A DNA stretch of 64,000 nucleotides from an uncultured Thermoplasmata archaeon (GTDB lineage Archaea > Thermoplasmatota > Thermoplasmata > Halarchaeoplasmatales > Halarchaeoplasmataceae): positions 7,086 through 71,085 of the forward strand of contig CAYMXS010000007.1 of the NCBI GenBank assembly GCA_964394465.1, in the 5' to 3' direction. Shown one piece after another: positions 1 to 64,000 of this stretch. Within the stretch, counting starts at the first letter, position 1. Every line of letters begins with the position of its first letter. The notes below the pieces were generated by a model. That model saw only the letters and a program-made list of their open reading frames with translations, made no database searches and was not told the origin of the DNA. The translations under genes were made by a program, and so were the position numbers.

Positions 1-672
1 AACGGAAAGATTGTGAACAACACCATCCTCAATAACCAGGGTAATGGTGCTTTTCTAAAAGCTTGCGATCATATCACCCTAGCAGCGAACAATATCTCTT
101 CCAATAATCGCGAGGGTATCAAACTGGCAAAGTCAAATATGAATAGAATTAAAGATAACTTTATATCATCTAATTATAACCCAATTACCCAAGTTAAAAC
201 TGCAGCCAGTATAAGCCTTAAGTCTTCCAATTACAACAAATTTATTGGTAATATTATTTTAGAAAGCGGCGTCGGTTTAAGAATTAAGAGTTCTAATAAT
301 AATAGTGTGAAAAAAAATATAATATCCAATAATTCTATGATCGGAATGGAAATCCGGTCATCTGGAGGTAATGAAATCTTCAAGAATAAAGTCTCGTTTA
401 ATGATGGATTCGGGATTGAAGTACAAAATTCAGCAAACAATAGGATAGAGGATAATGATGTTTCTAATAACGAGATTTGTGGTATATACATAAAAGGGAC
501 TAGTAGATCCAATATAATAAAGAATAACATTGGCTCTGTTTATTCCGACGTTGTTAGAGATGATTTTGATCTTTGGATAAAAATCTTCGTAGCTATTTCA
601 GTCCCAGGGGGCTTGGCAGTAGGCTATTTCGGATTGATGGACTGGTACCAGGAAAGATCTGATAAAGATTGA
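1..672 (+). CDS. Right-handed parallel beta-helix (PbH1) repeat protein, NosD-like or surface-protein type, with a C-terminal hydrophobic anchor. The gene is truncated at its start because the frame is open from base 1.
   Basis: Repeated N-rich ~22-aa beta-helix repeats (IEDNDVSNNEICGIYIKG, NIISNNSMIGMEIRSSGGNEIFKN). C-terminal TM segment IKIFVAISVPGGLAVGYFGLM. No stop codon upstream of position 13 in frame. AT-rich codon usage. Confidence 0.5.
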   Translation, partial: NGKIVNNTILNNQGNGAFLKACDHITLAANNISSNNREGIKLAKSNMNRIKDNFISSNYNPITQVKTAASISLKSSNYNKFIGNIILESGVGLRIKSSNNNSVKKNIISNNSMIGMEIRSSGGNEIFKNKVSFNDGFGIEVQNSANNRIEDNDVSNNEICGIYIKGTSRSNIIKNNIGSVYSDVVRDDFDLWIKIFVAISVPGGLAVGYFGLMDWYQERSDKD

Positions 673-676
673 ACCC

Positions 677-1495
677 CTAGGGATTATTCTCATTCGAAAG
701 GTTCTTTATCTTTTCTAATGTATTCTTCCTCTGCCTAATCGAGATAGTAGTGGCGATAAAACCGAGTCCTAAAGCTGTAGGGAACACTACGGGGAGAGAT
801 CGCCGAACTCCATTCTTAGGTTTTACCACTTGAATAGGTACGCCATTAAAAGGGAGCCAGTAGTCTCCTTCGAGAGGTTTAACCAACATCACTAGACTCC
901 ACCTACCATATCTTTTTATCGAGACTCTCAAGGACGTATGCTCAACTTCTTGCCTTGACCTTACTTTGAATCCTTCACCTTTCAACTCATATACTGATTC
1001 TGTTTTTTCATCTAGGTTAGTATACCAATAATGAATATATTGAACCGGCTTTCTTATCCTATTTCCTTGATGCACTGGTAAACTCGGCTCTTCATAGCCT
1101 AAATTCTCTTGAGCATATTTAAGTTGCTTTGGCATCCATTGTTTCCCTATCACCAAAAATTTACACTTGAAAGGAACAAAATAATCTTTTTCCGATGTGC
1201 ATTTATATCTATAGGATATGTTCACAATTTTAATCTCATATCGATGCATAACTAACCTCCGTGGCTCTGAAAAATTACTAGTGTATGGACTGGGCTTGTA
1301 CTTCCGCATATATGCAACTTTTCCATATAATGTACTGTTATACTCTAAATCAGAAAGATAATCCTCTGCGTATTCATCACCGGGTTTTCCAAAAGTTTCT
1401 TCTCTTCCCTGGCCTTTAGCGTTGATCACCGTTAGATTGGATAACAGTAATATAAGCACCACGAAGATCGCAGACAAAGCCACTTTTCTCATCAT
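677..1495 (-). CDS. Secreted or membrane-anchored hypothetical protein with an N-terminal signal peptide.
   Basis: The ORF track gives 677..1540. Start was re-placed at MMRKVALSAIFVVLILLLSNLTVINA, which gives a 4-bp ATGA overlap with the stop of the upstream permease gene. No recognisable domain. Confidence 0.4.
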   Translation of the reverse strand: MMRKVALSAIFVVLILLLSNLTVINAKGQGREETFGKPGDEYAEDYLSDLEYNSTLYGKVAYMRKYKPSPYTSNFSEPRRLVMHRYEIKIVNISYRYKCTSEKDYFVPFKCKFLVIGKQWMPKQLKYAQENLGYEEPSLPVHQGNRIRKPVQYIHYWYTNLDEKTESVYELKGEGFKVRSRQEVEHTSLRVSIKRYGRWSLVMLVKPLEGDYWLPFNGVPIQVVKPKNGVRRSLPVVFPTALGLGFIATTISIRQRKNTLEKIKNLSNENNP

Positions 1496-2259
1496 AATTT
1501 CACCCTTTTGAATATGAACAAAGAAGCGAGAGAAGCCCATCCAACACTGAATATCGGGACCACAAATATGGACATCTTCACCACACCGAAAGTACCTACT
1601 AAATAATTCATGACACTAAGTGATAGATAAGGCAGAACCAAGAATTTTAGAAATAATCCTAAGTTGATCTTGAAAGTCCCGGTCATTATCTCCATCAGCG
1701 GGAATGAGAGAATCACATAGACGGCTGTGAACAACATACCTGAGAGCGTCCTTTTAGATAGCATACCTATACATGCGGTCAGAAAGAAGACATATAGACT
1801 GGATATGAATCCTAGAAATGCATATCTAGCCATCCATCCAGCTATCAAGCCCGACAGTGAACCCCAGTAGCTCGCCGAGAAAAAGAACTGCAGGAACGAT
1901 AAAAACGCCAGCATGGCCAGTATGAAAAGACCAGCCGTCGCCTTCCCCAGGAACAAGACATCTCTGCTGTTAGGTGTCAGAAGGAAAGATGAGCCGGTTT
2001 TTTCCTCCAGTTCCTTTGTAAAGAATTTATTTCCTAAGTAGCCCCCATATATGGTCCAGAGTGGGATATTAAAATATATGCTCCTGAACATGGTCTTTTG
2101 TATATTTATTCTCTTTCCGAACAGGCCCGTGGAGTCATACAGGACAAAATTCAGTATGAATGTGACGATCACGACTATCGGCAGTGAATAGTCCAAAAAT
2201 GTCCTTTTGATCGAATGATGGGCGATCTTATATACAGTCTTTAATTTCTCTAGATTCAT
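1492..2259 (-). CDS. ABC-2 family transporter permease (NosY-like), about 6 TM segments.
   Basis: Polytopic hydrophobic 255-aa protein. Translationally coupled to the downstream ABC ATPase with a 4-bp overlap. Confidence 0.6.
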   Translation of the reverse strand: MNLEKLKTVYKIAHHSIKRTFLDYSLPIVVIVTFILNFVLYDSTGLFGKRINIQKTMFRSIYFNIPLWTIYGGYLGNKFFTKELEEKTGSSFLLTPNSRDVLFLGKATAGLFILAMLAFLSFLQFFFSASYWGSLSGLIAGWMARYAFLGFISSLYVFFLTACIGMLSKRTLSGMLFTAVYVILSFPLMEIMTGTFKINLGLFLKFLVLPYLSLSVMNYLVGTFGVVKMSIFVVPIFSVGWASLASLFIFKRVKL

Positions 2260-3179
2260 TTGAACACGCTCCTATACATCGAATCTAGAGAACCCTGCTT
2301 CAGGGAAAAATCGATATCCTTTTCTATCATCCACCTCAACACTTTCTTATCAAGGCCCTCTTTGTCAAGACCTTTCACTACTACCGTAGTACCGTTCTGC
2401 TCCACATCCATTACTATCTCGATATCCTCTTTTATTTCAAGCACTTTAGATATGTCTTTCTCATCGACCTTGAAGACGAATTCCTTCGTAGATTTTCTAG
2501 AGTCCGAGACATTCTCAGGAGGCCCATAGTCTATTATCTCTCCATCCCTGACCAGTACAACCCAGTCACATATCTGGTCTATGTCGTTCAGTTGATGAGA
2601 CGAAATCAAAAAAGACCTATCCTCTTCTATTATGTCCTGGATTATATCCAATATCTTCTTCTTTATGAGAGGATCCAATCCAGACAGAGGTTCATCATAT
2701 ATCAGTAAACTGGGCTCGTGAAGCAGTGTTCTCGCAACGCCCAACCTTCTTTTCATCCCATGTGAATAGGACTTGACTAGGTCGTCTTTTCTTTCCGCTA
2801 GCCCAACGAGTTCAAGTTTTTCGTTGACTACTTCTTTACCATCCTTGATATGGTCCAAGTCGGCAAAATACTTAAGATATTCCTCCCCCGTCAACCTGGT
2901 ATAGAAGCCGTCCTCTTCCGGCAGATATCCTATCTCTTTCTTTTTCATACCCTCCGAAACGCCCATCACTTCTATATGACCCTCGTAGCTCAAAAACCCA
3001 GTCATGCACTTTACTAGAGTCGTTTTTCCTGCCCCGTTGGGGCCGACTAGACCGGCCACTTTCCCCTTCGGAACCACGAAACTGGCTTTGTTCAGGGCCT
3101 GTATCTTTCCATAGGATTTGGATACATCTTCGATGTCTAAGACCTTAGATGAGACCATTAACAACACTCTCTTTTTCAA
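2256..3179 (-). CDS. ABC transporter ATP-binding protein (ABC-2, NosF/CcmA-like).
   Basis: Walker A GPNGAGKTT, ABC signature LSGLD..., Walker B LLIYDEP. Start may be the internal Met (MVSSKVLDIEDV). Confidence 0.8.
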   Translation of the reverse strand: MKKRVLLMVSSKVLDIEDVSKSYGKIQALNKASFVVPKGKVAGLVGPNGAGKTTLVKCMTGFLSYEGHIEVMGVSEGMKKKEIGYLPEEDGFYTRLTGEEYLKYFADLDHIKDGKEVVNEKLELVGLAERKDDLVKSYSHGMKRRLGVARTLLHEPSLLIYDEPLSGLDPLIKKKILDIIQDIIEEDRSFLISSHQLNDIDQICDWVVLVRDGEIIDYGPPENVSDSRKSTKEFVFKVDEKDISKVLEIKEDIEIVMDVEQNGTTVVVKGLDKEGLDKKVLRWMIEKDIDFSLKQGSLDSMYRSVFK

Positions 3180-3318
3180 CCAGCCTCTAAGGTTGCGTCG
3201 GATAGATATTATATTTTAATGCAAATTGCTATTTAAATTTTAATATTAGCTATATTTGTATGTAGCCTGCACGTTCATAACAAACTTTTAATTCTTTAGT
3301 GACCGTATCTTTCCATAG

Positions 3319-4464
3319 ATGCCAAACCTCCAAAAACTGCCCAAATGGATAGCTCTAAGCAGCATAGTTGTCAACCTGGTCATATTCGGCATTAAAGCAG
3401 TTTTGGCCCTGAATATAGACAGTCTAGCTTTACTGTCCGATTCAATACATACCCTTTCAGACAGCGCCAGCAGTGTCGCTGTTTACATCGGCCTGAAGAT
3501 CTCGGAAAGACCTCCCGACAAGGGCCATCCCTTCGGACACGGTAGGGCGGAACAGGTTGCACTTCTAGCCGTTGGTCTACTCCTAGCTGTAGCGGCTCTA
3601 AAATTCCTTACCGATGGAATCCTCTCACTTTTCACGGGAACTCGAACGATCCAGGCGAATCTTTTCACCTACGTTCTGATACTTATAACGGCGGTCATGA
3701 AGGAAGCCATGGGCGAGGCCAGCTATCTCGTCGGCAAGAAGACAGAGCTGGATTCGTTGAAGGCCGACGCGTGGCATCATAGAAGTGATGCGATCACTAC
3801 CGTGCTAGTCGTTCTATCGATCTACGGCAGTCAGAGCGGCTACGCTTTTTTAGATCCTCTGGCCGGGATAGCCATAGCCCTCTTACTCGGTTACATAGGT
3901 ATCTCGTACACGAAGAAGGCCACCAACAGGCTGCTCGGGACGGCACCGCCAGAGAGTCTGATAAGCGGTATTGAAAAGATAGCAGATAGATTCGATAGAG
4001 TGAGGGACGTCCACGATATCAAGGTCCACGATTACGGTAAGAAGAAGGCCATATCCCTACACATGAACATGGATTCTGGTACCGTAAGAGCGGCACATGA
4101 AGTCTCTCATCGACTGCAGGAGGTACTGGAAAAGAAATTCAACGCCAACGTCGAGATCCATCTGGACCCGTGGTCGCCCCCGGACGGTGAGATCGAAGGT
4201 GTCATAGACGAGATAGCAGAGTCCTACGACGAGATACAGGAAGTCCATAAGATCCGTTTCACCGACGGGAAGAAAAGGCCGCTGATCTCCATGCACGTCC
4301 TGGTTCCGGGGGAAGAGTCCATCGAGAGGGCCCACGAGGTGGGTACAAGGTTCGAGAGGAGGATAAAGGAAAGACTGGACGAACGATTGGATACAGATAC
4401 GGATATACAGGTGCACATCGAGCCCTACGAAGAGGAGAAGGAACTCAACAGAGATAAAGATTAG
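3319..4464 (+). CDS. Cation diffusion facilitator (CDF) family metal efflux transporter.
   Basis: Six-TM N-terminal region with HTLSDSASS, HGRAEQ and AWHHRSDAIT motifs typical of CzcD/FieF, plus an acidic C-terminal cytoplasmic domain. Confidence 0.8.
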   Translation: MPNLQKLPKWIALSSIVVNLVIFGIKAVLALNIDSLALLSDSIHTLSDSASSVAVYIGLKISERPPDKGHPFGHGRAEQVALLAVGLLLAVAALKFLTDGILSLFTGTRTIQANLFTYVLILITAVMKEAMGEASYLVGKKTELDSLKADAWHHRSDAITTVLVVLSIYGSQSGYAFLDPLAGIAIALLLGYIGISYTKKATNRLLGTAPPESLISGIEKIADRFDRVRDVHDIKVHDYGKKKAISLHMNMDSGTVRAAHEVSHRLQEVLEKKFNANVEIHLDPWSPPDGEIEGVIDEIAESYDEIQEVHKIRFTDGKKRPLISMHVLVPGEESIERAHEVGTRFERRIKERLDERLDTDTDIQVHIEPYEEEKELNRDKD

Positions 4465-4561
4465 ATAAATCGACCAGATATTGGACCCTTTTTAGATATG
4501 GGAAATGTTCTAATACCCCCTCTAAATTCGAGAGGTTGAAGCAGTATATTGGAGGTAAAAA

Positions 4562-5833
4562 ATGGCAAGAACTGACCTTTCAGATGAGCGTGAACTTACC
4601 GAGGAACAGAAACTTTTCAAGGAGAGCATAAATGATTGGGCAGAGAGGAACCTACCGTTAGACCGTGTCATCGAGATGAACAGAGAGGGGCACCCCTTCC
4701 CACAGGATATAGTCGAAGGGCTGGCCGACCTAGGTGTCATAATGGGGGCGGTACCAGAGGATCAAGGTGGGATGGGACTTTCATGGAGCGACCAGGCAGT
4801 CATAGCCGAGCAGATAGGTTACATAGACCCTAGCATAGCAACAGCGGCGGGATTCATGGCCGTTGAGACAGGCTGGGGATTCACCATCAACAGGCATGCC
4901 AACGAGGAGATACGTGAGAAGTACATCAAACCAGCGATGAGAGGAGACAAGTTCGTCGGGATAGCCACGACGGAACCCGGCGGTGGTTCTGATGTAGCCG
5001 GTCATGAATCGACTGGGGAAAAAGACGGAGACGAATGGATATTGAACGGTGAAAAGACGTTCATCAGCGGTATAGAAGAGTGCCAGGACATGGGTGGAGG
5101 ATACTGGGTCAACGTTAGAACAGGACCTCAAGTAGAAGGCGAACCCCACAAAAACATGACCTCTTTCTTCGTACCCATAGACTCCGACGGTCTGGAGCCC
5201 CAGGAACCGTACGACGACGCGGGCAGAGGCTCGCTTTCAACCTCCGGATTCCGGATGGAAGACGTCAGAGTTCCTGAAGAATACATGCTAGGTGAAGAAG
5301 GAAAAGGATTCTATTACACCATGGAAGGGTTCGACAACGCGAGGGTCATGATCGGAGCCAGTGCGGTCGGAGTTACCAGAAGGATACTTGAGGAAGCTGC
5401 GGATTACATAAAGGAGAGAGAGACCTTTGGAAATCCCCTAGCTAAGTACGAAGGCATCCAGTTCCCCTTCGTTGAGAGGTACACTGAGATGGAAGCCAGC
5501 GACCTGATGGTGAAGAAGGTCGCGAAGATGCAGGACAAACGATACGACGAAGCGGGCTGGGGCGAGAAGACTGGAAAACCGAAGACGTACAGCCCAACGG
5601 AGATAGCGAAGTGGATTTCCATGATAAAGTACAAAGTGCCGCATCTCGCCAAAGATACAGCGGATGATGCGATGCACTGGTTGGGCGCCGCGGGCTACAG
5701 CTCCGAGTACATATTTGAAACCGCTTGGAGAGGCGTCATGTCTTACTGCGTCGGTGCAGAAGGCGGGGCCAACATCCAGAAGATCGTCATCGGAAGAGAG
5801 ACCCTCGGAAAGGACTACATCCCGTACAAATAA
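4562..5833 (+). CDS. Acyl-CoA dehydrogenase.
   Basis: 423 aa with ACAD-family motifs (GIATTEPGGGSDVAG, ETFGNPLAKYEGIQF). GGAGG Shine-Dalgarno-like sequence 8 nt upstream. Confidence 0.8.
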   Translation: MARTDLSDERELTEEQKLFKESINDWAERNLPLDRVIEMNREGHPFPQDIVEGLADLGVIMGAVPEDQGGMGLSWSDQAVIAEQIGYIDPSIATAAGFMAVETGWGFTINRHANEEIREKYIKPAMRGDKFVGIATTEPGGGSDVAGHESTGEKDGDEWILNGEKTFISGIEECQDMGGGYWVNVRTGPQVEGEPHKNMTSFFVPIDSDGLEPQEPYDDAGRGSLSTSGFRMEDVRVPEEYMLGEEGKGFYYTMEGFDNARVMIGASAVGVTRRILEEAADYIKERETFGNPLAKYEGIQFPFVERYTEMEASDLMVKKVAKMQDKRYDEAGWGEKTGKPKTYSPTEIAKWISMIKYKVPHLAKDTADDAMHWLGAAGYSSEYIFETAWRGVMSYCVGAEGGANIQKIVIGRETLGKDYIPYK

Positions 5834-5859
5834 TCAAAAGGAACGTAAAAGGAAGTGAG

Positions 5860-6672
5860 ATGTTGCGGTTCTTCGTGTTGGTAAAGCAGGTCCCGGACAC
5901 GACGGAAGTAGAAGTGGACGAGGAAACAGGTACCATAATCAGAGAAGGAGTACCTTCAGTTCTGAACGCCTTCGACGAGTTCGCCCTGAACCTGGCGGTC
6001 GAGTGGAAAGAAGAGATGGACGAGGACGTCGAGATAATCGCTGTGACCATGGGCCCGCCCCAGGCCGAGGAAGATCTCAACAAGTGCCTGGCTATCGGGG
6101 CTGACAAAGGCATACTTCTCACCGATCGAGTCTTCGCCGGAGCCGATACCTGGGCCACGGCTCAGACCCTTGGAAAGGCCATAAAGAAGCTGGGTAAACC
6201 GGATCTGATCTTCGCGGGTCAGGAAGCCTCCGACGGTAACACCGCCCAGGTCGGTCCGGAAGTAGCAGCCCACCTGGGCATACCCCAGGTCACGTTCGTT
6301 GCGGACATAGAAGAGATAGAGAAGAAGTCCAACGGCAAAGGGAGCATCGTCTGCAAGAAGGAGACCGACGAGGGTCATGTAAAGATGAAATCCACCACCC
6401 CCGCTTTGTTGGCGTGCATGCCCAAGCCCGGTTTTGAACCTAAAATTCCAAACGTGAGGGAGATTATGAAGGCTAAAAAGAAGCCCACGGAGGAGTGGAC
6501 ACATGAGGAACTCGGCGGCGATCCCGATGAATACGGTCTAGAGGGCTCGGAGAGCGTCGTCATGGAGACCTATTCGCCTCCGGCCAAGGGCGAAGGCATC
6601 AAGATAGAGGAGGAACCGGAAGTGGCCGTACAGAAACTGCTCGATTACATGGAGGACGAGGGGATAATATGA
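5860..6672 (+). CDS. etfB: Electron transfer flavoprotein beta subunit.
   Basis: Start re-placed at MLRFFVLVKQVPDT; the ORF-track 5' extension overlaps the acd gene end. ETF-beta motifs and a 4-bp overlap with etfA. Confidence 0.8.
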   Translation: MLRFFVLVKQVPDTTEVEVDEETGTIIREGVPSVLNAFDEFALNLAVEWKEEMDEDVEIIAVTMGPPQAEEDLNKCLAIGADKGILLTDRVFAGADTWATAQTLGKAIKKLGKPDLIFAGQEASDGNTAQVGPEVAAHLGIPQVTFVADIEEIEKKSNGKGSIVCKKETDEGHVKMKSTTPALLACMPKPGFEPKIPNVREIMKAKKKPTEEWTHEELGGDPDEYGLEGSESVVMETYSPPAKGEGIKIEEEPEVAVQKLLDYMEDEGII

Positions 6673-7865
6673 TCGAGATAGACGAGGAGAAGTGCACCGG
6701 CTGTGGCAAGTGTGTCAAGGTATGTCCAGAGGACGCTCTCTACATGGAAGACGGTGTTGCAAAACTGGACGAAGACCTGTGTATCTCATGCAGCGCCTGC
6801 GTCGGTGCCTGTCCAGTAGATGCGATAGAGCCGCTTTTAGAGGCCAAAGAGGCGGACTTTTCGGAATACTCCGGCGTTTGGGTCTTTGCGGAGCAGCACG
6901 AAGGTGAGCTGAAGCCCACGGGACCACAGTTGCTAGGAAAGGGAAGAGAACTGGCCGACGAACTGAACGAGGAGCTCTGCGCCGTGGTCCTGGGCGACGA
7001 GGTTGAACATCTGGCCGACGAGCTTGGTACCTACGGAGCGGAGAAGGTGTTCGTGGTTGAACACGAAGCTCTAGAGAACTACTCTACAGAGGCGTACACG
7101 ACCGCGCTCACCACCTTGATCTCGAGGCATAAGCCAGAGATCTTCATCTATGGTGCAACCCACCTTGGAAGGGACTTGGCTCCTTCGGTAGCCGGACACA
7201 TGGGCCTTGGACTGACGGCAGACTGCACCGGTCTTTCCATCGAAGAGGTTGAAGCCAACAAGGTTCTCTTACAAACGAGACCAGCCTTCGGCGGGAACGT
7301 CATGGCGGACATAATATGTCCCAATACCAGGCCGCAGATGGCCACCGTCAGGCCCCATGTTATGAAGCCAATGGAGCCCGAGCCAGAGAAAAAACCAGAG
7401 ATCGTGAAGGAAGACGTCAAGATAGACGAGTCATCCATAAGGACAGAGGTCTTAGAAGTGATGGAGCCGGAAGAGGAAGGCAAGATATCCGTCGAAGAAG
7501 CCGATATCGTAGTCTCCGGCGGTCGAGGCGTCGGCGAAGAAGAGAACTTCGAATTGTTGGAAAAACTGGCTAGGGTCCTCGGCGGTACCGTGGGATGCAG
7601 CAGGCCCATCGTGGAAGAGGACATAATGCCCAAATCACACCAAGTAGGCCAGAGCGGTAAGACCATATCTCCCAACCTGTACATGGTGTGTGGAGTCTCT
7701 GGAGCCATACAGCACAAAGTGGGCATCCGAGGTTCCAAGACGATCATAGCCGTGAACAACGACCCAGATGCACCGATCTTCGACATGGCCGATTTCGGTA
7801 TCGTCGGCGATCTACACGAGATCGTACCCCTGCTGACGGAGAAACTGAAAGAGATGGAAGACTAG
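6669..7865 (+). CDS. etfA: Electron transfer flavoprotein alpha subunit with an N-terminal 2x[4Fe-4S] ferredoxin domain (FixB-like fusion).
   Basis: Two CxxCxxCxxxCP clusters in the first 55 aa, followed by an ETF-alpha Rossmann region and an FAD-binding C-terminal region (VSGAIQHKVG). Confidence 0.8.
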   Translation: MIEIDEEKCTGCGKCVKVCPEDALYMEDGVAKLDEDLCISCSACVGACPVDAIEPLLEAKEADFSEYSGVWVFAEQHEGELKPTGPQLLGKGRELADELNEELCAVVLGDEVEHLADELGTYGAEKVFVVEHEALENYSTEAYTTALTTLISRHKPEIFIYGATHLGRDLAPSVAGHMGLGLTADCTGLSIEEVEANKVLLQTRPAFGGNVMADIICPNTRPQMATVRPHVMKPMEPEPEKKPEIVKEDVKIDESSIRTEVLEVMEPEEEGKISVEEADIVVSGGRGVGEEENFELLEKLARVLGGTVGCSRPIVEEDIMPKSHQVGQSGKTISPNLYMVCGVSGAIQHKVGIRGSKTIIAVNNDPDAPIFDMADFGIVGDLHEIVPLLTEKLKEMED

Positions 7866-7925
7866 GGAAAACAAAAACATTTCTCTTCTATTTTACTTTC
7901 TTACTTTGAAGTAAAAGTCAAAACA

Positions 7926-8026
7926 GGTTGGGGTGGGATTCGAATAGTCAGAAAAGATTTCTAACATTCTCATCCCTACCAAGCTTCTTTCGCTGGGCTC
8001 AAGAAGCTGGGGGTGGGATTCGAAGC
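7926..8026 (-). repeat. Two degenerate tandem copies of the 3' end of the adjacent tRNA-Cys (T-arm plus acceptor 3' strand, about 20 nt), at 7926-7945 and 8005-8026. Each sits in hairpin-rich sequence and neither folds into a complete tRNA.
   Basis: Sequence ggttggggtgggattcgaa at 7926 and agctgggggtgggattcgaagc at 8005, compared with gctgggggtgggattcgaacc at the true tRNA 3' end (8069). Copy spacing 80 and 63 bp. Confidence 0.5.
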
Positions 8027-8068
8027 GTCGGAATCAAAGATTCCAACTATCGACTCCCACAAAAGAAA

Positions 8069-8140
8069 GCTGGGGGTGGGATTCGAACCCACGGAAAACC
8101 GCTCTGCAGGCGGTCACATTAGCCACTCTGTCACCCCAGC
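8069..8140 (-). tRNA. tRNA-Cys (anticodon GCA), 72 nt, no encoded CCA.
   Basis: Hand fold on the minus strand: acceptor GCTGGGG/CCCCAGC, anticodon stem ACCGC/GCGGT with loop CTGCAGA, T-arm GTGGG-TTCGAAT-CCCAC. Confidence 0.8.
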
Positions 8141-8198
8141 AGGGGAAAAAGAAAAGAAAACATCAATGCTATAACTTTTATGGTCTCTGGTTTGGACT

Positions 8199-9041
8199 TC
8201 ACTCTCTCCTTTCGACCGCTGCCTCATACGTATTCTGGAGTAGTGAAAGCACCGTTGTAGGCCCCACGCCTCCAGGCACGGGCGTTATCTTCCTCACCTT
8301 CTCTTTCAATTCTTCGTATTCGGCATCGCCCACCAGTTCACCGTTGTCCAGCCTGTTCATCCCCACATCGATTATCACCGACTCTTCCTTAACCATCTCT
8401 TCCTTAAGCAGATGAGGTACTCCGGCTGCTGTTATAACGATCTCCGCCTCTTTTGTATGCTCTGATATATCATCGGTGAACTCATTAACGATGTCTACCG
8501 TTGCGTCCCTGTTCATCAGCATAACGGCCATGGGCTTGCCCACGACTATACTGTGGCTTACGACACAGACCTCTCTGCCCTTCAGTCCTATACCTTCGTG
8601 TTCCAGCATTGTTATGATGCCTTTCGGGGTGCACGGTGCCCTCCTCTCATCGCCCAAGATCAGGCTGCCCAGATTTATCGGATGAAGCCCTTCGACGTCC
8701 TTAACCGGCTCTATATCCCTTATAAGGTCGTGGGCGTCCATATCGCCCGGGAGTGGCATCTGGATGAGGATACCGTCCACGTGATCATCTTCGTTCAGTT
8801 CCTCCACTTTTTGCCGCAATTCTCCTTCGGTTACTTCCTCTGGATAACGATGGGTCTCCGTCTCTATACCGACTCTTTTACATCCTCTGTTCTTCACGCC
8901 CAGATATACTTTTGAGCCCTCGTCTTCACCGGCGAAGATCGTGTGCAGTACTGGAGGTCTGTTTAAACGCTCTATCTTTTCCTTCAGGACCGCCTCTCCC
9001 TCGTCGGCTATCTTCCTTCCGTCTATCACTTCTTCATCCAT
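8199..9041 (-). CDS. folD: Bifunctional methylene-THF dehydrogenase/methenyl-THF cyclohydrolase.
   Basis: 280 aa. Motifs PGGVGPMT-like (VPGGVGPTTV) and a GRSxxVG-like NAD(P) site (VVSHSIVVGKPMA). Confidence 0.8.
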   Translation of the reverse strand: MDEEVIDGRKIADEGEAVLKEKIERLNRPPVLHTIFAGEDEGSKVYLGVKNRGCKRVGIETETHRYPEEVTEGELRQKVEELNEDDHVDGILIQMPLPGDMDAHDLIRDIEPVKDVEGLHPINLGSLILGDERRAPCTPKGIITMLEHEGIGLKGREVCVVSHSIVVGKPMAVMLMNRDATVDIVNEFTDDISEHTKEAEIVITAAGVPHLLKEEMVKEESVIIDVGMNRLDNGELVGDAEYEELKEKVRKITPVPGGVGPTTVLSLLQNTYEAAVERRE

Positions 9042-9046
9042 CTAGA

Positions 9047-9493
9047 TCACCTTAGGACCCAATCGGGATAGGCTGGATTGTCTATGGCGTACTTCGAAGA
9101 ATAGGACTTGATATCGATTATAGGGGTACCGTTTAAAGCGTCCAGACCCTTCACGTAGAGTTCGTTTTCCTCCCTCTCCTTCAGTTCACAAACGGTGACC
9201 GCTACAGGGTTGGGTCTCACAGGAGACCTAGTTGCGAAGACGCCGGTCAAAGGGTTTTCTGGATCGCCCATAGGATGCACCTGCTTTACCGTCCTGTCGC
9301 TCCTGTCGAACCATGACAATATCGTGATGTGGGAATGCTCCTCTATACCCTTCAAACAGTCCGTGTACTCATCGTAGACTTTTATACAAGAAATCATCTC
9401 TTTGTAGCCGTCCGGTATCTCCTCTTCAAAATCGTTGAAAACCCTCCCTATCGCCTTGACTTGGAAACTTTTTGAGGAAACTTCTTCTTTCAT
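9047..9493 (-). CDS. TsaA/YaeB (TrmO)-family tRNA methyltransferase-like protein.
   Basis: 148 aa with the conserved YaeB-domain core (HSHITILSWFDRSDR...NPVAVTVCEL). Confidence 0.55.
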   Translation of the reverse strand: MKEEVSSKSFQVKAIGRVFNDFEEEIPDGYKEMISCIKVYDEYTDCLKGIEEHSHITILSWFDRSDRTVKQVHPMGDPENPLTGVFATRSPVRPNPVAVTVCELKEREENELYVKGLDALNGTPIIDIKSYSSKYAIDNPAYPDWVLR

Positions 9494-9548
9494 GACATAG
9501 GTTAAAAGAAGAAGGGATAAATCTGTTACGGAAGGACCTCAGGAACGT

Positions 9549-11372
9549 CTAACGTTTATGAACCGTACCAAGCTTTTCCTGTATCTCCTGGATCACCTGC
9601 TGGTTCTCTTCGATGGATGCCCTGAGTTTTTCTAGAGTGCTTTCCTGGTCCTGGGTCAGTTCGGTTCTCTCCAGCTCATCTAGATAGCCCTGGATCATAT
9701 CCTGATTTTGCTTGAATCCCCTCGAGACCAGCTCCTTATACCCCTTATAGAGTTCCTCCCTATCGGATACATCTAACAGGGACGCGACTTCTTGACCAGT
9801 ACCGCTTATCAAGCCAGCAGTCATCAGTATATGTTTCCGACCGCCTTGTTTCGTCTCTATCTGGAGATCGTACTGTCTGGGCGCTTCTACCTTATCTTTC
9901 CTCATCTCTTCCCTGTATCTTTCAACCCTGCTTTTGTCCTGTTCTACCACCAGTTCCAAGAAATTGTTTCCCTCTGCGTCGTCTTCATAATACCCTATCA
10001 GCTTGTCGAACTTTTCATTGGCCAAAGAGATCGTGCCGTCCTCGTCCAATATAGCCATAGCCGTCCCAGTGTTCTCGAAGATGGTCCTATACAGCTTCTC
10101 CTTCTCCTTCAACTCCCGCTCAAATCTTATGTGCTGGATCGTGTTGCTAAGATGTGATATCAGAAGGTCCGCCATCTTCACGTCCTCCTCGTCGAAATAA
10201 TCCGGTTCCTGGGATGTGGCCTGAAATATACCTATCTCATCGATGGGTACACTTATGGCTGACCTCATCTCGGGTTCTTTAGAGATCGGTTCGACATCGT
10301 CTCTGTTCCTCGAATCCTCTACAAGATAGGTCCTTTTATTTTGGTATGTCTTTCTATCGATCCCGCCCTCCTCTACGGCCCTCCTGGTAGAATCGTCTAG
10401 GTCGAGCTTTGAAGACACTGCCTTGGGCTCAAAATAACCCTCTCGTACTTCCTCTATGCTGCAGAAGTCGAAATCGAGGATATTTTCAGCAGCCTCTATG
10501 GCCTGTTGGTAGGCCTCACTTTCATCCTCACATCTACTGAGCTTGGACGCGACCTCGTGAAGCTGCTCTGTTTTATTCTTATTGTATTTAAGGCCCAGCT
10601 TGGCTTGCTTCTTCTCGGTCACATCCATTATTATGCCCTCTAAGGCCTCCAACTCGTCTCCTTCGAAGACGCCTACGCCGTGCTCTCTAACCCACTTAAC
10701 CCCATCATGGGCGGTGTTTATCCTGTACTCCAGCTCGTAGTCTTCTTTTTTCTTCACGGCTTTCTCTATCTTTCTTCTCACCTTTACACGATCATCTTCA
10801 TGTATTATCTCCTTGAATGAAACGGTCTTGTTCTGGATCAAGTCCCAAGGTTGATAACCGGTGAGTTCTATACAGCCTTCGCTTACGAATTCCATGGTCC
10901 AGCTTTCATCGTTTTTACACCTGTAAGCCATACCTGGAAGATTACTGACCAGGGTAGAAAGTGTCCTCTGGCTTTCCTTCAATTCGAGCTCGGTCTCCTT
11001 TCTCTCGTGTTCCTGACGGATCGCCCTGGCTAGAAGATTGTACTGAGATTGAGGCTCTCTTCCCTTTCGAAGATATCTATCCGCTCCCAGGTTGAGGGCC
11101 TCGATGACGACTTCCTCCTTGCCCTTCCCGGTCAAGATGATGAACGGTATATCTAAGCCTCTAGCCCTCAGTTCTTCCAGGAAGTCGATGCCGTCCATTT
11201 CCGGCATCTTGTAATCCGATACGATAACATCATAGGTTTCATCTTCGGTCTTTTCTAGAGCCTTCTCAGCCGACTCAGCAGTCTCCACCTTGAAACTCTC
11301 GTCCTCTTTCTCCAGGTATATCTTTCCCTGCTCACGGGCCCCTTCCTCGTCATCTACAAAAAGTATTTTCAT
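9549..11372 (-). CDS. Response regulator with N-terminal receiver domain followed by PAS/GAF sensor domains; no kinase domain.
   Basis: CheY-like REC (VDDEE...D54-like DYKMPEMDG...K in TGKG), PAS-like segments and a C-terminal helical region. Confidence 0.6.
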   Translation of the reverse strand: MKILFVDDEEGAREQGKIYLEKEDESFKVETAESAEKALEKTEDETYDVIVSDYKMPEMDGIDFLEELRARGLDIPFIILTGKGKEEVVIEALNLGADRYLRKGREPQSQYNLLARAIRQEHERKETELELKESQRTLSTLVSNLPGMAYRCKNDESWTMEFVSEGCIELTGYQPWDLIQNKTVSFKEIIHEDDRVKVRRKIEKAVKKKEDYELEYRINTAHDGVKWVREHGVGVFEGDELEALEGIIMDVTEKKQAKLGLKYNKNKTEQLHEVASKLSRCEDESEAYQQAIEAAENILDFDFCSIEEVREGYFEPKAVSSKLDLDDSTRRAVEEGGIDRKTYQNKRTYLVEDSRNRDDVEPISKEPEMRSAISVPIDEIGIFQATSQEPDYFDEEDVKMADLLISHLSNTIQHIRFERELKEKEKLYRTIFENTGTAMAILDEDGTISLANEKFDKLIGYYEDDAEGNNFLELVVEQDKSRVERYREEMRKDKVEAPRQYDLQIETKQGGRKHILMTAGLISGTGQEVASLLDVSDREELYKGYKELVSRGFKQNQDMIQGYLDELERTELTQDQESTLEKLRASIEENQQVIQEIQEKLGTVHKR

Positions 11373-11589
11373 CTTCTCTCAACCCCATCACATAAGTAAT
11401 AATACCTCAAGAGGTAATATAATTTGCGGATAGCACCAAATGTCTCCGTTTCCTCTGAAACTGCACATAAATTTTTTATGTGAGTTGTGCTTATTAGCAA
11501 TCCAATCCTGAATTAATTCATGGGCCAGTAGATGGTTTCAGAGCGAAGCTCTAAATATCTACATCCCCCACTCACTCACGTTCAATCGT

Positions 11590-11692
11590 GGGCCAGTAGA
11601 TCAGTTGGCAGATCGCCACCTTGGCATCCGTAGGCTGAAAACGTCTACAGCTGAAATGGTGGAGGCCAGGGGTTCAAATCCCCTCTGGTCCA
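11590..11692 (+). tRNA. tRNA-Ala (anticodon GGC) carrying a 30-nt intron (11627-11656) at the canonical 37/38 position; G3:U70 is present.
   Basis: Hand fold: acceptor GGGCCAG/CTGGTCC with the G3:U70 Ala identity pair, D-stem GATC/GATC, anticodon stem CCACC/GGTGG interrupted by tccgtaggctgaaaacgtctacagctgaaa, T-arm AGGGG-TTCAAAT-CCCCT, discriminator A. Confidence 0.8.
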
Positions 11693-11855
11693 TTAAATCA
11701 CGAGTTCTATGAATGAGTGAGCTAAGAAAAGGTGGAACGTTTCCTTTAAATTTGTTTAATGGACTGCGAGGATGCGCCAGCATTCTTGCTGGTCCATTTT
11801 TTCTTTGAAAAATGGTCTATTAGAATCTTTGATTCTGATTGGTCCACTTCTTTTT

Positions 11856-13304
11856 TCATACAGCGACTACCGTCCCTTCGATCTCCGGCTTGACCGGACT
11901 GTTATCCTCTATGTATCGTCTCAGAGCTTCTACCGCATGGATATCAAGATCTCTTCTGTTCTTACCGTATCTAGCTGGGATCCCTTGGGTCGTGACGAAA
12001 CAGGCCTCGTACGTCTTTTCTTTATCCAGTCTTTCGTCCCCAACAAAGAACTCCTGGACCCTCAGACCCTCGGCGTTCTCCACCTTGAAGTAAACGTTTA
12101 TGCCATAGCATCTTTTCACATAGCCCCCCATCTGGTCGTACGGGTCCTTGGCAAAGGTGTTTTCCAGGTTCTCCTCCATCATATCCCACAACTCTTGGCC
12201 AGTAATCTCACAGACTGAGACTGGAGGATTAGTAGGTATTATATTCCATATATCCTCAATGGTTATGTCTCCGGGCGGTACCGCGGAACCGTAGCGCCAG
12301 CCGTTGGAGAACGCCATCTCGGCGCCGCTGGCTTCTATAAGCGCTTTCAGCAGTAGATCGTCCATGGTGGTCTCCATCACTTTATCTCTAGCTAGGCCTA
12401 TCTCCGTCTTCCCGACTTTCTCGTTCAACATCTCTTTATGCGGTTCTACTATGTCGTCGATGATCTCCTGTACTTCTTTGTCCGGCTCGATAGATGCGCT
12501 CATCTCGACCAGTTCGTGCCTATAGTCTATAACACCGTCTTCACCGATGTTCAGGTCCAGCCTTCCTACAAAGGAGCCGTGGCATCCAGATTGTATCAGC
12601 AGGGTATCGTTCACGTCCGCAGGTTCGTACATCCTGTTGTGAGTGTGTCCGCTTATCAGTACATCTATTCCGTCCACTCCCTTGGCCAATTCAACTTCCT
12701 GAGGATAGCCGAGATGTGCGAGCACCCCTATAAGATCCACGTCTTTCTCTCTCAGCTCTTCTATGTACCCAGGTAATTCCTTCCTCCCTAGCGTCAGATA
12801 GATACCCTCGCTGAAGTGGTCCGGCATGGTCTTATCGACTATGGTGTTGGCTATACCGATCAGGCCCACTTTTATCCCATTTTTCTCCACTATCTTATAG
12901 GGCTCGAAAACCAGCTCGTCAGAATCTTCATAGTAACAGTTGATGGCCAAAAGTGGATACTTCAACCTATCGGCGATGTCAATCAACTTTTCAGGCCCAT
13001 AGGCGAAGTCCCAGTGGGCCGTCCAGGCGTCGAATCCCATCCTGTTGAGGATGGGCACCATGTTCTCCCCTTCATTTTTTACGACGGGATAGGTTCCGTG
13101 GATCGTATCTCCATTGTCTAAAGCTAAAACGGACCCTGGATCATCCTTCCTCACCTCATCAAGATAAGTGGTGATCCTTGCATAACCGCCTACTTTTCTA
13201 TACTCCTGCTCTCCGTCTTTCCAGAAATACTCGTGGTGCAGGTCCAAATAGGCGTGGCTGTCGTTCATCTGCAGTATAGTCAGATCATATCCTTCGCTCA
13301 TCAT
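11856..13304 (-). CDS. 5'-nucleotidase/metallophosphoesterase (UshA-like, calcineurin-like N-terminal plus 5'-nucleotidase C-terminal domain).
   Basis: Metallophosphatase motifs (QMNDSHAY, GDTIHG, GHTHNR) and a C-terminal nucleotidase-like domain. Confidence 0.65.
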   Translation of the reverse strand: MMSEGYDLTILQMNDSHAYLDLHHEYFWKDGEQEYRKVGGYARITTYLDEVRKDDPGSVLALDNGDTIHGTYPVVKNEGENMVPILNRMGFDAWTAHWDFAYGPEKLIDIADRLKYPLLAINCYYEDSDELVFEPYKIVEKNGIKVGLIGIANTIVDKTMPDHFSEGIYLTLGRKELPGYIEELREKDVDLIGVLAHLGYPQEVELAKGVDGIDVLISGHTHNRMYEPADVNDTLLIQSGCHGSFVGRLDLNIGEDGVIDYRHELVEMSASIEPDKEVQEIIDDIVEPHKEMLNEKVGKTEIGLARDKVMETTMDDLLLKALIEASGAEMAFSNGWRYGSAVPPGDITIEDIWNIIPTNPPVSVCEITGQELWDMMEENLENTFAKDPYDQMGGYVKRCYGINVYFKVENAEGLRVQEFFVGDERLDKEKTYEACFVTTQGIPARYGKNRRDLDIHAVEALRRYIEDNSPVKPEIEGTVVAV

Positions 13305-13334
13305 ATCACCCTATATCTTTATGTAACTCCATCC

Positions 13335-13652
13335 CTAGCTCTGCTTCTTGACCAATTCTCCTACGCCAGATGGTACAGTCTCTACATCACCTACCAGTTC
13401 CTCTTCACCTATATTCAACCCCTTTAAACTATTGGAACAGACCCTGAATTCAACCCCTTTGTTGATCAGGTATTCTATCTTCCTGGCGTACCCTTCATCT
13501 TCAAGAGTGATCCTCACTCCAGTACCGTTCATCACTAGCTCGATATCCTGGTTTTCCTCCCCCAGATCCTTTATCAGGTTGATCACGTTCGAGAACGCTA
13601 TGGTGCCCTTCTCCTCCTCGTGAAGGTGAAATATCACCCTATATTTTGACAT
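13335..13652 (-). CDS. DsrE/DsrF-like family small protein.
   Basis: 105 aa. C-terminal ...FRVCSNSLKGLNIGEEELVGDVETVP matches the DsrE-family C-terminal pattern. Confidence 0.45.
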   Translation of the reverse strand: MSKYRVIFHLHEEEKGTIAFSNVINLIKDLGEENQDIELVMNGTGVRITLEDEGYARKIEYLINKGVEFRVCSNSLKGLNIGEEELVGDVETVPSGVGELVKKQS

Positions 13653-13698
13653 ATCTTCGACCCTAGACAGGAACTACCGGGTTTTACAAAAACTTTCC

Positions 13699-16482
13699 TT
13701 ATCTTTTCAGTTCTTCGAGCACCAGCTCTTTTCCCCTCTCCAATGCTTTTTCCCTACCTTCTGGTTTCCCTCCGCCGCCCTGGGCGGTTTTCGGTGAACC
13801 ACCGCCTCCACCGTTTATCTCTTTCGCAGCCTCTCTCAGAACATCCGAGATGTCGAGGTCCAAGTTATCGCTCCGTGAAAAGACGAGCTGGACGTTCTCA
13901 CCTTCAGAGGCCAGGAGTACGACCCTATCCTTTTCGGAAGTGAGACTTTCAGCCGTGGACAGCATCTCCTTGGTTTCCATATCCAGCGTATCGATTATGA
14001 ACTCTATGCCCTCCTCCTCTTCACCTGGCACCAGTTCCTCCGCGACCGCTATGGACTTGTACTTCTTCAGTTCCTCCAGCTCTTTACCCCGCTGCTTCCA
14101 CTCGTTGAAGAAGCGTTCTGCGGTATCCGGGAGTTTTTCCGGGTCGACGCTGAATTTGGAAGCGGTGTTCAACAAAAGGTCCTCCTGGTGCTGGACGTTT
14201 TCTACCGTCGCCAAGCCCGCGGAGTAGACCAGTCTTTCAACGCCGTCCTGTATCCTCTGAGTTTTTAGTATCTTTATGGCGCCCACCTCCGAGGTGCGGT
14301 GAACGTGTGTACCTCCGCAGGCCTGCGCGTCGTAATCGTCAACATCCGAGATATGCACAACCCTTATTATATCGCTCTGGGGCACTCCACCTTGATAAAG
14401 CTCGAAACCGAACCTCTTCTCTGCTTCGTCCCTGGTGAGCTCTTCCTTTTCAACGGGTATATCTTCCAGGACCAGTTCGTTAGCCCTTCTCTCTATGGCC
14501 TTTATCTCGTCTCTACCTATCCTCTTGTAGTGCGATATATCCAGACGGGCGTTCTCAACCCCTTTTTGAGCTCCGCTCTGCCAGATATGTTCACCTAGAA
14601 CTTCACGGGCGGCGCTGATTATTATGTGCGTTGCTGTGTGATGCCTGGTCAGCGCCATCCTTCTGTCCCAGTCGATAGAGCCCTGGACCGTCTCTGCCTT
14701 TGGTATTTGCCCTTCGATCTCGTGTACTATAACACCGTCGACCTTTCTAACATGATCAACTGGATAGACCTGATTTTCCGTCGAAAGGACACCCCTATCA
14801 GAAGGCTGGCCGCCACCCTCCGGGTAGAAGAGGGTCTGGTCTAGGACCACTTCGCCGGGCTCGGAGTGTAGAACCACGGCTTCGAAGTTCTGGGCATCTG
14901 GATTATCGTAATATATGGGTCTGGTATCCGGTACGTCATACCTCTCAACGGCTTCCTCTTCCTCCTCTTCTTCTGACGTTTCATGCCTCTCGGCCAGGAG
15001 GGTATTGAAATTCTCAGGGATGTCAACTTCCACATCGAAACCTTCAGCCAGGTCTTTCACTATTGTGGGATGGACCCCGTGGGTGTCGTAGAACTCGATC
15101 AGCATATCGAGCGATATCTTCTCTCCCTCCTCCTTCTTCTCCAGTTCCCTCTTCACCAGCCTTTTACCCTTCTCCAAAGTCTCTTCATACTTCTCTATCT
15201 CGTTATCCAGTATGTCGAAGACCAGCCCTTTTTTGTCCAGGTCCACGATCTCGGAGAACTTCTCCATCTGTTTTTCTACCACCGTCTTGAGAGATATATC
15301 GTTTTTCAGCTGGTCTATCTGCCTCAAGGTCCTTCTTATCATCATCCTGGCTAGATAGCCCTCTTCAACGTTCGACGGGACTATCCCATCCGAAAGCATC
15401 CAGGAGATCGTCCTTGAATGGTCGGCTATGATGTAGACCTTTCTGAGAGTGGCCAGGTGCTCTTGCACCTCTTCCCTTCCCATGTTCAATTCAGAGGAAG
15501 ATGTCCGCTCGATCAATTCATCTAGAAGTCCGTCGTCCCTGTAATCCTTATCGGACGCCCCGGCCAGCTTACTGTATTCCTTCAGCATGCTTCTGTACCC
15601 TTCATCTTCCAGAGGATGTTTCACATCCAGTTCTTCACAGATATATTCGACTATATCGGGATAGACCGAATCGTATATGGTCGGAGAACCTTCGGTGACC
15701 CATGAAAGCCTTTCCAGACCATAACCGGTATCGACCACGTTCAGACGGAGTTTGGAGTATCTATCGCCCTCCAGTTCTATATCTCCATCAGGGTCTTTTT
15801 CAAGGTTCATGAAAACAAGGGTCGCCACTTCCAGACCCAGAACGTTAACCTCAAGGGAAGGTCCTGCGTTGCCGCCTCCTATCCAGGGATGTTCCTTGTA
15901 GGCTATCTTATCTTCTGGTATACCCATCTCCAGCAGCATCTCGTGGCACCACTTCACGGTCTCTTCCTGCCAGTAGACGTAGTTATCTGGACTGTTGAAG
16001 GAGTGGTGGCCCATCATCTCGAAACTGGTCTGATGCTTGCCCGTCCTTCCCACTTCATCGACATCCGGTAAACGGATGCTCGGTTGGGAAACGACCAAGG
16101 GATTGGCCGGGGGGTCCACCTGGCCGGAGGTCACATGAGGTTGAAAATCATATATGCTCGCATGTACGAGGAAGACGTCGTCCCTCCATCTGGCCACAAC
16201 GGGATACCTTTCCAGTGGCGTATGACCCCTTTCAGAGAAGAAGTCGATGAAGAACTGTCTCATCTCCTTGACGTTCAACGTTTTATCTGTTGGCGTATCG
16301 CCTATAAATCCGAACTCGGTACAGGGGGCGTCCTGACAGGTCTCCATGTCCTCGTTCAATGTCCAGAAGTGAGCGCCGCATTCCCTGCACTGCTTCCGGA
16401 CGAAGTTCTTTTTTTGAAAGAACTCCAACTGGTAATCTTCCTCGAACATGTGATACGATTTTTTTGGGGATAAATAAAACAT
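13699..16482 (-). CDS. alaS: Alanine--tRNA ligase (archaeal type).
   Basis: 927 aa. Class II core, editing-domain HxxxH/CxxxH motifs (HTATH...CGGTHV) and a C-terminal DHHA1-like domain. Start may be the internal Met at MFEEDYQLEFF. Confidence 0.9.
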   Translation of the reverse strand: MFYLSPKKSYHMFEEDYQLEFFQKKNFVRKQCRECGAHFWTLNEDMETCQDAPCTEFGFIGDTPTDKTLNVKEMRQFFIDFFSERGHTPLERYPVVARWRDDVFLVHASIYDFQPHVTSGQVDPPANPLVVSQPSIRLPDVDEVGRTGKHQTSFEMMGHHSFNSPDNYVYWQEETVKWCHEMLLEMGIPEDKIAYKEHPWIGGGNAGPSLEVNVLGLEVATLVFMNLEKDPDGDIELEGDRYSKLRLNVVDTGYGLERLSWVTEGSPTIYDSVYPDIVEYICEELDVKHPLEDEGYRSMLKEYSKLAGASDKDYRDDGLLDELIERTSSSELNMGREEVQEHLATLRKVYIIADHSRTISWMLSDGIVPSNVEEGYLARMMIRRTLRQIDQLKNDISLKTVVEKQMEKFSEIVDLDKKGLVFDILDNEIEKYEETLEKGKRLVKRELEKKEEGEKISLDMLIEFYDTHGVHPTIVKDLAEGFDVEVDIPENFNTLLAERHETSEEEEEEEAVERYDVPDTRPIYYDNPDAQNFEAVVLHSEPGEVVLDQTLFYPEGGGQPSDRGVLSTENQVYPVDHVRKVDGVIVHEIEGQIPKAETVQGSIDWDRRMALTRHHTATHIIISAAREVLGEHIWQSGAQKGVENARLDISHYKRIGRDEIKAIERRANELVLEDIPVEKEELTRDEAEKRFGFELYQGGVPQSDIIRVVHISDVDDYDAQACGGTHVHRTSEVGAIKILKTQRIQDGVERLVYSAGLATVENVQHQEDLLLNTASKFSVDPEKLPDTAERFFNEWKQRGKELEELKKYKSIAVAEELVPGEEEEGIEFIIDTLDMETKEMLSTAESLTSEKDRVVLLASEGENVQLVFSRSDNLDLDISDVLREAAKEINGGGGGSPKTAQGGGGKPEGREKALERGKELVLEELKR

Positions 16483-16609
16483 TCGGCTGAACCTCTCAAG
16501 TGGAAAAGTTATAAATTACTATGGGACTGTGTTGTTTTAAAGTATTACGTCTGGAGGTCTAAAACTGGAGAAAAACCAACTGATCACGTTAGCCATACTC
16601 CTCGCGCTG

Positions 16610-17521
16610 ATGGCGGCCTGGGCATTGGGTAATATGATGTCACTGATGGCCGGCGGGGGTGCTCAAGACCTGGGCGGAAGCGGAAACATCAATTTTATGC
16701 TCATCGCCGTTGTCTTACTGGTTTCTCTAGGTGTTCTAGCGCTGGTACTTACCAGGAATTGGACCACCCTGGTGGTCGTTCTGATCATGTTGGGAACTGT
16801 TATGGGGGCAGCGTCTCCAGCCTATATAGCAAGTCTAGGGTTGGGAATGGTGATCGTTCCTTTAGTGGTGATCCCCGTTGTGTTCGCTAGTCTTTTCATA
16901 TTGACCGATAAGATGCCGGCACGTCGTACTGTAGCAATAGGATCGTCTCTCATCGGGGCCTATCTTGCTTACATATTCATGAGCAGTATGGGCTTTCCAA
17001 GTGTATCCAATCCGAGTTCGGATAGTGGAGGTTCTGCCCCAGGAGGCGGTATACCTGGAAGGGAAGTATTCGGACCTTTAAATCAAAGCTCAGATCTTCC
17101 CATACTCGTGATACTTATACTATCTATCATCGCTCTTTTGATCTGGGCAAGAACGCATCAGTGGATGGAGGCTAGAGGGCAAGAGGATACAAAAGAAGAG
17201 ATAGAGGAGGATATCTCATCCACGGTTGATACGGCCATCAAAGACCTACATACAGGAAAGGACGTTCGATCGAGCATAATGAGATGCTACCAGAAGATGT
17301 GCAATATATTGGAGGAGAGCGGGATTTCGAATGAAAAATCGATGACCCCACGAGAGTTCCGTACCCATGCAGATGAAAAACTGGGGGTTTCAACGTCCAG
17401 GATAGACGACCTTACGGACCTCTTCGAGGAGGCGAGATACAGTTCGCACTCCTTGAGCGAGAGGGACAGGGATAGAGCGTTGAACAATCTCAAGGCCTTG
17501 AAAAAGGGGTTGGGTGATTAG
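16610..17521 (+). CDS. Polytopic membrane protein with a C-terminal DUF4129-like domain, often found associated with MoxR.
   Basis: Multiple TMs. The C-terminal region TPREFRTHADEKLGVSTSRIDDLTDLFEEARYS resembles the DUF4129 signature. Confidence 0.4.
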   Translation: MAAWALGNMMSLMAGGGAQDLGGSGNINFMLIAVVLLVSLGVLALVLTRNWTTLVVVLIMLGTVMGAASPAYIASLGLGMVIVPLVVIPVVFASLFILTDKMPARRTVAIGSSLIGAYLAYIFMSSMGFPSVSNPSSDSGGSAPGGGIPGREVFGPLNQSSDLPILVILILSIIALLIWARTHQWMEARGQEDTKEEIEEDISSTVDTAIKDLHTGKDVRSSIMRCYQKMCNILEESGISNEKSMTPREFRTHADEKLGVSTSRIDDLTDLFEEARYSSHSLSERDRDRALNNLKALKKGLGD

Positions 17522-18142
17522 ATGGAGGGAGATTTCTCGATCAAAGACAAGATATCTGGATTCGATATACTCAGTTTTATCGTCCTGCTCGTCCTGGTCT
17601 CATTCATGATGTCCGTCAGTGGTTATCTCCGACTTACCCTGGGCGTAGCCGTTATAGGTGCCTTCAGTCTGTTCGTTGTTATAACACTCTTTCAAAGGAG
17701 TCGTCCTGTTGAAACATGGACTAGAGAGAGCAAGATAGACGAGATAATCAGTCGGTCCATGTTGAAGGAGGAGAGTGAACTGGTCAGACGAGCGTATAGA
17801 GGAAGGAAATTGAGCCAGGCACTTCTAGAGGAGGAACTCAAAGAGAATTTTTTGGGTAAGATGAAGAGGGAAAAAAACCTGAATGACGATGAGGTGGAGG
17901 CTCTCCTAGATAAACCCAAGAGACTCCGTGATATGATAGATGACGAAATGATCTTTAAATTTATAATCAATCATAAAACGTATAAGGGAGTGGTTAGGAA
18001 TAAAAAGGAGGAGTCTGATAAGGGCAAAGATGAAGGGCGCTCCCTACTCTCTAAACTGTTTGGAGAAGACTTTAGCCAGATAGACGATAGGTACAAAAAA
18101 AGGATGGAAAGTTTGATAGATAGAATGGAGGAATGGAATTGA
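17522..18142 (+). CDS. Small membrane protein (2 TM) with a charged, coiled C-terminal region.
   Basis: Directly follows the previous gene and overlaps the start of moxR (18133). Confidence 0.35.
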   Translation: MEGDFSIKDKISGFDILSFIVLLVLVSFMMSVSGYLRLTLGVAVIGAFSLFVVITLFQRSRPVETWTRESKIDEIISRSMLKEESELVRRAYRGRKLSQALLEEELKENFLGKMKREKNLNDDEVEALLDKPKRLRDMIDDEMIFKFIINHKTYKGVVRNKKEESDKGKDEGRSLLSKLFGEDFSQIDDRYKKRMESLIDRMEEWN

Positions 18143-19089
18143 ATATAGAAGATGTATCTGCCTTGAGTAAAGAGTTGATAGATGAAGTCAGTACGGCCAT
18201 TGTCGGCAAGAAGAGTGTGCTGCAGAAAACGCTGCTTGGGATACTCGCGAAGGGTAACATCCTGTTCGAAGATTACCCTGGTCTGGCTAAGACCCTGCTC
18301 TCTAACTGTTTTGCCGACGCATTGGGATGTGATTTTAAAAGGATACAGTTCACCCCAGATCTCCTCCCGGCTGATATCACGGGTTCCTATATCTACGACA
18401 GGAACACCGGAGACTTCAAGATGAGGAAGGGTCCCATATTCACCAATCTTTTACTAGCAGATGAGGTCAATAGGGCCCCTCCCAAGACACAAGCGGCGCT
18501 TCTTGAGGCCATGCAGGAGAAGCAGACCACGATAGAAGGGGAGACTTACAAGTTGGACGACCCTTTCATAGTCATAGCGACCCAGAACCCCATAGAGTAC
18601 GAAGGTACCTATCCTCTTCCGGAGGCACAGGTTGACCGTTTCCTTCTGAGGCTGCAGGTAGGCTATCCAAAGGCAAAGGAAGAGGTCGAGATTCTCAGGA
18701 GGAGGAAGGAAAGAAAGGAGGACGATGTAAATATCAAAAAGGTCACCGGGCCCGAACGCCTTTTGAAGATGCAGAGGAAGATAGAGGACGTCCATCTGGA
18801 TGACGATATAAAGAGGTACATCGTTCAGATAGTGCAGAAGACCAGGGACAATAAGGATGTTGAAGTAGGTTCAAGCCCCAGAGGAAGTCTCGCCTTGATG
18901 AAGCTCTCCATGGCCAACGCTGCCATGAGAGGAAGAGATTACGTGGTTCCTGACGACGTTAAATTCATCGTGAAAGAGGCCCTTTCACACCGGCTCGTCC
19001 TAAAACCTGGACCCGCTATCAAGGGCGTAGATGAGAGAGACATAATAGAAGAGACGATAAAGAAGGTCCCCGTACCGAAGGTGGACTGA
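18133..19089 (+). CDS. MoxR-family AAA+ ATPase.
   Basis: 318 aa. Walker A-like GLAKT, Walker B LLADEVNRAPPKTQ and the MoxR-specific C-terminal region. Confidence 0.8.
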   Translation: MELNIEDVSALSKELIDEVSTAIVGKKSVLQKTLLGILAKGNILFEDYPGLAKTLLSNCFADALGCDFKRIQFTPDLLPADITGSYIYDRNTGDFKMRKGPIFTNLLLADEVNRAPPKTQAALLEAMQEKQTTIEGETYKLDDPFIVIATQNPIEYEGTYPLPEAQVDRFLLRLQVGYPKAKEEVEILRRRKERKEDDVNIKKVTGPERLLKMQRKIEDVHLDDDIKRYIVQIVQKTRDNKDVEVGSSPRGSLALMKLSMANAAMRGRDYVVPDDVKFIVKEALSHRLVLKPGPAIKGVDERDIIEETIKKVPVPKVD

Positions 19090-19100
19090 TCTACGTATCA

Positions 19101-19514
19101 ATGCGTATAAGAAGATGTGAGGAAGAGGATCTCGAAAGAGTCATCGAGATAGAGAGGCTGAGTTTCGACAACCCTTACAGCCCTTTTATCTTCGAGTCCT
19201 ATCTGGGAAGTGAACTCTTTCTGGTGGCTTTAGAGCAAAAGATACAGGGCTATGTGATAGGTGAGATAAAAGACGAGAGACTTTGGATAATATCTATCGC
19301 AGTCGCCCCTGGCGAAAGACTTAGGGGTGTAGGAAGTCTCCTTCTAGATGGGGCCATCGAAAGAAGCGAAAGGGATAGTGTAGTATTGACCGTACGGGTG
19401 ACCAATAGGGGCGCTATAAAGTTCTACGAACAAAATGGCTTCGATAGGTTGAATCGTATCGATCACTACTACCAAAACGGAGATGACGCTTTCATGATGG
19501 GAAAAACAGTTTAA
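19101..19514 (+). CDS. GNAT N-acetyltransferase (RimI-like).
   Basis: 137 aa with an acetyl-CoA binding motif (RLRGVGSLLL). Confidence 0.65.
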   Translation: MRIRRCEEEDLERVIEIERLSFDNPYSPFIFESYLGSELFLVALEQKIQGYVIGEIKDERLWIISIAVAPGERLRGVGSLLLDGAIERSERDSVVLTVRVTNRGAIKFYEQNGFDRLNRIDHYYQNGDDAFMMGKTV

Positions 19515-19579
19515 TCCTGATAGATAATATATGGTGGAAGACGGAAACAAGTTTAAAAAAGGTAGGTCTTTGACTATAA

Positions 19580-20158
19580 ATGGTAAAAATGGAGAAGAAG
19601 TATATCGGTCTGAGCAAGTACCTCTCTTATATACTAAGACATGATCCAGACCGGGCTGATCTTGATCCAGACGAAAAAGGTTTCGTCTCTCTAGATAAGG
19701 TCTTGGATTCTTTGGTGGATACGAAACACTCGTGGGCCTCTAAAGATGATATAGAATATCTTATAGAAAAAAGCGAAAAGAGACGTTTCGAGATAAAGGG
19801 GGATCGTATCCGTGCACTCTATGGTCATTCTTACCGCATCGAGATCGAGGAGAAAATAAAGCCCCTAGAGTTTTTGTATCATGGTACTTCGCCAGACTCT
19901 TTAGGACCCATATTTAAAGATGGACTGAAACCGATGGAAAGGGAATATGTCCACCTCTCAAAGTCTGTAAAAGAGGCGCGGAAGGTCGGTAAAAGGCACC
20001 ATCCAAAACCTCAGATCCTGAAGATCGAAGCCCTCGATGCGCATAAAGACGGTCTAGAATTCTATGATAGAGGCGATGTCATCCTATCTGAAGCGGTCCC
20101 TCCGAAGTATATTTCAGAAGGGATTAATCGAGGGATACAAATAAGATGTACAAGATAA
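19580..20158 (+). CDS. kptA: RNA 2'-phosphotransferase (Tpt1/KptA family).
   Basis: Conserved LSKYLSYILRHDP, ...GHS and HGTS motifs. Confidence 0.7.
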   Translation: MVKMEKKYIGLSKYLSYILRHDPDRADLDPDEKGFVSLDKVLDSLVDTKHSWASKDDIEYLIEKSEKRRFEIKGDRIRALYGHSYRIEIEEKIKPLEFLYHGTSPDSLGPIFKDGLKPMEREYVHLSKSVKEARKVGKRHHPKPQILKIEALDAHKDGLEFYDRGDVILSEAVPPKYISEGINRGIQIRCTR

Positions 20159-20167
20159 GGTGATCAT

Positions 20168-21805
20168 ATGGCTGAAAGTGAAGACCAGGAGGACTCCAGT
20201 ACGAAAGAGGCCGATCGTATATTTGAACAGGTATTGGACCTACACGAACAGAAAGAGTTTGAAAGGGCCCTAGATCTGTGCGAGCCCATCAGGGAGGTCT
20301 ACGAACAGAACGAGAAGCTGGAAGAGATGGCCAGGTGCGACGAACAGATGGCGAAGGAAGCTAGAGCTTTAGAAAGATATGAGAAAGCATTGGGACTTTA
20401 CGAGTCTGCTAGGGACATACATGAAGACCTCATCAACATGGAGAAAGTTGCGGATTACGAGACGGAGATAGCCATCGTCTACGAGGCCATGAACGAATAT
20501 GAGAAGGCTTTGGATAAGTACGAGGATGCCTTAGAGATATACGAGGATAAAAGGATGGACCTGGCCAGCGCGGGCTGCTACAGGAACGTGGCGGACGTGC
20601 ACGAGGAACTCGACGAGTATCAGGAAGCTCTAGATATGTACAAGAAGGCTAGAGATATATACAAGGATAAGGGGAAGATGGAGGAGTTGGCTGACTGTGC
20701 AAACGAGATAGCCAGCATATACAAGACCCTGGGCCGTTTCGACGAGGCCCTCAACCTTTACAAATCAACCGGGGAGATCTACAGAGATAAGGAGAGGGAG
20801 GTAAGAGTGGCTGACTGCCTGAAGAACATGGCGGATATATTCAAGGAAAAAAGGGAGTACTCAAAGGCGTTGGAGAGGTACAAAACCGCTAGAAAACTAT
20901 ACGAGAAGAACGAGGAACCCATGGGGGTGTCTGACTGCCTCAGGAACAAAGCGAGGATATACAAGGCTAGAGGTGAATACACCGAAGCCTTGGATCTATT
21001 CCAGGCAGAGAAAGAGATATATGAAGAGAAAGAAGACCTCGAAAAGTTGGCAGATACAGAACTGGAGATAGCCACTGTATGCAGTTCGTTGGACCTGCCC
21101 AAGAAGGCGCTCGAACTCTATAAATCCGCTAGAAATCTTTACCAGGAGATCGGTTTGGAGGTCGCTGCTGCGACCACAGAGATGAACATAGGAGGAATGT
21201 ACGAAGACCTGGAGGAGTATGAAAAAGCCCTCGATAGTTACGAGAAGGCTAGAGATATATGTAAATATGAAGATAAAATTCTCGCCACCGCATCCTGTGA
21301 AAAGGACATGGCCAGCGTCTACATAAAATTGAAACGGTATGAAGACGCTCTTGAAAAATACGAGCGAGTAAAGGAGATCTACGAGAAAAAAGGAAAGAAA
21401 GTGGGTGTAGCTGCTACCTATCTCAGGATGGGTGACATATATAGAAAATTGGAAAACATGGAGGACGCCTACTATTTCTACTCTTCCTCACTCAGAGTCG
21501 CAAGGAACAACGAGATCCATGAATTGATATGGAGAAACCTCTGGAACCTAGGTAGGATCGAAAGATCGAACAGCGAGTATGAGGAGGCTTTGGAACATTT
21601 CATGGACGCCATAGATATCATCGAAGAGACCAAATCTGAAATTGGATCCGAGGATGAAAGAGAGGAGTATTTCAAAGGAAAAGAGAATGTCTACGCCGAC
21701 GGGATAAAGACTGCCCTAGACCTACAGAAGAGAAAAAAAGCCGTCGAGATATCGAATATGGGGCAGACGGAGAGACTGCAGAAGTTATTGAGAGAATACA
21801 AGTAG
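20168..21805 (+). CDS. TPR-repeat protein (about 12 tandem ~40-aa repeats).
   Basis: Regular repeat pattern (YEKALDxYEDALEIYEDK...A.C..N.A.IYK). Confidence 0.6.
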   Translation: MAESEDQEDSSTKEADRIFEQVLDLHEQKEFERALDLCEPIREVYEQNEKLEEMARCDEQMAKEARALERYEKALGLYESARDIHEDLINMEKVADYETEIAIVYEAMNEYEKALDKYEDALEIYEDKRMDLASAGCYRNVADVHEELDEYQEALDMYKKARDIYKDKGKMEELADCANEIASIYKTLGRFDEALNLYKSTGEIYRDKEREVRVADCLKNMADIFKEKREYSKALERYKTARKLYEKNEEPMGVSDCLRNKARIYKARGEYTEALDLFQAEKEIYEEKEDLEKLADTELEIATVCSSLDLPKKALELYKSARNLYQEIGLEVAAATTEMNIGGMYEDLEEYEKALDSYEKARDICKYEDKILATASCEKDMASVYIKLKRYEDALEKYERVKEIYEKKGKKVGVAATYLRMGDIYRKLENMEDAYYFYSSSLRVARNNEIHELIWRNLWNLGRIERSNSEYEEALEHFMDAIDIIEETKSEIGSEDEREEYFKGKENVYADGIKTALDLQKRKKAVEISNMGQTERLQKLLREYK

Positions 21806-21922
21806 CACATGTGATCTGGGACTTTTCAGAGGACGGAATTGATATCGATAATTAAAAGTGATTTTTGGGAGTGGTTTTCGGTAGAGAATATGGTATCTAA
21901 AACCATTTAAGTTTAGTAGGAC

Positions 21923-22285
21923 ATGTTAAGGGTGATGAAATCAGAGGAAGTCGAGGAGAAGCTTGAGATCCTAGCCGATAGTTACGCAAAACGCATCCTT
22001 GTAGGTTGTTACCATAAACCAAAACCCGTTCAAGAACTCAGCTGGCAGTACAACATCCCTATAGCGGCGGCGTACCGAAAAGTCCACGCTCTAGAGAAGG
22101 CTGGTTTCCTGAAGGTGGAAAAGAAGGAGAGCAGCCGCAGAGGCAAAAAAACGAAGCTGTACAAAACCGTGTTGAGAAGCGCCGTGATCAGGTTCGAGGA
22201 CGGTGAGTTCATGATCGACTTGGACTACAGCGGCTCCGAGAAGGAGAAGGCCAGGCTGGACTTTCAGGAACAAGAACGTGAATAA
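21923..22285 (+). CDS. Winged-helix transcriptional regulator (ArsR-like).
   Basis: 120 aa. HTH-like segment VQELSWQYNIPIAAAYRKVHALEKAGFL. Confidence 0.4.
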   Translation: MLRVMKSEEVEEKLEILADSYAKRILVGCYHKPKPVQELSWQYNIPIAAAYRKVHALEKAGFLKVEKKESSRRGKKTKLYKTVLRSAVIRFEDGEFMIDLDYSGSEKEKARLDFQEQERE

Positions 22286-22382
22286 AAGTGAACTAGGAGG
22301 AAAAGATTTACAGCCCAAGCGATAGGCAACAAAAACTATTTCTAGTGACGACTACCTTGGGGTTCCTAGAGGTGAGCAAGAG

Positions 22383-23066
22383 ATGGGCTTCTTCACAGGA
22401 ACAGCCTACTTCATAGGTATCCCACTGGTATTCGTTATCTTGCTCTGGGAGATCAAGAACGAAAAGACCTACCTCAGGTTCGTAAAGAAGGAGAAGATGG
22501 ATCAGGACAACAGGAAGTACGGTTACACAGATAAAGGATTGGAGATGATCAGGGAAAAGAACCTGAAAGATTATAAGGATTCCCTCAAGAGGTTGAAGAG
22601 GCTTCAGATATATACTATGATCGCGATGCTCATCCTGCTTCCAACTTGGAACTTCGCTGCTGCGGAACATGCATATTCTAATATACACACCGAACGAGTG
22701 GGTCCCATGGGTATCTACTCAACACCCTTAGATCCAGTAGTCTATCAGGTGGGTCCAACGTTCAACGTCGAATTTGTTAAAGAGCAGATAGAGAAGGAAC
22801 CGGATAAATATCGACCGGACCTCATCGACGACGTGGTAGATCTAGACAAGTTGACCCGGATACCTGGAGAACTCGGGATATACAGGTTGCAGGGAGAAAA
22901 GATAGTCATAACCTACGCCTACGTATCACCCTATCCCATAATGAAGACCTATGTTTTCCGGTTCCTCGAGTCGCCCAAAGGACAGGATCCCATATACGAG
23001 CAGACAAGCCATACGATCATATACCCCATGAACCCAGCAGATGCTTCGAAACTAGAGGAATTGTGA
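22383..23066 (+). CDS. Hypothetical membrane protein (2 TM).
   Basis: ORF with N-terminal TM helices; no recognised domain. Confidence 0.3.
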   Translation: MGFFTGTAYFIGIPLVFVILLWEIKNEKTYLRFVKKEKMDQDNRKYGYTDKGLEMIREKNLKDYKDSLKRLKRLQIYTMIAMLILLPTWNFAAAEHAYSNIHTERVGPMGIYSTPLDPVVYQVGPTFNVEFVKEQIEKEPDKYRPDLIDDVVDLDKLTRIPGELGIYRLQGEKIVITYAYVSPYPIMKTYVFRFLESPKGQDPIYEQTSHTIIYPMNPADASKLEEL

Positions 23067-23069
23067 GCC

Positions 23070-23795
23070 ATGGTCAGAACAACGGTGGTCCTTTTAGGGC
23101 CTAAATTCGGCGGCAACGTAGGAGCTATAGCTAGACTCATGAGAAACTTTGATAGCCATGAGCTCCATATCATCGGAGCCCCTAAAATAGTAGAAGAGGA
23201 GGAAACGAGAGCTAGAGCCGTCCATGCCCAGGACGTTTTAGACGGGGTAAAATCCCACGAAACCTTGGAGGAGATCATCGACGATTTCGACCTCGTGGTA
23301 GGGACCACAGGGATAACGACCGAGAAGGAGAAGAAATTTCTCCGCAAGGCAGAGAAACCGGAGGAACTGGCGGATTCGGTAAAAGACCTGGAGGGCCACA
23401 TAGCATTCCTCTTCGGTAGGGAAGACCAAGGCCTCTACAATGAAGAACTGAAACACTGCGATAGATTGGTGAAGATACCCACCTCGGACGATTACCCAGT
23501 AATGAACCTCTCACATTCCGTGGCTGTGATCCTCTACGAGATATATAGGTCTAGAGAGGACACGGAGAGCAGAGGGCTAGATAGAGAAGAAGCTCTGGCT
23601 GACCAGAACGAAAGGGAAAGGCTGAATCAGTACTTCGAGGATACACTTGAACTCCTAGACTACCCGGAGCACAAAAAGGAGAAAACCAAGGTCATGTTCC
23701 GGAAGATACTGGGTAGGGCAACACCCACTAGATGGGAGTACCACCGACTGATGGGAGTTTTCAAATGGATAAAAAGAGGGCTAGATAAAGAATAA
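23070..23795 (+). CDS. SpoU/TrmH-class RNA 2'-O-methyltransferase (TrmJ-like).
   Basis: SPOUT motifs (LLGPKFGGNVGAIARLMRNF; LFGREDQGL; NLSHSVAV). Confidence 0.7.
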   Translation: MVRTTVVLLGPKFGGNVGAIARLMRNFDSHELHIIGAPKIVEEEETRARAVHAQDVLDGVKSHETLEEIIDDFDLVVGTTGITTEKEKKFLRKAEKPEELADSVKDLEGHIAFLFGREDQGLYNEELKHCDRLVKIPTSDDYPVMNLSHSVAVILYEIYRSREDTESRGLDREEALADQNERERLNQYFEDTLELLDYPEHKKEKTKVMFRKILGRATPTRWEYHRLMGVFKWIKRGLDKE

Positions 23796-23801
23796 TAGCT
23801 A

Positions 23802-24440
23802 TCAGAAAGTCTCTTCCTCGGTGCCTATACCGACCTTCTCGGCCATTATCTTCTTCAGCTCGTTTCTATCCTGGGCCTCCAGTCCAAAGTATTCCTGAAA
23901 TTTAGGGCTGGTCCTTAAAGAGTAGGTCCTACCGTCGTCGTCCGCCAGTATAAGGCCCATGTCCTTCAGCTTGTCCACTTGGTCGTATACCTTTGAGCCC
24001 ACCATGGTCTTGAGCTCGCTCTGCTTGATGGGCTGATAGTAGGCGATCAGAGCGGCCGTTTTCAACAAAGGCTTGCCTATCTCCTCGTCCATCATCTCCA
24101 TGCCGTACTTGTTATAATTGGATTTGAGCTGAAGGGAGAACTTTCTGCCTATCTTGCTTATCTCGAGACACGTTTTACGGTTTTGGTACATCCTTCTTAG
24201 CTTCTTCACGGCCTGTCTGACTTCGTCTCTAGGTCTTCCTATGGACTGCTCTATCTCCGGCACGGTCAGGGGGCGTCCCGCAGAAAAGAGTACGGCCTCG
24301 ACTATCTGAACCAGGTCTTCCTCCTCTTGAAACTCCTGGGCGAACCTCTCCTGCATCTCCTCTTGGCTGTCTTCGTCCATCCTCTCCCCGAGCTTTTCGT
24401 CCGTAACTTCATCCTTCTCGTCTTCAATCTCTTCATCCAT
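23802..24440 (-). CDS. scpB: Segregation and condensation protein B.
   Basis: Tandem winged-helix ScpB pattern (VEAVLFSAGRPLTVPEI...). Confidence 0.65.
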   Translation of the reverse strand: MDEEIEDEKDEVTDEKLGERMDEDSQEEMQERFAQEFQEEEDLVQIVEAVLFSAGRPLTVPEIEQSIGRPRDEVRQAVKKLRRMYQNRKTCLEISKIGRKFSLQLKSNYNKYGMEMMDEEIGKPLLKTAALIAYYQPIKQSELKTMVGSKVYDQVDKLKDMGLILADDDGRTYSLRTSPKFQEYFGLEAQDRNELKKIMAEKVGIGTEEETF

Positions 24441-24526
24441 TGCGATATCAAATAATGGGAAAGCCTATATTAAACTACCGAAAGCCATCCAAAAAATCAA
24501 ATAACGCCGTATAACTTCACTCAACC

Positions 24527-26209
24527 ATGCCTGTGATCTCAGTAGATTCGGAGGAGCTTCTAGACCTAACTGGAGCGGACGAGATAACCCTGATGGACGT
24601 ACTGCCTAAATTGGCCATGGAGATAGAAGCCATAGAGGAGGATTCATGGGACATCGAGGTCTTCCCCGACAGATGCGACATGTTATCCGTGGAGGGCATA
24701 TCCAGAGCCGTGAAAGGCTTCACCGGAAAGGAGACCGGTCTCATAGAGTATAAGACGAAAAGGAGCGATGTCGAGACGAAGGTGGAACCCAGTGTGAGCG
24801 GGGTGAGACCATACATAGTCACCGCCGTCATAAAGAACGTAGATTTGAATGAAGAAGTGGTTCAGTCACTGATGGAACTGCAGGAAAAGCTCCATCTTAC
24901 GCTGGGGAGGAACAGAGAAAAGGTGGCCATAGGAGTGCACGACTTCAAGAACATAAAGCCGCCCTTCGTGTATAAAGCCGTAGAACCAAGGTCCGTCAGC
25001 TTCAGACCTTTAGAGAAAAGGGCCGAGATGGACCTCGAACAGATACTAGAGAGGCATGAAAAGGGGAAGGAGTTCGCCTTCATCTTAGAGGATGCAGAAA
25101 GATATCCACTCATCGTGGATTCGCATGAAAACGTCCTTTCCTTCCCGCCGGTCATCAACGGGCAGCTAACCCAGGTAACGGAAGAGACCACGGAACTGTT
25201 CATAGATATGACGGGAACGGACAAAGAGACACTGGAACGGGCACTGAACATACTGTGCACCATGCTGGCCGATCGGGGGGCAGAGATATACACGACGGAA
25301 GTAGTGTATCCTGAAGAAGAACGTCACACGTATCCCGAACTTTCAACAGATAGCATGGAGATATCGGGAGAGGAATGTAGAGAACTGCTGGGCAAGGGGA
25401 TGGATAACGAAGAGATAGTGAAGGCGTTGAAGAAGATGAGGTTCGACGCCGATGTTTTAGATGAAGATGAGGAAGACAGGATAGAAGTGACCATCCCTCC
25501 GTACAGGCACGATATAATACATCCATGGGACATAATCGAGGACGTAGCTATAGGGGTCGATTTCGATAGCTTTGAGGGTGAGCTGCCTCGGCAGGTCACC
25601 TTCGGACAAAGGGAAGAACTGGACGGTCTCAAGGAGGACCTGTCTCAGATCCTAACGGGATATGGATTCCTGGAGGTCATGAACTATTCCTTGAGCAGTC
25701 CGGAGCGAGAGTACGAGATGATGAGCCTTGAAGAGAGGGACGATCTAGCTATTATAGAGAATCCAGTCACCAAAGATGATACGTGTCTTCGCTCACATCT
25801 ACTGCCCTCGCTGATGTCGAACCTGAAGGATAACAGGAATAAACCGCTCCCTCAAAAGCTCTTCGAGATCGGGGACGTTGTAAAGGGCGGAGAGCAGAGC
25901 ACGAGAGTAGGTGCCGTGGTGAAAGCACCCGATGCGGGGTTCTCTGGTATGAAATCCATGGTCAAGGGGATCATCTCACAGCTAGGTCTTCAAGTGGAGT
26001 TCGAAGCGAAGAGTCATGCCTCCTTCATCAAGGGCAGGTGCGCCTCTATCAGTCTCAAGAGAGATGGACAAGAGAAAGAGGGGGAGATAGGATATTACGG
26101 GGAGATACATCCCAAGGTTCTAGACAACTTCCGGTTGGAGTATCCCGTGATCGCCCTGGAGATAAGCCTGGATAGTGTATTTGGAATCAAGGAAGATGAA
26201 GAGCCTTGA
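24527..26209 (+). CDS. pheT: Phenylalanine--tRNA ligase beta subunit (archaeal).
   Basis: 560 aa with B3/B4 and B5 domains and archaeal PheT C-terminal layout. Confidence 0.85.
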   Translation: MPVISVDSEELLDLTGADEITLMDVLPKLAMEIEAIEEDSWDIEVFPDRCDMLSVEGISRAVKGFTGKETGLIEYKTKRSDVETKVEPSVSGVRPYIVTAVIKNVDLNEEVVQSLMELQEKLHLTLGRNREKVAIGVHDFKNIKPPFVYKAVEPRSVSFRPLEKRAEMDLEQILERHEKGKEFAFILEDAERYPLIVDSHENVLSFPPVINGQLTQVTEETTELFIDMTGTDKETLERALNILCTMLADRGAEIYTTEVVYPEEERHTYPELSTDSMEISGEECRELLGKGMDNEEIVKALKKMRFDADVLDEDEEDRIEVTIPPYRHDIIHPWDIIEDVAIGVDFDSFEGELPRQVTFGQREELDGLKEDLSQILTGYGFLEVMNYSLSSPEREYEMMSLEERDDLAIIENPVTKDDTCLRSHLLPSLMSNLKDNRNKPLPQKLFEIGDVVKGGEQSTRVGAVVKAPDAGFSGMKSMVKGIISQLGLQVEFEAKSHASFIKGRCASISLKRDGQEKEGEIGYYGEIHPKVLDNFRLEYPVIALEISLDSVFGIKEDEEP

Positions 26210-26317
26210 ACCGGGAGAACAGGGGAAAAGATAAATAAGGGCACTCTGATGAAACCGTGCCGTGTTCCTTTTGGGCACTGGCAGATAAAATAGAAATAAA
26301 TTAGAGGTGTTAAGTAT

Positions 26318-26632
26318 ATGGAATCTGGAGTTGCAGTTTCTCCCCCTGTTGAAGAGGGAGAAAAATACAACGTAGAGATAGAAGATATCGGGAAGGAAGG
26401 CGACGGCGTCGCCAAGATAGACAATTTCGTCATATTCGTTCCCGATACGGAAGTAGGAGACGAAGTTGAGATCGAGATTACTAGAGTACTCCGAACCCTA
26501 GCCTTCGGGGAGGTAGTCGGCGAAGGTAGCACAGAAGAGTCGGAGGAAATAGAGACCGAGACCGAATCTGAATCCGAGGAAGAGTCAGAAGAAGTTGAAG
26601 AGATTTCTGTAGACGAGATAGAATTAGAGTGA
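26318..26632 (+). CDS. TRAM-domain protein with an acidic C-terminal tail.
   Basis: YNVEIEDIGKEGDGVAKIDNFVIFVPDTEVGDEVEIEITRV is a TRAM beta-barrel; poly-E/S tail. Confidence 0.6.
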   Translation: MESGVAVSPPVEEGEKYNVEIEDIGKEGDGVAKIDNFVIFVPDTEVGDEVEIEITRVLRTLAFGEVVGEGSTEESEEIETETESESEEESEEVEEISVDEIELE

Positions 26633-26696
26633 TCATGGGCCCTCGCTCGGGCTCAAAACCCAAAATCTTTTTATCTTTTCTATCGATTTATTTTTT

Positions 26697-27638
26697 ATGT
26701 CATGTCCCAGAGATAATTATCTCGGTGTCTTCGGCCATACTGCTTTAGATGTGATCCTGAAGGTGGATTCACTACCAGTTCCTAACTCTTCCACAGCTCT
26801 GAAGAACAAGGTCATTCGTTTTGGAGGGACTGCAGCCAACATCGCTAGAGCATCACAGACCATGGGTATCGATACGGCCCTGGCTTCCTTTGTAGGAGAT
26901 GATATGGATCCAGGATATACAGAGGCGTTGAAATCATCAAACGTAGATATAACGGACTTGGATGAGAAAGAGGGCTATCGGACCCCAAAATGCTGGATAG
27001 TCACCAGTGAAGAAGAGGACCAGATGGCTATCGTTGACCAAGGGGCCATGGAGTACGGTGAAGAGTTCGATCTTCAGACACACACCGTCGATTCCTCAGA
27101 GTTCATACACATAGGGACCGGGCGGCCCCGTTATCATCTACGTGTAGCGGAGATGGCCAAAAAGAAGGATAAAAAGTTGGGGTTCGATCCGGCTCAGGAG
27201 TTGAAGTACGTTTACACACCTGAGATATTCAAGGAACTCTTAGAAAAATCCGATATCTATTTCTGTAACCAGACCGAGTTCGAAACCTCCTTGGACTACC
27301 TCTCTGCGGGATCGGAAACAGATATGCTGGATTGGGTCGACTCGGTCATCGTAACCAAGGGCTCAGAAGGCTGCACTTTATACAAAAGTGACGGAGGAAA
27401 TGTGAAAGTAATAGACATCCCGGCGTTCATGCCAGAAAAAGTAGTAGAACCTACAGGAGCCGGAGACGCGTTCAGAGCAGGGTTCTATTTCGGGCTGAGC
27501 CGGGACTTCAATATTGAAAGAAACTGTGAGATAGCATGTGCTAGGGCAAGTTTCGCGGTGGAACACGCCGGCCCACAGGAAGGTCTTGTGGGCAGGGAAG
27601 AAGTGATGGAAAGACTGGAAGACGGGAAAAGATTATGA
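26697..27638 (+). CDS. PfkB/ribokinase-family carbohydrate or nucleoside kinase.
   Basis: N-terminal GG motif (FGGTAANIA) and C-terminal PTGAGDAFRAG anion hole. Confidence 0.7.
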   Translation: MSCPRDNYLGVFGHTALDVILKVDSLPVPNSSTALKNKVIRFGGTAANIARASQTMGIDTALASFVGDDMDPGYTEALKSSNVDITDLDEKEGYRTPKCWIVTSEEEDQMAIVDQGAMEYGEEFDLQTHTVDSSEFIHIGTGRPRYHLRVAEMAKKKDKKLGFDPAQELKYVYTPEIFKELLEKSDIYFCNQTEFETSLDYLSAGSETDMLDWVDSVIVTKGSEGCTLYKSDGGNVKVIDIPAFMPEKVVEPTGAGDAFRAGFYFGLSRDFNIERNCEIACARASFAVEHAGPQEGLVGREEVMERLEDGKRL

Positions 27639-27717
27639 ATGCTACAGTGGGCACAATATATTAATATATGTCTATTTATAATCATTACGTGGCTAGGACA
27701 TCTCAGAAGGTGAGTTT

Positions 27718-30678
27718 TTGTTGGATGAAAAGGACGCGCTGGACGCCCTTGAGATAATGAGCGAGGAGAAGTTTAGACATACCTGTATAAACCTCCTCGA
27801 GAACATGGGTTTCAGTATATCTTCTGTCAAGACCAGCGCAGGGGACATCCTTTTGGAGGGGAGCATAGAGAGGAAGGAAGGAGCCGAAGACTACGTTATC
27901 AAATGTTCAAGGTCGGGGGCCGAGCCTTCGGATGATATCCAGGAACTGAGGGAACTGTTATCTCCCCAGGTGAACGGCCTGTATATAGCTACAGATGATA
28001 GGGCAGAATATCTTCAGACGAGCGAAGTCGAGGTGGCTCCTCCATCGAAGTTATATCGACTGCTCAAGAAGTTCGATATGCTTTCACACTTACGCCCTGA
28101 AGAGGAGGGAGAAACGGTAGAATACAGGGCCGAGCAGATACTCGAAAGGGGCGACGATTACAGACAGAAGGGGCACACCAAGAAGGCTCTACAGATGTAT
28201 GATAAGGCGATCCAGCGGTCTTCCGAGTCCGGGCAGGCATACATGAAAAAGGGAAATTTACTTTTGGATACCGGAGAAGTAAAGAAGGCTGTAGAATCCC
28301 TAGAGAGAGCTATCGAACTGATACCGGATTCGCCGAAAGCGTGGGTAGAACTTGGTAAATCCTACCAGCAAGCAGGGGAGTTAGAGAAGAGCAAAGAGGC
28401 GTATAATAAAGCGCTGGATATAAATGAAGATTACTTGGAGGCCTGGAAGTTAAGGGGGAAGATACTATACGAAGAGGGAAACTACGACAGAGCCATCTCC
28501 TCCTTCGAACGTATCCTGGAGATAGAGCCCCAAGATGAGATCGCCTGGAACAACTTGGGATTATGTCATCTCAAGAGGGGGGACCTGAAGAAGGCCCAGA
28601 ACTCTATCGAGAACGCCATCTCCATCAGATCTGATTTTGAGGAAGCCAATCTGAACAAGGCTTTGGTACTGGAGAAACGGGGGAAGATAAATAAAGCTCT
28701 AGATGTGGCCGAACGTTTGATCGAACTCGACCCTAAAAGCGCGGAGTACCATTATATCAAAGCAGCCTACGAGAAAGAGTTGAACCAGTTCGAAGATGCC
28801 TGGGGATCAGTACAGAGGGCAATACAGTTAGATCCAGAGTACGAGAAGGCAAGGAACCTGAGTTTCGAGATAAGAGAGAGACTTGACGAGATGGAGGTAA
28901 GAGAAAAAAGGATGGAAGCCGCTGAGATAGAGACCGTTGGAGAGGCCAAAGAGAAGGCGTTATCAGAGGACGAACTTGAGGATGGGAAAGAAAAAGAGGG
29001 GGAGAAAAAGGAGGAGAAACATGAAGAGAAAGAAACTCAAATTATAAAGGAACAGGGGCGCTACGTGGAGAGATTTGAGACAGAAAGAGAAGCTGAAAAA
29101 GGTCTGCTTCAGGAACAGCTGGAGGAGACTGGGTCGGAGATAGATAAGCTACGAAAGGAGAAGAAGGGACTGGAAGATAGGGTAGAGGAACTGGAGGAGA
29201 ATTTGGCAGATATAGATGATAGTAAGCTTGCAGGTAAGACAGAAGATATAGAAAGTATCAAGGAAGATCTAGAAGAAAAGGAAAGACAGTTACAAGAGCT
29301 CCAAGTGAAGAAAGAGGAGCTGAAGAAAAAAGAGGCTACACGGAAAGAAGAGATCGAAAGATTAAGGAAGGAAAAAAGTGCGCTAGAAGATGAACTTTCC
29401 AAAAAAGAAGAGGAGGTCGGTGTCCAAGCGGAAAAAGAAATCGAGCGGAGAGAGCAGATTATAGATGAGCTGAAGCAGGAGAGAAATAGGCTGAGTAAAG
29501 AAAAAGAAGAGTTGGAGTCAAAGATCGATGAGTTAAAGGAGGAGAACGAAGATCTCAAAGAAAAGATCGAGCAGCATACAGAGGTAGGAGGTGAGTCAAA
29601 AAAACTCAAGGAGGAGCTAGAGGATAAAAAGGAGGAGCTCGAAAGGGTAAAGAAAGAGAACGAAGAGCTGAGAATGGAGCTCTCCACGCTTCAGGAGGAA
29701 AGGGAGAGGAAGGACCGGCTCGAGAGAGAGAGAGAAGCACTAGAAGAGTCCGAAGATATCCTGGATAGGGAAGAAAACTATCATGAGAGCCTATTACTAT
29801 GGCAGATCGATGATATCGAAGAAGCCTTGGAGCACATCCCCGATGACGCCCAAGACGATGAACTTTTAAACCTGGCCGGATGCTGCCTTTACGAGGACGA
29901 TAATTTCTACTCAGCGGAGGTGATGTTCAACAAGGCCGGCGAAGATATACTCGCTAGGTACAATCAAGAGGAGCTCTACTATCAAACCGAACAGTTCGAG
30001 AAGAGCATAGAGGTCTCTGAGAAGATAATCAACGACGGTCCCGATATGGTGGTCAGCTGGTTGAAGAGAGGGGAGAGTCTCCGGACCATGGAACAGTTCG
30101 AACCCGCCATCAACTCCTATCTGGTTGCTGAAGAATTCAGTGAAGGTGATTTGATCGATTTTACACAGGCAAAGGCTAGGTGTAGAGTCGAGATAGAGGA
30201 TTGGAAGAGCGGCCTAGGTGATCTTAGAGCCATCTTTACCGGTTCGTGTGAATATGCTGTCAACCTAGAGGCTATATTCCTGTACAAGTGTAGGGAGTAC
30301 AGTGAGAGTTTGGAGACCCTCAAGAAAGTCGTTTCTAAGGACGGAAGCACCGCCCATAACAATAACCTGGGCTGTGTAGCCCATGACCTTGAAAGGTATG
30401 GAGAAGCACTCTCCGCCTTCGATAGAGCACTGGAGGAGGAACCAGAGAACACTGTATTCCTGAATAACCTAGGGTTCTGTCAGCTAGAACGTAATCTGGT
30501 GGACGCTTCACTGGAGACCTTCAACCGAGCACTTGATATCGATGAGAATGATCCGGTGAGTTGGTATAACAAAGGGATCGCATTGAAAAGATTGGACGAG
30601 GATAACTGGAGGGACATGATAGACAAGGCCCTCGACCTCGAGCCTGATTTCAGTGCAGCGAAAGAGATGCTCAGATAG
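27718..30678 (+). CDS. Large TPR/coiled-coil protein with a degenerate N-terminal Mrr-like (restriction-endonuclease fold) domain.
   Basis: N-terminal FRHTCINLLENMGF...AGDILLEG...VIKCSRSG resembles the Mrr_cat layout, but the catalytic D/E-K is not conserved. TPRs at 150-400 and 680-980. A roughly 250-aa E/K-rich heptad coiled coil lies in the middle. TTG start in the track; an ATG at 27757 is an alternative. Confidence 0.55.
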   Translation: MLDEKDALDALEIMSEEKFRHTCINLLENMGFSISSVKTSAGDILLEGSIERKEGAEDYVIKCSRSGAEPSDDIQELRELLSPQVNGLYIATDDRAEYLQTSEVEVAPPSKLYRLLKKFDMLSHLRPEEEGETVEYRAEQILERGDDYRQKGHTKKALQMYDKAIQRSSESGQAYMKKGNLLLDTGEVKKAVESLERAIELIPDSPKAWVELGKSYQQAGELEKSKEAYNKALDINEDYLEAWKLRGKILYEEGNYDRAISSFERILEIEPQDEIAWNNLGLCHLKRGDLKKAQNSIENAISIRSDFEEANLNKALVLEKRGKINKALDVAERLIELDPKSAEYHYIKAAYEKELNQFEDAWGSVQRAIQLDPEYEKARNLSFEIRERLDEMEVREKRMEAAEIETVGEAKEKALSEDELEDGKEKEGEKKEEKHEEKETQIIKEQGRYVERFETEREAEKGLLQEQLEETGSEIDKLRKEKKGLEDRVEELEENLADIDDSKLAGKTEDIESIKEDLEEKERQLQELQVKKEELKKKEATRKEEIERLRKEKSALEDELSKKEEEVGVQAEKEIERREQIIDELKQERNRLSKEKEELESKIDELKEENEDLKEKIEQHTEVGGESKKLKEELEDKKEELERVKKENEELRMELSTLQEERERKDRLEREREALEESEDILDREENYHESLLLWQIDDIEEALEHIPDDAQDDELLNLAGCCLYEDDNFYSAEVMFNKAGEDILARYNQEELYYQTEQFEKSIEVSEKIINDGPDMVVSWLKRGESLRTMEQFEPAINSYLVAEEFSEGDLIDFTQAKARCRVEIEDWKSGLGDLRAIFTGSCEYAVNLEAIFLYKCREYSESLETLKKVVSKDGSTAHNNNLGCVAHDLERYGEALSAFDRALEEEPENTVFLNNLGFCQLERNLVDASLETFNRALDIDENDPVSWYNKGIALKRLDEDNWRDMIDKALDLEPDFSAAKEMLR

Positions 30679-30694
30679 TTTCTAGAGAATCGGA

Positions 30695-30768
30695 TGCGGC
30701 TGCCGGGATTCGAACCCGGGCCACAAGCTTGGGAAGCTTGGGTCCTAACCAGTCTAGACCACAGCCGC
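30695..30768 (-). tRNA. tRNA-Gly (anticodon CCC).
   Basis: Hand fold on the minus strand: acceptor GCGGCTG/CAGCCGC, anticodon stem CAAGC/GCTTG with loop TTCCCAA, T-arm CCGGG-TTCGAAT-CCCGG, discriminator A. Confidence 0.8.
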
Positions 30769-30776
30769 GACGGGAT

Positions 30777-30803
30777 GAGGGGGACCCCTTTGTTTCAAGT
30801 GGA
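30777..30803 (+). repeat. Left copy of a perfect 27-bp inverted repeat (gagggggacccctttgtttcaagtgga). It contains a GC hairpin (AGGGG-ga-CCCCT) followed by a T-tract.
   Basis: Exact reverse complement found at 33939-33965. Confidence 0.8.
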
Positions 30804-30844
30804 GACGGAGGAAGATAAGGCGGTGTAAGAAGTCACTTTTTAGA

Positions 30845-31243
30845 TCAACGATCCAAACCGTACTCCTCTTCCTTCTCTATGACCTTATCCTCGTATTCGG
30901 GACCTAAAGTCAAGGCGAGGGTCTCTATCCTAGCGATGTTCTTCCTGAACTTGCTCTTGCTCTTCGTCTCGTAGAGTTCCTTGAACTCTTTCATCTTTCT
31001 GTATCTATCGAAGATGAACCAACCAAATATGATAAGAAGGAACGCACCTATGACCAGGAGCCAGTACTTCCAGTTACCTATCAGACTGGTCATATCCTTT
31101 ATGAACTGGGGTGAGTACTTCTGAAGGAATACCCCGAACAACCCGATTATGAACATATAAGCAGCTCCTATCAGTATCAGGATAGAGATGAGAATTTGAT
31201 GCTTACGGAACTTGGTTTTTAGACTCATAGAGATGAAAATCAA
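30845..31243 (-). CDS. Small membrane protein (3 TM) with a charged C-terminal tail.
   Basis: 132 aa. Lies downstream of lpd on the same strand. Confidence 0.4.
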   Translation of the reverse strand: MIFISMSLKTKFRKHQILISILILIGAAYMFIIGLFGVFLQKYSPQFIKDMTSLIGNWKYWLLVIGAFLLIIFGWFIFDRYRKMKEFKELYETKSKSKFRKNIARIETLALTLGPEYEDKVIEKEEEYGLDR

Positions 31244-31305
31244 AGTGTTTTACTTAAATTTTTTCTTGAGTGGATATGATTTTATTATATTATGACGTTG
31301 TGATC

Positions 31306-32712
31306 CTAGTGTTGATGTCCTCCTTGCCCATGGGTGCGTGAATGGGAGTGAAGGTTTTTAAAAGCCCTATCCACGACTTCACTCAGAGATGGATGTATGT
31401 GCATGCCACGATAGATGGGGACGAAACTCTGTGTGTTGGTATACATCAGGTTTATTATCTCGTGGATCAGCACCGAGGCCTGTGGCCCCACTATATGTGC
31501 CCCTAGAATCCTGTGGGTTCGTTTATCCACTATTACTTTCACGAAGTAGTCCTCTATATCCATGGCCGAGGCCTTTGCCGTGCTCTCGAAGGGAGCATAG
31601 CCAACCAAGATGTCGTACTTTTCTTCTGCTTCCTCCTCGGTCATACCGACGGAAGCCACCTCAGGATATGTAAAGACAGCATGTGGAACCGCATGGTAGT
31701 CCGCTTCTACCGTCTCATCGGTGAAGGCATTCTGATAGACCACTTGAGCTTCATAGTTGGCCACATGCTTGAACATGTGTTCTCCCGTGGCGTCTCCCAA
31801 GGCGTATATACCGCTCTTCGTGGTCCCCAATGTTTTATCTACCTTTATCCATCCTTTATCGGTCGTTTCCACTCCACTTTTCTCCGGCTCTAGTAGATCC
31901 GCGTTCGAACGTCTCCCCGCTGCGATAAGGATCTCCTGGGAATCGACCGTTGCTTTTTTCCCTTCTTTGTTCCTAGCGATCAATCTTTTCTTGCCACCTT
32001 TTTTTTCTGCCTTTACAACCTCATATCCAGTATGTATATCCATACTTTCAGACAGCTTGTTCTTCAGAACCGTAGAGACCGCTTTCTCCTCTGACGGTAC
32101 GAACTGTGTATTCCTGCCTATTATGGTCACATCAGCCCCCATCATGGAGAGGAAATAACCGTACTCCGCCGCGATATAACCCCCACCTATTATGGAAACG
32201 CTAGTAGGAAGATATTCTAGATCCAGTATGGTCTTGCTGGTAAGATAACCTACATCCTCTATATTCTCTATGGGGGGTATCCCGATTCTTGAGCCTATCC
32301 CCAGTATTATCTTGTCTCCTTTTATGGTCTCTCCTCCCACCTTCATGGTATAGTCATCGACGAACTGTGCCGTATCCTGATAGAAATCTAGATCATCGGT
32401 ATCGTTTAGATTTTGACCTATCTGTTTACTCTCTGGCCTGACGTGATTCCTCATCCTCTCCATGACGTACTGAAAATCTATATCTTCTATCTCCGAGTCG
32501 ATGCCGAACCTTCCCGAATCCTTTATAGTGTTAACCACCTCAGCTGGATACAGCAGCATCTTGGAAGGGATACAGCCCCTCGTCAAGCAGATTCCACCGG
32601 GGGCCTCGTTCTCTATAACCGCTATGTCCAAAGAGGGCTCTTCCTGGAGCACTTGAGTCACGATGCTCATGGCAGAGCCTGTACCTATCGATATAACATC
32701 ATATTCTTTCAT
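31306..32712 (-). CDS. lpd: Dihydrolipoyl dehydrogenase (class I pyridine nucleotide-disulfide oxidoreductase), likely the L-protein partner of the divergently transcribed gcvT.
   Basis: FAD-binding GxGxxG (ISIGTGSAM), redox disulfide GGICLTRGCIPSK, NAD-binding GGGYIAAE, and C-terminal HIHPSLSE dimerisation/His-Glu motif. Confidence 0.7.
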   Translation of the reverse strand: MKEYDVISIGTGSAMSIVTQVLQEEPSLDIAVIENEAPGGICLTRGCIPSKMLLYPAEVVNTIKDSGRFGIDSEIEDIDFQYVMERMRNHVRPESKQIGQNLNDTDDLDFYQDTAQFVDDYTMKVGGETIKGDKIILGIGSRIGIPPIENIEDVGYLTSKTILDLEYLPTSVSIIGGGYIAAEYGYFLSMMGADVTIIGRNTQFVPSEEKAVSTVLKNKLSESMDIHTGYEVVKAEKKGGKKRLIARNKEGKKATVDSQEILIAAGRRSNADLLEPEKSGVETTDKGWIKVDKTLGTTKSGIYALGDATGEHMFKHVANYEAQVVYQNAFTDETVEADYHAVPHAVFTYPEVASVGMTEEEAEEKYDILVGYAPFESTAKASAMDIEDYFVKVIVDKRTHRILGAHIVGPQASVLIHEIINLMYTNTQSFVPIYRGMHIHPSLSEVVDRAFKNLHSHSRTHGQGGHQH

Positions 32713-32835
32713 GATTACCCTCTTAATACTTCCTAATTTTCAGTACATTACGGGGTTATACCCTATTAAATTTGTTGTAAACCTCTCTTTCTACATTAAA
32801 GATAAAAACTTTAAACTAGAATCTAATACCGGAGA

Positions 32836-33937
32836 TATGAAAGAAACAGCTCTTCATTCAAAACATAAAGAAGCCGGAGCCAAGATGACGAACTTCGGCG
32901 GTTGGGAGATGCCACTGAAGTTCACCAGTATAACCGAGGAACATCAAGCAGTCAGGAACCAGGTCGGTGTCTTCGACGTATCGCACATGGGTGAGATTTA
33001 TCTGGAAGGGGACGGAGCCATAGAGTTCATGAGCGAGCACTGTACCCAGGACATAGTCTCTTCAGAGGTGGACCAGATCAAATATGCCCATATGCTGAAC
33101 GAAGACGGAGGTATCTTGGACGACACGTTGGTCAACAAATTGTCCGAGGATTCATGCTATATCGTCCCCAACGCGGGAAATAACGAAAAGATATACGATT
33201 GGTTTGCAGAGGAAGGAGGAGAGGAATACATAATCGATATAACAGAGGAGACGGTCATGCTGGCCATCCAGGGACCAGATGCGGAGAAACTTCTTTCGGA
33301 TATGTGTAAAGAAGACATATCCGATATAGAGTTCTTCTGGGGCAAGAAGATGGAGATGAACGATGAGATCATGGACGCCTTCGACGAAGAATGGCCCATG
33401 GCCGATAAACCCATAGTGCAAAGAACTGGTTATACCGGGGAAGACGGCTTCGAAGTGGCCTTACCCAATGAGAGCGGTGTAGTACTCTGGGAACAGTTAC
33501 TAACGGCTTCCATCCCTCCCACCAAATGCGGTCTAGGCTCAAGGGATACCCTTAGATTGGAGTATGGGTTCCTTCTGTCTGGACAGGACTTCGATGAAGA
33601 GAGAACGACCATCGAAACGGGATGGGAAGAACAGTCCATCGATTGGGACCACGATTTCGTGGGAAAAGAAGCCCTTGAAGAGGTAAAAAAGAAGGACCAT
33701 CAGATGCTGAAGGGCATCAAGATGATAGACAAGGGCATACCCAGGCATGGTTATGATGTTTACGACGAGGATGAGAAGATAGGAACGATAACCAGCGGGA
33801 CGCGTTCTCCGACGCTGAAAGAAGGTGTTGCTTTGGGCTATCTAGACCCGGGGTACCATGAGGAAGGAACGACTATACAGGTAGAGATAAGAGGAGAAAA
33901 AAGAGAAGCTGAGGTAACGAACCCACCCTTCGTATGA
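32836..33937 (+). CDS. gcvT: Glycine cleavage system T protein (aminomethyltransferase).
   Basis: Start re-placed at MKETALHSKHKEAGAKM with GGAG 6 nt upstream; the track's 32663 start overlaps lpd. GcvT motifs (FGGWEMPLKF...VFDVSHMG...). Confidence 0.75.
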
Positions 33938-33938
33938 T

Positions 33939-33965
33939 TCCACTTGAAACAAAGGGGTCCCCCTC
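33939..33965 (-). repeat. Right copy of the 27-bp inverted repeat (reverse complement of 30777-30803).
   Basis: tccacttgaaacaaaggggtccccctc. Sits between the gcvT stop and the start of the M42 peptidase gene. Confidence 0.8.
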
Positions 33966-33968
33966 GAG

Positions 33969-35057
33969 GTGAGAATCATGGACAAAGGAATAAAAGAACA
34001 GGGTAAATTAAAAGGTCTAGACGTGTTCAGCGAGGTCCTGAAAACGCCGGGTGTCTCAGGCTACGAGGGTCCCATACGGGAGAAGATTAGAGGCCTTCTA
34101 GCCGATCACGTAAAGGTAGAAAGACCGGAAACCATACGAGAGGACAACATAGGCAACCTCATATACTCCATAGAAAACGAAGGTCCTTCCATCGGTCTGG
34201 TAGCACACATGGACGAGATAGGCCTGGTCGTTTCAAACATAGAGGAGGACGGTTACCTCAGGATAAAGAAGATCGGAGGCGTCCCAGATCCGCTTTTACC
34301 GGGAAGACACGTGAACATACACACGGAGGAAGGCCCCATCAACGGCGTGATAGGCCACAAGCCGCCCCACTTGACAACGGACAAGGATAAGAAAGACGAA
34401 GTGAGTCCATGGACAAGCATAAGGGTTGACGTCGGCGCCTCCTCTGCTGAAGAGGTCAAGGAGTTGGGGATAGACGTTCCGGACCCCATCACGTTCCAGA
34501 AGAACCTGAAGAGGTTGAACGGTACGATGATCTCTGGCCGGGCCTTGGACAACCGTATAGGCTCCTTCGCGCTCCTTGAATCACTGAGAAGGCTGAAGGA
34601 CGAAGATCTCAACGTCAACGCATCCTATGTCTGGAGCGTCCAGGAAGAGATCGGACTAAGGGGAGCTAAAGTCGTCGCCAACACGCTAAAACCGGATTAC
34701 GTCATAGCTTTAGATACCTACACGACCACGGACATGCCCGGTATAGAAGAGTTCTATAAGCCCATAAAGTTCGGTCAGGGGCCCGTTTTGAGGATGGTGG
34801 ACGACAGGGCCATATCATCGCCTCGACTGGTGGATTATTTCAAGGACTTGGCCCAAGAAAAGGATATACCGGTACAGTACGGAGTTACTGGCGGAACGAC
34901 CGACGGCATGGCGCTCCAGGAGTCCGGATGTCTGGCCATATCCATAGGCGTTCCCGTAAGGTACTCACATTCGACCGTAGAGTGTGGTGACTGGTCCGAC
35001 ATCAGGAACCTGATAGAACTGATCACAGAGGGAGTTAAAGAACTCCCCCTGGGATGA
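33969..35057 (+). CDS. M42-family aminopeptidase/endoglucanase-like (FrvX/TET-type).
   Basis: 362 aa. M42 metal-binding motifs (HMDEIG, ALDNR, EEIGLRGA, HS). Confidence 0.7.
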   Translation: MRIMDKGIKEQGKLKGLDVFSEVLKTPGVSGYEGPIREKIRGLLADHVKVERPETIREDNIGNLIYSIENEGPSIGLVAHMDEIGLVVSNIEEDGYLRIKKIGGVPDPLLPGRHVNIHTEEGPINGVIGHKPPHLTTDKDKKDEVSPWTSIRVDVGASSAEEVKELGIDVPDPITFQKNLKRLNGTMISGRALDNRIGSFALLESLRRLKDEDLNVNASYVWSVQEEIGLRGAKVVANTLKPDYVIALDTYTTTDMPGIEEFYKPIKFGQGPVLRMVDDRAISSPRLVDYFKDLAQEKDIPVQYGVTGGTTDGMALQESGCLAISIGVPVRYSHSTVECGDWSDIRNLIELITEGVKELPLG

Positions 35058-35091
35058 TCTTTTTTTACCTTCCTTTTTTGTCTTTTGGTTT

Positions 35092-36456
35092 CTAGAACTC
35101 CGTAGCACCGGTGAAGTTGAACTCGGACAGATGCAGGGCCGGCGTAACTACATAGGCGGGATAATAGCCCAGTGAGAACAGTTCTCTTTCCTTTCCGATG
35201 CTCTTGACGGAGCTCAACGCTTCCAATAGATTCTGTGTGAACCGCAGGTTCTTCAACGGTCTTGTAACCTCTCCGTCCTCTATCAGCCAGGTACCGTCTC
35301 TAGTGAGACCGGTGAGTATACTCTTTACCGGATGCACTGGCCTGCAGTAGTTGAACCTTGTCACAAGTATTCCTTTTTCGGTGTCTTCTATCATCTCGTT
35401 GATATCTCCTGAACCGGCGCCCATCAGCATGTTCATAGGCATGGGGCTCTGAGCGCTCGGCATGGGGAGCGCATGTCCAGTAGACTCCCTCCCTTCCTCT
35501 TTTCCGGCGGTGTAGGAATCGTAAACCACTTCGTTCGCGATGCCGTCTTTTATCATGTCGACCCTTTTCTTCCCCACGCCTTCATAATCGAAGGGGAATC
35601 CGATGGTCTCATCGTGCAGCGCGTCATCGTAGATGTTTATCCGCTCATCAACGATCTGTTCTCCGAATCGGTCCTTCATGAAGCTCATACCTTCCTGGAC
35701 ACTCCGGGCGCTGAAGCCCATGAAGCCCAGATACATCAGGATACTCTTCACGGCCAGCGGCTCCAGTACCACTTCGTACTCTCCGGGCTCTATATTCTGG
35801 GTATTCAAGTTGTTCAGTCCTTTCTGGACAGCCTTTTCGGCCACCTCCAGATGATCTATATCGTTAACGTCCGCAGAGTAAAATTCACCTCGTCCGAAGC
35901 CCTGGTCGTTGTCCCAGTCCGCTATGGCCGTGGTGCTGAGATTCGCCTTCGTGAGAGACTTGGATTTCCTTATTCCGTTGCTGTTAGCCACGGTCAGTGA
36001 GATGACGTCAGTCTCGAAGGAGCCGTACATCCTATCCACTTTTTTATCCCTGCCGTACTCAACGATCTCCTTCACTTTTTCGGCGCGCTGATCAGGGGTG
36101 TATTCAGCTGTGTCTTCGAAGTAGCTCTCCTTTACCCCTCTTTTTTGCCCACCTTCTTTTTCTTCTGGCAGTCCTTTGAAATGCTCGTCCTCTCTCTGAT
36201 GACCCGCTATGGTCTCCGCCTTTCTCAGGCATCTTTTGAGCGAATCCTCATCTAAGCGGTTCGTCGTGGAGGAACCCACTTTCTTTCCATCTACGGCCCT
36301 TATGGAGACCTTCTGGTCCTCTCTTGCTATGTTCTGATGGATCCGTGAGTTGGCGAAACGTGTCAACGAGGTCTCGTTCTCAGTTATCACTATCTCGACC
36401 TCGTCGACTTCTTTGTTGTCCAGTATCGTTTCTACAGCCTCTTCTTCTCCTACCAT
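35092..36456 (-). CDS. TldD/PmbA (U62) family protein, PmbA/TldE-like partner lacking the HExxxH motif.
   Basis: 454 aa with PmbA_TldD-family C-terminal domain. 7-bp overlap with the upstream tldD gene. Confidence 0.7.
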   Translation of the reverse strand: MVGEEEAVETILDNKEVDEVEIVITENETSLTRFANSRIHQNIAREDQKVSIRAVDGKKVGSSTTNRLDEDSLKRCLRKAETIAGHQREDEHFKGLPEEKEGGQKRGVKESYFEDTAEYTPDQRAEKVKEIVEYGRDKKVDRMYGSFETDVISLTVANSNGIRKSKSLTKANLSTTAIADWDNDQGFGRGEFYSADVNDIDHLEVAEKAVQKGLNNLNTQNIEPGEYEVVLEPLAVKSILMYLGFMGFSARSVQEGMSFMKDRFGEQIVDERINIYDDALHDETIGFPFDYEGVGKKRVDMIKDGIANEVVYDSYTAGKEEGRESTGHALPMPSAQSPMPMNMLMGAGSGDINEMIEDTEKGILVTRFNYCRPVHPVKSILTGLTRDGTWLIEDGEVTRPLKNLRFTQNLLEALSSVKSIGKERELFSLGYYPAYVVTPALHLSEFNFTGATEF

Positions 36457-37910
36457 TTTCCCACCCCCACCTTGATGTCGGTGAACCGAGTGGGCGCACA
36501 GCCGTGTCCTACCTGCATGGTTTGAGGTGGCTCTCCCTTACCGCAGTTGGGAACACCGTGGAGTATCCAGTCGTCTTCTCCCGCTATGGCATCACAGTTA
36601 CGCCAGAAGTCGTACGTTATCCCGGTATAGGTCGGATTCTTCAGCAGTTTCACTATCTCGCCGTCCTCTATGAGGTATCCGGCCTCGGTACCGAACAGGA
36701 AGTTCAACCTCTTATCGTCGATGCTCCAGCTCTTTATCGTGTCGAAGAGGATGCCTTTATCCGTCTCCTCGATTATCTCCTCTCTCGACCAGTCTCCGGG
36801 CTCCAGATTTATGTTTGTCATCCTAACGAGAGGTATGTTCTGCCAACCATCGGCTCTCATGTTACCGCTGGGCTCTACGCCGACCTCGGCGGCCCCTTCT
36901 CTTGAAGCCTGATAGCCGACGAACTGGCCGTCTTTGACCAGGTCCACTTTTTTGGCCTTGACACCTTCGTCGTCGTATCCGAAGGTACCCATCCCACCTT
37001 CAGCAGTAGCATCTGCGGTAAGATTCACTATGTCAGAGCCGTATCTCAACTCGTTCAGCTTGTCTGGTGTCAGGAAGCTGGTCCCGGCGTAGTTCGCTTC
37101 CGTTCCGAGGACTCTGTCCAATTCCGTAGCGTGTCCACAGCTCTCGTGTATCTGTAGTGCCAGTTGAGAGGTATCCAGTATTATATCCATCTCGCCCTCT
37201 GGGCACTGATCCGCCTCCAGCAGTTCGAGGCTCTCCTCGGCTGTGGACTCAGCGTTCTCTAGAAGGTCCAATCCTTCGAAGAACTCATAACCGTCGGAGT
37301 GGAAGTCCCCTCCGAAGGAGTTCGGATAACTCCTCTTCTGGGTGTCGTCCCCGTCGGAGGCGTTGACGCTCATACCTCCACCTGTCTGGACTATCTCCTG
37401 ATCGATCCTGGCCCCTTCGGTGGATGCGAACTCTTTATCGAACCTCCATGCGTAGAAGTTTATCTGCCGCATCTTGATCCTGTCGTCTATGTCCAGTCTG
37501 GAATCCACCTCGGTCATCAGGTCCAGTTTTTCCTCCAAGCTGACCTCGAAGGGGTCTGTTTTGTAATCGTTCTTATAACTGTCCTGATGCACCTCTATAT
37601 CTTTGAAGGCCACCTTTCCCGATACTTTCGAGGAAGCTCTAGCTATCTTCGCGGCCTTCTTGACCGTTCTTTTGACTCCGGCTTTGCTCATGTCCGAGGA
37701 AGATGCGAACCCCCATCCATCTCCCCTCAGTATCCTTATGCCGTAGCCTCTACTCTCTTCATCCTTTATGGCCTCTACAGAACCGTTCTTTACGACGATC
37801 CTCTCCGTGTTTATGTTCGATAAGCGGATATCTCCGTATCTAGAATCCTGTTTCTCTAATTCTTTGATTGCAAAATCTACGAGATCGCTCATGTTTGCAC
37901 CGTCATGCAA
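36450..37910 (-). CDS. tldD: TldD-family metallopeptidase.
   Basis: 486 aa. HESCGH (HExxxH) motif present, plus GxC...GGG C-terminal motifs. Confidence 0.7.
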   Translation of the reverse strand: MHDGANMSDLVDFAIKELEKQDSRYGDIRLSNINTERIVVKNGSVEAIKDEESRGYGIRILRGDGWGFASSSDMSKAGVKRTVKKAAKIARASSKVSGKVAFKDIEVHQDSYKNDYKTDPFEVSLEEKLDLMTEVDSRLDIDDRIKMRQINFYAWRFDKEFASTEGARIDQEIVQTGGGMSVNASDGDDTQKRSYPNSFGGDFHSDGYEFFEGLDLLENAESTAEESLELLEADQCPEGEMDIILDTSQLALQIHESCGHATELDRVLGTEANYAGTSFLTPDKLNELRYGSDIVNLTADATAEGGMGTFGYDDEGVKAKKVDLVKDGQFVGYQASREGAAEVGVEPSGNMRADGWQNIPLVRMTNINLEPGDWSREEIIEETDKGILFDTIKSWSIDDKRLNFLFGTEAGYLIEDGEIVKLLKNPTYTGITYDFWRNCDAIAGEDDWILHGVPNCGKGEPPQTMQVGHGCAPTRFTDIKVGVGKW

Positions 37911-37997
37911 ATCGTTCTGCCCTATTTATATATTATGCCCTCGTCCTAGAAAACAAGGGGACGGGTAAGAGAATAAATATATATAATCTATAACTAT

Positions 37998-38549
37998 GTG
38001 ATAAGGGAGGAGAATGATATAATGTACGAAGCATTAGATGAATTGAGTCTCAAAGAGCTGATTGGCTATTCCATAAGGTCCGAGAAGAAGGCCAACAAGT
38101 TCTACAACCAGATAGCCGATGAACTCCCGGAACTCATGTCAAATCGGTTCAAGAGCCTGGCTGATGACGAAGAGATGCACAAAAGGCATCTACTGAAACT
38201 CCACAAGAAATTGTTCGGCGATACAGATTACGTGGTCCCGGAAAAGGAAGGACTGCCCCCTCACGAGGGAGATGTGAAGTTGGATTCAGTATCGAACCTT
38301 TTGGAATCGTTGGATAAGGCCATGGATAACGAAAGAAACGCCTACAGGATATACAAGTATCTAGCCGAGAACCATGAGGAACATCAGAACCTGTTCGAGT
38401 ATCTAGCTATCATGGAGCACGGCCATCTTGAGTCTCTGAAGAAGGAGAAGGAGATGCTAGAGGGAAGGGTGACCAGCAGACCAGATGCTAGGAACCAGGC
38501 ACCCGATAGTTTCTTCAGTTTCGAATTCGAGAAAAGACAGACCCAGTGA
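37998..38549 (+). CDS. Ferritin-like diiron-carboxylate protein (rubrerythrin-like four-helix bundle), paralog 1 of 4.
   Basis: E...E-x2-H...E...E-x2-H ligand pattern (SEK..; DDEEMH; ENERNAYRIY; MEHGHLE). Conserved C-terminal tail SFFSFEFEKRQTQ. Start may be the Met at 38022 (MYEALDEL). Confidence 0.6.
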   Translation: MIREENDIMYEALDELSLKELIGYSIRSEKKANKFYNQIADELPELMSNRFKSLADDEEMHKRHLLKLHKKLFGDTDYVVPEKEGLPPHEGDVKLDSVSNLLESLDKAMDNERNAYRIYKYLAENHEEHQNLFEYLAIMEHGHLESLKKEKEMLEGRVTSRPDARNQAPDSFFSFEFEKRQTQ

Positions 38550-38681
38550 TATAACTGGACAAGACCTTCATCAAAAACTTTTATCCCTCTTTTTAACTTT
38601 TTGCCCTGTAGATTGATTATGAAGATGATACATAAGTATTTATAATCTGACTCACATATCCATAAATTGGAGGGATGAAAT

Positions 38682-39212
38682 ATGTATGAAGCTTTAGATA
38701 GATTGAGTCTAAAGGAGATAATCGGATACTGTATAGAATCGGAAAAGAACACCGCCCAGATCTACAGGAAGATCTCTAAAGACCTTCCTGAACTGATGTC
38801 CAACAGATTCAAGAGCTTGGCCGATGATGAAGACCTGCAGAGAGAACAGTTACTAAAGATCCATAAAATATTATTTGGAGACAAGAAGTACGTGGTCCCC
38901 AAAAAGGAAGGCCTGCCCCGACTCCAGAGTGATGTTACCTCGAAATCGGTCGGTAACCTTTTGGACGCTCTAGCCAAGGCGATCGATCATGAAAACAACG
39001 TGTACAAGGTCTACAAGTATATATCGGAGAACCACGAGGAACAAAAAGACCTGTTCGAGTATCTAGCAATGATGGAGCACGGCCATCTCGAGTCGCTGAA
39101 GAAGGAGAAGGAGATGCTGGAGGGAAAGGTGTCAGGTGCTAAATCCGGGACAGAAGATCGTGATTCCGAGACACTACTCACTTTTTCCTTTGAGAAAAGA
39201 CAGACCCAATGA
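38682..39212 (+). CDS. Ferritin-like diiron protein, paralog 2.
   Basis: About 60% identical to paralog 1. GGAGG Shine-Dalgarno-like sequence. Conserved upstream box aagtatttataatct. C-terminal TFSFEKRQTQ. Confidence 0.6.
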   Translation: MYEALDRLSLKEIIGYCIESEKNTAQIYRKISKDLPELMSNRFKSLADDEDLQREQLLKIHKILFGDKKYVVPKKEGLPRLQSDVTSKSVGNLLDALAKAIDHENNVYKVYKYISENHEEQKDLFEYLAMMEHGHLESLKKEKEMLEGKVSGAKSGTEDRDSETLLTFSFEKRQTQ

Positions 39213-39321
39213 GGATCCTAAGTATACAAAGCCAAAGATACAAAGTTCAATCCACCTCAATGCTTGATAAATAAGTATTTATAATCTAAGTATCATATGA
39301 CTATTAGGGAAGAGATGAGAT

Positions 39322-39846
39322 ATGAACAGATCGTTTGAGAAATTGAGTCTCAAGGAGTTGATAGGCTATTCAATAGAGGCCGAAAAGAATACTAGAGATA
39401 TATACACTCAGATATCCAAAAGTCTTCCTGAACTGATGTCCAACAGGTTCAAGAGTCTGGCGGATGAGGAAGATATGCACAGACAGCAGTTACTCAAGAT
39501 GTATGAAAAACTGTTTGGTGATAGAGAATATATGGTTCAACTTGACGATATGCCGGCCCTTGAGAGCGAAGTCACGTCGAAGTCAATCGGTGACCTGTTG
39601 GAGGCTCTAGGTACGGCAATCGAGAACGAGAAGAATTCGTACCAGTTATATAAGCATGCGTCGAAACGCTACAAAAAGCATAGAATCTATTTCGAGTATC
39701 TAGCGGTGATGGAGCACGGTCATCTCGAGTCCTTGATGAAGGAGAAGAAATTGATAGAGGGCGAGATCGTCAGCCGTTCTAGGGCCATGGAGAGGACACC
39801 AGAATCCTTCTTCAACTTCGAGTTCGAGAAAAGACAGATACAGTGA
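39322..39846 (+). CDS. Ferritin-like diiron protein, paralog 3.
   Basis: Same architecture. Upstream box aagtatttataatct. C-terminal SFFNFEFEKRQIQ. Confidence 0.6.
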   Translation: MNRSFEKLSLKELIGYSIEAEKNTRDIYTQISKSLPELMSNRFKSLADEEDMHRQQLLKMYEKLFGDREYMVQLDDMPALESEVTSKSIGDLLEALGTAIENEKNSYQLYKHASKRYKKHRIYFEYLAVMEHGHLESLMKEKKLIEGEIVSRSRAMERTPESFFNFEFEKRQIQ

Positions 39847-39917
39847 TCAGATATATAAATAGAAAAGATAAGATGATGCAGGCCGCTCAGCCTACATCTT
39901 TTGTTTTTTTTGACCTT

Positions 39918-40718
39918 TTATTCTTCATCAGGATTTTTCAGACCTTGTTCCTCTTCTGCTGATAGCGGTTGCTGCTCTTTTGGAGGCGGTCTGTACTGCT
40001 GTTGCTGTTGATGTCTGCCTTCACTTTCTTCTTCACTCTTCAGCACCTTCAGTAGAACCACCACTATTATCACTATTATCACGATGGGCACGATTATCGC
40101 GAGAGCCAGCAGGATCATGCTCCCCGCCCATATACTCTGGAAGATCGCTTCGTCGCTGACATCGGATCCCGAACCAGACCCGGTACCGGATCCCCCACTG
40201 CTCCCTGAGCTCGTTTCAGTCCAGGAGTAAAGGTAGTCTACGGACCCCCCTCCGCTCTGTAAGTCCGAGTGCACGCAGTAGGCCCAAAAGTAGAAGTCGT
40301 CCATATTTGAGAAGACCGAATCGGGGATACTCATATCGAGTGTACCACCCGAGATCGAGAATTCCGAAATGCCGGCGTTGGTCGCCTGACCGGAATAATC
40401 AACCCAATTCGCTTCTCCGTCCGAATAGGCAATCCATACGTTCTGATTCTCCGATTTCATCTCCGTTATATATATCCAATATCCGTATTCGTTGTACTCG
40501 TCGTGGTCCTTTATCTCTCCCGAGACATCTATAGTGAAGACGATCTCATCACCGGATTTCCTCGAAGAGACCTTGGTTATATCCACGTCGGGATTGGTCA
40601 CGTCATTAGCTACATCGTTTACAGTTTTGGTAAAATCGATGGCAGATACCGTCCCAGAGATAGCTAGTAGTATTATCGCTATTACAGCTACTGAGGCTAA
40701 CAGTCTTTTCTCGTTCAA
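39918..40718 (-). CDS. Type-I membrane or surface protein: signal peptide, extracellular domain, Gly/Ser linker, C-terminal TM and Q/P-rich tail.
   Basis: MNEKRLLASVAVIAIILLAISGTVSA signal. GSSGGSGTGSGSGS linker. C-terminal TM AGSMILLALAIIVPIVIIVIIVVVLL. Confidence 0.45.
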   Translation of the reverse strand: MNEKRLLASVAVIAIILLAISGTVSAIDFTKTVNDVANDVTNPDVDITKVSSRKSGDEIVFTIDVSGEIKDHDEYNEYGYWIYITEMKSENQNVWIAYSDGEANWVDYSGQATNAGISEFSISGGTLDMSIPDSVFSNMDDFYFWAYCVHSDLQSGGGSVDYLYSWTETSSGSSGGSGTGSGSGSDVSDEAIFQSIWAGSMILLALAIIVPIVIIVIIVVVLLKVLKSEEESEGRHQQQQQYRPPPKEQQPLSAEEEQGLKNPDEE

Positions 40719-40837
40719 TATTTCACCCGGTTACCTATCAGATTTGAAGTATATAGAATTATCTATCCTTTTTGTGAAAATATCAAAGGGGTATGTTGTC
40801 ACGAAAATGTTTAATATTCTACTGAACGTGAAGAGTA

Positions 40838-41383
40838 TTGAAGAACATGTATAAGCATCTAGAGAACTTCAGTTTGAAGGAACTGATAGGGTACTCTATA
40901 GAATCTGAAGAGGCCTCGGCTAGGTTCTACAGCGATTTCGCTGAAACCTCGGTAGAGGAGATAATGAAAGAGCGTTTCAAGAGCCTTGCTAGGGATGAGA
41001 GGATACATAAAAAGGCACTCCTAGATATCCATGAAAAGGAGTTCGGGACCAGGGATTATACGATACCGGAATCTGAGGGACTTCCACCTCACGAGAGTTC
41101 CCATGATTTCGATGACGTAGTCAATCTGATAGATACCTTGGAGAAGGCCATGGAAAACGAGCGCAACGCCTTTAGGATCTATCAGTACCTGGCAAAGAGA
41201 TATGACGACCACAGGCCCATATTTCAATACCTAGCTATCATGGAGAAAGGTCACTACGAATCCATCAAGGCAGAGAGAGATATGCTGGAGGACGAGACCA
41301 TAGAGAGTACGGAACTGGATGAGAAGTCCATCTCGAACCTCTGGGCCGAACATCCCCTGTGCAGTAGAGCCGATAAAGATTAG
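40838..41383 (+). CDS. Ferritin-like diiron protein, divergent paralog 4, lacking the conserved C-terminal tail.
   Basis: Same E/H ligand pattern (ESEE; RDERIH; ENERNAFRIY; MEKGHYES). About 45% identical to paralogs 1-3. Different C-terminus and different promoter region. Confidence 0.55.
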   Translation: MKNMYKHLENFSLKELIGYSIESEEASARFYSDFAETSVEEIMKERFKSLARDERIHKKALLDIHEKEFGTRDYTIPESEGLPPHESSHDFDDVVNLIDTLEKAMENERNAFRIYQYLAKRYDDHRPIFQYLAIMEKGHYESIKAERDMLEDETIESTELDEKSISNLWAEHPLCSRADKD

Positions 41384-41384
41384 A

Positions 41385-42074
41385 CTAATCATCATCGGGA
41401 ACTAGCTCTTTAACCCGGTATACGCCCCTCCTACCGTCCCACTCCTTCTCCTCCCTCAGTACTTTGAAAGCCTCCTGATAGTTCGGTGCGTCAAGGACGA
41501 GCGTCTCGTATTCACCGCCCTCGCCGGAGGGATTTATCCCATACTCCACTTCTAGTTCCAATAGCTCATCAATGCAGTCTTGATCCATCTGCCTCCCGAG
41601 CCATCCTTGATCCAGACCCATGGCCGAGACGCTGACCATTATGGCCTTAAAACCGTTCTCGACCAGTTCATCCAGTAACTCTTTTTGATCCATGTTCCAG
41701 AGGGGGGCGTAAATCTCTAACGAAAATTCAGAGCCCAGTCTCTCAACTCTATCCATCTGATAACTGGATGCTACGGCCCCTACGATCAGGCCGTCTATTT
41801 CATCGCCGAGTTCTTCAAGGGCCTTCCTCAGATCGTTCAGTTCCTTCTCTTTCTTACCCTCTGTCTTCACTTTGATCAAATCGATATCCATGGAATCAGC
41901 CAGTTGTGGGACTAGATGGAGGTTGGGCTTGTGGAACATATAGGAATCCTCCTTCTCTGGCACCACGGTGATAAGAACATCTACGTCTATACGTTCACGC
42001 TGTGCCAGCCAAAGGGCTAGAGAAGAGTCCTTTCCTCCGGAATAAAGTGCTGCGAAGCCCATGAAATCCTCCAT
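41385..42074 (-). CDS. PP-loop ATP pyrophosphatase, diphthine--ammonia ligase (Dph6)-like, MJ0570 family.
   Basis: N-terminal SGGKDS PP-loop and alpha/beta ATP-binding domain. 229 aa. Confidence 0.6.
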   Translation of the reverse strand: MEDFMGFAALYSGGKDSSLALWLAQRERIDVDVLITVVPEKEDSYMFHKPNLHLVPQLADSMDIDLIKVKTEGKKEKELNDLRKALEELGDEIDGLIVGAVASSYQMDRVERLGSEFSLEIYAPLWNMDQKELLDELVENGFKAIMVSVSAMGLDQGWLGRQMDQDCIDELLELEVEYGINPSGEGGEYETLVLDAPNYQEAFKVLREEKEWDGRRGVYRVKELVPDDD

Positions 42075-42120
42075 AAGATGTTAGATGATGTCAGAAAGCA
42101 AATTAGGAAAGAAAAGGTTT

Positions 42121-43266
42121 TTAGATATACTTCGGATGTTTCTTGTTATCGACCCATTTCTCCTTCTGCTCGAAGACCTCTCTCTCCAGGTTGTCAAGTC
42201 CTTCGTCCAGAGCCTTCATTATGTTCCAGTCGAACTCCTTTGAATAGAACATGCCGTAGTCCGTTGAGAGTCTCAATCTTATGCTGTACTTGGCCTGGTT
42301 GCCTTCCTTCTGGTGTGAGACCACATGTATGTTCAGTACCAGTGGCTTCATCACCTTGTTGATCTTCCGCAGGTATTTCTGCACCAGGTCGTACATCTGG
42401 TCGTACATCTCAGCGTCCTCTTCCAAACCTGTTATCTGCACGTAGACCTGGTCTGCTTCTCTGAAGCTTGTGATCATCTCTATGAGGTCGAACTCGGTCA
42501 GTATCCCCTTTATATCGTCGTCGTCCACGGCTACCAATGTAGAGATACCGTTCTCGCTCATCTTCTTTGCAGCTTCTGGTATAGAATCCGTTGGAGACGC
42601 AGTTATGGGTGGGTTGACCATGACGCTCCTGACCTCGAGGCCGGTATATGGAGAATCACGCTCTCCGGTCCTGTCTCCTTTCTCCTCCCTCTTCACGGGC
42701 CGCGCCTCTTCTAGTATATCGCTGATGCCGACCATGCCGGTCAGTCTTTCGTGCTTGTCCACAACCGGTAAGACCCTGACGTCCAGCTTCTTCATCATGG
42801 CTTTGGCTTTACCTACGCTCTCGTGTTCCTTTATCGTGGAAGGCGAGGGTGTCATGAACTCACTGACCTTCGTGTTCTTGAGCTCGTCTATCTCGGGAAC
42901 GATCTTTGTTATGTCCTTCCTGGAGATAAAACCTGTATAGCTGCTGTTCCCAGAAGTTACCGGTATCCCCCTATAATTGGAGGACAGCAGCATCTCGCTC
43001 ACATCGACGATGGAGTCCTGTTCCCTGACGTGCGGCGGCTTGCTCATCACGTGCTCGAGCTTCGTCGAGAAAGGTAGGTTCCTTTTGTCTATGAAGGTCC
43101 CGTCGCTTATTATCCCGATAACGTCCCCCTCTTCAACGATGGGGACCTCGCTTATCTCGTGTTTCTTCATCAACCCGATGGCATCAGAAACGGTGTCCTC
43201 GGGATGGGCGGACACCGACTTATCTCTCATTATCTCCTTGGCCGTAACATCATCTATCTTAGCCAT
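42121..43266 (-). CDS. Four CBS domains fused to a C-terminal ribosome hibernation-promoting-factor/RaiA (S30AE)-like domain.
   Basis: Two CBS pairs (residues ~1-270). The C-terminal ~100 aa align along the whole bacterial HPF core: VYVQITG...VLNIHVV...RLRLSTDYGMFYSKEFDWNIMKALDEGLDNLEREVFEQKEK compared with E. coli HPF LNITG...VLKVEK...[38 protein letters not shown]. Confidence 0.55.
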   Translation of the reverse strand: MAKIDDVTAKEIMRDKSVSAHPEDTVSDAIGLMKKHEISEVPIVEEGDVIGIISDGTFIDKRNLPFSTKLEHVMSKPPHVREQDSIVDVSEMLLSSNYRGIPVTSGNSSYTGFISRKDITKIVPEIDELKNTKVSEFMTPSPSTIKEHESVGKAKAMMKKLDVRVLPVVDKHERLTGMVGISDILEEARPVKREEKGDRTGERDSPYTGLEVRSVMVNPPITASPTDSIPEAAKKMSENGISTLVAVDDDDIKGILTEFDLIEMITSFREADQVYVQITGLEEDAEMYDQMYDLVQKYLRKINKVMKPLVLNIHVVSHQKEGNQAKYSIRLRLSTDYGMFYSKEFDWNIMKALDEGLDNLEREVFEQKEKWVDNKKHPKYI

Positions 43267-43459
43267 TTTAGATCATCTCGATTCCTTTTTCTGAGGGCAA
43301 TAAAGACATGATTAAAGGCTTTTTCCCCCCTATATAAAGATAAGGTTTTGAACCTATAAAAAAATTCTCCCTCTCGGGCCTTATCCATCAGATAAAGACA
43401 GTTACGAGACAAAAATGATTTAATATTCGAGGTAATATCCCCTCTCGACAGGTGTTAAA

Positions 43460-44755
43460 ATGGATGAGAGTGCAAGATATATATACGAGCAGGCGAAGAA
43501 GCACACCGAGTGGTTCGCTGAATGCCTGCCGATGATAGCTTCAGAGAACATAATCAGCCCCCTAGCCAGGGAATTAATGTTATCAGAGTTCCAGGACAAG
43601 TACGCGGAGGGACCGCCTGGGGACAGGTACTACGAAGGCAACAAATACGTGGATAACGTAGAGGTGAAGGTACAGGAGATGGCCAAGGACCTCTTCGGCG
43701 TGGATTACGCCGACGTTCGGCCCATATCCGGGACGAACGCGAATCAAGCCGTACTGATGGCACTGGGAGGACCAGACAAGTCGATAACCTCTGTAGACGT
43801 CTCAGACGGTGCCCACATCTCCAGCGCCAAGTTCGGTTCCGTCGGTATGAGAGGCATGGAGCCCAAGACCTATCCCTTCGACGTGGACGAGATGAACATC
43901 GATCTGGAAGGTACGAAGGAACTGATCCGAGAAGAAGAGCCCGACATAGCGCTTTTCGGACGTTCGGTCTACCTCTTCCCGCCGCCGCTTGACGAGCTGC
44001 AGGACGTCTTCGAAGAGGTCGGATGCCACGTCTGGTATGACGGTGCCCACGTTCTGGGTCTGATAGCCGGGAACAATTTCCAGCAGCCCATGGATAACGG
44101 CGTAGAAGTCATGACCGGAAGTACACATAAAACTCTACCGGGTCCTCAGAGAGGGATAATCCTGGCCAACCCGAGGGACGAGAAGACCGAGGAAGGCCTC
44201 TTCTACGGCATGTTCCCAGGGGTAGTTTCGAACCATCATCTTCATTCCATGGCCGCTCTAGGTATATCTCTAGCGGAACATAGGAAGTTCGGAGAAGAAT
44301 ATACAGATCAGATAATAAAGAACGCCCAAGCCTTAGGCCAGGCCCTCTCAGAGAGAGGTATAAACGTGCTGTGCGAGCACAAGGGCTTCACGGAGTCGCA
44401 CACTCTAGCGATAGACGTCCAGGACCAGGGTGGCGGTGAGACTTTAGTGGAAGCCATGGAAGACGCAAACATGATAGCCAACAAGAACCTGATGCCCTGG
44501 GACGACGTGGACAGTGCCAACGAGCCGAGCGGCATAAGGCTGGGCAGCCAGGCTCTTACAAGATTGGGCATGAAGGAGCGGCACATGGACGAAGTGGCGG
44601 AGTTCATAAAGCGCATAATCTTAGACGATGAAGATCCTGAGAGCGTGAAGGAAGACGTCAAGGCGTTCAGGAACGATTTCCAGGAGATACACTACTGCTT
44701 CCACGAGGGTTTGCCCGCCCACGAGCACTTCACGTTCCTGGACAAGTACGAGTAG
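43460..44755 (+). CDS. glyA: Serine hydroxymethyltransferase.
   Basis: 431 aa. PLP-lysine region TGSTHKTLPGPQRG. Archaeal-type SHMT. Confidence 0.85.
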   Translation: MDESARYIYEQAKKHTEWFAECLPMIASENIISPLARELMLSEFQDKYAEGPPGDRYYEGNKYVDNVEVKVQEMAKDLFGVDYADVRPISGTNANQAVLMALGGPDKSITSVDVSDGAHISSAKFGSVGMRGMEPKTYPFDVDEMNIDLEGTKELIREEEPDIALFGRSVYLFPPPLDELQDVFEEVGCHVWYDGAHVLGLIAGNNFQQPMDNGVEVMTGSTHKTLPGPQRGIILANPRDEKTEEGLFYGMFPGVVSNHHLHSMAALGISLAEHRKFGEEYTDQIIKNAQALGQALSERGINVLCEHKGFTESHTLAIDVQDQGGGETLVEAMEDANMIANKNLMPWDDVDSANEPSGIRLGSQALTRLGMKERHMDEVAEFIKRIILDDEDPESVKEDVKAFRNDFQEIHYCFHEGLPAHEHFTFLDKYE

Positions 44756-44825
44756 GGACCAAAAAAGAGATAGAAAAGAATAGAAAAGAAAAAACGAGGG
44801 TAACCCCCTCTCTTTTAAACCTTTT

Positions 44826-47800
44826 TTAGTAGTTCAGTTTTATACTCTTCTTCTGGAAGTAGAGTCCTATTCCAATTATGGAAACGACACCTACTAGTAT
44901 CAGCAGATACATCTTAAGGGAGTTCAGCCGGGCATCTTTTTCTCCAGACGTCAAGATATCGAGCCCTTCCTCCTCTTCCGTATCCTGTTTTTCAGGCCAT
45001 CTAGAACTGACCGCTTTGTCCTGGTATACCGTGTCCTGTTCATTGGTAGAGACCTGCTCTTCAACCGTAACATCGTCTATATACCATCCTCTGTAGTCGT
45101 TGTCGTAATCGTCTACCGAGTCGAATATGAACTTGACTTGTATGGTTTGACCAGCATAACCGGAGATATCGATCGTTTCTTTCACGAAGTTGTTCTCAGA
45201 GCCAACGTTGTCGTCACTCGTATCTCTGTAGTAGACCTGGTCACCATTCACCGTTACCTTACACCAGTCGTATTCACCTTCGTGATCTTCAGTCTTGAAC
45301 CAGTGTTCGAAGCTCAAAGTAGCTCCTGAGACACCGTTAAGATCTATTGTCGGTGATGTCAATATCCCGGTCGTGTGTGAACCTGTGTCGTAGTTTCCCG
45401 TGGAATCCTGGCCGTACCACATCGCCTTGGAACCGCTGCTGCTGTCTCCGTACTGATCGCTATCTTGCGTTAGATGCCACAGGCCGCTCGTGTTCCATGG
45501 GTTACCATTTTCGAAGTCTTCGTAGAATATTGTATCACTACTGCCGCCTCCATCGACGACCTGTGGGTCCGGTTGACTCACGATCCAGTCTTCAACGGTG
45601 TCTGTATCCTCCGAAGTATCTTCTCTTCTGATGACCTCTCCTGTAGAAGCCGATAGTTCACTCCAAGCATCTTGTTCCCAGCCCACTTCATCGACCGTCT
45701 GACCGTCTGTATCGTACAGTGTGAGTGTATCCCCGCCGTTGTTCAGTGAAAGGGGCAGGTCCCAAGCATCTGGAGTTTTACCATATTCACTCTCGAAGGT
45801 GTCTTTGTCCCTGCAGACAGTAAGATGAGTGCCTCCAGGTATCGAGATAGAGTCGTCGAAGGAGTAACTCGAGGACGAATCGTCCTTTATACTCCATCCC
45901 GAAAGCTCAACTGGATCTGAACCAGGGTTGAACAGCTCGATGTATTCCCCCTCTGAATCTGTACCTTCCACGTCGTAATATACCTCGGAAAGCAGTACTG
46001 TTTCAGAGGAAGGAGCGCTTCCTTCGTCGGCTTTCACACTCACATCGTCCACGTACCACCCTCGGTAGGCGTTATCATAATCGTCAAGGGTATCGAAACA
46101 GAACTTTATATTCACCGTTTGGCCAGCGTACTCTGATATATCTATCGTCTCTTTGACAAAGTTGTTTTCCGATCCGACGTTCTCGTCCGAGGTGTCTCTG
46201 AAGTACACCTTTTCGTCGTTTATCTTCACCTTTACATGGTCATAGCTGTCTTCATGGTCCTCCGTCTTGAACCAGTGCCTGAAGGAAAGTTCAGCTTGAG
46301 AAGCCTGAGTCATATCTATGGACTCGGAGACGAGTTGGCCCTTGGTTCTAGAGCCGGTGTCGTAGTCACCTGTCGAGTCCTGCCCATACCACATCGAGTG
46401 AGATGAACTGTAACTGTCACCGTACTGGTCGGATTCATCCACTCTATGCCACAGTCCGCTTGTGCTCCAGCCTGAAGAACTCTCGAAGTCATCCTCAAAT
46501 ATAGTGGTCATTTCTTCTCCATCTTCGCTTACATCTATCGTTTTAGATACTGTATCCGTGGCTCCATCGTCGTCCTCAACGGACAAAGAAACGGTGTAGG
46601 TACCAGGGGAGCCGTAAGGATGGCTTGGATCCTGCTGACTTGAAGTCGTGCCATCACCGAAGTCCCATGAGTAGGAAGCGATATCACCATCGTCGTCCGT
46701 GGAAGAATCGCTGAACTGTACAGTTTCACCTACGGTTGGACTAGCCGGTGAGAAGCTGAAGGAGGCAGAGGGTGCCGTGTTGCTCTCTCCGTCGGAATCG
46801 GCTTTGACCGTTATATCGTCAACGTACCAGCCCCTATAGGCGTTATCGTAATCGTCCACTGAATCGAATATGAACTTCAGCTCTACCGTCTGTCCTGTAA
46901 GAGCAGAAAGGTCGATGGTTTCCTTCACGAAGCTGTTCTCCGAACCGACGTTTTCATCCTTTGTGTTCCTGTAGTATACACGATTATTGTTCACCTTTAC
47001 TATCACCTTGTCGTACTCCCCTTCATCGCAGTTCTCAGTCTTGAACCAATGCTCGAAGGAAAGTTCAGCTTGAGAAGCCTGAGTCAGATCTATGCATGGA
47101 GAAGTGAGCTGGCCAGTCGTATGCGAACCTGTATCGTAGTTCCCTGTTGAATCCTGCCCATACCACATGGAGTGAGATGAACTGTAACTGTCACCGTACT
47201 GGTCGGATTCATCCACTCTATGCCAGAGTCCGCTGGTGCTCCAGGCTGAATCCCCTTCAAAATCCTCGTCTAATAATGTGTTGAGGTCTCCTCCACTGCC
47301 GCTCACGTCTACTGTTTTAGAGATAGAGTCCGAAGCGCCTTCGTTATCCGTCACGATCAACTCAACCGTGTAGGTTCCAGAAGAGGAGTAAGTGTGATAG
47401 GGACTTTCTTCTGTAGAACTTGAACCGTCTCCGAAGTACCATGAGTAGGAAGCGATGCTTCCGTCACTGTCTGAGGAACTATCGGTGAACTGTATGGCTT
47501 CTCCCTCGGTTGGATCCGCAGGAGTAAAGCTGAAGTCCGCCGTCGGTGCTTCATTCTGCTCCTCATCTTCTCCTATCGTAACGGTGTAATCCTCTGTTTC
47601 ACCGTACTCCTGGTTCGAAGTCGGATCGGTATGATAACCATCGTATTCCTGCATCACTCTCATCCTTGTCTCTCCGTTTGAAGCGTCGCTTGGGACCGTT
47701 ATGTCCTTCGTAACCGTTAATGGCTCACTGTTACCGTTTCCGACCTCTACAACTGTATCATCGCTAAGATCAAAGTTCTGGCCCCAGTCTATGACCGCTG

Positions 47801-50800
47801 TTACATACTCTGAATAACCACCGGTGCTTAGGGTGACAGACAACTCGTAGGATTGGCCGGGTGCACATGTCTCGGACACACTTCCTGTATGATCTGCGTA
47901 TCCTCCATCGTCACCGGAGTCTTTGTTGATCCCGTTGAAGTTTACGTTCGTTATATATTCATCATAACTAGTATCTCCACCTTCAACGGTGCTGTATCCC
48001 TGAGTGTCGGATTGAACCGAGATATCCTGAGTCTTTGAGTCCGTCGCTCCGTCGTCATCGGTTACGGTCAACTCTACCGTATAGGTGCCCGAAGAGGAAT
48101 AAGTGTGAGATGGACTCGCTTCCGTTGAACTTGAACCGTCTCCGAAGTTCCATGAGTAAGAGCTTATGCTACCGTCTAAGTCCTCCGAGGTATCGGTGAA
48201 CTGTATCGTTTCTCCAGAAGTCGGCTCGGTAGGATCATAGCTGAAGTCAGCCGTGGGTACCGTGTTCTCCTCACTGCTCTGGACTGTTATGTTCTTTGTA
48301 GTAGTGTCCGTCGCCCCTTCGTTATCCGTTACGGTCAACTCTACCGTGTAAGTTCCGGATGAGGAATAACTGTGTGCTGGGTCAGCTTGCGTTGAAGTCG
48401 AACTGTCACCGAAGTTCCAGTTCCATGAAACAATATCGTTCTCAGGCGTTGAACCGTCCTGGAATTGAACCGTATCTTCAGTGGTAGGGTTTGAAGGCGT
48501 GTAATCGAAGCTCGCCGTCGGTCCCTCGTCATCTGACCCTGTAGTCGAGAATGAGAAACTGTAATCTTCTCCCATGGTGTTCCCGACCTGGTCGCTTATG
48601 CTTCCTGAAACAGTAACTTGATAATCCGTATCGGACTGTAACCTGTCGTCCTTCATCTGATAGGCGAAACATGTGTCATAGCCGTCCAGATCGTTCCATT
48701 TATCGTTCTCTGGATCATATTGTGACAGATATCCTTTGTCGTAGCTATTGTCCGTCAGGCTCAACCTGTAACGATCTTCCTCGCTACCAGCGTCTTCCAT
48801 GCTGCATCTTATCCCGTACTGGGCTCCAGCGTCCACTTGGATAGGATCTTCAAGGTTCAAGCTTATCCAAGAGGCTTCTTCTGAACCGGTACCGACATCG
48901 GAAGGTTCGATATATTTAGTCATTAAAGCCTGACCTTCTGGTGCCCCATCTATCAATTGAACCTTTAGATCCTCTGGGGGATTTCCTAACTTGAACATAT
49001 TGAGCTTTAAGGAGCTTATCTCACCGCTGGTCTGAGGCTCGAAACCCTGGACGCACACGTATCCCTTGTAACAGGAAGCGGCATAATCTCCATCCTGGTA
49101 GTTCCCGTCGGTGTACAGTGGCACATCCATCTTCGAACTGTTCTGATCCAGTAGGAGGCCATGTCCAACATCGGGAGTTATATCTATAGTAGAACCGTCA
49201 ACGGTCGAAGTGTCTATGTTCTCCGAGAAATCCACCGTTATTCTTTCTGTGTCTATGGGAACGCTCTGTTCGTTGTCGAAGGGCTCGGTAGAAGTAACTT
49301 GAGGCGATTCCGCGTCAACATGAGCTGAATCCGTCTTCAACTGTGAACTCCCGTCTCCAACGTTATCATCTTCGTAGTAAACTGTTATCGTATCGCCGTG
49401 TGATATTATCAAATCATTAACACCCGATTTCGAGATGTCTATAGACCCTGTGAACTTCCCGGGACTATCATCGCTTTCGGAGAGTTGCACCGTTTCGTTT
49501 GAACCCTCTGTATCGCTGTATATATCAACGTTCTGACTACCAGTACCGGCTACATCTGAATCGAATAATTCTATCTGGACGGTATCCTGAGCGGGATAAA
49601 CGTCTTTGTTAAGCGTTATCTCGCCGTCGGAGCCTTCATCACCGGTGAATTCGACTTCTACTGTACTAGGGATCGTGGATGGGACGTCAGGTGAATTCTC
49701 TGATTCGAAGGTCGGCGCCCCGATCTCGTAACCAGAATCGTAATACTCTACATCGAAAGAGGATATGGTGGTCTCACCGGAGCTCTGCCCCATCTCGAGG
49801 TAGAAGTTCGTTTCTCCCTGACCCTCGTTCCAATCGTCTGCGAACTTGGTCATATCTACAGCCATGAAATCTGGATAGGGATGATCTCCGCCGTCGGAAG
49901 AGTATAATGGATCTCTAGATTCGACTGGGTTATTCGATGGACCTATACCCACTTCAGTACTGGCCGTTCTACTACCCGTCTCTGAGAACCCCCACGTGCC
50001 GAGTAGCTTTGGATGTTCCTGCTCTCCCTCGTAATAGGGGTCTATTAAACGATAGGCCGATTTGTATCCCCCTACGATCTCTCCGAAGCAGTCGTATGTC
50101 ATCCAATAGGTACCGTCATCGTTAGGTCCCCAGTAGGAGCCCCAGGAGTTGGCTACCTTGAACGCGCCGGTCTCACCGTCCTGAGATATGGAATCGTTGT
50201 ATCCCACTATAGTGTTCACGTGGTTGGTCTCATTCTCCACGTACTCCTCGCTTGTCATCACGTTATCGTCTCCGAAATAGCCGAACGCATCTTCATACTC
50301 GTTGGCATCCAAAGCGAGATTGACCAGGTGTTCGTCCTGGAGCCATGTTTTGACCACGTCGACTGAAGAAGTGGATTCGAAGTCACCCGTTCTGAACTGA
50401 GGCGCGCATCTCCAGGCGTCCTCATCGCCCCATGCTGTGACGTTGCTGGCATCATATGGCATAGTTTCAAGGTTCGCACAGCCCAGATCATCTAAAACGT
50501 CTGAAAGCGAATATATGTGGGAGCCTCCGTCCTCACCGCCGTTTACCTTGTTGTAGGCCCAGGCCGGGCTCATAAGGTACTCTTCGTTCCCTGTAGAGGC
50601 GTTTAAGCCGTGTGCTTTTGCCTGCAGAAACGTGTTGGAGTAATATACTATACCCCATGCGGCACAGGAACCCTGCTGTCCCTGATTACCTATGGGTGGG
50701 AAATATTTCCTCTCTGTTAGATCCAGATCGCTATCGGAAAGTATCTGGTCTGTAGGCCCCTTCACGTCTTCGACCACTTTCATGTCGTCGGCCATATCTT

Positions 50801-51086
50801 CGTACGTCTCTTCTGATGGGGGTGCGTAACCGGTTCCGTGGCCGTTGATTATCTCGTTGTAGTCCTTTCCAGTTTCTTTAACACCGAGTTCTGCTTTCAT
50901 CCTCTTCATCTCCGAGGCGCTCAGTTCTCTGGAAACGAACGTGATCTTCTCATCCGCTCTGGTTTTCCCTTTATCATTCACACCCAGACCGTGCTCTATA
51001 TCCTTTATCGCTATCGTCAGACCAGCACTGATCAGTAGGACCGCTACGAAAAGTGCCGCCAATCTGTAGTATCTCTTATCTATCAT
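44826..51086 (-). CDS. Giant acidic cell-surface protein (2086 aa): signal peptide, papain-like C1 cysteine peptidase domain, a ~470-aa uncharacterized region, 3 PKD domains alternating with 3 copies of an unassigned ~165-aa jelly-roll-like repeat, a lamin-tail domain, and a C-terminal TM anchor.
   Basis: C1 motifs QGQQGSCAAWG (Cys), HVNTIVGY (His), NSWGSYWG (Asn). PKD signature WNFGDSS...HSYSSSGTYTVELTVTD. Repeat signature GLWHRVDESDQYGDS..MWYGQDSTGNYDTG...HWFKTE...YRGWYVDD. LTD region EVYYDVEGTDSEGEYIELFNPGSDPVELSGWSI. Starts 19 bp after the stop of the upstream 1011-aa gene, so likely co-transcribed with it. Confidence 0.6.
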   Translation of the reverse strand: MIDKRYYRLAALFVAVLLISAGLTIAIKDIEHGLGVNDKGKTRADEKITFVSRELSASEMKRMKAELGVKETGKDYNEIINGHGTGYAPPSEETYEDMADDMKVVEDVKGPTDQILSDSDLDLTERKYFPPIGNQGQQGSCAAWGIVYYSNTFLQAKAHGLNASTGNEEYLMSPAWAYNKVNGGEDGGSHIYSLSDVLDDLGCANLETMPYDASNVTAWGDEDAWRCAPQFRTGDFESTSSVDVVKTWLQDEHLVNLALDANEYEDAFGYFGDDNVMTSEEYVENETNHVNTIVGYNDSISQDGETGAFKVANSWGSYWGPNDDGTYWMTYDCFGEIVGGYKSAYRLIDPYYEGEQEHPKLLGTWGFSETGSRTASTEVGIGPSNNPVESRDPLYSSDGGDHPYPDFMAVDMTKFADDWNEGQGETNFYLEMGQSSGETTISSFDVEYYDSGYEIGAPTFESENSPDVPSTIPSTVEVEFTGDEGSDGEITLNKDVYPAQDTVQIELFDSDVAGTGSQNVDIYSDTEGSNETVQLSESDDSPGKFTGSIDISKSGVNDLIISHGDTITVYYEDDNVGDGSSQLKTDSAHVDAESPQVTSTEPFDNEQSVPIDTERITVDFSENIDTSTVDGSTIDITPDVGHGLLLDQNSSKMDVPLYTDGNYQDGDYAASCYKGYVCVQGFEPQTSGEISSLKLNMFKLGNPPEDLKVQLIDGAPEGQALMTKYIEPSDVGTGSEEASWISLNLEDPIQVDAGAQYGIRCSMEDAGSEEDRYRLSLTDNSYDKGYLSQYDPENDKWNDLDGYDTCFAYQMKDDRLQSDTDYQVTVSGSISDQVGNTMGEDYSFSFSTTGSDDEGPTASFDYTPSNPTTEDTVQFQDGSTPENDIVSWNWNFGDSSTSTQADPAHSYSSSGTYTVELTVTDNEGATDTTTKNITVQSSEENTVPTADFSYDPTEPTSGETIQFTDTSEDLDGSISSYSWNFGDGSSSTEASPSHTYSSSGTYTVELTVTDDDGATDSKTQDISVQSDTQGYSTVEGGDTSYDEYITNVNFNGINKDSGDDGGYADHTGSVSETCAPGQSYELSVTLSTGGYSEYVTAVIDWGQNFDLSDDTVVEVGNGNSEPLTVTKDITVPSDASNGETRMRVMQEYDGYHTDPTSNQEYGETEDYTVTIGEDEEQNEAPTADFSFTPADPTEGEAIQFTDSSSDSDGSIASYSWYFGDGSSSTEESPYHTYSSSGTYTVELIVTDNEGASDSISKTVDVSGSGGDLNTLLDEDFEGDSAWSTSGLWHRVDESDQYGDSYSSSHSMWYGQDSTGNYDTGSHTTGQLTSPCIDLTQASQAELSFEHWFKTENCDEGEYDKVIVKVNNNRVYYRNTKDENVGSENSFVKETIDLSALTGQTVELKFIFDSVDDYDNAYRGWYVDDITVKADSDGESNTAPSASFSFSPASPTVGETVQFSDSSTDDDGDIASYSWDFGDGTTSSQQDPSHPYGSPGTYTVSLSVEDDDGATDTVSKTIDVSEDGEEMTTIFEDDFESSSGWSTSGLWHRVDESDQYGDSYSSSHSMWYGQDSTGDYDTGSRTKGQLVSESIDMTQASQAELSFRHWFKTEDHEDSYDHVKVKINDEKVYFRDTSDENVGSENNFVKETIDISEYAGQTVNIKFCFDTLDDYDNAYRGWYVDDVSVKADEGSAPSSETVLLSEVYYDVEGTDSEGEYIELFNPGSDPVELSGWSIKDDSSSSYSFDDSISIPGGTHLTVCRDKDTFESEYGKTPDAWDLPLSLNNGGDTLTLYDTDGQTVDEVGWEQDAWSELSASTGEVIRREDTSEDTDTVEDWIVSQPDPQVVDGGGSSDTIFYEDFENGNPWNTSGLWHLTQDSDQYGDSSSGSKAMWYGQDSTGNYDTGSHTTGILTSPTIDLNGVSGATLSFEHWFKTEDHEGEYDWCKVTVNGDQVYYRDTSDDNVGSENNFVKETIDISGYAGQTIQVKFIFDSVDDYDNDYRGWYIDDVTVEEQVSTNEQDTVYQDKAVSSRWPEKQDTEEEEGLDILTSGEKDARLNSLKMYLLILVGVVSIIGIGLYFQKKSIKLNY

Positions 51087-51105
51087 CTTCGTTCTCTCCT
51101 TTTAT

Positions 51106-54100
51106 TTATCTCCTTTTTGTTTTGGTCTCATCTCGTTCTTTTTTTCTGCTTCTAAGTGAGTAGACACCTCCGCCTACAAGACAGAAAGATGTGCATACTA
51201 GTAAGAAAATGGTTTTCAGGCCCACTCCGGTCAACATGTTCGGAGCGAGCGAGCTACTCTCTTCGTTCTCTTTCGTTGCTTCTCCTCGCGTTGGAGCGTT
51301 TTCATAGGAAGCGCCACCGAAATCCTCAGCAGCCTCTGAGGTACTTGTGACCTGACCGGCGTCGGCCTTGACCTCTATATCGTCCACGTACCAGCCCCGA
51401 TAACCGTTGTCATAATCGTCTATGGAATCGAAGATGAACTTGATCGTAACCGTTTGACCGGTATAAGAGGACAAGTCTATGGTCTCCTTCACGAAATCAT
51501 CTTCTGAACCAACGTTGTCGTCACTCGTGTCTCTGTAGTAGACCTGTTCTCCGTTGACCGTCACCTTGACCTGGTCGAATTCATCGTCGTAATCTTCGGT
51601 TCTAAACCAGTGTGAGAAGCTCAACTCTGCCTGCGCTGCCTCTAACAGGTCGATAGTCGGAAGAGTAAGAACCCCTCTAGTATGTGAACCGGTATCGTAA
51701 GTTCCCGTGGAATCCTGACCGTACCATATAGCGTTTGATCCATCGTTGGCGTCTCCGTACTGGTCGTTCTCATCCACTGTATGCCATAGACCAGTTGTAC
51801 TGTATCCCGAGGGATCGCCTTCGAAGCCCTGCGTGTATATTGAATTTAGACCGTCATTACCACCGTCATCGTTATCATCATCATCCCCGTCACCTTCTGA
51901 CCCACTGGAAACTTTCACATCGTCTACATACCAACCGCGATAGTCATTGTTGTAATCGTCTATGGAATCGAAGGTGAACTCGATCTCTACCGTTTGACCC
52001 GCATAAGATGAGATATCGATGGTCTCTTCGACGAAGTTGTCTTCTGAGCCAACATCATCGTCTGTCGTGTCTCTGTAATACACCTTCTCTCCGTTCACCG
52101 TGACTTTCACCTTGTCATAGTTACCGTCGTCGTAGTTCTCCGTCTCGTACCAGTGCTGAAAGCTCAACGAAGCCTCAGCAGCAGAGCTCAGGTCTACCGA
52201 TTTGCTCAACGAACCGGTCGTATGTGAACCGGTATCGTAATCTCCTGAGGAATCCTGACCGTACCACATGGCGTTGGTTCCACTGCTGCTGTCTCCGTAC
52301 TGATCGTTTTCTGAAACGAGGTGCCATAATCCGTTGGTCGACCATGCTGATGATCCGTCCTCGAAATCCTCGTCTATCGTACTGGTTTCACCACCATCGT
52401 TTCCGCTGCTCACCGATACATCTCTCGTAGATGTGGATGAAGAACCGTCGTTATCTTCGACGGTCAGTGAAACAGTGTAAGTGCCTTCAGAATCAAAGTC
52501 GTGTGTAGGGTCCTGTTCGTTACTGTTGGTACCGTCGCCGAAGTCCCAGGACCACGAAGTTATAGAGCCATCTGGGTCAGAAGACACGTCGGTGAATTCT
52601 ACATTCAACTCGTTCACTTGATGCTCGAAGGAAGACTCAGGGCCTTCATTCTCGTCGTTTCCGCCTGACGATGTAGAAGTAACCTTCACATCGTCCATAT
52701 GCCAGTTATCCGACCATTCAGGGTCTCCGTCCGTCTGCCTGTACATTACCTTGAAGTCTGAATGGAACGCTTCTGAAGGCAGCTCTACATTCATCTGGAT
52801 GATCTCTCCTGCTGTTCCTCCGCCGGCATACGTTTTTAGGTGATCCCAGTTTCCTTCATTGTCTTTGTACGAAACGACCAGATCTTCTCCCTCGTCTGGA
52901 TTTTCACTGAAACTGTCCTTACCTCTGCGTATCCACGTTTTCAACCTTGCATCTTGAACTCCGTTGATATCTATAGTGGGGGAAACGACACTGGCGGTTC
53001 CACCGCAGGTGTAAAGCGAGTAGGAGCCAGAACCGGTACTCTCCGATCCATAATTCGAAGTGATGCCTGCATGACTTCCGTCGTTAGTGTTGGTAGACCA
53101 GTCGTTCAGTGAACCGTCTTCGAAGTCGTCCTCGAATATCGTCGTCGGGCCACCAATTACTTCTGCGTTCAGTTCGTAAGTCCCGTCGCCGCCGTCCGAA
53201 TGTACCATGATTATGTAAGTTCCGGCTTCCGGGTTATCTATAGTCAAGGATTCGTCTGTATCAGACCAGCCGTCGCTCTTTTTGTCATGGTCCGAAAGGG
53301 TCGGCTCCTCTCCTTTACTCACATAGAGATCGAAATCGGTGAACCACCCTCCGGAACCGTCCAAGTCTAAGGTCAGCTCGTCACGGGCCTGGTCTAACTC
53401 CAACGTGTAATACTGTCTATAATCGTCCTCTTTTAATTCCCCCGAGACTTCGTTCTGCGTGTTCAGTTCATGATAACCGTTATCTCCGTCCTGCATGTGC
53501 AGGAACGTGTACGTCTCGTCGTCACTCAGTTCCCAGTCAGCTCCGAAATTACATGACGAATGATAAGATATCTCGCCGTTACCCAGGTAAAGTGCGTTAT
53601 GCTGTATATGACCGTCTCCATTATGATCGTAAGCTATCACATCACCGACATGTAATTGATCTACACTTGAGACCTCTTCAGCATATCCTTCCTCTAAGAG
53701 AAAATCGACGAAGTTCTGAGCTCCGGGTTCTCCATATGTAGGCGGAACTCTTGAAGGAACGGGGATTCCTCCACCCTTCTGGTTTTCCTCGTCACCGACA
53801 CAGCATGAGATAAAATGCGTACAGTCCCATCCTCCCGAGACTTCCGTGCCTTGGTCCAGTTCTACGTAATCCGTCTGGGTCTCCCAGAAGTACCCATCGC
53901 TGGGTACCACGTCCCAGTACTCGTAGGCGTATTCATAGGCTGATCTACGGTCGTAGAAGGAAGCAGGTTCATCCATGAGTGAATCATCATCTGATGTTTT
54001 ATCCGAGCTGCCCGCTAGTTGTTCATGGCCTTCACCTATAGAGGCGAAACTGACCATGAACGCTGAGAACAGCAGGACCAGCACCACACCTACTCCTACC

Positions 54101-54141
54101 AACTTGACCCCTTTACTATCTTTATCTTCTTTTTTTATCAT
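51106..54141 (-). CDS. Giant surface protein (1011 aa): N-terminal TM, NlpC/P60-superfamily amidase-like (Amidase_6-like) Cys/His domain, PPC (pre-peptidase C-terminal) domain, 3 copies of the ~165-aa repeat (the first divergent), PKD domain, Asp-rich linker, C-terminal TM.
   Basis: Amidase-like SGGWDCTHFISCCV...GDVIAYDHNGDGHIQHNALYLG. PPC region DLYVSKGEEPTL...GTYIIMVHS. Repeats with GLWH..ENDQYGD..WYGQDS.G.YDTG. Confidence 0.55.
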   Translation of the reverse strand: MIKKEDKDSKGVKLVGVGVVLVLLFSAFMVSFASIGEGHEQLAGSSDKTSDDDSLMDEPASFYDRRSAYEYAYEYWDVVPSDGYFWETQTDYVELDQGTEVSGGWDCTHFISCCVGDEENQKGGGIPVPSRVPPTYGEPGAQNFVDFLLEEGYAEEVSSVDQLHVGDVIAYDHNGDGHIQHNALYLGNGEISYHSSCNFGADWELSDDETYTFLHMQDGDNGYHELNTQNEVSGELKEDDYRQYYTLELDQARDELTLDLDGSGGWFTDFDLYVSKGEEPTLSDHDKKSDGWSDTDESLTIDNPEAGTYIIMVHSDGGDGTYELNAEVIGGPTTIFEDDFEDGSLNDWSTNTNDGSHAGITSNYGSESTGSGSYSLYTCGGTASVVSPTIDINGVQDARLKTWIRRGKDSFSENPDEGEDLVVSYKDNEGNWDHLKTYAGGGTAGEIIQMNVELPSEAFHSDFKVMYRQTDGDPEWSDNWHMDDVKVTSTSSGGNDENEGPESSFEHQVNELNVEFTDVSSDPDGSITSWSWDFGDGTNSNEQDPTHDFDSEGTYTVSLTVEDNDGSSSTSTRDVSVSSGNDGGETSTIDEDFEDGSSAWSTNGLWHLVSENDQYGDSSSGTNAMWYGQDSSGDYDTGSHTTGSLSKSVDLSSAAEASLSFQHWYETENYDDGNYDKVKVTVNGEKVYYRDTTDDDVGSEDNFVEETIDISSYAGQTVEIEFTFDSIDDYNNDYRGWYVDDVKVSSGSEGDGDDDDNDDGGNDGLNSIYTQGFEGDPSGYSTTGLWHTVDENDQYGDANDGSNAIWYGQDSTGTYDTGSHTRGVLTLPTIDLLEAAQAELSFSHWFRTEDYDDEFDQVKVTVNGEQVYYRDTSDDNVGSEDDFVKETIDLSSYTGQTVTIKFIFDSIDDYDNGYRGWYVDDIEVKADAGQVTSTSEAAEDFGGASYENAPTRGEATKENEESSSLAPNMLTGVGLKTIFLLVCTSFCLVGGGVYSLRSRKKERDETKTKRR

Positions 54142-54211
54142 CTTTTTCCTCCTGATGAGATAGCTCTTTTCTTCTGTTTCCGGCTACCCCCTGCTTATAT
54201 AAAAAGAGAAT

Positions 54212-54244
54212 CCGCATATATGCAGGAATCTAGGGATTATGCGC
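54212..54244 (-). promoter_or_regulatory. Conserved palindromic element CCGCATATATGC-N12-ATTATGCG, about 70-100 bp upstream of the 1011-aa surface-protein gene; putative promoter (TATA-like ATATAT) or operator.
   Basis: Same element with identical 12-nt spacing at 59046-59077, upstream of the 1551-aa gene. The GCATATATGC core is a perfect palindrome. Confidence 0.45.
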
Positions 54245-54327
54245 ACCCGTCATCGGGACAAAATTTAGAACTCTAGACAAGTGCAAAAAAGGTGTAAAAA
54301 AGAGGGAGTTAACGGGTTTTTATCTAG

Positions 54328-57300
54328 CTATCCTAGAAGGGATGACCTTCCCTTCGTTTTGACCGGATGATCCCTTCCTTCGTTCTTAGAGTCGAGTTCT
54401 GTTCTCGTACCTCTTCTACTCCTAGCGTCCGCAAATTCCTCTTCATCGTCGTCTCTCAGTATTATAGCGCCGAAAACACCGCTTATCGTCACTATCAGGA
54501 GGGACCCGATTATCCCTATGACGGAGACGAACCCAACTGGACTTTCATCCTCTTCTTTCTCATCAATGGACCTCGAATCCCCGCTGTTCCTCAGGTCTTT
54601 ACAGGTCATGCCGTCTTTCAAGGTCGTGAGGACCTCGTTTGACCCGTCTTTATCCTGGTCGAGTTTCATAGTCACTTTCGGATTTCGGTCGTTCCTCAGT
54701 GAACTCCAACTTTTACTCGATAGTGTGTGGATAGAACCTCTGTTGTAGCCTATCTCGCTTACCAGCACTTTGCTCTCTTTACCTTTGGGTTTTACATGTT
54801 TCGCCCCCATGTTATACGTCTGATCGGTAGAGCTCTGGACCGAGACCGTCATGTTGGAATAGATGTTTATAGTCGTCGTCTCACCCTGCTCGGTTTCAAA
54901 ACCGGTCATGTTGACGAAGTCTGCGCCGGACTCGTTGAAGTCTCCCAGGTCCATGGAGAACGTGCCGTCTTCCTGTCCCGTTACCGTAACTGTATAGTTC
55001 CTCTCGTCGTGTGGCAGCTTGAAGCTCTTGTGTTCTCCATACACCGCGCTCGAGTCCGAGATCTCGTTGTCAACGCCGTCTCCACCCAGTGATATCGTGT
55101 TCCCATAGGAATCCTCCACCGTCACGTTCACGGGGCAGTTGATGGACAATCCGAAGTTGTCCAGTATGGCGTCCCATATGATCGAGGCGTCGAAGTGTGA
55201 AAGGAAGTAATCCATCACATCTGGGTAGGAAGTAGGCTCGGAGCACTCGTAGCTCTCCATGAACTCACCGCCGTAGTAGACTCCGCCGGAACTATCGTAG
55301 GTCTGGAACCTCATCCCGGACATCGCCAGTTGGATACCGAAGACCGTAGCACCGAGATCTATGTTGAAGCCTGTGCTCTGCATCTTCTGCGATTTGACCG
55401 AGTAGTATATGGGTAGTTTTCCTTCCGCGACGCCTTCAGCTATACCCTTTATCAGGTTCATGTCCACCTGCCCCTCTTCTGTATTATCTGCGAAGATGTC
55501 TTCCCATCTCTCCTCGTATTGGCTCACTGGAAGGTTGAATGTGATCTTGTAGCCGGACTCACTGGTACTAGAAACCTGCTGAAGCGGTGAAAGGAGGTTG
55601 AAGTATCCGTTGACTATCGGAGTGAGCGTTCCAGAACCATCGACGCTCAACTCCAGATTGACCATCTCTGGGAAGCACTGAGGATCGTCTCCGCCTGAAA
55701 GTATGAAATCAGTCATCGTCTCTAGGTCGCTGAACCTGCTTTTCAGTGTGATCTCGCCCTTACCTTCAAACGAACTTCCGCCCAGGAAGGCGCATTCAGA
55801 TGCAAAGCTTCCGGAGAACCTTGCCTTAGTCGCGAGTGTGACGCTTCCATCGAAGTTGAAGTTCACGTACGCCTTACCTCTGAACATGCCGTTCAAGGCG
55901 GCGTTGAAAAGACTGAAGTCCGCTCCCGAGTCATAGTCCTCTCCATCGTGGTTACCTGAAAGACCTATCTGTGGATCCAATGTAGCGCTCCCACTGGCCT
56001 CGCCGTATACTCCCGCATGTATATTTCCGACCGGGTCTGTATCATCTACATCTGGATAGAGCGAGGACTCCAGCAATCCTATCGCCGCATCCGAGAGCAT
56101 GGAGAGCGGGGGTCCTGAAACGTGCATGCCGTAGAGTGCCAGTTTCGTCGAGATGTATGTCGCGACCAGATCTTTCTCCTCTTCCGTCAGGTCCTGAAAG
56201 CCCATGTATCCACCGAACAGAAGGCCACCCACCAAGGATGATTGAAGTGAAGCCTCAGCAGAACCTATCTGTGCCTTGTATCCCGGCTCTATACCTATGC
56301 CGGCCCATGCCTCTCCGAACAGTGAAGGGTTCCCGAGATTGTCCAGTGATAACATCCCGAAGACGTTGGCTTCGCCGTGCAGTCCATATTCTCCACCGAC
56401 CTGACCGTATATACCCAATTTCGTATTCTTCTTCTGTTCCTTCAGTTCAAATGTGAACGGCTCGGATGTTGTCTCGTATTCGACCTGATTCCCGTCGATA
56501 CTCAACGAATCTACACTGACCGAAAGTTCTTCATCTGATATTTCACTCAGATCCAACCAGATCTCCGCCATGCCGTGGTTGGTTCCTACCTGATGTGTGG
56601 TTACTGGGTTATCTGAGATCACCTGAACGTCCCAGGGTGAAACCGAGTAAGATACGTCCACGTTGTCGACCCCGTTGTTCGCCGTGTTCCTCACCTGAAG
56701 GTAGACTGAACAGTTGTATCCTTTCTTTATGTGGTCTTTCTGGAAGGCTCTAGCCACGTATAACGAGCTGCTTCCTTCATCCGCTTCTATAGAGACATCG
56801 TCTACATACCAACCTCTGTAATCGTTAGCGTTGCCATCTACTGAATCGAAGACGAACTTGACCTGTAATTGTTGACCCGCATATTCAGATATATCTATCG
56901 TTTTCTTTACGAAGTCGTTCTCGGAGCCGACGTTTGGATCCGACGTATCTTTGTAGTAAACCTCTTCGCCGTTTATTATCACCTTGACCTGGTCGTACTC
57001 TCCGTCGTAGCTTTCGGTCTTGAACCAGTGCTGGAAAGTCAGTTGTGCCTCACTCGAAGGAGGAACGTAAACCGAAGGGCTGGTCAAAGCTCCGTTGGTC
57101 CTTTCGCCTGTATTGTAATCTCCACTGCCTGCCTGTCCATACCACATCGATTTAGAACCGCTTTTACTGTCACCGTACTGATCGCTTTCTGAAGTGAGGT
57201 GCCATAGACCGGAACTTGTCCATGAAGAAGCGCCGCCTTCAAAGTCCTCCGAAAGTAGAGATTCCATGCCGTCGTCGGCTTCGTTTATCGTCACTGTTGT

Positions 57301-58983
57301 AGAGTAAGAATCGCTCGCCCCTTCGTCGTCCTGTACGGTCAAAGTGACATCATATGTTCCAGGGGAACCGTATGTGTGTGAAGGGCTCTGTTCTGAGGAA
57401 GTAGCTCCATCTCCGAACTCCCAGGAGTAAGAAGCGATGTTTCCATCGTCGTCGTATGAATCATCCTGGAACTGGACCGTATCTTCCGTTGTAGGGTTCG
57501 AGGGTGTAAAACCGAAGGAAGCGCTGGGAGGGGAGTTCGTTTCACTCTCATCCATATCCGCTTTGATCATAACGTCGTCTATATACCAGCCGCGGTAATC
57601 GTTGTAAGAGCCGTCCATGGAGTCGAACTTGAACTCAAGGTCTATCGTCTGTCCCGCGTGATCAGATATATCTATCGTCTCTTTGACAAAGTTGTTTTCC
57701 GATCCGACGTTCGGGTCTGAAGTGTCCCTATAGTAAACCTGGTCGCCGTTGACTAGAACAGTGATCTGATCGTACTCTCCGTCGTAATTTTCCGTTTCGA
57801 ACCAGTGCTCGAAGGAGAGTTCAGCCTGAGTTGCCCCGTTCAAATCTATAGATGACGAGGCTAAGGAACCGGAGGTCCGTGACCCTGTATCGTAGTCTCC
57901 CGAGGAATCCTGGCCGTACCACATGGAATTCGAACCGCTGCTGCTGTCACCATACTGATCACTCTCGGAAGTAAGGTGCCACAGACCACCGGTACCCCAG
58001 CCTAAAGGCCCCTCTTCAAAGTTGTCGGAGAATACGGTGTTCATATCTCCTTGATCTTGACTTATCGATAGATCTTTAGAATAGGTATCGGTCGAACCGT
58101 CGTTGTCTTCGACCTCTAACGAAACCGTGTAAGTTCCCGCTGAACCGTAGGTATGTGAAGGATCCTGTTCTGAAGAAGTCGAGCCGTCACCGAACTCCCA
58201 TGAACAAGAGACTATGTTTCCATCTGAATCGGACGACTCATCGGTGAATTGAATGGTTTCACCGACTTCAGGACTGCTCGGTGAATATGTGAAGGAGGCC
58301 GAAGGGTTATTTCCGCCGTCGTTCGAATCCGTCTGTACACTCACATCGTCCACGTACCAGCCGCGATGATCGTTTGAATATTTATCTAGTGAATCGAAGA
58401 TGAAGTCGATCTCTATTTCTTGTCCTGCAAAGGAAGAGATATCGATCTCTTCTTCAACAAAGTTGTTTTCCGAGCCGACGTTAGGATCCGAGCAATCCCT
58501 GTAATAAACCTGCTGTCCGTTGACGTTCACTTTCACCTGGTCGTAATCTCCTGAGTAACTCTCGGTTTCGAACCAGTGCTGAAAAGTGAGTTCCGCGTCG
58601 GAAACACCGCTAAGGTCTATCGAAGGTGAGCCCAAAGAACCACCCGTCTGTGAACCAGTGGCGTAATTTCCTGTCGAATCCTCACCGTACCACATCGATT
58701 TAGAACCGCTGTGACTGTCACCGTACTGATCGCCTTCTGACGTGATATGCCAGAGACCGGAAGTACTCCAGCCCGTTCCGCCGTTTTCGAACTCCGTCGA
58801 GTAGACCACGTTTGAGTTTTCTAACTCTTGAGTGTTGGAATCAGCTGTTCTCTCAGGATCATCAGCTTTTACCGACCTTACGAAGCCCGTGAGTCCACTG
58901 GCTAAAAGAAGTATCACCGCAGAGACACAGACTATCTTCAACGCCCTGCTCTTCAAAACCTTTTTAGGTAATCTTTCATTCAT
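54328..58983 (-). CDS. Giant surface protein (1551 aa): signal peptide, 3 copies of the ~165-aa repeat alternating with PKD domains, a ~800-aa non-repetitive G/S-rich beta-rich region, and a C-terminal TM plus charged cytoplasmic tail.
   Basis: Repeats GLWHITSEGDQYGDS...; PKD signatures WEFGDGSTSSEQDPSHTYGSAGTYTVSLEVED; C-terminal TM VGFVSVIGIIGSLLIVTISGVFGAIIL. Confidence 0.55.
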   Translation of the reverse strand: MNERLPKKVLKSRALKIVCVSAVILLLASGLTGFVRSVKADDPERTADSNTQELENSNVVYSTEFENGGTGWSTSGLWHITSEGDQYGDSHSGSKSMWYGEDSTGNYATGSQTGGSLGSPSIDLSGVSDAELTFQHWFETESYSGDYDQVKVNVNGQQVYYRDCSDPNVGSENNFVEEEIDISSFAGQEIEIDFIFDSLDKYSNDHRGWYVDDVSVQTDSNDGGNNPSASFTYSPSSPEVGETIQFTDESSDSDGNIVSCSWEFGDGSTSSEQDPSHTYGSAGTYTVSLEVEDNDGSTDTYSKDLSISQDQGDMNTVFSDNFEEGPLGWGTGGLWHLTSESDQYGDSSSGSNSMWYGQDSSGDYDTGSRTSGSLASSSIDLNGATQAELSFEHWFETENYDGEYDQITVLVNGDQVYYRDTSDPNVGSENNFVKETIDISDHAGQTIDLEFKFDSMDGSYNDYRGWYIDDVMIKADMDESETNSPPSASFGFTPSNPTTEDTVQFQDDSYDDDGNIASYSWEFGDGATSSEQSPSHTYGSPGTYDVTLTVQDDEGASDSYSTTVTINEADDGMESLLSEDFEGGASSWTSSGLWHLTSESDQYGDSKSGSKSMWYGQAGSGDYNTGERTNGALTSPSVYVPPSSEAQLTFQHWFKTESYDGEYDQVKVIINGEEVYYKDTSDPNVGSENDFVKKTIDISEYAGQQLQVKFVFDSVDGNANDYRGWYVDDVSIEADEGSSSLYVARAFQKDHIKKGYNCSVYLQVRNTANNGVDNVDVSYSVSPWDVQVISDNPVTTHQVGTNHGMAEIWLDLSEISDEELSVSVDSLSIDGNQVEYETTSEPFTFELKEQKKNTKLGIYGQVGGEYGLHGEANVFGMLSLDNLGNPSLFGEAWAGIGIEPGYKAQIGSAEASLQSSLVGGLLFGGYMGFQDLTEEEKDLVATYISTKLALYGMHVSGPPLSMLSDAAIGLLESSLYPDVDDTDPVGNIHAGVYGEASGSATLDPQIGLSGNHDGEDYDSGADFSLFNAALNGMFRGKAYVNFNFDGSVTLATKARFSGSFASECAFLGGSSFEGKGEITLKSRFSDLETMTDFILSGGDDPQCFPEMVNLELSVDGSGTLTPIVNGYFNLLSPLQQVSSTSESGYKITFNLPVSQYEERWEDIFADNTEEGQVDMNLIKGIAEGVAEGKLPIYYSVKSQKMQSTGFNIDLGATVFGIQLAMSGMRFQTYDSSGGVYYGGEFMESYECSEPTSYPDVMDYFLSHFDASIIWDAILDNFGLSINCPVNVTVEDSYGNTISLGGDGVDNEISDSSAVYGEHKSFKLPHDERNYTVTVTGQEDGTFSMDLGDFNESGADFVNMTGFETEQGETTTINIYSNMTVSVQSSTDQTYNMGAKHVKPKGKESKVLVSEIGYNRGSIHTLSSKSWSSLRNDRNPKVTMKLDQDKDGSNEVLTTLKDGMTCKDLRNSGDSRSIDEKEEDESPVGFVSVIGIIGSLLIVTISGVFGAIILRDDDEEEFADARSRRGTRTELDSKNEGRDHPVKTKGRSSLLG

Positions 58984-59045
58984 ATTAGCCCCTTCCTTTG
59001 CTTCTTCTTGTGGTAAAAAGGTCCCTATGATTATTTAAAGAGACT

Positions 59046-59077
59046 CCGCATATATGCGAAAAGTTTCTAATTATGCG
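59046..59077 (-). promoter_or_regulatory. Second copy of the CCGCATATATGCG-N12-ATTATGCG element, 63-94 bp upstream of the 1551-aa surface-protein gene.
   Basis: Near-identical to the 54212-54244 element in sequence, spacing and position relative to the start codon. Confidence 0.45.
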
Positions 59078-59123
59078 GGGCCAAAGAAGGAGGTAAAATA
59101 GAAGATAAAAGCGGTAAAATTAG

Positions 59124-60323
59124 CTAAACCCTATCTTCTGGCGTGAGTGCAGAGGCGTCTATGCCCGTATGTAATGTATGTCTAGGTCTTACTTTACAAA
59201 GCTGTAATTTCCTCGTTCTATCGTCGAACAGCATGGCAAGACCCCGTTTATACTCCATGTTGCCAACTATTTCATCTAAACTCTCTTTCATGTAGGACTG
59301 TTTCGCCGCTTTCAAGGCGTCCAGATCGTCTTTGGAAGTCAGATTATGCGCCAGGATGATGTCTGCCTGCCTGATAGCGCTTACATGCAGTGCGGAAGGT
59401 TCTTGAGTCGCTAGGATCAAGGAAAGACCGGGGTGCCTTCCAAGTTTGATCCAGTCTATCAAAGAAGGCGTAGCAAGGGTTTCCTCTCCGGACGGGAGGA
59501 AGAGATGTGCCTCGTCTATCAGCATGTAGATTATGGGATATTCTTCCGTTATATCTTTTGTAGTTTCACTCTCTATCAGGCGTGACTGGGCCTGCATCTC
59601 TACAGTGGTGTAGAGTGTCCTTTTGGCCATCTGTTCTCTAGCGAATATCGAAACGATAAGGTTCCTCAAGGAGTACTTACCCACTCTGCCCAGGTATGAT
59701 ATGTCCAGAACGGTTATCTTACCGCTGACCGCAAACCCTTCCTGAAGACCGTCTTTAGAGAATATATCCAGTCTATCTATCATCCTGAACAGGTTCTTCA
59801 AAGACTCTTTTTTACCCTCGTCTTCACCGATCGTATCTATCTTCTTGTAAACATCCTGAAAAGAAAATTTCTTCTCTTCCTTGAGCTCGGAGATGACCTT
59901 GCTGAGCAGTGCCCCTATGGGTTCCGTCAGTTCAAGATCGAACAGCTTGAGCCACTCGTGGACCTCCACCTTATGTAGAGGCAGTTCTAACACGTCGTCA
60001 TGGAATATCTTTTCTCCGGACTTCTCCGTTTCTCTTAGAGCCGCTTTTGGGACCAAAATACGGACTTTATCTTCCCAGCTATCCGGTTCTATATCAAAGT
60101 CGTCCATCCTTTTCAGCTCATCGTATCTATCGTTCTCCTTCTTGAGGCTGTGGAAGACGGACATCGTGTCTACTAAAATCAAAGCTAGTCTGTCGGAGTG
60201 TTTCTCTTCGAGCTTAGCGAATTCCTCGGCTATGACTCCAAGGGTGTATGACTTCCCGGTGCCTCTTTTACCGACCACCAGCATACAGTGAGGAGAAACG
60301 ATATCGAGGTAGGTCTTACCCAT
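59124..60323 (-). CDS. HerA/FtsK-superfamily (DUF87-type) P-loop ATPase.
   Basis: Walker A VVGKRGTGKSYT and Walker B IYMLIDEAHLF; C-terminal LILATQEPSAL. No adjacent NurA gene. Confidence 0.5.
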   Translation of the reverse strand: MGKTYLDIVSPHCMLVVGKRGTGKSYTLGVIAEEFAKLEEKHSDRLALILVDTMSVFHSLKKENDRYDELKRMDDFDIEPDSWEDKVRILVPKAALRETEKSGEKIFHDDVLELPLHKVEVHEWLKLFDLELTEPIGALLSKVISELKEEKKFSFQDVYKKIDTIGEDEGKKESLKNLFRMIDRLDIFSKDGLQEGFAVSGKITVLDISYLGRVGKYSLRNLIVSIFAREQMAKRTLYTTVEMQAQSRLIESETTKDITEEYPIIYMLIDEAHLFLPSGEETLATPSLIDWIKLGRHPGLSLILATQEPSALHVSAIRQADIILAHNLTSKDDLDALKAAKQSYMKESLDEIVGNMEYKRGLAMLFDDRTRKLQLCKVRPRHTLHTGIDASALTPEDRV

Positions 60324-60453
60324 CTCCTCGTACTTCCCTCCGGGATAAGAGACGTTCTTGCCGAGGTAGCAGCATCCTACGGTACCTAGTTCTTCCGCAG
60401 CTTTCTCCGACCGTCCGAAGATCTCGTGGGTCTCTAACAGCTGATCAGCAACC

Positions 60454-60924
60454 TTATCCTTTTACGGGGATCGTGCCCTGCTTCTCCTTCGTCATGTCTC
60501 CAGTGTACTTTACGGTGACCTGTATCTCGCCGAAGTTCTCGTTGGAGGGCAGATCCGCTTTGTTCTCTAAGTCCGTGAAGGTGGCCTCGCCGTCCGAATT
60601 CGTCTTCTTTATCTCGCTGACGCCACATCCTTCTAACGTGACTGTAGCCCCTTCTAATCCGTTACCATTCTGGTCATAAGCGGTTATGGTGACTTCTTCA
60701 CTATCTCCTCCGATCGAGACCGTGTCATCACTTCCAGCACCTTCGATCTCTATATGGTCCAGTTCAGTGGACTCGGCGCCCATCATCCAGCCGGCTATTA
60801 TCGCGGTCCCTATACCCGCTATGACTACGAGGATGATCAGGTAAAGAGGTAAACCCTCTAAGGCGCCTTTACAGTCAATTTTCCTTCTGTTTAATACTCT
60901 ATCTTTCATTTTATCCTTAGGCAA
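60454..60924 (-). CDS. Small secreted or membrane protein with a possible class III (type IV pilin-like) signal peptide and an Ig/CarboxypepD_reg-like beta domain.
   Basis: N-terminal basic region then KGALEGLPLYLIILVVIAGIGTAIIAGW. Beta-rich DQNGNGLEGATVTLEG...TNSDGEATFTDL. Confidence 0.35.
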   Translation of the reverse strand: MPKDKMKDRVLNRRKIDCKGALEGLPLYLIILVVIAGIGTAIIAGWMMGAESTELDHIEIEGAGSDDTVSIGGDSEEVTITAYDQNGNGLEGATVTLEGCGVSEIKKTNSDGEATFTDLENKADLPSNENFGEIQVTVKYTGDMTKEKQGTIPVKG

Positions 60925-60991
60925 TTTAAAACATGATATTTATCTCTTACGATTAAAATTATATAATAAAAGATAGAAATAAACCCTTTCT

Positions 60992-61837
60992 CTATATGCC
61001 TTCGACCGTGTATATGTTGTGGCCGTCTTTGTATATGCGGATGGCCCCTTCGGAGGAAGCGACTATAGCTATGGCCCTGGTCTGATGGGTTATGTATGAG
61101 GCGGCCAGATGTCTTCCTCCTAGCCCCTCCTCAACCAGACCGTTCAGGTCCACATCGTCTTTGAACATGACGTATCTGCCCGCTGCCCTGGGATTACCGT
61201 ACCTGTCAACGACCAGAGCGCCGTCCAGCATGGAATACTCGATGATAGTGTTCTGCTTCTCTTCGTCCAGTATGTTCAGGTCCTCTTTGGAGCACCCCTT
61301 GAAGGGATTACGAACGGACTCGTTCGTTCTTTTCAAGACCTGGTTCACGTCTCCGAGTATCATCAGGCCTCCGACCGGCAGGCCCTCTTTACCCTCTCTG
61401 ACTATCGTCGTACCGATATTGAAGGCCGCTTCCAGGATCTCGAGGTCCAATCGGTCCTCTATCTCCTCTTTGAGGTTGATCACGCCTATATCTTCCATGC
61501 TGAAAGTCAATATGGTGTCTATATCCGTGGAGATGACCACCATGACCCTTTCATCTCTATCTAGGGTACCTTCGGCGGCGCATGACAGGACGATCTGCTT
61601 GCCCTGTTCCAGCACGTCCAGACCGACCGATGGTTTGTTCTTCGTCTTCCTTATCCGTATATTGTCTCTGCCTAAGAATGATGAAAGTGCCGGATGCTGG
61701 GTGAATATGATCAACGGAATGTCTCTTATCCTTTCCGAGAGGTCTTCCATAAAATCCTTAGAATCGGTGTAAAGTATGACGGTAGAAGGGTCTATATCCT
61801 CCTTCATGTTCAGTGTATGCTCTATAAAGTCTGACAT
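60992..61837 (-). CDS. dacZ: Diadenylate cyclase (archaeal DacZ-type: N-terminal pyruvate-kinase-like domain plus C-terminal DAC domain).
   Basis: DAC motifs LDGALVVD...GNPRAAG and GGRHLAASYITHQTRAIAIVASSEGAIRIY (DGA / RHRAA-like). Confidence 0.7.
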   Translation of the reverse strand: MSDFIEHTLNMKEDIDPSTVILYTDSKDFMEDLSERIRDIPLIIFTQHPALSSFLGRDNIRIRKTKNKPSVGLDVLEQGKQIVLSCAAEGTLDRDERVMVVISTDIDTILTFSMEDIGVINLKEEIEDRLDLEILEAAFNIGTTIVREGKEGLPVGGLMILGDVNQVLKRTNESVRNPFKGCSKEDLNILDEEKQNTIIEYSMLDGALVVDRYGNPRAAGRYVMFKDDVDLNGLVEEGLGGRHLAASYITHQTRAIAIVASSEGAIRIYKDGHNIYTVEGI

Positions 61838-61918
61838 GTCTGTGGTCCCAGATTGTACCTCTTACTTTTTATCATTTTCGGGTATATCCGTCAGAAAAGA
61901 GGACTTTTCTCATCGACT

Positions 61919-62824
61919 TCAGAGCTCGTACTCCTCCAGATCACTTGGGATCGAACTGTCTTCGAAGATCGTTCTAGCCTTCTTCTCCAGTTCTTCTTCT
62001 TCACCGGGATGATACCTCGGACTTATGTGTACGAGGAAGAGTTTACCCACGCCGCAGCTTTTGGCCAGTTCTGCTACCTCTTCCATAGATGAATGGCCGT
62101 GCTCCGAGGCCCTTTCAGAGAGTTCCGGTCCGAAGGTGGCTTCGTGTACCAGTACATCTGCGTTCCTGGCTTCTTCCCTTAGTGCCGTAGAGGGCTTTGT
62201 ATCTCCGCTGTAAACTACCTTTTTCCCCTGACGTAGGGGACCGACCACCTGACTGGATCTGATCTTTTCTCCGTTGACTTCTACCGTTTTCCCTTCGTGC
62301 AGTCTGCTGAATAACGGCCCCTCTGGAACCCCCAGTTCTAACGCCTTCGGCTTATCGAACCTCCCTTTCCTGTCCTTCTCCTTGAATGAATACGCCAGAG
62401 AGGGAACGTTGTGGTTGGGCTTTACGGCTTTTATCGAGACATCGTCCCATCTTAGGACCGCACCGGGATACAATTCACGTATCTTTATGGGGAACCCAGG
62501 CCGGAAGTGTCCTACGGTGGCCATTGTCCTGACCGCTTCTTTGGTAGGACCCACCGGGCCGTATATCTCTAACGGTTCCTTCCGGTCGTTGAGGTTCATG
62601 CTCTGTATCAGTCCCGCTAGACCCAAAAAGTGGTCGCCGTGGAAATGCGTGATGAATATCTTCTTGATCTTCATGAAGGATAGAGAAGAGCCCATGAGCT
62701 GTCTCTGTGTGCCTTCACCGCAGTCGAAGAGATACACGTCGCCCTGATACTTCAAGGCTAGAGCGGAAACGTTCCTGTTGATCGTGGGATGACTTCCACC
62801 CGTTCCTAAGAACACGAGTTTCAT
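61919..62824 (-). CDS. rnz: Ribonuclease Z (tRNA 3' endonuclease, metallo-beta-lactamase fold).
   Basis: 301 aa. HFHGDH motif, FLGTGGS N-terminus, C-terminal H...D and HIS motifs. Confidence 0.85.
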   Translation of the reverse strand: MKLVFLGTGGSHPTINRNVSALALKYQGDVYLFDCGEGTQRQLMGSSLSFMKIKKIFITHFHGDHFLGLAGLIQSMNLNDRKEPLEIYGPVGPTKEAVRTMATVGHFRPGFPIKIRELYPGAVLRWDDVSIKAVKPNHNVPSLAYSFKEKDRKGRFDKPKALELGVPEGPLFSRLHEGKTVEVNGEKIRSSQVVGPLRQGKKVVYSGDTKPSTALREEARNADVLVHEATFGPELSERASEHGHSSMEEVAELAKSCGVGKLFLVHISPRYHPGEEEELEKKARTIFEDSSIPSDLEEYEL

Positions 62825-62929
62825 CGTTCCATGAACCCATCGAGCGTATAAAACATTTTGTGGTGTCTCTATTTATGAGGATGATTTAAATACCTCGTGT
62901 GAATTTATGAGGCAAAAGGTGGTTTACTG

Positions 62930-63262
62930 GTGGAGCAGACAGACGATGCAGGTATAGACCTCGAAGACGTTGAAGACATGGAGATGGACGAGGAGATGAA
63001 AGAGAAGCTTCTATCCAGCATCCTGGAAGGGAAGAGGATGGAGGCCTATGCGGAGCACAGAACGAAGGATATGCACTACTGCCACTTCTGCGAGAGGATA
63101 ATCTATAAAGAAGTGCCGGGTAAAGAGGTCGGGGAGAAATGGATCTGTATAGACTGTCTCAAGAAGCTGAAGGAGATCCTAGACACGTTAGACCAATGGG
63201 AGGAAGAGATCGCCCTAGGCAGCGAGATGGAGGAGAAACTGGACAAGGACCTAGGTATATAA
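62930..63262 (+). CDS. Small acidic protein with a C4 zinc ribbon.
   Basis: CHFC...CIDC. 110 aa, E/D-rich. Confidence 0.3.
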   Translation: MEQTDDAGIDLEDVEDMEMDEEMKEKLLSSILEGKRMEAYAEHRTKDMHYCHFCERIIYKEVPGKEVGEKWICIDCLKKLKEILDTLDQWEEEIALGSEMEEKLDKDLGI

Positions 63263-63307
63263 AAAGATAAAGATCTCTAGACCCGTAATATCTCGAGGGT
63301 ATTTGAT

Positions 63308-64000
63308 GTGACTTACCAACACCCATTCATACAAGAAGGAGCCGTAGAGGAAAGGGAGTATCAGATAAATATAGCCCAGGCTGTCGAACGTGACTCCACC
63401 CTAGTCGTGCTGCCGACCGGCATGGGCAAGACGATAATTGCTTTACTGGTCATAGCGAAGGTCTATGAAAAAAGACCGGATGGAAAGGTACTGTTTTTAG
63501 CTCCGACGAAGCCCCTGGTGAGCCAGCACGCTTCCGATCTAGAAGAGATATTGGATATAGAAGATATCGGGAAAAAAACGGAGGTGTTCACCGGTGAAGT
63601 AAGACCGGATAAGAGAGAGGAACTCTGGGACGAAAAGAAGTTCATCGTCTCGACCCCCCAGGTCATAAGGAACGACCTGATGAGCCAGAGGATAGATCTC
63701 AACGATTTATCACTCCTGATATTCGACGAGGCCCACAGGGCCGTCGGCGATTACGCCTACGTGTACATAGGGGAAAGGTACCGGGAAGTGAACCCAGAAG
63801 GGATGTCATTGGGTCTCACCGCTTCACCGGGCAGCGAGACCGAGGATATCCTCTCCGTTTGTGAAAAACTCGGCTTCGAGCACGTCGAGATAAGGACGAA
63901 GTACGACCCAGACGTGGTGAAGTATACCAACTACCTGCAGAAGAAATGGATCGACGTCCAACTTTCAAAGGAGCAGAGAGCCATAGTGAACAAACTCAAG
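63308..64000 (+). CDS. hef: Hef/FANCM-family helicase-nuclease, N-terminal DEAH helicase part (truncated at its end by the window edge).
   Basis: Hand-translated frame from the GTG at 63308: ...REYQINIAQAVERDSTLVVLPTGMGKTIIALLV (motif I), ...LLIFDEAHRAVGDYAY (motif II). Frame is open to the window end. Not in the ORF track because no stop codon is reached. Confidence 0.65.
   Translation, partial: MTYQHPFIQEGAVEEREYQINIAQAVERDSTLVVLPTGMGKTIIALLVIAKVYEKRPDGKVLFLAPTKPLVSQHASDLEEILDIEDIGKKTEVFTGEVRPDKREELWDEKKFIVSTPQVIRNDLMSQRIDLNDLSLLIFDEAHRAVGDYAYVYIGERYREVNPEGMSLGLTASPGSETEDILSVCEKLGFEHVEIRTKYDPDVVKYTNYLQKKWIDVQLSKEQRAIVNKLK

Follow-up and report, generated by a model that had tools for sequence, protein, structure and literature searches.

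A tandem array of probable archaeoferritin-type genes in an uncultured Thermoplasmata archaeon and the conserved C-terminal tail of three of its products

The locus examined here comes from an uncultured Thermoplasmata archaeon, with relatives sampled from hypersaline and soda-lake sites, and it raises the question of what a short, near-identical C-terminal tail does on three of four neighbouring ferritin-like proteins. A first-pass annotation of the window, i.e. of the whole stretch of 64,000 nucleotides that was analysed, had described this tail as having the typical format of a cargo-loading or docking peptide, or of a partner-binding motif, at the end of a flexible linker. Our analysis is concerned with the composition of the array, the relationship of its products to characterised diiron proteins, and the structure and conservation of the tail; overall, we regard the locus as a gene family that has expanded in a rather ordinary way.

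Composition of the array and its promoters

All four ferritin-like ORFs are present on the + strand, as first annotated, and all match the Pfam family Rubrerythrin (PF02915) in profile searches, with E-values from 1e-13 to 1e-20 (1.4e-20 for paralog 1 and 9e-19 for paralog 4). The lengths, originally given as 174-183 aa, become 174-178 aa after correction of the starts, and the genes of the array are the following:

38022..38549, + strand: paralog 1, a probable archaeoferritin-type diiron protein of 175 aa with the full E-x6-Y / ExxH / E-x6-Y / ExxH set
38682..39212, + strand: paralog 2, 176 aa, with the first ExxH changed to ExxQ (DDEDLQ) and the tail TLLTFSFEKRQTQ
39322..39846, + strand: paralog 3, 174 aa, with a complete ligand set and the tail SFFNFEFEKRQIQ
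39918..40718, - strand: membrane-anchored protein of 266 aa, family unknown, located between paralogs 3 and 4 and outside the ferritin-like family
40847..41383, + strand: paralog 4, 178 aa, from a different clade, with a complete ligand set and its own C-terminal arm (...SISNLWAEHPLCSRADKD)

Paralog 1, which has the same sequence as a database protein (P0001), most likely starts at ATG 38022 (175 aa) rather than at GTG 37998, since a GGGAGG (38005-38010) is located 11 nt upstream of the ATG, the resulting N-terminus, MYEALD, is that of paralog 2 and of the orthologs, and the GTG lies just 8 nt past a TATA-containing box. A GGAGGG is found at 38670-38675, ahead of the ATG of paralog 2 (38682), and for paralog 4 the most likely start is ATG 40847 (178 aa), as annotated in locus L001. 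A protein identical to paralog 3 (P0011) occurs on 7 contigs, from several assemblies. The mutual identity of paralogs 1-3, estimated earlier at about 60 %, was measured at 54-62 % overall and 53-67 % in the core.

The surface-protein gene that had been placed between paralogs 3 and 4 is indeed there, on the opposite strand; its product consists of an N-terminal hydrophobic segment, a Ser/Gly-rich stretch, a C-terminal transmembrane segment and a Gln/Pro-rich end, and no Pfam or PHROGs family was matched. Its homologs in three related loci (L008, L010 and L018) are placed between the CBS and SHMT genes, so the gene appears to have been relocated to the array.

Upstream of each paralog, we have located a promoter-like element:

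37973..37989, + strand: ATAAATATATATAATCT, predicted core promoter box (BRE/TATA type) for paralog 1, differing from the 17-mer at 2 positions and beginning 49 nt before ATG 38022, a spacing like that in paralogs 2 and 3
38632..38648, + strand: predicted core promoter box for paralog 2, an exact copy of the 17-mer, 50 nt before ATG 38682
39271..39287, + strand: predicted core promoter box for paralog 3, also an exact copy of the 17-mer, 51 nt before ATG 39322
40803..40819, + strand: BRE/TATA-like element of paralog 4 (gaaaatgTTTAATATTC; related gaaaatgTTTAATATTCt), predicted by comparison with ortholog upstream regions and resembling the promoter of single-copy orthologs

The identical box that had been noticed upstream of paralogs 2 and 3 is the 17-mer ATAAGTATTTATAATCT, found exactly at 38632 and 39271; it is thus shared more widely than described, preceding paralog 1 as well, with a related element at paralog 4. 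Allowing up to three mismatches, the window contains 3 matches to the 17-mer versus 0.19 expected. Since the upstream regions of orthologs carry gaaaaggATTTAATAc equally far from the ATG, the box would be a BRE/TATA core promoter of the usual archaeal kind, duplicated along with the gene; neither the matches in the window nor the comparison of ortholog upstream regions gave any sign of a dedicated regulatory site. The suggestion of separately transcribed, similarly regulated copies is supported to the extent that each tail-bearing copy has its own promoter-like element.

Diiron ligands, fold and relationship to archaeoferritin

The Pfam assignment, the structure matches and the AlphaFold2 (AF2) model agree on a ferritin-like diiron four-helix bundle of the rubrerythrin family, as had been proposed. 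Residues E21..Y28, E50xxH53, E104..Y111 and E132xxH135 are all present in paralogs 1, 3 and 4, while the E/ExxH/E/ExxH set that had been attributed to all four proteins is incomplete in paralog 2, where position 53 of helix B is occupied by Q (ExxQ, DDEDLQ) and the other ligand residues are kept; the same H-to-Q change is found in its ortholog P0006 (70 % identical). Across the family, the columns of E21, Y28, E50, E104, Y111, E132 and H135 are invariant, and that of H53 is nearly so. The AF2 model of paralog 1, based on a 41-sequence alignment, has four long helices (mean pLDDT 91.7, pTM 0.86), and its best match in the PDB is 2FZF, i.e. PF1190 of P. furiosus (Foldseek TM 0.75-0.83, rmsd 2.2 A, 31 % identity; profile E 1e-21), followed by TM1526, bacterioferritins, ferritins and Dps-like proteins.

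Within PF02915, to which the question of subfamily (rubrerythrin, ferritin-like or DUF) leads for all four proteins, the closest branch is that of archaeoferritin (AFR, P. furiosus PF1196), and the four genes fall in this branch of rubredoxin-less, rubrerythrin-like diiron four-helix bundles. Archaeoferritin is a little-studied archaeal protein that oxidises and stores iron, and we know of no solved structure of it. It is the best-matching characterised protein, of the same length class, with the same four motifs and no rubredoxin domain: its identity is 43 % to paralog 1 (over 166 aa, E 2e-45), 44 % to paralog 4 (E 8e-43), 38 % to paralog 2 and 32 % to paralog 3. All four values exceed the >30 % identity to PF1196 by which AFR has been delimited, and the dimetal motifs used for membership in the same study are E-x6-Y (A), ExxH (B), E-x6-Y (C) and ExxH (D) (PMC3401498). 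The AFR orthologs of Thermococcales are 38-43 % identical to paralogs 1 and 4, and our family profile, run on the P. furiosus paralogs, scores AFR at 165 bits (E 4e-52), PF1190 at 81, PF1195 at 38 and the fourth paralog at 31. AFR itself has ferroxidase activity and is a monomer in the apo form; upon iron addition it assembles reversibly, and the roughly 24-mers that result contain a mineral core (Ebrahimi et al. 2012, PMC3401498). The evidence for such assembly comes from this one protein, PF1196, and from a single laboratory.

Four other families were compared. PF1190 (2FZF), the closest solved structure, is of similar size and belongs to the same Pfam family, but at about 30 % identity it forms a subfamily apart, whose invariant tail reads DWEMYSQMMH[IV]GP, and in Thermococcales it adjoins an EncFtn-like domain gene, with or without an encapsulin shell. 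Rubrerythrins sensu stricto, e.g. that of Desulfovibrio vulgaris (Rbr), share PF02915, the diiron four-helix bundle and, as regards distant relatives of the array, an oxidative-stress gene context. Helix C of rubrerythrin carries ExxE, whereas the Thermoplasmata proteins have a single invariant Glu there; moreover, the diiron domain of PF02915 is the sole domain matched in them, and the paralog sequences, with 0-1 Cys each, lack the two CxxC pairs of a C-terminal rubredoxin-type FeCys4 domain, so this identity was rejected. AFR is reported to share 15 % identity with D. vulgaris Rbr (PMC3401498). The best NCBIfam match is to the N-terminal erythrin domain of the MbfA / erythrin-VIT1 iron exporters (NF045676, E 1e-9 to 1e-12), but that identity was also rejected: the scores are 36-46 bits versus a cutoff of 450, profile positions 2-155 of 318 are covered and the VIT1 membrane domain is missing; no VIT1 gene was found in the window. 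Classical ferritins and bacterioferritins (PF00210), which are preassembled 24-mers with an E-helix at the four-fold axes, were rejected as well, the similarity being structural only (Foldseek TM 0.5-0.6, 14-20 % identity), with no PF00210 match at E <= 0.1.

The C-terminal arm and its conserved end

The tails of paralogs 1-3 read exactly as given before (SFFSFEFEKRQTQ in paralog 1, TFSFEKRQTQ in paralog 2 and SFFNFEFEKRQIQ in paralog 3), and paralog 4 does lack the FEFEKRQ ending, having its own C-terminal arm instead. In paralog 1, the tail is part of the following element:

38472..38546, + strand: C-terminal arm of paralog 1, residues 151-175, with a Pro-containing connector, the aromatic segment SFFSFEFE and the free end KRQTQ

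The segment that precedes the tail had been taken for a low-complexity flexible linker. It is not of low complexity: its prolines are conserved across the family, in the pattern ...P-[DE]-x3-5-[AP]-P-x2-phi-phi-S-x-x-phi-E..., and in the AF2 monomer model of paralog 1 residues 151-160 have a pLDDT of 91. The values decrease to 72 at residues 161-170 and to below 50 at residues 170-175, so the arm is predicted to lie in part within the globular fold, with the last six residues unconstrained. A tail that belongs to the globular fold had been named beforehand as grounds against the docking reading, and the model agrees with this in part. The alternation phi-x-phi-E-[KR] looks more like an amphipathic β-strand than the helix that AF2 draws at pLDDT 72. 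The BLAST alignment of paralog 1 with AFR extends to residue 170, into the arm, AFR having a homologous C-terminal arm (KPEYIEAPPTYISSQLE versus RPDARNQAPDSFFSFEFE), and the arm is also conserved in a pair of MAGs of which one is archaeal and the other bacterial (L023 and L025). Judging from these alignments, the FEFEKRQ(T/I)Q tail appears to be the local, lineage version of a family-wide C-terminal arm. The last six residues, although unconstrained in the model, are nearly invariant in the three paralogs and in orthologs from other genomes; a KRQ[TI]Q end that combines invariance with a lack of structure is to be expected of a motif recognised in trans.

The conservation of the tail could also have arisen at the nucleotide level, by recent gene conversion or through a DNA or RNA element (a terminator or a regulatory site) that overlaps the 3' ends, a reading to which we assign a very low probability. 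The EKRQ codons (GAG AAA AGA CAG) are the same in all three paralogs, and gene conversion does appear to occur in the array, given that a tract of helix D is 91-96 % identical between paralogs 1 and 2. However, 39 % of the invariant core residues also share their codons, with identical four-codon runs elsewhere (e.g. FEYL), synonymous codons alternate within the tail (TTC/TTT twice, GAA/GAG, CAG/CAA), the motif is kept in orthologs of foreign genomes with different flanks, and the sequences downstream of the three genes differ, oligo-T tracts being located after paralogs 1 and 3, but not after paralog 2. The codon comparison thus largely refutes this reading, while selection on the tail at the protein level is supported by its synonymous differences, together with a nucleotide identity among paralogs 1-3 of 31-50 % in the linker versus 56-76 % in the tail.

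The proposed cargo-loading function, by which the tail would direct paralogs 1-3 to an encapsulin shell of HK97 fold whose gene lies in another part of the genome, is in our estimate improbable. The format is that of the Flp / rubrerythrin-type cargo of Family 1 encapsulins, i.e. a ferritin-like four-helix bundle with a short conserved C-terminal peptide, and proteins of this type are known as Family 1 cargo (Andreas & Giessen 2021, PMC8346489). The idea is not absurd at the level of the family, since in P. furiosus the PF1190 gene is located 3 bp from a Flp-fusion encapsulin and the AFR gene about 1.7 kb away in the same cluster, with three genes between, and since the contig studied here encodes an EncFtn-like protein of 94 aa, 0.5 kb outside the window. 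That EncFtn-like gene, however, has no adjacent shell gene (the arrangement in T. barophilus is equally shell-less), and the tail is unlike the Family 1 targeting consensus SDGSLGIGSLKRS (PMC8346489), whose GSL / IGSL element is missing from SFFSFEFEKRQTQ, TLLTFSFEKRQTQ and SFFNFEFEKRQIQ. The genes for Family 1 cargo and for its shell are normally no more than about 5 kb apart. No Linocin_M18 (PF04454) or HK97-like gene was found in the scanned ORFs of the window, which make up nearly the whole 64 kb, in 10 kb of sequence to the left of the window or, among annotated neighbours, at up to about 8 kb from the ferritin-like gene in tail-clade loci. The arm is, furthermore, a family-wide feature, part of which is modelled as confidently packed on the bundle.

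Genomic neighbourhood and a possible role for the arm

The arrangement PmbA/TldD< FER> ... Dph6< CBS< SHMT> recurs, with 1-2 copies of the ferritin-like gene, in about 10-15 of 26 related loci, the figure varying with the flanking gene. In the NJ tree, paralogs 1-3 are monophyletic and have orthologs in related genomes (P0002, 86 % identical to paralog 1; P0006, to paralog 2; P0009, 60 % identical to paralog 3), while paralog 4 is found in another clade, with sequences from loci L014, L015, L019 and L020. Paralogs 1-3 are thus a lineage-specific triplication and paralog 4 an older paralog. AFR, by comparison, is a single-copy gene with a PF1197-type reductase 4 nt downstream, and its neighbours include Fur, a Dps-like protein and an encapsulin, all within a cluster for iron and oxidative stress, whereas the Thermoplasmata array has four copies amid housekeeping genes, with neither reductase nor Fur nearby; the array also differs in its clade-specific KRQ(T/I)Q ending and in paralog 2 being one His ligand short.

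Redox genes surround the more distant members of the family: one (L021) is flanked by two AhpC peroxiredoxins and a ferritin, another (L011) is located downstream of a CMD/AhpD-like gene, and the Thermococcales members occur within clusters of Prx, flavodiiron, rubrerythrin, rubredoxin and SOR genes. A PF1197-type flavoprotein reductase (Pyr_redox_2 / PF1197-like_C) comes 4-11 nt after AFR at three loci of Thermococcales, and at two of these the neighbours include rubrerythrin, rubredoxin and SOR genes. The arrangement of AFR with the reductase would suit a redox enzyme, whether peroxidase or oxidase, that draws on an external electron donor no less than it suits iron storage. These neighbourhoods, including the peroxiredoxin or AhpD-like genes at L021 and L011, and the free yet nearly invariant end of the tail would agree with a reading that we find rather unlikely, but worth weighing: the tail would be a short linear motif docking onto a partner encoded elsewhere, e.g. 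an electron donor such as rubredoxin or a PF1197-type NAD(P)H oxidoreductase, and the proteins would be rubredoxin-less rubrerythrin-like peroxidases or oxidases instead of iron stores. In true rubrerythrins, the rubredoxin domain stands where these proteins have their C-terminal arm. Neither the window nor the related Thermoplasmata loci, to the extent of their annotation, yielded a PF1197-type reductase or a rubredoxin; the Pyr_redox gene of the window is Lpd-like, adjoins GcvT and is 25-28 % identical to PF1197 over half its length. The endings of the tail also vary among clades that share one neighbourhood, the conservation of the arm between the MAGs L023 and L025 fits better with a self-contained role, and AFR has oxidised and stored iron without any partner (PMC3401498).

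The explanation that we prefer, and judge probable, is a lineage-specific expansion of an archaeoferritin-type gene for iron oxidation and storage, with the tail as the local form of the arm. The comparisons above show the family assignment, the metal-ligand motifs, the synteny, the history of duplication and the promoter-like boxes: an ancestral single gene between TldD/PmbA and Dph6 was triplicated together with its BRE/TATA promoter, so that each copy would be transcribed singly from a near-identical core promoter. By extension from PF1196 (PMC3401498), each protein would bind two Fe at E21/E50/H53/E104/E132/H135, oxidise Fe(II) and form, in a reversible manner, ferritin-like multimers with a ferric mineral inside, the outcome being the detoxification of Fe(II) and oxidant and the storage of iron; cage formation may not be general, since PF1190/2FZF, the closest solved relative, is reported to be dimeric (PMC3401498). 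The proline-containing connector would pack on the bundle, with the aromatic segment as a fifth element and the last 5-6 residues free, and our favoured guess is that subunits would touch one another through the arm as they assemble. With nearly the same arm on each, the three diverged paralogs could then co-assemble, and paralog 2 (ExxQ) would be a subunit with altered catalysis. Heteropolymeric (bacterio)ferritins offer an analogy, e.g. the Magnetospirillum Bfr with two functionally distinct subunits (PMC6529640), in that adjacent paralogs include one with an altered catalytic or cofactor site; those are preassembled 24-mers of the PF00210 family, whereas co-assembly is a proposal here.

More tentatively, the free end, [FL]-x-[FLI]-E-[KR]-R-Q-[TI]-Q-COOH, might be a clade-specific recognition motif atop the ancestral arm, docking the three catalytically differentiated paralogs (one with ExxQ) into a mixed, iron-triggered assembly, or else attaching them to the product of a distant gene, such as an electron donor or a shell. 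If true, this would be the first structural handle on the monomer-multimer switching of archaeoferritin.

The four genes and their assignment to the archaeoferritins

Between positions 37998 and 41383, the window carries the four same-strand ferritin-like genes described in the first-pass annotation, i.e. four open reading frames (ORFs) on the forward strand, accompanied by one on the reverse strand. All four forward-strand products match the Pfam family Rubrerythrin (PF02915, E 1e-13 to 1e-20), and among the NCBIfam profiles the paralogs come closest to the erythrin domain at the N-terminus of MbfA, scoring 36-46 bits where the cutoff is 450. The first-pass description is largely correct; two of the gene starts need correction. 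Paralog 1 most likely starts, judging from the sequence, at ATG 38022 (175 aa) rather than at GTG 37998, because GGGAGG is located 11 nt upstream of this ATG, because the resulting N-terminus, MYEALD, agrees with paralog 2 and with the orthologs, and because the GTG lies just 8 nt past the TATA-containing box; paralog 4 most likely starts at ATG 40847 (178 aa), as called in other assemblies.

Paralogs 1-3, previously estimated to be about 60 % identical, share 54-62 % identity overall, and their tail sequences read exactly as first annotated. The ligand set E / ExxH / E / ExxH, which had been ascribed to all four proteins, is complete in paralogs 1, 3 and 4, but paralog 2 has ExxQ in helix B, a change common to its ortholog, the database protein P0006. 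Across the family, residues E21, Y28, E50, E104, Y111, E132 and H135 are strictly conserved, and H53 almost so. In the helix D region (window 38397-38472), the nucleotide identity between paralogs 1 and 2 is 91-96 %, compared with about 62-80 % elsewhere; conversion of a short stretch between genes of the array may account for this shared tract.

The identification of the paralogs as ferritin-like diiron proteins is upheld, and sequence comparison assigns them to the archaeoferritin type. The nearest solved structure by sequence is 2FZF (profile E 1e-21), followed by TM1526; in the Foldseek comparison, 2FZF is again first (TM 0.75-0.83, rmsd 2.2 A), followed by bacterioferritins, ferritins and Dps-like proteins (TM 0.5-0.65). 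The gene behind 2FZF is PF1190 of P. furiosus, whose paralog PF1196 has been characterised as "archaeoferritin" (AFR): according to that paper, AFR has the motifs E-x6-Y / ExxH / E-x6-Y / ExxH without a rubredoxin domain, its apo-protein is monomeric, ferroxidase activity is present, and iron loading leads to the reversible formation of multimers of approximately 24 subunits, which contain a ferritin-like mineral core (Ebrahimi et al. 2012, PMC3401498). The literature on archaeoferritin after 2012 merely cites this paper.

We have compared all PF02915 paralogs of the P. furiosus locus with the window proteins: AFR scores highest against the family profile (165 bits, E 4e-52), followed by PF1190 (81 bits), PF1195 (38 bits) and the fourth paralog (31 bits), while AFR is 43 % identical to paralog 1 over 166 aa (E 2e-45) and 44 % identical to paralog 4 (E 8e-43). 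From these scores and identities, the window proteins are of the AFR type, and the Thermococcales orthologs of AFR compare with them as AFR does. The paralogs are new members of a known, poorly studied family.

The C-terminal arm and the encapsulin cargo reading

The tail of paralogs 1-3, a peptide of the type SFFSFEFEKRQTQ, stands out at the nucleotide level: identity among the three genes is 31-50 % in the segment before the tail and 56-76 % over the tail itself, where synonymous differences occur. This island of conservation, with its synonymous differences, shows that selection acts at the protein level; a recent gene-conversion tract and a DNA-level element were both rejected as its source by the same nucleotide comparison.

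With the last ExxH as anchor for the C-termini, almost all clades present the pattern ...[ND]-P-[DE]-phi-[KR]-x3-[PSL]-x2-phi-[FWY]..., followed by a clade-specific ending, e.g. NLWAEHPL in paralog 4, EFWAYHKD in locus L014 and GIWKRLGL in locus L023. The BLAST alignment to AFR extends along this arm, with RPDARNQAPDSFFSFEFE paired with KPEYIEAPPTYISSQLE; the arm is conserved from Thermococcales to Thermoplasmata and is not discussed in the consulted passages of the AFR paper (PMC3401498). The best-supported reading of these alignments is that the tail represents this clade's form of a family C-terminal arm, not an add-on limited to three paralogs. Near-identical arms also occur in L023:9968-10507, from a metagenome-assembled genome (MAG) labelled Thermococci, and in L025:772-1290, from a bacterial (Bipolaricaulota) MAG (GIWKRLGLQKI vs GIWKNLGLEGF); both MAGs come from saline samples, and the likeness could reflect inter-domain transfer or a binning error.

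The tail had been pictured as following a flexible linker, a description that the AlphaFold2 models retain for the extreme end only. With 18 sequences, the pLDDT is 80, 67 and 49 for residues 151-160, 161-170 and 171-175, respectively; with 41 sequences, it is 91 (151-160), 72 (161-170) and below 50 (170-175). The "linker" is thus predicted to be confidently packed on the bundle, the aromatic segment is placed with moderate confidence, and only KRQTQ would be free. The alternation phi-x-phi-E-[KR] suits an amphipathic beta-strand, so the helix modelled at pLDDT 72 should not be over-read.

Of the roles suggested in the first-pass annotation, that of a partner-binding motif is possible for the last few residues of the tail; the other is that of a cargo-loading or docking peptide, as in encapsulin cargo ferritins. 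The marks of Family 1 cargo are a C-terminal targeting peptide like SDGSLGIGSLKRS and the presence of a shell gene no more than about 5 kb away (PMC8346489). The tails of paralogs 1-3 show no likeness to this consensus, and no Linocin_M18 or capsid-like ORF is found among the scanned ORFs of the window (nearly the whole 64 kb), in the 10 kb past its left end, or among the annotated neighbours of the tail-clade loci; a PHROGs screen of the window ORFs without a Pfam match found no capsid-like protein either. The cargo-loading proposal thus fails on the peptide and, within the stretches searched, on the nearby shell gene.

At the level of the family, the idea is not absurd: in P. furiosus, PF1190 is located 3 bp from a Flp-fusion encapsulin, and AFR, in the same cluster, is separated from this encapsulin by about 1.7 kb and three genes, while an EncFtn-like protein is encoded about 0.5 kb to the left of window position 1. 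No shell gene adjoins the latter, however, and the arrangement in T. barophilus, where an EncFtn-like gene lies beside a PF1190-type gene, is likewise shell-less. The EncFtn-like protein of 94 aa shares 62 % identity with the Flp domain at the N-terminus of this fusion encapsulin of P. furiosus, stops where the shell domain would start, has no GSL-type targeting peptide, and is encoded next to a NosD/beta-helix protein and large TPR-ATPases.

EncFtn-like and PF1190-type genes at the compared loci
L033:13690-13974 (the window's contig extended leftward), reverse strand: EncFtn-like protein, 94 aa, PF22277 at 34.9 bits (cutoff 27)
L034:7573-7875 (T. barophilus): shell-less EncFtn-like gene
L031:8001-8525 (P. 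furiosus): PF1190
L034:7001-7525 (T. barophilus): PF1190-type gene
L035:10782-11300 (Thermococcaceae contig): PF1190-type gene
L021:11352-11846 (Methanobacteriota MAG): PF1190-type gene

The PF1190 / 2FZF subfamily has an invariant C-terminal tail of its own, DWEMYSQMMH[IV]GP throughout Thermococcales and YWPM[MV]HVG[GP] in the Methanobacteriota MAG and in the database protein P0231, and its gene directly adjoins the encapsulin in P. furiosus or the EncFtn-like gene in T. barophilus. We know of no described function for this tail.

For the arm of the AFR-type proteins, we favour a role in the subunit contacts during assembly, through which mixed assemblies containing the ExxQ variant might also form. 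Should the arm govern iron-dependent assembly, the paralogs would offer a convenient natural system for dissecting this process; if it has no such role, the locus represents an ordinary expansion of an iron / oxidative-stress protein into paralogs.

Distribution, history and putative promoters of the array

Members of the close subfamily are rare: among 5.8 billion proteins, a word-indexed search has returned 17 matches, and a profile search run exhaustively against 1.84 billion cluster representatives has returned 12 with E <= 1e-30 and 104 with E <= 1e-10. A scan of the GTDB species genomes has located 25 loci, nearly all in uncultured Thermoplasmata / Thermoplasmatota MAGs and the remainder in a handful of MAGs from other archaea and a single Bipolaricaulota MAG; the samples behind the Thermoplasmata loci are from soda lakes and hypersaline sites (B1Sed10, CSSed, "Ca. 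Saliniplasma", Great Salt Lake). The left flank of the window was taken from the matching contig CAJOUI010000002.1 (MAG GCA_905333475.1), 10 kb beyond the left end.

In related genomes, one or two copies of the ferritin-like gene (FER) occupy a conserved slot, PyrRedox< GcvT> M42> PmbA/TldD< PmbA/TldD< FER> ... Dph6< CBS< SHMT>, and the family is a syntenic core gene of these uncultured Thermoplasmata of hypersaline sites and soda lakes. A functional tie to the divergent TldD/PmbA protease pair was rejected as specific evidence, because clades with different tails keep the same synteny.

In a neighbour-joining tree of the protein core, paralogs 1-3 are monophyletic and nested in a clade with E[KR]RQxQ-type tails, paralog 4 falls into a different clade, together with loci L014, L015, L019 and L020, and a third clade consists of the second copies of L006, L007, L011 and L012. 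Orthologs of the three paralogs occur in related genomes (paralog 1 with P0002, 86 %; paralog 2 with P0006, 70 %; paralog 3 with P0009, 60 %), and the triplication is therefore older than those splits. The notion that the database protein P0008 is a chimera of paralogs 4 and 1 is unsupported, its N-terminal half being equally near paralog 1 (52 %) and paralog 4 (54 %). The reverse-strand ORF that separates paralogs 3 and 4 encodes a 266-aa membrane protein, whose homologs in L008, L010 and L018 are located between the CBS and SHMT genes, so this gene has been relocated into the array. The locus is best explained as a lineage-specific expansion of an archaeoferritin-type gene, and it shows that the family can form arrays of several copies, among them a natural variant of the active site.

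The 17-mer ATAAGTATTTATAATCT, reported as identical before paralogs 2 and 3, is exact at both positions but also occurs, with two mismatches, before paralog 1; the 64 kb contains no match beyond these three when up to 3 mismatches are allowed (0.19 expected), and the box starts 49-51 nt ahead of each ATG. The upstream regions of the orthologs contain a purine-rich BRE-like stretch and the TATA element gaaaaggATTTAATAc at the same spacing to the ATG, which marks the box as the probable core promoter of the gene, of an ordinary archaeal kind; nothing convincing as a Fur-box-like operator or palindrome was seen in it by eye. The upstream comparison indicates that the box was duplicated along with the gene and has retained its near-identity. 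The paralogs thus appear to have their own promoters, as had been suggested, with a promoter-like box before each, that of paralog 4 being gaaaatgTTTAATATTC. Oligo-T tracts are located downstream of paralogs 1 and 3; paralog 2 has none, and some read-through into paralog 3 would therefore be possible.

Redox neighbourhoods and other genes of the window

A Pyr_redox_2 / PF1197-like_C flavoprotein gene comes 4-11 nt after the AFR ortholog in three loci of Thermococcales.

Pairs of AFR ortholog and PF1197-like_C flavoprotein
L031:11275-12913 (P. furiosus)
L034:3354-5012 (T. barophilus)
L035:7001-8643 (Thermococcaceae contig)

The pair is located inside a Fur / Dps-like / encapsulin cluster in P. 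furiosus, and amid peroxiredoxin, flavodiiron protein, rubrerythrin, rubredoxin and superoxide reductase genes in T. barophilus and the Thermococcaceae contig. PF1197 is presumably the NAD(P)H:rubredoxin oxidoreductase (NROR) of P. furiosus, and the pairing suggests that AFR may have a dedicated redox partner in Thermococcales. No equivalent pairing was seen in the Thermoplasmata loci; the Pyr_redox gene of the window (31306-32712), considered as an NROR-like partner, was rejected, since it is Lpd-like, adjoins GcvT and has only 25-28 % identity to PF1197 over half its length.

At the Methanobacteriota locus (L021:8845-12400), two AhpC/TSA peroxiredoxin genes come first, then three family members (two of AFR type and one of PF1190 type), and then the gene for a classical ferritin (PF00210); both subfamilies are thus present in one compact iron / peroxide cluster. 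In L011 and L013, the pair of ferritin-like genes is preceded by a CMD/AhpD-like gene and an aldo-keto reductase. These peroxide and redox neighbours support an iron / oxidative-stress role, in which the physiological chemistry may be iron storage, as proposed in the AFR paper (PMC3401498), or reductant-driven reduction of peroxide or oxygen.

Elsewhere in the window, three consecutive giant secreted or surface proteins of 2086, 1011 and 1551 aa are encoded on the reverse strand (44826-58983), with PKD, InhA-like MAM, lamin-tail, GEVED and PPC domains and long internal repeats, e.g. ...WHRVDESDQYGDSYSSSHSMWYGQDSTG.... The reverse strand also encodes, at 60992-61837, a protein of 281 aa that has a diadenylate cyclase (DAC) domain; its gene neighbours those of a HerA-like ATPase (59124-60323) and of a metallo-beta-lactamase resembling tRNase Z (61919-62824). 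Near the left end, a CDF-type cation efflux transporter gene (3319-4464) precedes genes for acyl-CoA dehydrogenase, ETF beta and ETF alpha (4562-7865), the last with a 2x[4Fe-4S] ferredoxin domain at its N-terminus.

What the first reader, a model, noticed from the sequence alone, without database searches (positions are those of the whole stretch)
42121..43266. CBS-domain x4 fused to a ribosome hibernation factor (HPF/RaiA, S30AE)-like domain
The C-terminal ~100 residues align over the full length of bacterial HPF/YfiA: the ITG N-terminus, the KYL-K helix, the hydrophobic beta strand V(L/V)xIxV, and the highly characteristic C-terminal helix ([22 protein letters not shown] in HPF versus NIMKALDEGLDNLEREVFEQKEK here). 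The N-terminal 270 residues are two CBS pairs, which are adenosine-nucleotide sensors. A nucleotide-sensing CBS module fused to an HPF-fold ribosome-binding module suggests an energy-charge-gated translation hibernation factor. HPF-family proteins are, to my knowledge, essentially bacterial or plastid, and the recently described archaeal hibernation factors are unrelated in fold, so this fusion in an archaeon is unusual.
Basis: partly seen in the sequence, partly recalled or inferred. Interest (0 to 1): 0.75.

Follow-up and report, generated by a model that had tools for sequence, protein, structure and literature searches.

The report
Archaeal ribosome hibernation factor HibA/AHA

Summary
The ORF at 42121..43266 (-) is real and encodes 381 aa. 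It has four CBS domains (Pfam E 7e-49) followed by a ~110-residue C-terminal domain that is a true HPF/RaiA homolog. That domain scores 24.1 bits against PF02482 (cutoff 23.7), and 16 of 19 relatives also hit the model. A profile of the domain finds Thermus HPF at E 2e-4. [quoted passage not shown]

The whole protein aligns end to end (E 1.7e-31, 25% identity) with Pyrococcus abyssi HibA, which has been solved on the ribosome (PDB 9SR9-9SRF). The long CBS3 loop that HibA and Haloferax AHA insert into the peptidyl-transferase centre is present.

The claim that the fusion is unusual in archaea is outdated: it occurs in about 47% of archaeal genomes.

The host is a halophilic Thermoplasmatota archaeon close to Natronoplasma. 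Nucleotide gating remains unproven, even for the characterised orthologs. Verdict: correct, already known, low residual interest.

The parts
42121..43266 (-). Complete hibA/AHA-type gene (381 codons plus TAA stop at 42121..42123)
   Evidence: ORF list. Full-length phmmer match to P. abyssi HibA chain 9sr9_H, E 1.7e-31, residues 8-370 against 5-374. 240 homologs, the closest from Thermoplasmatota MAGs.
42460..43266 (-). N-terminal CBS tetrad (residues 1-269; two Bateman modules). By homology, this is the module that binds the large subunit and adenine nucleotides.
   Evidence: PF00571, 4 stretches, E 7.4e-49. AF2 pLDDT is mostly 85-94. Foldseek best matches are MJ1225, SriA-D, Dri and AMPK-gamma, E 1e-21 to 1e-15.
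43087..43242 (-). CBS1 (about residues 9-60); block-3 motif GIISDGT is non-canonical (T in place of D/N)
   Evidence: AF2 secondary structure; motif scan.
42892..43059 (-). CBS2 (about residues 70-125); motif GFISRKD; G112 and R116 are invariant
42706..42867 (-). CBS3 (about residues 134-187); motif GMVGISD, with G180 in place of the usual T/S in 38 of 39 relatives and D183 kept in 38 of 39
42640..42705 (-). Long loop at the end of CBS3 (residues 188-209, ARPVKREEKGDRTGERDSPYTG). It is the counterpart of the HibA 'PTC loop' / AHA 'loop 3', which enters the peptidyl-transferase centre.
   Evidence: It aligns without gaps to P. abyssi residues 187-206. P190, G197, G201, E202 and P206 are identical, and R193, D198 and R203 are conservative. 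G201 is invariant, and G197 and E202 are kept in 37 of 39 homologs. It is the only internal segment with pLDDT below 50, residues 191-204, as expected for a loop that orders only on the ribosome. Its role is taken from PMC13324472 and PMC12934967.
42469..42639 (-). CBS4 (about residues 210-266); canonical G-h-h-T-x-x-D motif GILTEFD, with G254 and D260 invariant. In the orthologs, CBS3 and CBS4 form the adenine-nucleotide site.
   Evidence: Pfam best stretch 212-265; motif conservation; site location from PMC13324472 and PMC12934967.
42142..42459 (-). [quoted passage not shown]
   Evidence: PF02482 24.1 bits. 16 of 19 relatives hit PF02482. Profile against the PDB gives Thermus HPF at E 2e-4. 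AF2 topology. Top 38 Foldseek hits are all HPF/RaiA/pY.
42124..42141 (-). Short basic C-terminal tail (KHPKYI), conserved as KHPKY in close relatives. It corresponds to the HibA tail that reaches toward the mRNA exit/E-site region, but it is shorter here.
   Evidence: Alignment A1. pLDDT below 50. Tail contacts in P. abyssi (R376-E386 with h23, h24, uS7, uS11, eS28) come from Supplementary Data 1. The tail could not be aligned to the P. abyssi tail.

Best explanation
The gene encodes an ortholog of the archaeal ribosome hibernation factor known as HibA (Thermococcales) or AHA (Haloferax). The mechanism is inferred by homology to the solved complexes. The C-terminal HPF-like domain docks on the 30S subunit in the mRNA/tRNA channel, over the A and P sites, as bacterial HPF/RaiA does. 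The N-terminal four-CBS disc sits on the 50S side and pushes the long CBS3 loop into the peptidyl-transferase centre. One polypeptide therefore bridges both subunits, excludes mRNA and tRNAs, keeps idle 70S ribosomes together and protects them from degradation until growth resumes. Adenine nucleotides (AMP preferred over ADP and ATP in HibA) bind at the CBS3/CBS4 interface and probably tune engagement or release. This last step is a hypothesis even for the characterised proteins. What is shown here: the domain architecture, the fold, full-length homology and the presence of the loop and the CBS4 motif. What is inferred: ribosome binding, nucleotide binding and the physiological role in this organism.
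For: The ORF is intact and its N-terminus matches homologs. It has four CBS domains plus an S30AE-type domain. It aligns over its full length with P. abyssi HibA chain 9sr9_H at E 1.7e-31 and with a second solved CBS-HPF chain, 9l96_a, at E 4.5e-19. The identity of 9sr9_H as HibA is confirmed by its 392-aa length, the PDB codes given in the paper, and the residue names and numbers in Supplementary Data 1 matching the aligned sequence. The AF2 model is confident (pLDDT 84, pTM 0.78) and shows an HPF topology. The isolated domain model matches only HPF/RaiA/pY structures in its top 38 hits. The CBS tetrad matches ribosome-binding CBS factors (SriA-D, Dri) and AMPK-gamma. The PTC-loop length and its Gly/Glu/Pro scaffold are conserved. 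The CBS4 ribose-binding Asp is invariant. The C-terminal domain recurs in 324 cluster representatives at 50% identity, and 106 of the best 150 are 340-430 aa with the domain at the C-terminal end, so the fusion is the common form. Experimental function of the orthologs is reported in PMC13324472 and PMC12934967.
Against: Identity to the structurally characterised HibA is only 25%. Ribosome-contact residues are barely more conserved than the domain background: 27 of 42 (64%) score BLOSUM-positive against 54% overall. Several key contacts differ. Tyr195, which stacks on the PTC adenine, is Lys196 here. Phe325 and Arg326, which touch decoding base A1461 and uS12, align to Glu321 and Gly322. The C-terminal tail is shorter. 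CBS3 has Gly where canonical nucleotide motifs have Thr or Ser. The single-sequence Pfam and TIGRFAM scores are at or below the curated cutoffs. Nothing was measured for this protein, and AHA paralogs within one genome are reported, so a diverged role cannot be excluded from a 64-kb window.
Confidence: 0.88

Rival explanations
1. It is a HibA/AHA-type hibernation factor, but the CBS tetrad is mainly a structural module that binds the large subunit, and adenine nucleotides do not gate binding. Regulation would come from elsewhere, for example sequestering partners, lysine acetylation, or competition with tRNA and mRNA.
For: Madru et al. found that 5 mM AMP or ATP left the conformations and occupancy of HibA on 70S largely unchanged, and native complexes carried no nucleotide. 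The CBS3 block-3 motif is non-canonical here (G180). H. volcanii AHA is acetylated at K311/K313 and co-purifies with an inactive Pat2 acetyltransferase (PMC12607858). A PF00850 deacetylase gene lies immediately 3' of the hibA homolog in 5 of 12 related loci.
Against: HibA's CBS module binds AMP with a Kd of 12 uM and discriminates against guanine nucleotides. AHA carries two AMP on the ribosome at sites equivalent to the AMPK-gamma regulatory sites. The related ARC/Sri factors are reported to be released by ATP. The CBS4 motif and both ribose-binding Asp residues are conserved here. The deacetylase gene is absent from this window.
Confidence: 0.3
2. It is a diverged paralog whose HPF-like domain no longer serves ribosome hibernation. 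It could be a CBS-type metabolic or transcriptional regulator like HhpR, or a factor that acts on other partners; HibA was pulled down with DNA replication and recombination proteins.
For: Identity to HibA is low (25%), and several rRNA-contacting residues are replaced. Paralogs are reported in some genomes. Pull-down interactions with replication proteins are mentioned in PMC13324472.
Against: The architecture, length, loop and tail are conserved across 240 homologs, and the HPF-domain core is under strong constraint: V276, I278, G280 and W347 are invariant, and Q277, R332 and T335 are nearly so. R332, T335, D336, G338 and R362 are identical to rRNA-contacting residues of HibA. No second copy lies in the window. 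HhpR-type (CM-3) proteins lack the HPF domain.
Confidence: 0.05
3. The resemblance of the C-terminal domain to HPF is convergent or due to chance, a generic alpha/beta sandwich, rather than homology.
For: The single-sequence HMM scores sit at the threshold.
Against: The family profile finds almost only HPF/RaiA in the PDB. 16 of 19 relatives hit PF02482, down to E 5.9e-9. The 38 best structural matches are exclusively HPF-family proteins, and the first unrelated fold appears at E 8.5e-3. The orthologous domain occupies the same 30S site as bacterial HPF in two independent cryo-EM studies.
Confidence: 0.01

Closest known systems
HibA (Pyrococcus abyssi PAB0961, PDB 9SR9-9SRF/9T7H; Thermococcus barophilus TERMP_00697), Madru et al., bioRxiv Oct 2025 / Nat Commun 2026 (PMC13324472)
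   Same: [quoted passage not shown] Full-length alignment gives E 1.7e-31. The loop scaffold P..[KR]...G[DE]..GE[KR]..P, the CBS4 GhhTxxD motif, and R332, T335, D336, G338 and R362 of the 30S-binding surface are all conserved.
   Different: Identity is only 25%. Tyr195 is Lys196 here, and Phe325/Arg326 align to Glu321/Gly322. The tail is shorter (KHPKYI). CBS3 has Gly in place of Thr. The protein is acidic (pI 5.2) and comes from a halophilic Thermoplasmatota archaeon rather than a hyperthermophile. Nothing has been measured for it.
[quoted passage not shown]
   Same: It has the same 4xCBS-HPF architecture and loop 3 in CBS3, and it too is an acidic protein from a halophile. It would be counted among the 3,160 AHA homologs found in that survey's 17 phyla.
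   Different: The two bound AMP and the stationary-phase phenotypes are shown only for Haloferax.
Bacterial and plastid HPF / RaiA (YfiA, pY) / PSRP1, Pfam PF02482, TIGR00741
   Same: The fold is the same and there is detectable sequence homology. The orthologous archaeal domain binds the same 30S site.
   Different: Those proteins are stand-alone (about 95-115 aa), or carry a C-terminal dimerisation domain in long HPF. Here the domain is C-terminal to a CBS tetrad, has longer beta2/beta3 strands and a longer last helix, and scores below the TIGR00741 cutoff. No evidence bears on 100S dimer formation.
Dri (Pyrobaculum calidifontis Pcal_1808, PDB 9E6Q/9E7F) and SriA-D / ARC-A/P (Methanosarcina, Methanolobus; PDB 9ZNF-9ZNI)
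   Same: These are ribosome-binding CBS tetrads with structural similarity of E 1e-20 to 1e-16. Dri also inserts a loop into the PTC.
   Different: They have no HPF domain. Dri has two tetrads, and Sri/ARC are stand-alone tetrads that act in pairs. They largely exclude HibA/AHA phyletically.
Eukaryotic AMPK gamma subunit
   Same: The four-CBS disc is shared, with nucleotide sites 3 and 4 equivalent (Foldseek E about 1e-17; PMC12934967).
   Different: AMPK-gamma is a regulatory subunit of a kinase heterotrimer, not a ribosome factor, and it has no HPF domain.

Membership tests
HibA / AHA (archaeal CBS-HPF hibernation factors) | N-terminal tetrad of four CBS domains (two Bateman modules) | tested here: met
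   PF00571 in 4 stretches, E 7.4e-49. The AF2 model has four beta-alpha CBS units. Foldseek matches CBS tetrads.
HibA / AHA (archaeal CBS-HPF hibernation factors) | [quoted passage not shown] | tested here: met
   sequence; fold; 106 of the 150 best relatives of the domain are 340-430 aa with the domain at the C-terminus.
HibA / AHA (archaeal CBS-HPF hibernation factors) | Significant full-length similarity to a member solved on the ribosome | tested here: met
   9sr9_H (P. abyssi HibA), E 1.7e-31, residues 8-370 against 5-374; 9l96_a, E 4.5e-19.
HibA / AHA (archaeal CBS-HPF hibernation factors) | Extended loop in CBS3 (PTC loop / loop 3) | tested here: met
   The loop spans residues 188-209, has the same length as in P. 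abyssi, and keeps a conserved Gly/Glu/Pro scaffold. It has low pLDDT in the free model. Insertion into the PTC itself was not testable.
HibA / AHA (archaeal CBS-HPF hibernation factors) | Adenine-nucleotide site at the CBS3/CBS4 interface | tested here: inconclusive
   CBS4 has the canonical GILTEFD motif with D260 invariant. CBS3 has GMVGISD, with Gly180 instead of Thr/Ser and D183 kept. The motif definition comes from the HibA supplement. Binding was not measured.
HibA / AHA (archaeal CBS-HPF hibernation factors) | Two archaeal-specific insertions in the HPF domain relative to bacterial HPF/RaiA | tested here: inconclusive
   The domain aligns to P. abyssi HibA with gaps of only 1-2 residues. 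It spans 85 residues against 78 Pfam model positions, and beta2 and beta3 are long at 14 and 12 residues. The exact insertion positions are shown only in figures that are not held.
HibA / AHA (archaeal CBS-HPF hibernation factors) | Binds 70S ribosomes, inhibits translation, and preserves ribosomes in stationary phase | not testable with these tools
   Shown for P. abyssi / T. barophilus HibA and H. volcanii AHA only (PMC13324472, PMC12934967).
Bacterial HPF/RaiA (PF02482; TIGR00741 equivalog) | Score at or above the curated family cutoffs | tested here: inconclusive
   PF02482: 24.1 bits against 23.7 for the isolated domain, but 20.7 bits in the full-length protein. TIGR00741: 26.1 bits against 40.9, not met.
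Bacterial HPF/RaiA (PF02482; TIGR00741 equivalog) | Stand-alone short protein, or long HPF with a C-terminal dimerisation domain | tested here: not met
   The domain is C-terminal to a 269-aa CBS tetrad, and no other Pfam domain is found. The protein shares the domain superfamily, but it is not a member of the bacterial HPF/RaiA protein family.
Dri (dual ribosomal subunit inhibitor) | Two consecutive CBS tetrads and no HPF domain | tested here: not met
   The protein has one tetrad plus an HPF domain.
SriA-D / ARC-A/P | Stand-alone CBS tetrad proteins, usually in gene clusters and acting in pairs | tested here: not met
   An HPF domain is present, and there is no other CBS-protein gene in the window (tblastn).

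The most novel reading that the evidence does not exclude
In this halophilic Thermoplasmatota lineage (order PWKY01, Natronoplasma-like) HibA may work as a variant. It has Lys in place of the Tyr that stacks on the PTC adenine, lacks the Phe-Arg pair that contacts the decoding centre, and has a shortened tail. Its control may depend on something other than adenylates. One candidate is lysine acetylation: a PF00850 deacetylase gene abuts hibA in 5 of 12 related loci, and Haloferax AHA is acetylated in its HPF domain. Another is coupling to aEF2 diphthamide status through the diphthine-ammonia ligase gene, which lies 46 nt downstream on the same strand here and keeps that downstream position in most close relatives.
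Probability: 0.08. Interest if true: 0.45.

Novelty: already known. Interest (0 to 1): 0.2.

Why it matters
The finding shows that reading sequence alone can recover a real and biologically important architecture, the archaeal counterpart of bacterial HPF fused to an AMPK-gamma-like sensor. That architecture had gone unrecognised until cryo-EM work in 2025-2026. For this window the practical value is annotation. A gene that databases label only 'CBS domain-containing protein' can be named as a HibA/AHA-type ribosome hibernation factor in an uncultured halophilic Thermoplasmatota archaeon. It opens no new question beyond those the published papers already pose: whether adenylates really gate binding, and how release occurs.

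Tried and rejected
1. A full-length Foldseek search against the PDB returned only CBS-tetrad proteins. That library stops at 8 April 2026 and appears not to include the HibA entries, so the C-terminal domain had to be modelled and searched separately.

2. Using ribosome-contact residues from HibA Supplementary Data 1 as a membership test gave only marginal enrichment: 64% similar against a 54% background. It is reported but not used as support.

3. The search for related loci with the 39-sequence alignment failed because no stretch was conserved enough. The single-protein scan found only six close Thermoplasmatota relatives plus three loci matching only part of the CBS region.

4. A literature search for PDB code 9L96 found nothing relevant, so the source of that second solved CBS-HPF chain is unknown.

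5. The cluster look-up gave no names or accessions for the exact protein.

6. Reading the paper's Source Data for per-lineage HibA presence returned only gradient traces. I could confirm only that the Natronoplasma genome GCA_003554965 is in their genome set and that it encodes a 69%-identical homolog.

7. The idea that the downstream Dph6 gene is functionally linked was rejected as unsupported. The adjacency is part of general collinearity (SHMT-hibA-Dph6-rubrerythrin-TldD) within one order, and it is lost in homologs at 42% and 39% identity.

8. Several A/T-rich TATA-like motifs lie 44-88 nt upstream of the ATG. No promoter is claimed.
Full report
**Observation.**
Its start (MAKIDD...) coincides with the N-termini of its closest homologs, so the gene model is sound.

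- **CBS domains.** Pfam finds four CBS stretches (PF00571, E 7.4e-49).
- **PF02482.** It also finds a match to Ribosomal_S30AE over residues 286-370, covering model positions 9-86 of 88. That match scores 20.7 bits in the whole protein (below the 23.7 gathering score) and 24.1 bits (E 6e-5) when the last 111 residues are scanned alone.
- **TIGR00741.** NCBIfam's yfiA/HPF equivalog gives 26.1 bits, below its 40.9 cutoff.

On one sequence, the HPF signal is therefore real but borderline.

**Is the C-terminal domain truly HPF-like?**
Three independent tests say yes.

1. **Relatives against Pfam.** Of 19 homologous C-terminal domains cut from an alignment of relatives, 16 hit PF02482 on their own, the best at E 5.9e-9.
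2. **Profile against the PDB.** A profile of those 19 domains was searched against all PDB chain sequences. It returned 23 chains at E <= 10. Of these, 21 are bacterial HPF/RaiA/protein Y or archaeal CBS-HPF fusions; the other two are a coiled-coil protein. The best are Thermus thermophilus HPF (6gzx_V3, 2ywq_A) at E 2e-4, aligned over nearly the whole domain.
3. **Structure.** AlphaFold2 on a 39-sequence alignment gives a confident model (mean pLDDT 84.4, pTM 0.78). [quoted passage not shown] The domain modelled alone (pLDDT 84.0) has the same topology. Its 38 best Foldseek matches in the PDB are all HPF, RaiA/YfiA, pY/PSRP1, MPY or RafH, with E down to 2.9e-7 and TM-scores of 0.7-0.8. The first unrelated protein appears at E 8.5e-3.

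**What it is.**
The whole protein, not just its parts, has a solved relative. phmmer against the PDB gives chain 9sr9_H (392 aa, eight entries 9SR9-9SRF and 9T7H) at E 1.7e-31, with residues 8-370 aligned to 5-374. A second CBS-HPF chain, 9l96_a (406 aa), scores E 4.5e-19.

9SR9-9SRF are the Pyrococcus abyssi HibA-ribosome structures of Madru et al. (preprint October 2025; Nat Commun, April 2026; PMC13324472). That paper describes a 392-residue protein with a CBS module (1-269) and an HPF/RaiA-like C-terminal part (270-392), and cites PDB 9SRE as its reference model. The residue names and numbers in its Supplementary Data 1 match the aligned 9sr9_H sequence.

The same architecture was found independently on Haloferax volcanii ribosomes and named AHA (HVO_2384; Souza et al., PMC12934967). 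[quoted passage not shown]

The window protein has every architectural hallmark of this family:
- the CBS tetrad;
- the HPF-like domain;
- a basic C-terminal tail;
- the long loop at the end of CBS3.

In this protein the loop spans residues 188-209. It aligns without gaps to the P. abyssi 'PTC loop'. P190, G197, G201, E202 and P206 are identical, and R193, D198 and R203 are conservative. G201 is invariant, and G197 and E202 are kept in 37 of 39 homologs. It is the only internal low-confidence stretch of the model, as expected for a loop that becomes ordered only inside the ribosome.

**How it most likely works (by homology, not shown here).**
In both cryo-EM studies the HPF-like domain sits in the 30S mRNA/tRNA channel at the same place as bacterial HPF/RaiA. 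It contacts h18, h23, h24, h28, h31 and h44 and proteins uS7, uS9, uS11, uS12 and uS19.

The CBS disc lies on the 50S side. It can insert the CBS3 loop into the peptidyl-transferase centre around the universally conserved adenine (E. coli A2602). HibA also samples uL5 and L1-stalk positions.

The factor thereby excludes mRNA and all tRNAs and bridges the subunits. It also preserves 70S ribosomes. [quoted passage not shown] Deletion in H. volcanii also delays recovery, lowers viability and depletes ribosomal proteins in stationary phase.

The HibA CBS module binds AMP (Kd 12 uM) better than ADP or ATP, and does not bind GMP or GTP. AHA carries two AMP at the CBS3/CBS4 junction.

In the window protein the CBS4 motif GILTEFD is canonical, with D260 invariant. 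CBS3 has GMVGISD, with D183 conserved but Gly180 where Thr or Ser is usual. Nucleotide binding is therefore plausible but not established.

Whether nucleotides gate ribosome binding is open even for the characterised proteins. Madru et al. saw no clear effect of AMP or ATP. Souza et al. only hypothesise that AMP stabilises the loop.

**How this member differs.**
- **Low identity.** Identity to P. abyssi HibA is 25.3% over 360 aligned positions.
- **Contact residues.** Of the 42 alignable residues of the C-terminal domain that contact the ribosome in HibA, 9 are identical and 27 score positively in BLOSUM62 (64%). The domain as a whole gives 54%, so there is no strong extra conservation.
- **Conserved contacts.** Y275, Q277, K320, R332, T335, D336, G338, R362 and E369 are identical.
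- **Changed contacts.** The Tyr that stacks on the PTC adenine is Lys196 here. The Phe-Arg pair touching decoding base A1461 and uS12 aligns to Glu321-Gly322. The tail is shorter (KHPKYI) and could not be aligned.
- **Charge.** The protein is acidic (pI 5.2), in line with a halophilic host.

These are lineage-level variations within the family, not a new design.

**Host and context.**
The closest homologs (57-71% identity) come from Thermoplasmatota/Thermoplasmata MAGs from hypersaline or soda-lake samples, including Candidatus Natronoplasma and Saliniplasma. One of them, GCA_003554965 (GTDB order PWKY01, genus Natronoplasma), is in the genome set surveyed by Madru et al..

The window looks like an ordinary archaeal chromosome segment. 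It carries AlaRS, PheRS-beta, Tpt1, TrmO, ScpB, FolD, GcvT, SHMT and a diphthamide-synthesis gene. It also holds a tRNA gene that Rfam detects as a 103-nt match but ARAGORN misses, consistent with an intron.

No second CBS-HPF gene or stand-alone CBS tetrad lies in the window.

The gene is divergent from SHMT (43460..44755, +). It is followed 46 nt downstream, on the same strand, by a diphthine-ammonia ligase gene (PF01902; 41385..42074). This SHMT-hibA-Dph6-rubrerythrin-TldD order is kept in close relatives and lost in homologs at 42% and 39% identity. I therefore read it as collinearity, not as a functional operon.

**How common the fusion is.**
A phmmer search of 1.84 billion cluster representatives with the 112-residue C-terminal domain alone found 324 proteins at E <= 1e-3 and 84 at E <= 1e-10. 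Of the best 150:
- 106 are 340-430 aa with the domain at the C-terminal end;
- 20 are shorter than 150 aa, either stand-alone HPF-like proteins or fragments;
- the rest are of intermediate length.

This agrees with the published surveys. HibA is reported in 47% of archaeal genomes, with stand-alone HPF/RaiA-like proteins in 8%. AHA is reported in 2,723 of 6,968 species across 17 phyla.

**Verdict.**
- **Observation:** confirmed.
- **Interpretation:** supported in substance.
- **Premise of rarity:** the premise that made the finding look unusual, that HPF-type factors are absent from archaea, has been overturned by work published in 2025-2026.
- **Energy gating:** still unproven.
- **Novelty:** already known.
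- **Residual interest:** low (0.2). It is mostly annotation value, plus a side lead on a deacetylase gene that recurs next to hibA in relatives.

Noticed in passing
L004:5153-6157(-), L006:5160-6167(-), L010:4158-5147(-), L011:4168-5169(-), L012:4158-5147(-); absent between 42074 and 42121 in the window: A histone-deacetylase-family gene (PF00850) lies convergent to, and within a few bases of, the 3' end of the hibA homolog in 5 of 12 related loci. One of them is a 39%-identity homolog in an otherwise unrelated neighbourhood. Haloferax AHA (HVO_2384) is reported to be acetylated at K311/K313 and to co-purify with an inactive Pat2 acetyltransferase (PMC12607858). This hints at acetylation control of the factor. 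The window itself lacks the deacetylase gene.
   Followed up: partly
window 41385..42074 (-): A diphthine-ammonia ligase / diphthamide synthase gene (PF01902, E 6e-72) starts 46 nt downstream of hibA on the same strand. The order SHMT-hibA-Dph6-rubrerythrin-TldD/PmbA is kept in close Thermoplasmatota relatives but lost in more distant ones. It is probably collinearity rather than a link between hibernation and aEF2 modification.
   Followed up: partly
L006:1-3825 (+), upstream of the hibA homolog at 4001-5152: In a homolog at 39% identity the gene sits directly after the proteasome-alpha / SBDS / Rrp4 / Rrp41 / Rrp42 / L37ae superoperon, on the same strand. aSBDS is the second factor seen with HibA on idle P. 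abyssi ribosomes (PMC13324472).
   Followed up: no
PDB chains 9l96_a (406 aa) and 9i5v_14 (401 aa): Two further solved chains have an HPF-like match at their C-terminal end: 9l96_a residues 301-388 and 9i5v_14 residues 315-400. 9l96_a is named 'CBS domain-containing protein', and 9i5v_14 is named 'Ribosome-associated translation inhibitor RaiA'. 9l96_a also aligns with the window protein's CBS region, so it is a CBS-HPF fusion; for 9i5v_14 only the HPF-like match was seen. No paper in the library cites 9L96, so more structures of this family exist than the two papers I read.
   Followed up: partly
window 37998..41383 (+): Four rubrerythrin-like paralogs (PF02915; 174-183 aa, 39-56% identical to one another) lie in a row. 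They are interrupted by one minus-strand gene for a 266-aa protein with a hydrophobic stretch near each end and no Pfam match (39918..40718).
   Followed up: no
window 11590..11692 (+): Rfam detects a tRNA gene here (56.7 bits, 103 nt) that ARAGORN does not report. This is consistent with an intron-containing archaeal tRNA.
   Followed up: no
window 44826..58983 (-): Three very large ORFs lie in tandem (2086, 1011 and 1551 aa). By eye, the translation of the first shows an N-terminal hydrophobic stretch, a papain-like QGSCAAWG motif, several PKD-like repeats (FGDGSSST...GTYTVELTVTD), a thrice-repeated 'SGLWHRVDESDQYGDS...RGWYVDD' module and a C-terminal hydrophobic stretch. It is probably a surface protease or adhesin. 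It was not scanned with Pfam.
   Followed up: no

Follow-up and report, generated by a model that had tools for sequence, protein, structure and literature searches.

The 64-kb stretch of DNA analysed here (the window) carries three consecutive giant genes on its minus strand, each recognized from its open reading frame, its translation and its Pfam matches. They are listed together with two features of gene B and a sequence upstream of gene C:

44826-51086, minus strand: gene A, 2086 aa
51106-54141, minus strand: gene B, 1011 aa
about 52672-53154, minus strand: divergent MAM/reelin-like domain of gene B (Pfam)
54198-54243, minus strand: upstream region of gene B, with the palindrome CGCATATATGCGG beside a TATA-like box
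54328-58983, minus strand: gene C, 1551 aa
59032-59077: recurrence of the palindrome region of gene B, upstream of gene C

According to Pfam, protein A combines a papain-like Peptidase_C1 domain (40.8 bits against a cutoff of 20.7) with Big_5, four PKD domains, GEVED, three InhA-like MAM domains and a lamin-tail domain, and two metagenome-assembled genomes (MAGs) at NCBI have a gene call of identical length. Protein B carries an Amidase_6/NlpC-P60-like domain, PPC, the divergent MAM/reelin-like domain, one PKD domain and two MAM domains. The N-terminal part of protein C reads MAM-PKD-MAM-PKD-MAM, and the roughly 810 residues that follow these modules had neither a Pfam match nor a homologue covering the stretch. 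All three translations have a hydrophobic segment at the start and, at the end, a hydrophobic segment followed by charged residues, and aspartate plus glutamate account for 17-21% of the proteins. The most probable reading is that A, B and C are highly acidic surface proteins built of several domains and anchored in the membrane, and that their host is a halophilic archaeon of the Thermoplasmatota; most likely they are surface hydrolases with a type I anchor. Genes A and B are probably co-transcribed, since gene B lies only 19 nt upstream of gene A.

The window itself looks like ordinary archaeal chromosome. Its gene content includes AlaRS, PheRS-beta, SHMT, the T protein of the glycine-cleavage system, FolD and diphthamide synthase, together with an intron-containing tRNA; a Pfam scan of 33 window ORFs revealed no transposase, integrase or reverse transcriptase, and the GC content of the locus is not distinct from that of the remainder of the window. 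The SHMT is 84-86% identical to those of hypersaline Thermoplasmatota MAGs from the Great Salt Lake and soda lakes, including Ca. Natronoplasma, a group characterised, on the basis of MAGs, as salt-in halophiles (PMC11332174). These relatives share the gene order rubrerythrin, diphthamide synthase, CBS, SHMT. When synteny was anchored on SHMT in nine relatives, none had A, B or C downstream, and the locus therefore lies at a synteny break and is lineage-specific. A contig search with protein B as query found no relative, and in a full-length search with protein C no orthologue went beyond 43% coverage; the main database matches to this protein were hundreds of PKD-repeat proteins.

The repeats in these proteins are of two kinds. 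Eight MAM units of about 172 aa were delimited by protein alignment, through which the codons were then threaded, and they are accompanied by seven PKD units:

46782-47297, minus strand: MAM unit Am1, gene A aa 1264-1435
46008-46523, minus strand: MAM unit Am2, gene A aa 1522-1693
45036-45551, minus strand: MAM unit Am3, gene A aa 1846-2017
51883-52398, minus strand: MAM unit Bm1, gene B
51343-51858, minus strand: MAM unit Bm2, gene B
58309-58824, minus strand: MAM unit Cm1, gene C
57538-58053, minus strand: MAM unit Cm2, gene C
56761-57276, minus strand: MAM unit Cm3, gene C
46518-48533, minus strand: region of gene A with its four PKD units
48270-48533 and 48003-48266, minus strand: PKD units Ap1 and Ap2, gene A
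47292-47555 and 46518-46781, minus strand: PKD units Ap3 and Ap4, gene A
52399-52662, minus strand: PKD unit Bp1, gene B
58051-58314 and 57274-57537, minus strand: PKD units Cp1 and Cp2, gene C

In gene A, Ap2 and Ap3 are separated by the GEVED domain, and Ap3 and Ap4 by Am1. Both assignments are well above threshold: the InhA-like MAM family (PF20773) scores 81.6, 51.5 and 79.4 bits for proteins A, B and C against a gathering cutoff of 26.9, and PKD (PF18911/PF00801; PKD_4) scores 276, 65.5 and 138 bits against a cutoff of 27, with seven instances of a WxFGDG motif in the PKD units. An AF2 model of one MAM unit (pLDDT 82, pTM 0.83) is all-beta with 10 strands, and Foldseek matches it to the MAM domains of meprin and neuropilin and to InhA2 (E = 1e-5 to 1e-6, TM 0.53-0.64), as well as to the Eph ligand-binding domain and the gingipain cleaved-adhesin domains. 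Because the model matches the MAM, Eph, gingipain adhesin and InhA2 folds, the 165-172-aa repeat is predicted to be a jelly-roll module, with a likely role in binding. According to this view, the proteins would consist of different enzyme heads on strings of two reusable beta-sandwich modules, PKD and the InhA-like MAM jelly roll, serving as spacers and ligand binders. In A the head would be a papain-like protease, in B an amidase or NlpC-like domain; in C, a large non-repeat part lies C-terminal to the modules.

The family to which the MAM module belongs is large. An exhaustive profile search put the domain family at 7459 representatives at E <= 1e-3; a search through a word-indexed database gave just 14 matches and missed the window's own proteins, so that the exhaustive search is the informative one. 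Its top hits pointed to two further loci with MAM units in the same MAGs (GCA_905333785.1 and GCA_905333475.1). One encodes an 1830-aa paralogue of A (D1830), in which a C1 peptidase is joined to GH25, amidase, SH3 and PKD/MAM domains, and adjoins the genes for an 1870-aa PKD protein and a C25 peptidase (Peptidase_C25); the other encodes proteins of 1242, 1277 and 2844 aa. With the window, these loci bring the number of MAM units in one genome to at least 19, and our comparisons covered 210 unit pairs, including two units from another MAG. In a more distant MAG, an A-like gene combines a C1 peptidase with PKD-PKD-GEVED-PKD and only one MAM unit, so that module number differs between species over long evolutionary distances.

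A preliminary description of this DNA had the repeats near-identical at the nucleotide level. This holds for a 56-nt exact repeat and the sequence immediately around it, and not for the units as a whole. For pairs of the eight MAM units, identity is 54-71% at the protein level and 59-72% in codon-aligned DNA, and the proportion of synonymous differences (pS) is 0.59-0.87, so that almost all pairs are at or past saturation. Among the seven PKD units, identity is 44-67% for amino acids and 50-69% for nucleotides, and the longest exact run is 22 nt. The self-comparison that had been proposed as a check does detect DNA-level similarity between units, at the level of 65-77% identity over 200-1500 nt by blastn; a repeat search of the region gave 60-79% identity, and Tandem Repeats Finder reported no array in 40-64 kb. 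Most of even this similarity is accounted for by the proteins. Random back-translation of the same MAM protein pairs with the codon usage of genes A, B and C yields 57-65% nucleotide identity, leaving an observed excess of just 1-7 points, and the same-codon fraction at identical amino acids is 0.39-0.61 in MAM pairs against 0.41 expected from codon usage. Because the back-translation null and the same-codon fractions both leave the observed values near expectation, the DNA similarity of the units follows almost entirely from conserved protein sequence combined with codon bias.

What stands out from this background is a small number of short patches. Exact direct repeats longer than 24 nt number only three in the whole window (56, 48 and 32 nt), and they define the candidate conversion tracts:

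46380-46471, minus strand: tract 1, Am2 copy, with the exact 56-nt core at 46396-46451
47154-47245, minus strand: tract 1, Am1 copy, with the core at 47170-47225
46281-46312, minus strand: tract 2, 32 nt exact, Am2 copy; partner in Am1 at 47055-47086
46135-46182, minus strand: tract 3, 48 nt exact, Am2 copy
57665-57712, minus strand: tract 3, Cm2 copy in gene C, 11.5 kb from the Am2 copy

The string quoted in the preliminary description is real and corresponds to the exact core of tract 1, its noted start of 46404 being off register by 8 nt. As had also been reported, the block WHRVDESDQYGDSYSSSHSMWYGQDSTG is present twice in the 2086-aa protein, and related blocks are found in the 1011- and 1551-aa proteins. 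In its extended form, tract 1 matches at 88 of 92 nt between Am2 and Am1; given four mismatches in 92 nt, either the event was not recent or conversion was limited to the 56-nt core. The tract covers a strand-loop-strand element; residues 36-38 within it form the loop in which the model is least confident, and the units differ in sequence there.

Codon choice changes sharply at the tract boundaries. Between Am1 and Am2, identical residues use the same codon in 33 cases and different codons in 4 inside the tracts, versus 34 and 43 outside, where the same-codon fraction of 0.44 is at saturation level; nucleotide identity is 95.9% inside and 64.4% outside. For Am2 and Cm2 the corresponding counts are 15 and 1 inside the tract versus 30 and 52 outside. 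The runs of identical degenerate codons are 17 and 16 long, each with a pairwise p < 0.001. When the null was simulated with position-specific codon-identity probabilities across all 210 unit pairs, the global p was 0.019 for the Am1-Am2 run and 0.042 for the Am2-Cm2 run, a modest global significance for two window tracts whose boundaries were set after the data had been inspected. A run between G2844 m2 and m3 was reached by no simulation (global p < 0.0004). Across the 210 pairs, the median same-codon fraction is 0.45 and the median longest exact run 15.5 nt, and the five longest exact runs (65, 56, 48, 40 and 35 nt) all fall within one gene or locus; the longest exact match between the window and the other contigs of the genome is 31 nt. 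Short-tract gene conversion predicts both proximity dependence and mosaicism, and the tracts fit it. A few short gene-conversion tracts are thus consistent with the data, with support for the two window events that is real but modest.

We therefore favour, with a probability of roughly 0.75, the explanation that old, diverged PKD and MAM modules in surface proteins carry a few short conversion patches. The modules would have arisen through old cassette duplication and domain shuffling, giving a family with at least 19 copies per genome that is old and has diverged to synonymous saturation. Short-tract gene conversion would then have copied a few patches of 32-56 nt between nearby modules, two of them linking Am1 and Am2 inside gene A and one linking Am2 of gene A with Cm2 of gene C. 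A more elaborate scenario, which we regard as tentative and rather doubtful, is that the lineage has assembled its own private repertoire of modular surface hydrolase-adhesins, in which seven or more giant proteins carry at least 19 MAM-like modules behind varying enzyme heads, that proximity-dependent micro-conversion of 30-65 nt moves variable surface-loop sequence among the modules, and that part of this repertoire is co-regulated via CGCATATATGCGG as a palindromic operator beside the TATA box.

Among the alternatives, the one that survives best supposes no conversion at all: the patches would be chance runs of shared codons at conserved motifs in a codon-biased family. The tracts do coincide with conserved motifs (GLWH..DQYGDS..MWYGQDS; NVGSENNFVKETIDI), and their position on the most conserved peptides makes codon identity likelier, an effect for which the position-specific null corrects in part. 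The global p values are just 0.02-0.04, and a pair from different genomes, xF1268m2-Am1, also has a 14-codon run. Against this, the tract peptides in other units differ at 10-37 nt across the same columns; Am3, for instance, has the same 16 residues as tract 3, NVGSENNFVKETIDIS, in different codons. Chance also does not predict that the five longest runs of the 210 pairs should all fall in physically close units, and the second Am1-Am2 tract lies only 60 nt from the first. On balance, we consider a chance origin unlikely.

A good deal less probable is the reading put forward in the preliminary description, namely that the units were duplicated recently, or that pervasive ongoing conversion keeps them near-identical, and that surface variation between cells or strains results. 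Besides the local identities of 56, 48 and 32 nt, it can draw on the same-codon fractions for Am1-Am2, Bm1-Bm2 and Cm1-Cm3, which at 0.58-0.61 exceed the 0.41 baseline, and on a quartet count of informative sites in the A and D1830 units that weakly favours within-gene grouping over positional orthology (25:11:10). The overall nucleotide identity of 59-72%, the pS values and the Am1-Am2 same-codon fraction outside the tracts all speak against it. So does the placement of the units: by protein identity, seven of the eight window units are closest to a unit on another contig or locus of the same genome, Bm2 being the sole unit closest to another window unit, which argues against recent duplication or homogenisation. 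The gene C units, for example, share 58-63% identity among themselves, but against a unit of the 1242-aa protein the value reaches 67%, and in general two MAM units from one gene resemble each other no more than units from different loci do. The pS values, the empty Tandem Repeats Finder result and the closer matches elsewhere accordingly led us to reject tandem repeats that were duplicated recently or evolve in concert, and the synonymous-site analysis already largely refutes the recent or ongoing reading as a whole.

Population data point the same way. The identical 1011-aa protein occurs on four other contigs (two in NCBI MAGs, two in Logan assemblies made from separate runs) that align to the window without indels at 99.95-100% identity. 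Over about 18 kb, the five assemblies show at most 7 SNPs, one in gene A (47657), one in gene C (58834) and five clustered in the spacer at 54265-54327, and none inside a tract. The comparison among assemblies that had been suggested as a check thus revealed no copy-number or mosaic differences, leaving nothing in these five assemblies of the population to bear out the proposed surface variation through the repeats. Of the conversion that had been proposed, what stands is a few short tracts with their codon contrast and global p values; the description of it as ongoing finds no counterpart in tracts that are free of SNPs.

The direction and age of the exchanges were approached through D1830, in which a PKD-MAM-PKD-MAM cassette is collinear with that of A (69% identity over 508 aa). 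An assignment of Am1/Am2 conversion polarity from this collinear cassette was dropped, as the quartet count gave no positional orthology. In tract 1, the second unit of D1830 has 19 states common to Am1 and Am2 and absent from the first D1830 unit, and this suggests that older exchanges also involved the same block.

It is still less probable that the identical patches were created by a chimeric or collapsed short-read consensus. The source is a metagenome-assembled genome, and a Logan contig built at k=31 (L003) stops at 57694, with 30 nt of the 48-nt exact repeat included. Such an end is expected of a k=31 graph, however, and the same indel-free sequence was obtained in both NCBI MAGs and in both Logan assemblies, which come from separate runs. 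The three reading frames are open, domain boundaries are intact, and the patches are shorter than a read. Logan contigs also end at 47919, and no repeat explaining this was found in the sequences compared. The assembly hazard foreseen for the locus is therefore borne out only as fragmentation: exact repeats can break small-k assemblies without corrupting them, and the five collinear assemblies show no sign of collapse or mis-joining. Finally, a diversity-generating retroelement aimed at the surface protein, suggested by a short near-identical repeat pair inside such a gene, is so improbable that we rejected it, given that no reverse transcriptase turned up when 33 window ORFs were scanned against Pfam, that the six mismatches of the pair are third-position and mixed (C/A, C/G, C/G, T/C, A/G, G/T) instead of adenine-specific, and that each copy itself codes for a unit of the same domain.

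The preferred reading, old modules with occasional patch exchange, places the locus among several known systems. The closest in sequence is the InhA-like MAM domain (PF20773) of the Bacillus immune inhibitor A M6 metalloprotease (PDB 4YU5/4YU6), which the units match above the gathering score; the direct sequence match of a MAM unit to 4yu5 is weak (E = 0.015) and is accompanied by a fold match. As in Bacillus InhA, the domain would be an accessory beta-sandwich attached to an extracellular hydrolase. Here, in contrast, the domain is multiplied two- to fourfold per protein and at least 19-fold per genome, the host is archaeal, and the domain is combined with PKD and with non-M6 heads (C1 peptidase, amidase, metallophosphatase). 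Our literature search on InhA-like MAM domains in archaea found nothing relevant.

A second parallel is with the gingipains and HagA of Porphyromonas gingivalis (PDB 4ITC, 3M1H). The unit fold matches the K1 and K3 adhesin domains of Kgp, both systems appear to involve cysteine-protease surface proteins with repeated jelly-roll adhesin modules common to several genes, and a Peptidase_C25 gene adjoins the paralogue D1830. The gingipain and hagA repeats are near-identical in DNA over long stretches and recombine; the units described here, by contrast, are saturated at synonymous sites, with common patches of just 32-56 nt. The locus also resembles other PKD-rich archaeal and bacterial surface proteins in its seven PKD units with strong Pfam scores, and is set apart from them by two lineage-specific traits, a cassette in which PKD and MAM alternate and an orphan C-terminal half in C. 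With short-tract conversion and concerted evolution in surface repeat genes it shares patches of identity on a diverged background in physically close units. Homogenisation is minimal here, however, and since units are no more alike within genes than between loci, we infer occasional patch exchange and not concerted evolution.

The locus thus encodes repeat-rich surface proteins of a well-known, common kind, and the repeat family is ordinary. The main value of the analysis is as a correction: where the repeats of a protein visibly resemble one another in DNA, conserved protein sequence and biased codon usage can account for it in full, and one striking 56-nt match should not be generalised to a whole repeat family. 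The locus is reliably assembled, with just three exact repeats of 32-56 nt that could disturb small-k assemblies. For the organism, it documents what appears to be a lineage-specific expansion of surface hydrolases with PKD and MAM modules in an uncultured halophilic member of the Thermoplasmatota, an expansion that would bear on how these cells feed and attach.

Genes B and C (minus strand, 51106-54141 and 54328-58983), which encode two of the giant surface proteins, are each preceded by the palindrome CGCATATATGCGG, which also lies before two genes on other contigs:

Window 54212-54224: palindrome CGCATATATGCGG, before gene B
Window 59046-59058: palindrome CGCATATATGCGG, before gene C
L018:7905-7920 and L019:3912-3927: palindrome CGCATATATGCGG, before the gene for the 2844-aa paralogue encoded elsewhere in the same genome and before a gene in another MAG

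At genes B and C a TATA-like box follows 8-10 nt downstream. The palindrome is present three times in all across the 64-kb window, whereas 0.13 occurrences of the 12-mer with one mismatch would be expected. We regard the palindrome as a candidate common operator or promoter element of these surface-protein genes. Five SNPs, out of no more than seven between the assemblies, fall close together in the 63-nt spacer between the gene C stop codon and the gene B promoter (54265-54327).

Directly upstream of gene C, within 59124-61837, lie three further genes, encoding:

HerA/DUF87-like ATPase, 399 aa
Small Big_1-like protein, 156 aa
DisA_N (diadenylate cyclase) domain protein

None of the three turns up downstream of SHMT in the related Thermoplasmatota MAGs. 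On the other side of the locus, the window carries four rubrerythrin paralogues (37998-41383; three in tandem and one at 40838-41383), compared with a single copy at the corresponding position in related MAGs, and the exact repeats they share are short (17-23 nt). Farther away, a 103-nt tRNA at 11590-11692 is detected by Rfam and missed by ARAGORN, as would fit an archaeal tRNA that carries an intron.

Within protein C, the C-terminal ~810 aa (aa 742-1551; window 54328-56760) gave no Pfam match, and a word-index search of 5.8 billion proteins returned no homologue covering them; as judged from these searches, this part of the protein is an orphan region.

Both Logan contigs end at 47919, where gene A encodes its GEVED-domain region; the sequences compared contain no repeat that would account for these ends. 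The other end of one of them, L003, is at 57694 because that position falls 30 nt inside the 48-nt exact repeat shared by genes A and C.

In a third MAG, GCA_905333415.1 (L016, L019, L021), the 1830-aa paralogue is 100% identical, but the MAM units of the metallophosphatase-LTD protein are just 62-65% identical to those of the 1277-aa protein from the genome to which the window belongs. This combination suggests mis-binning, relatives that occur together, or sharing of genes.

In GCA_964516805.1, an A-like gene (L022:2000-6500) encodes a C1 peptidase followed by PKD-PKD-GEVED-PKD-MAM and stops after one MAM unit, with a 100-N gap inside it and gene calling beginning only at 5001. The single MAM unit of this gene indicates that module number varies between species.
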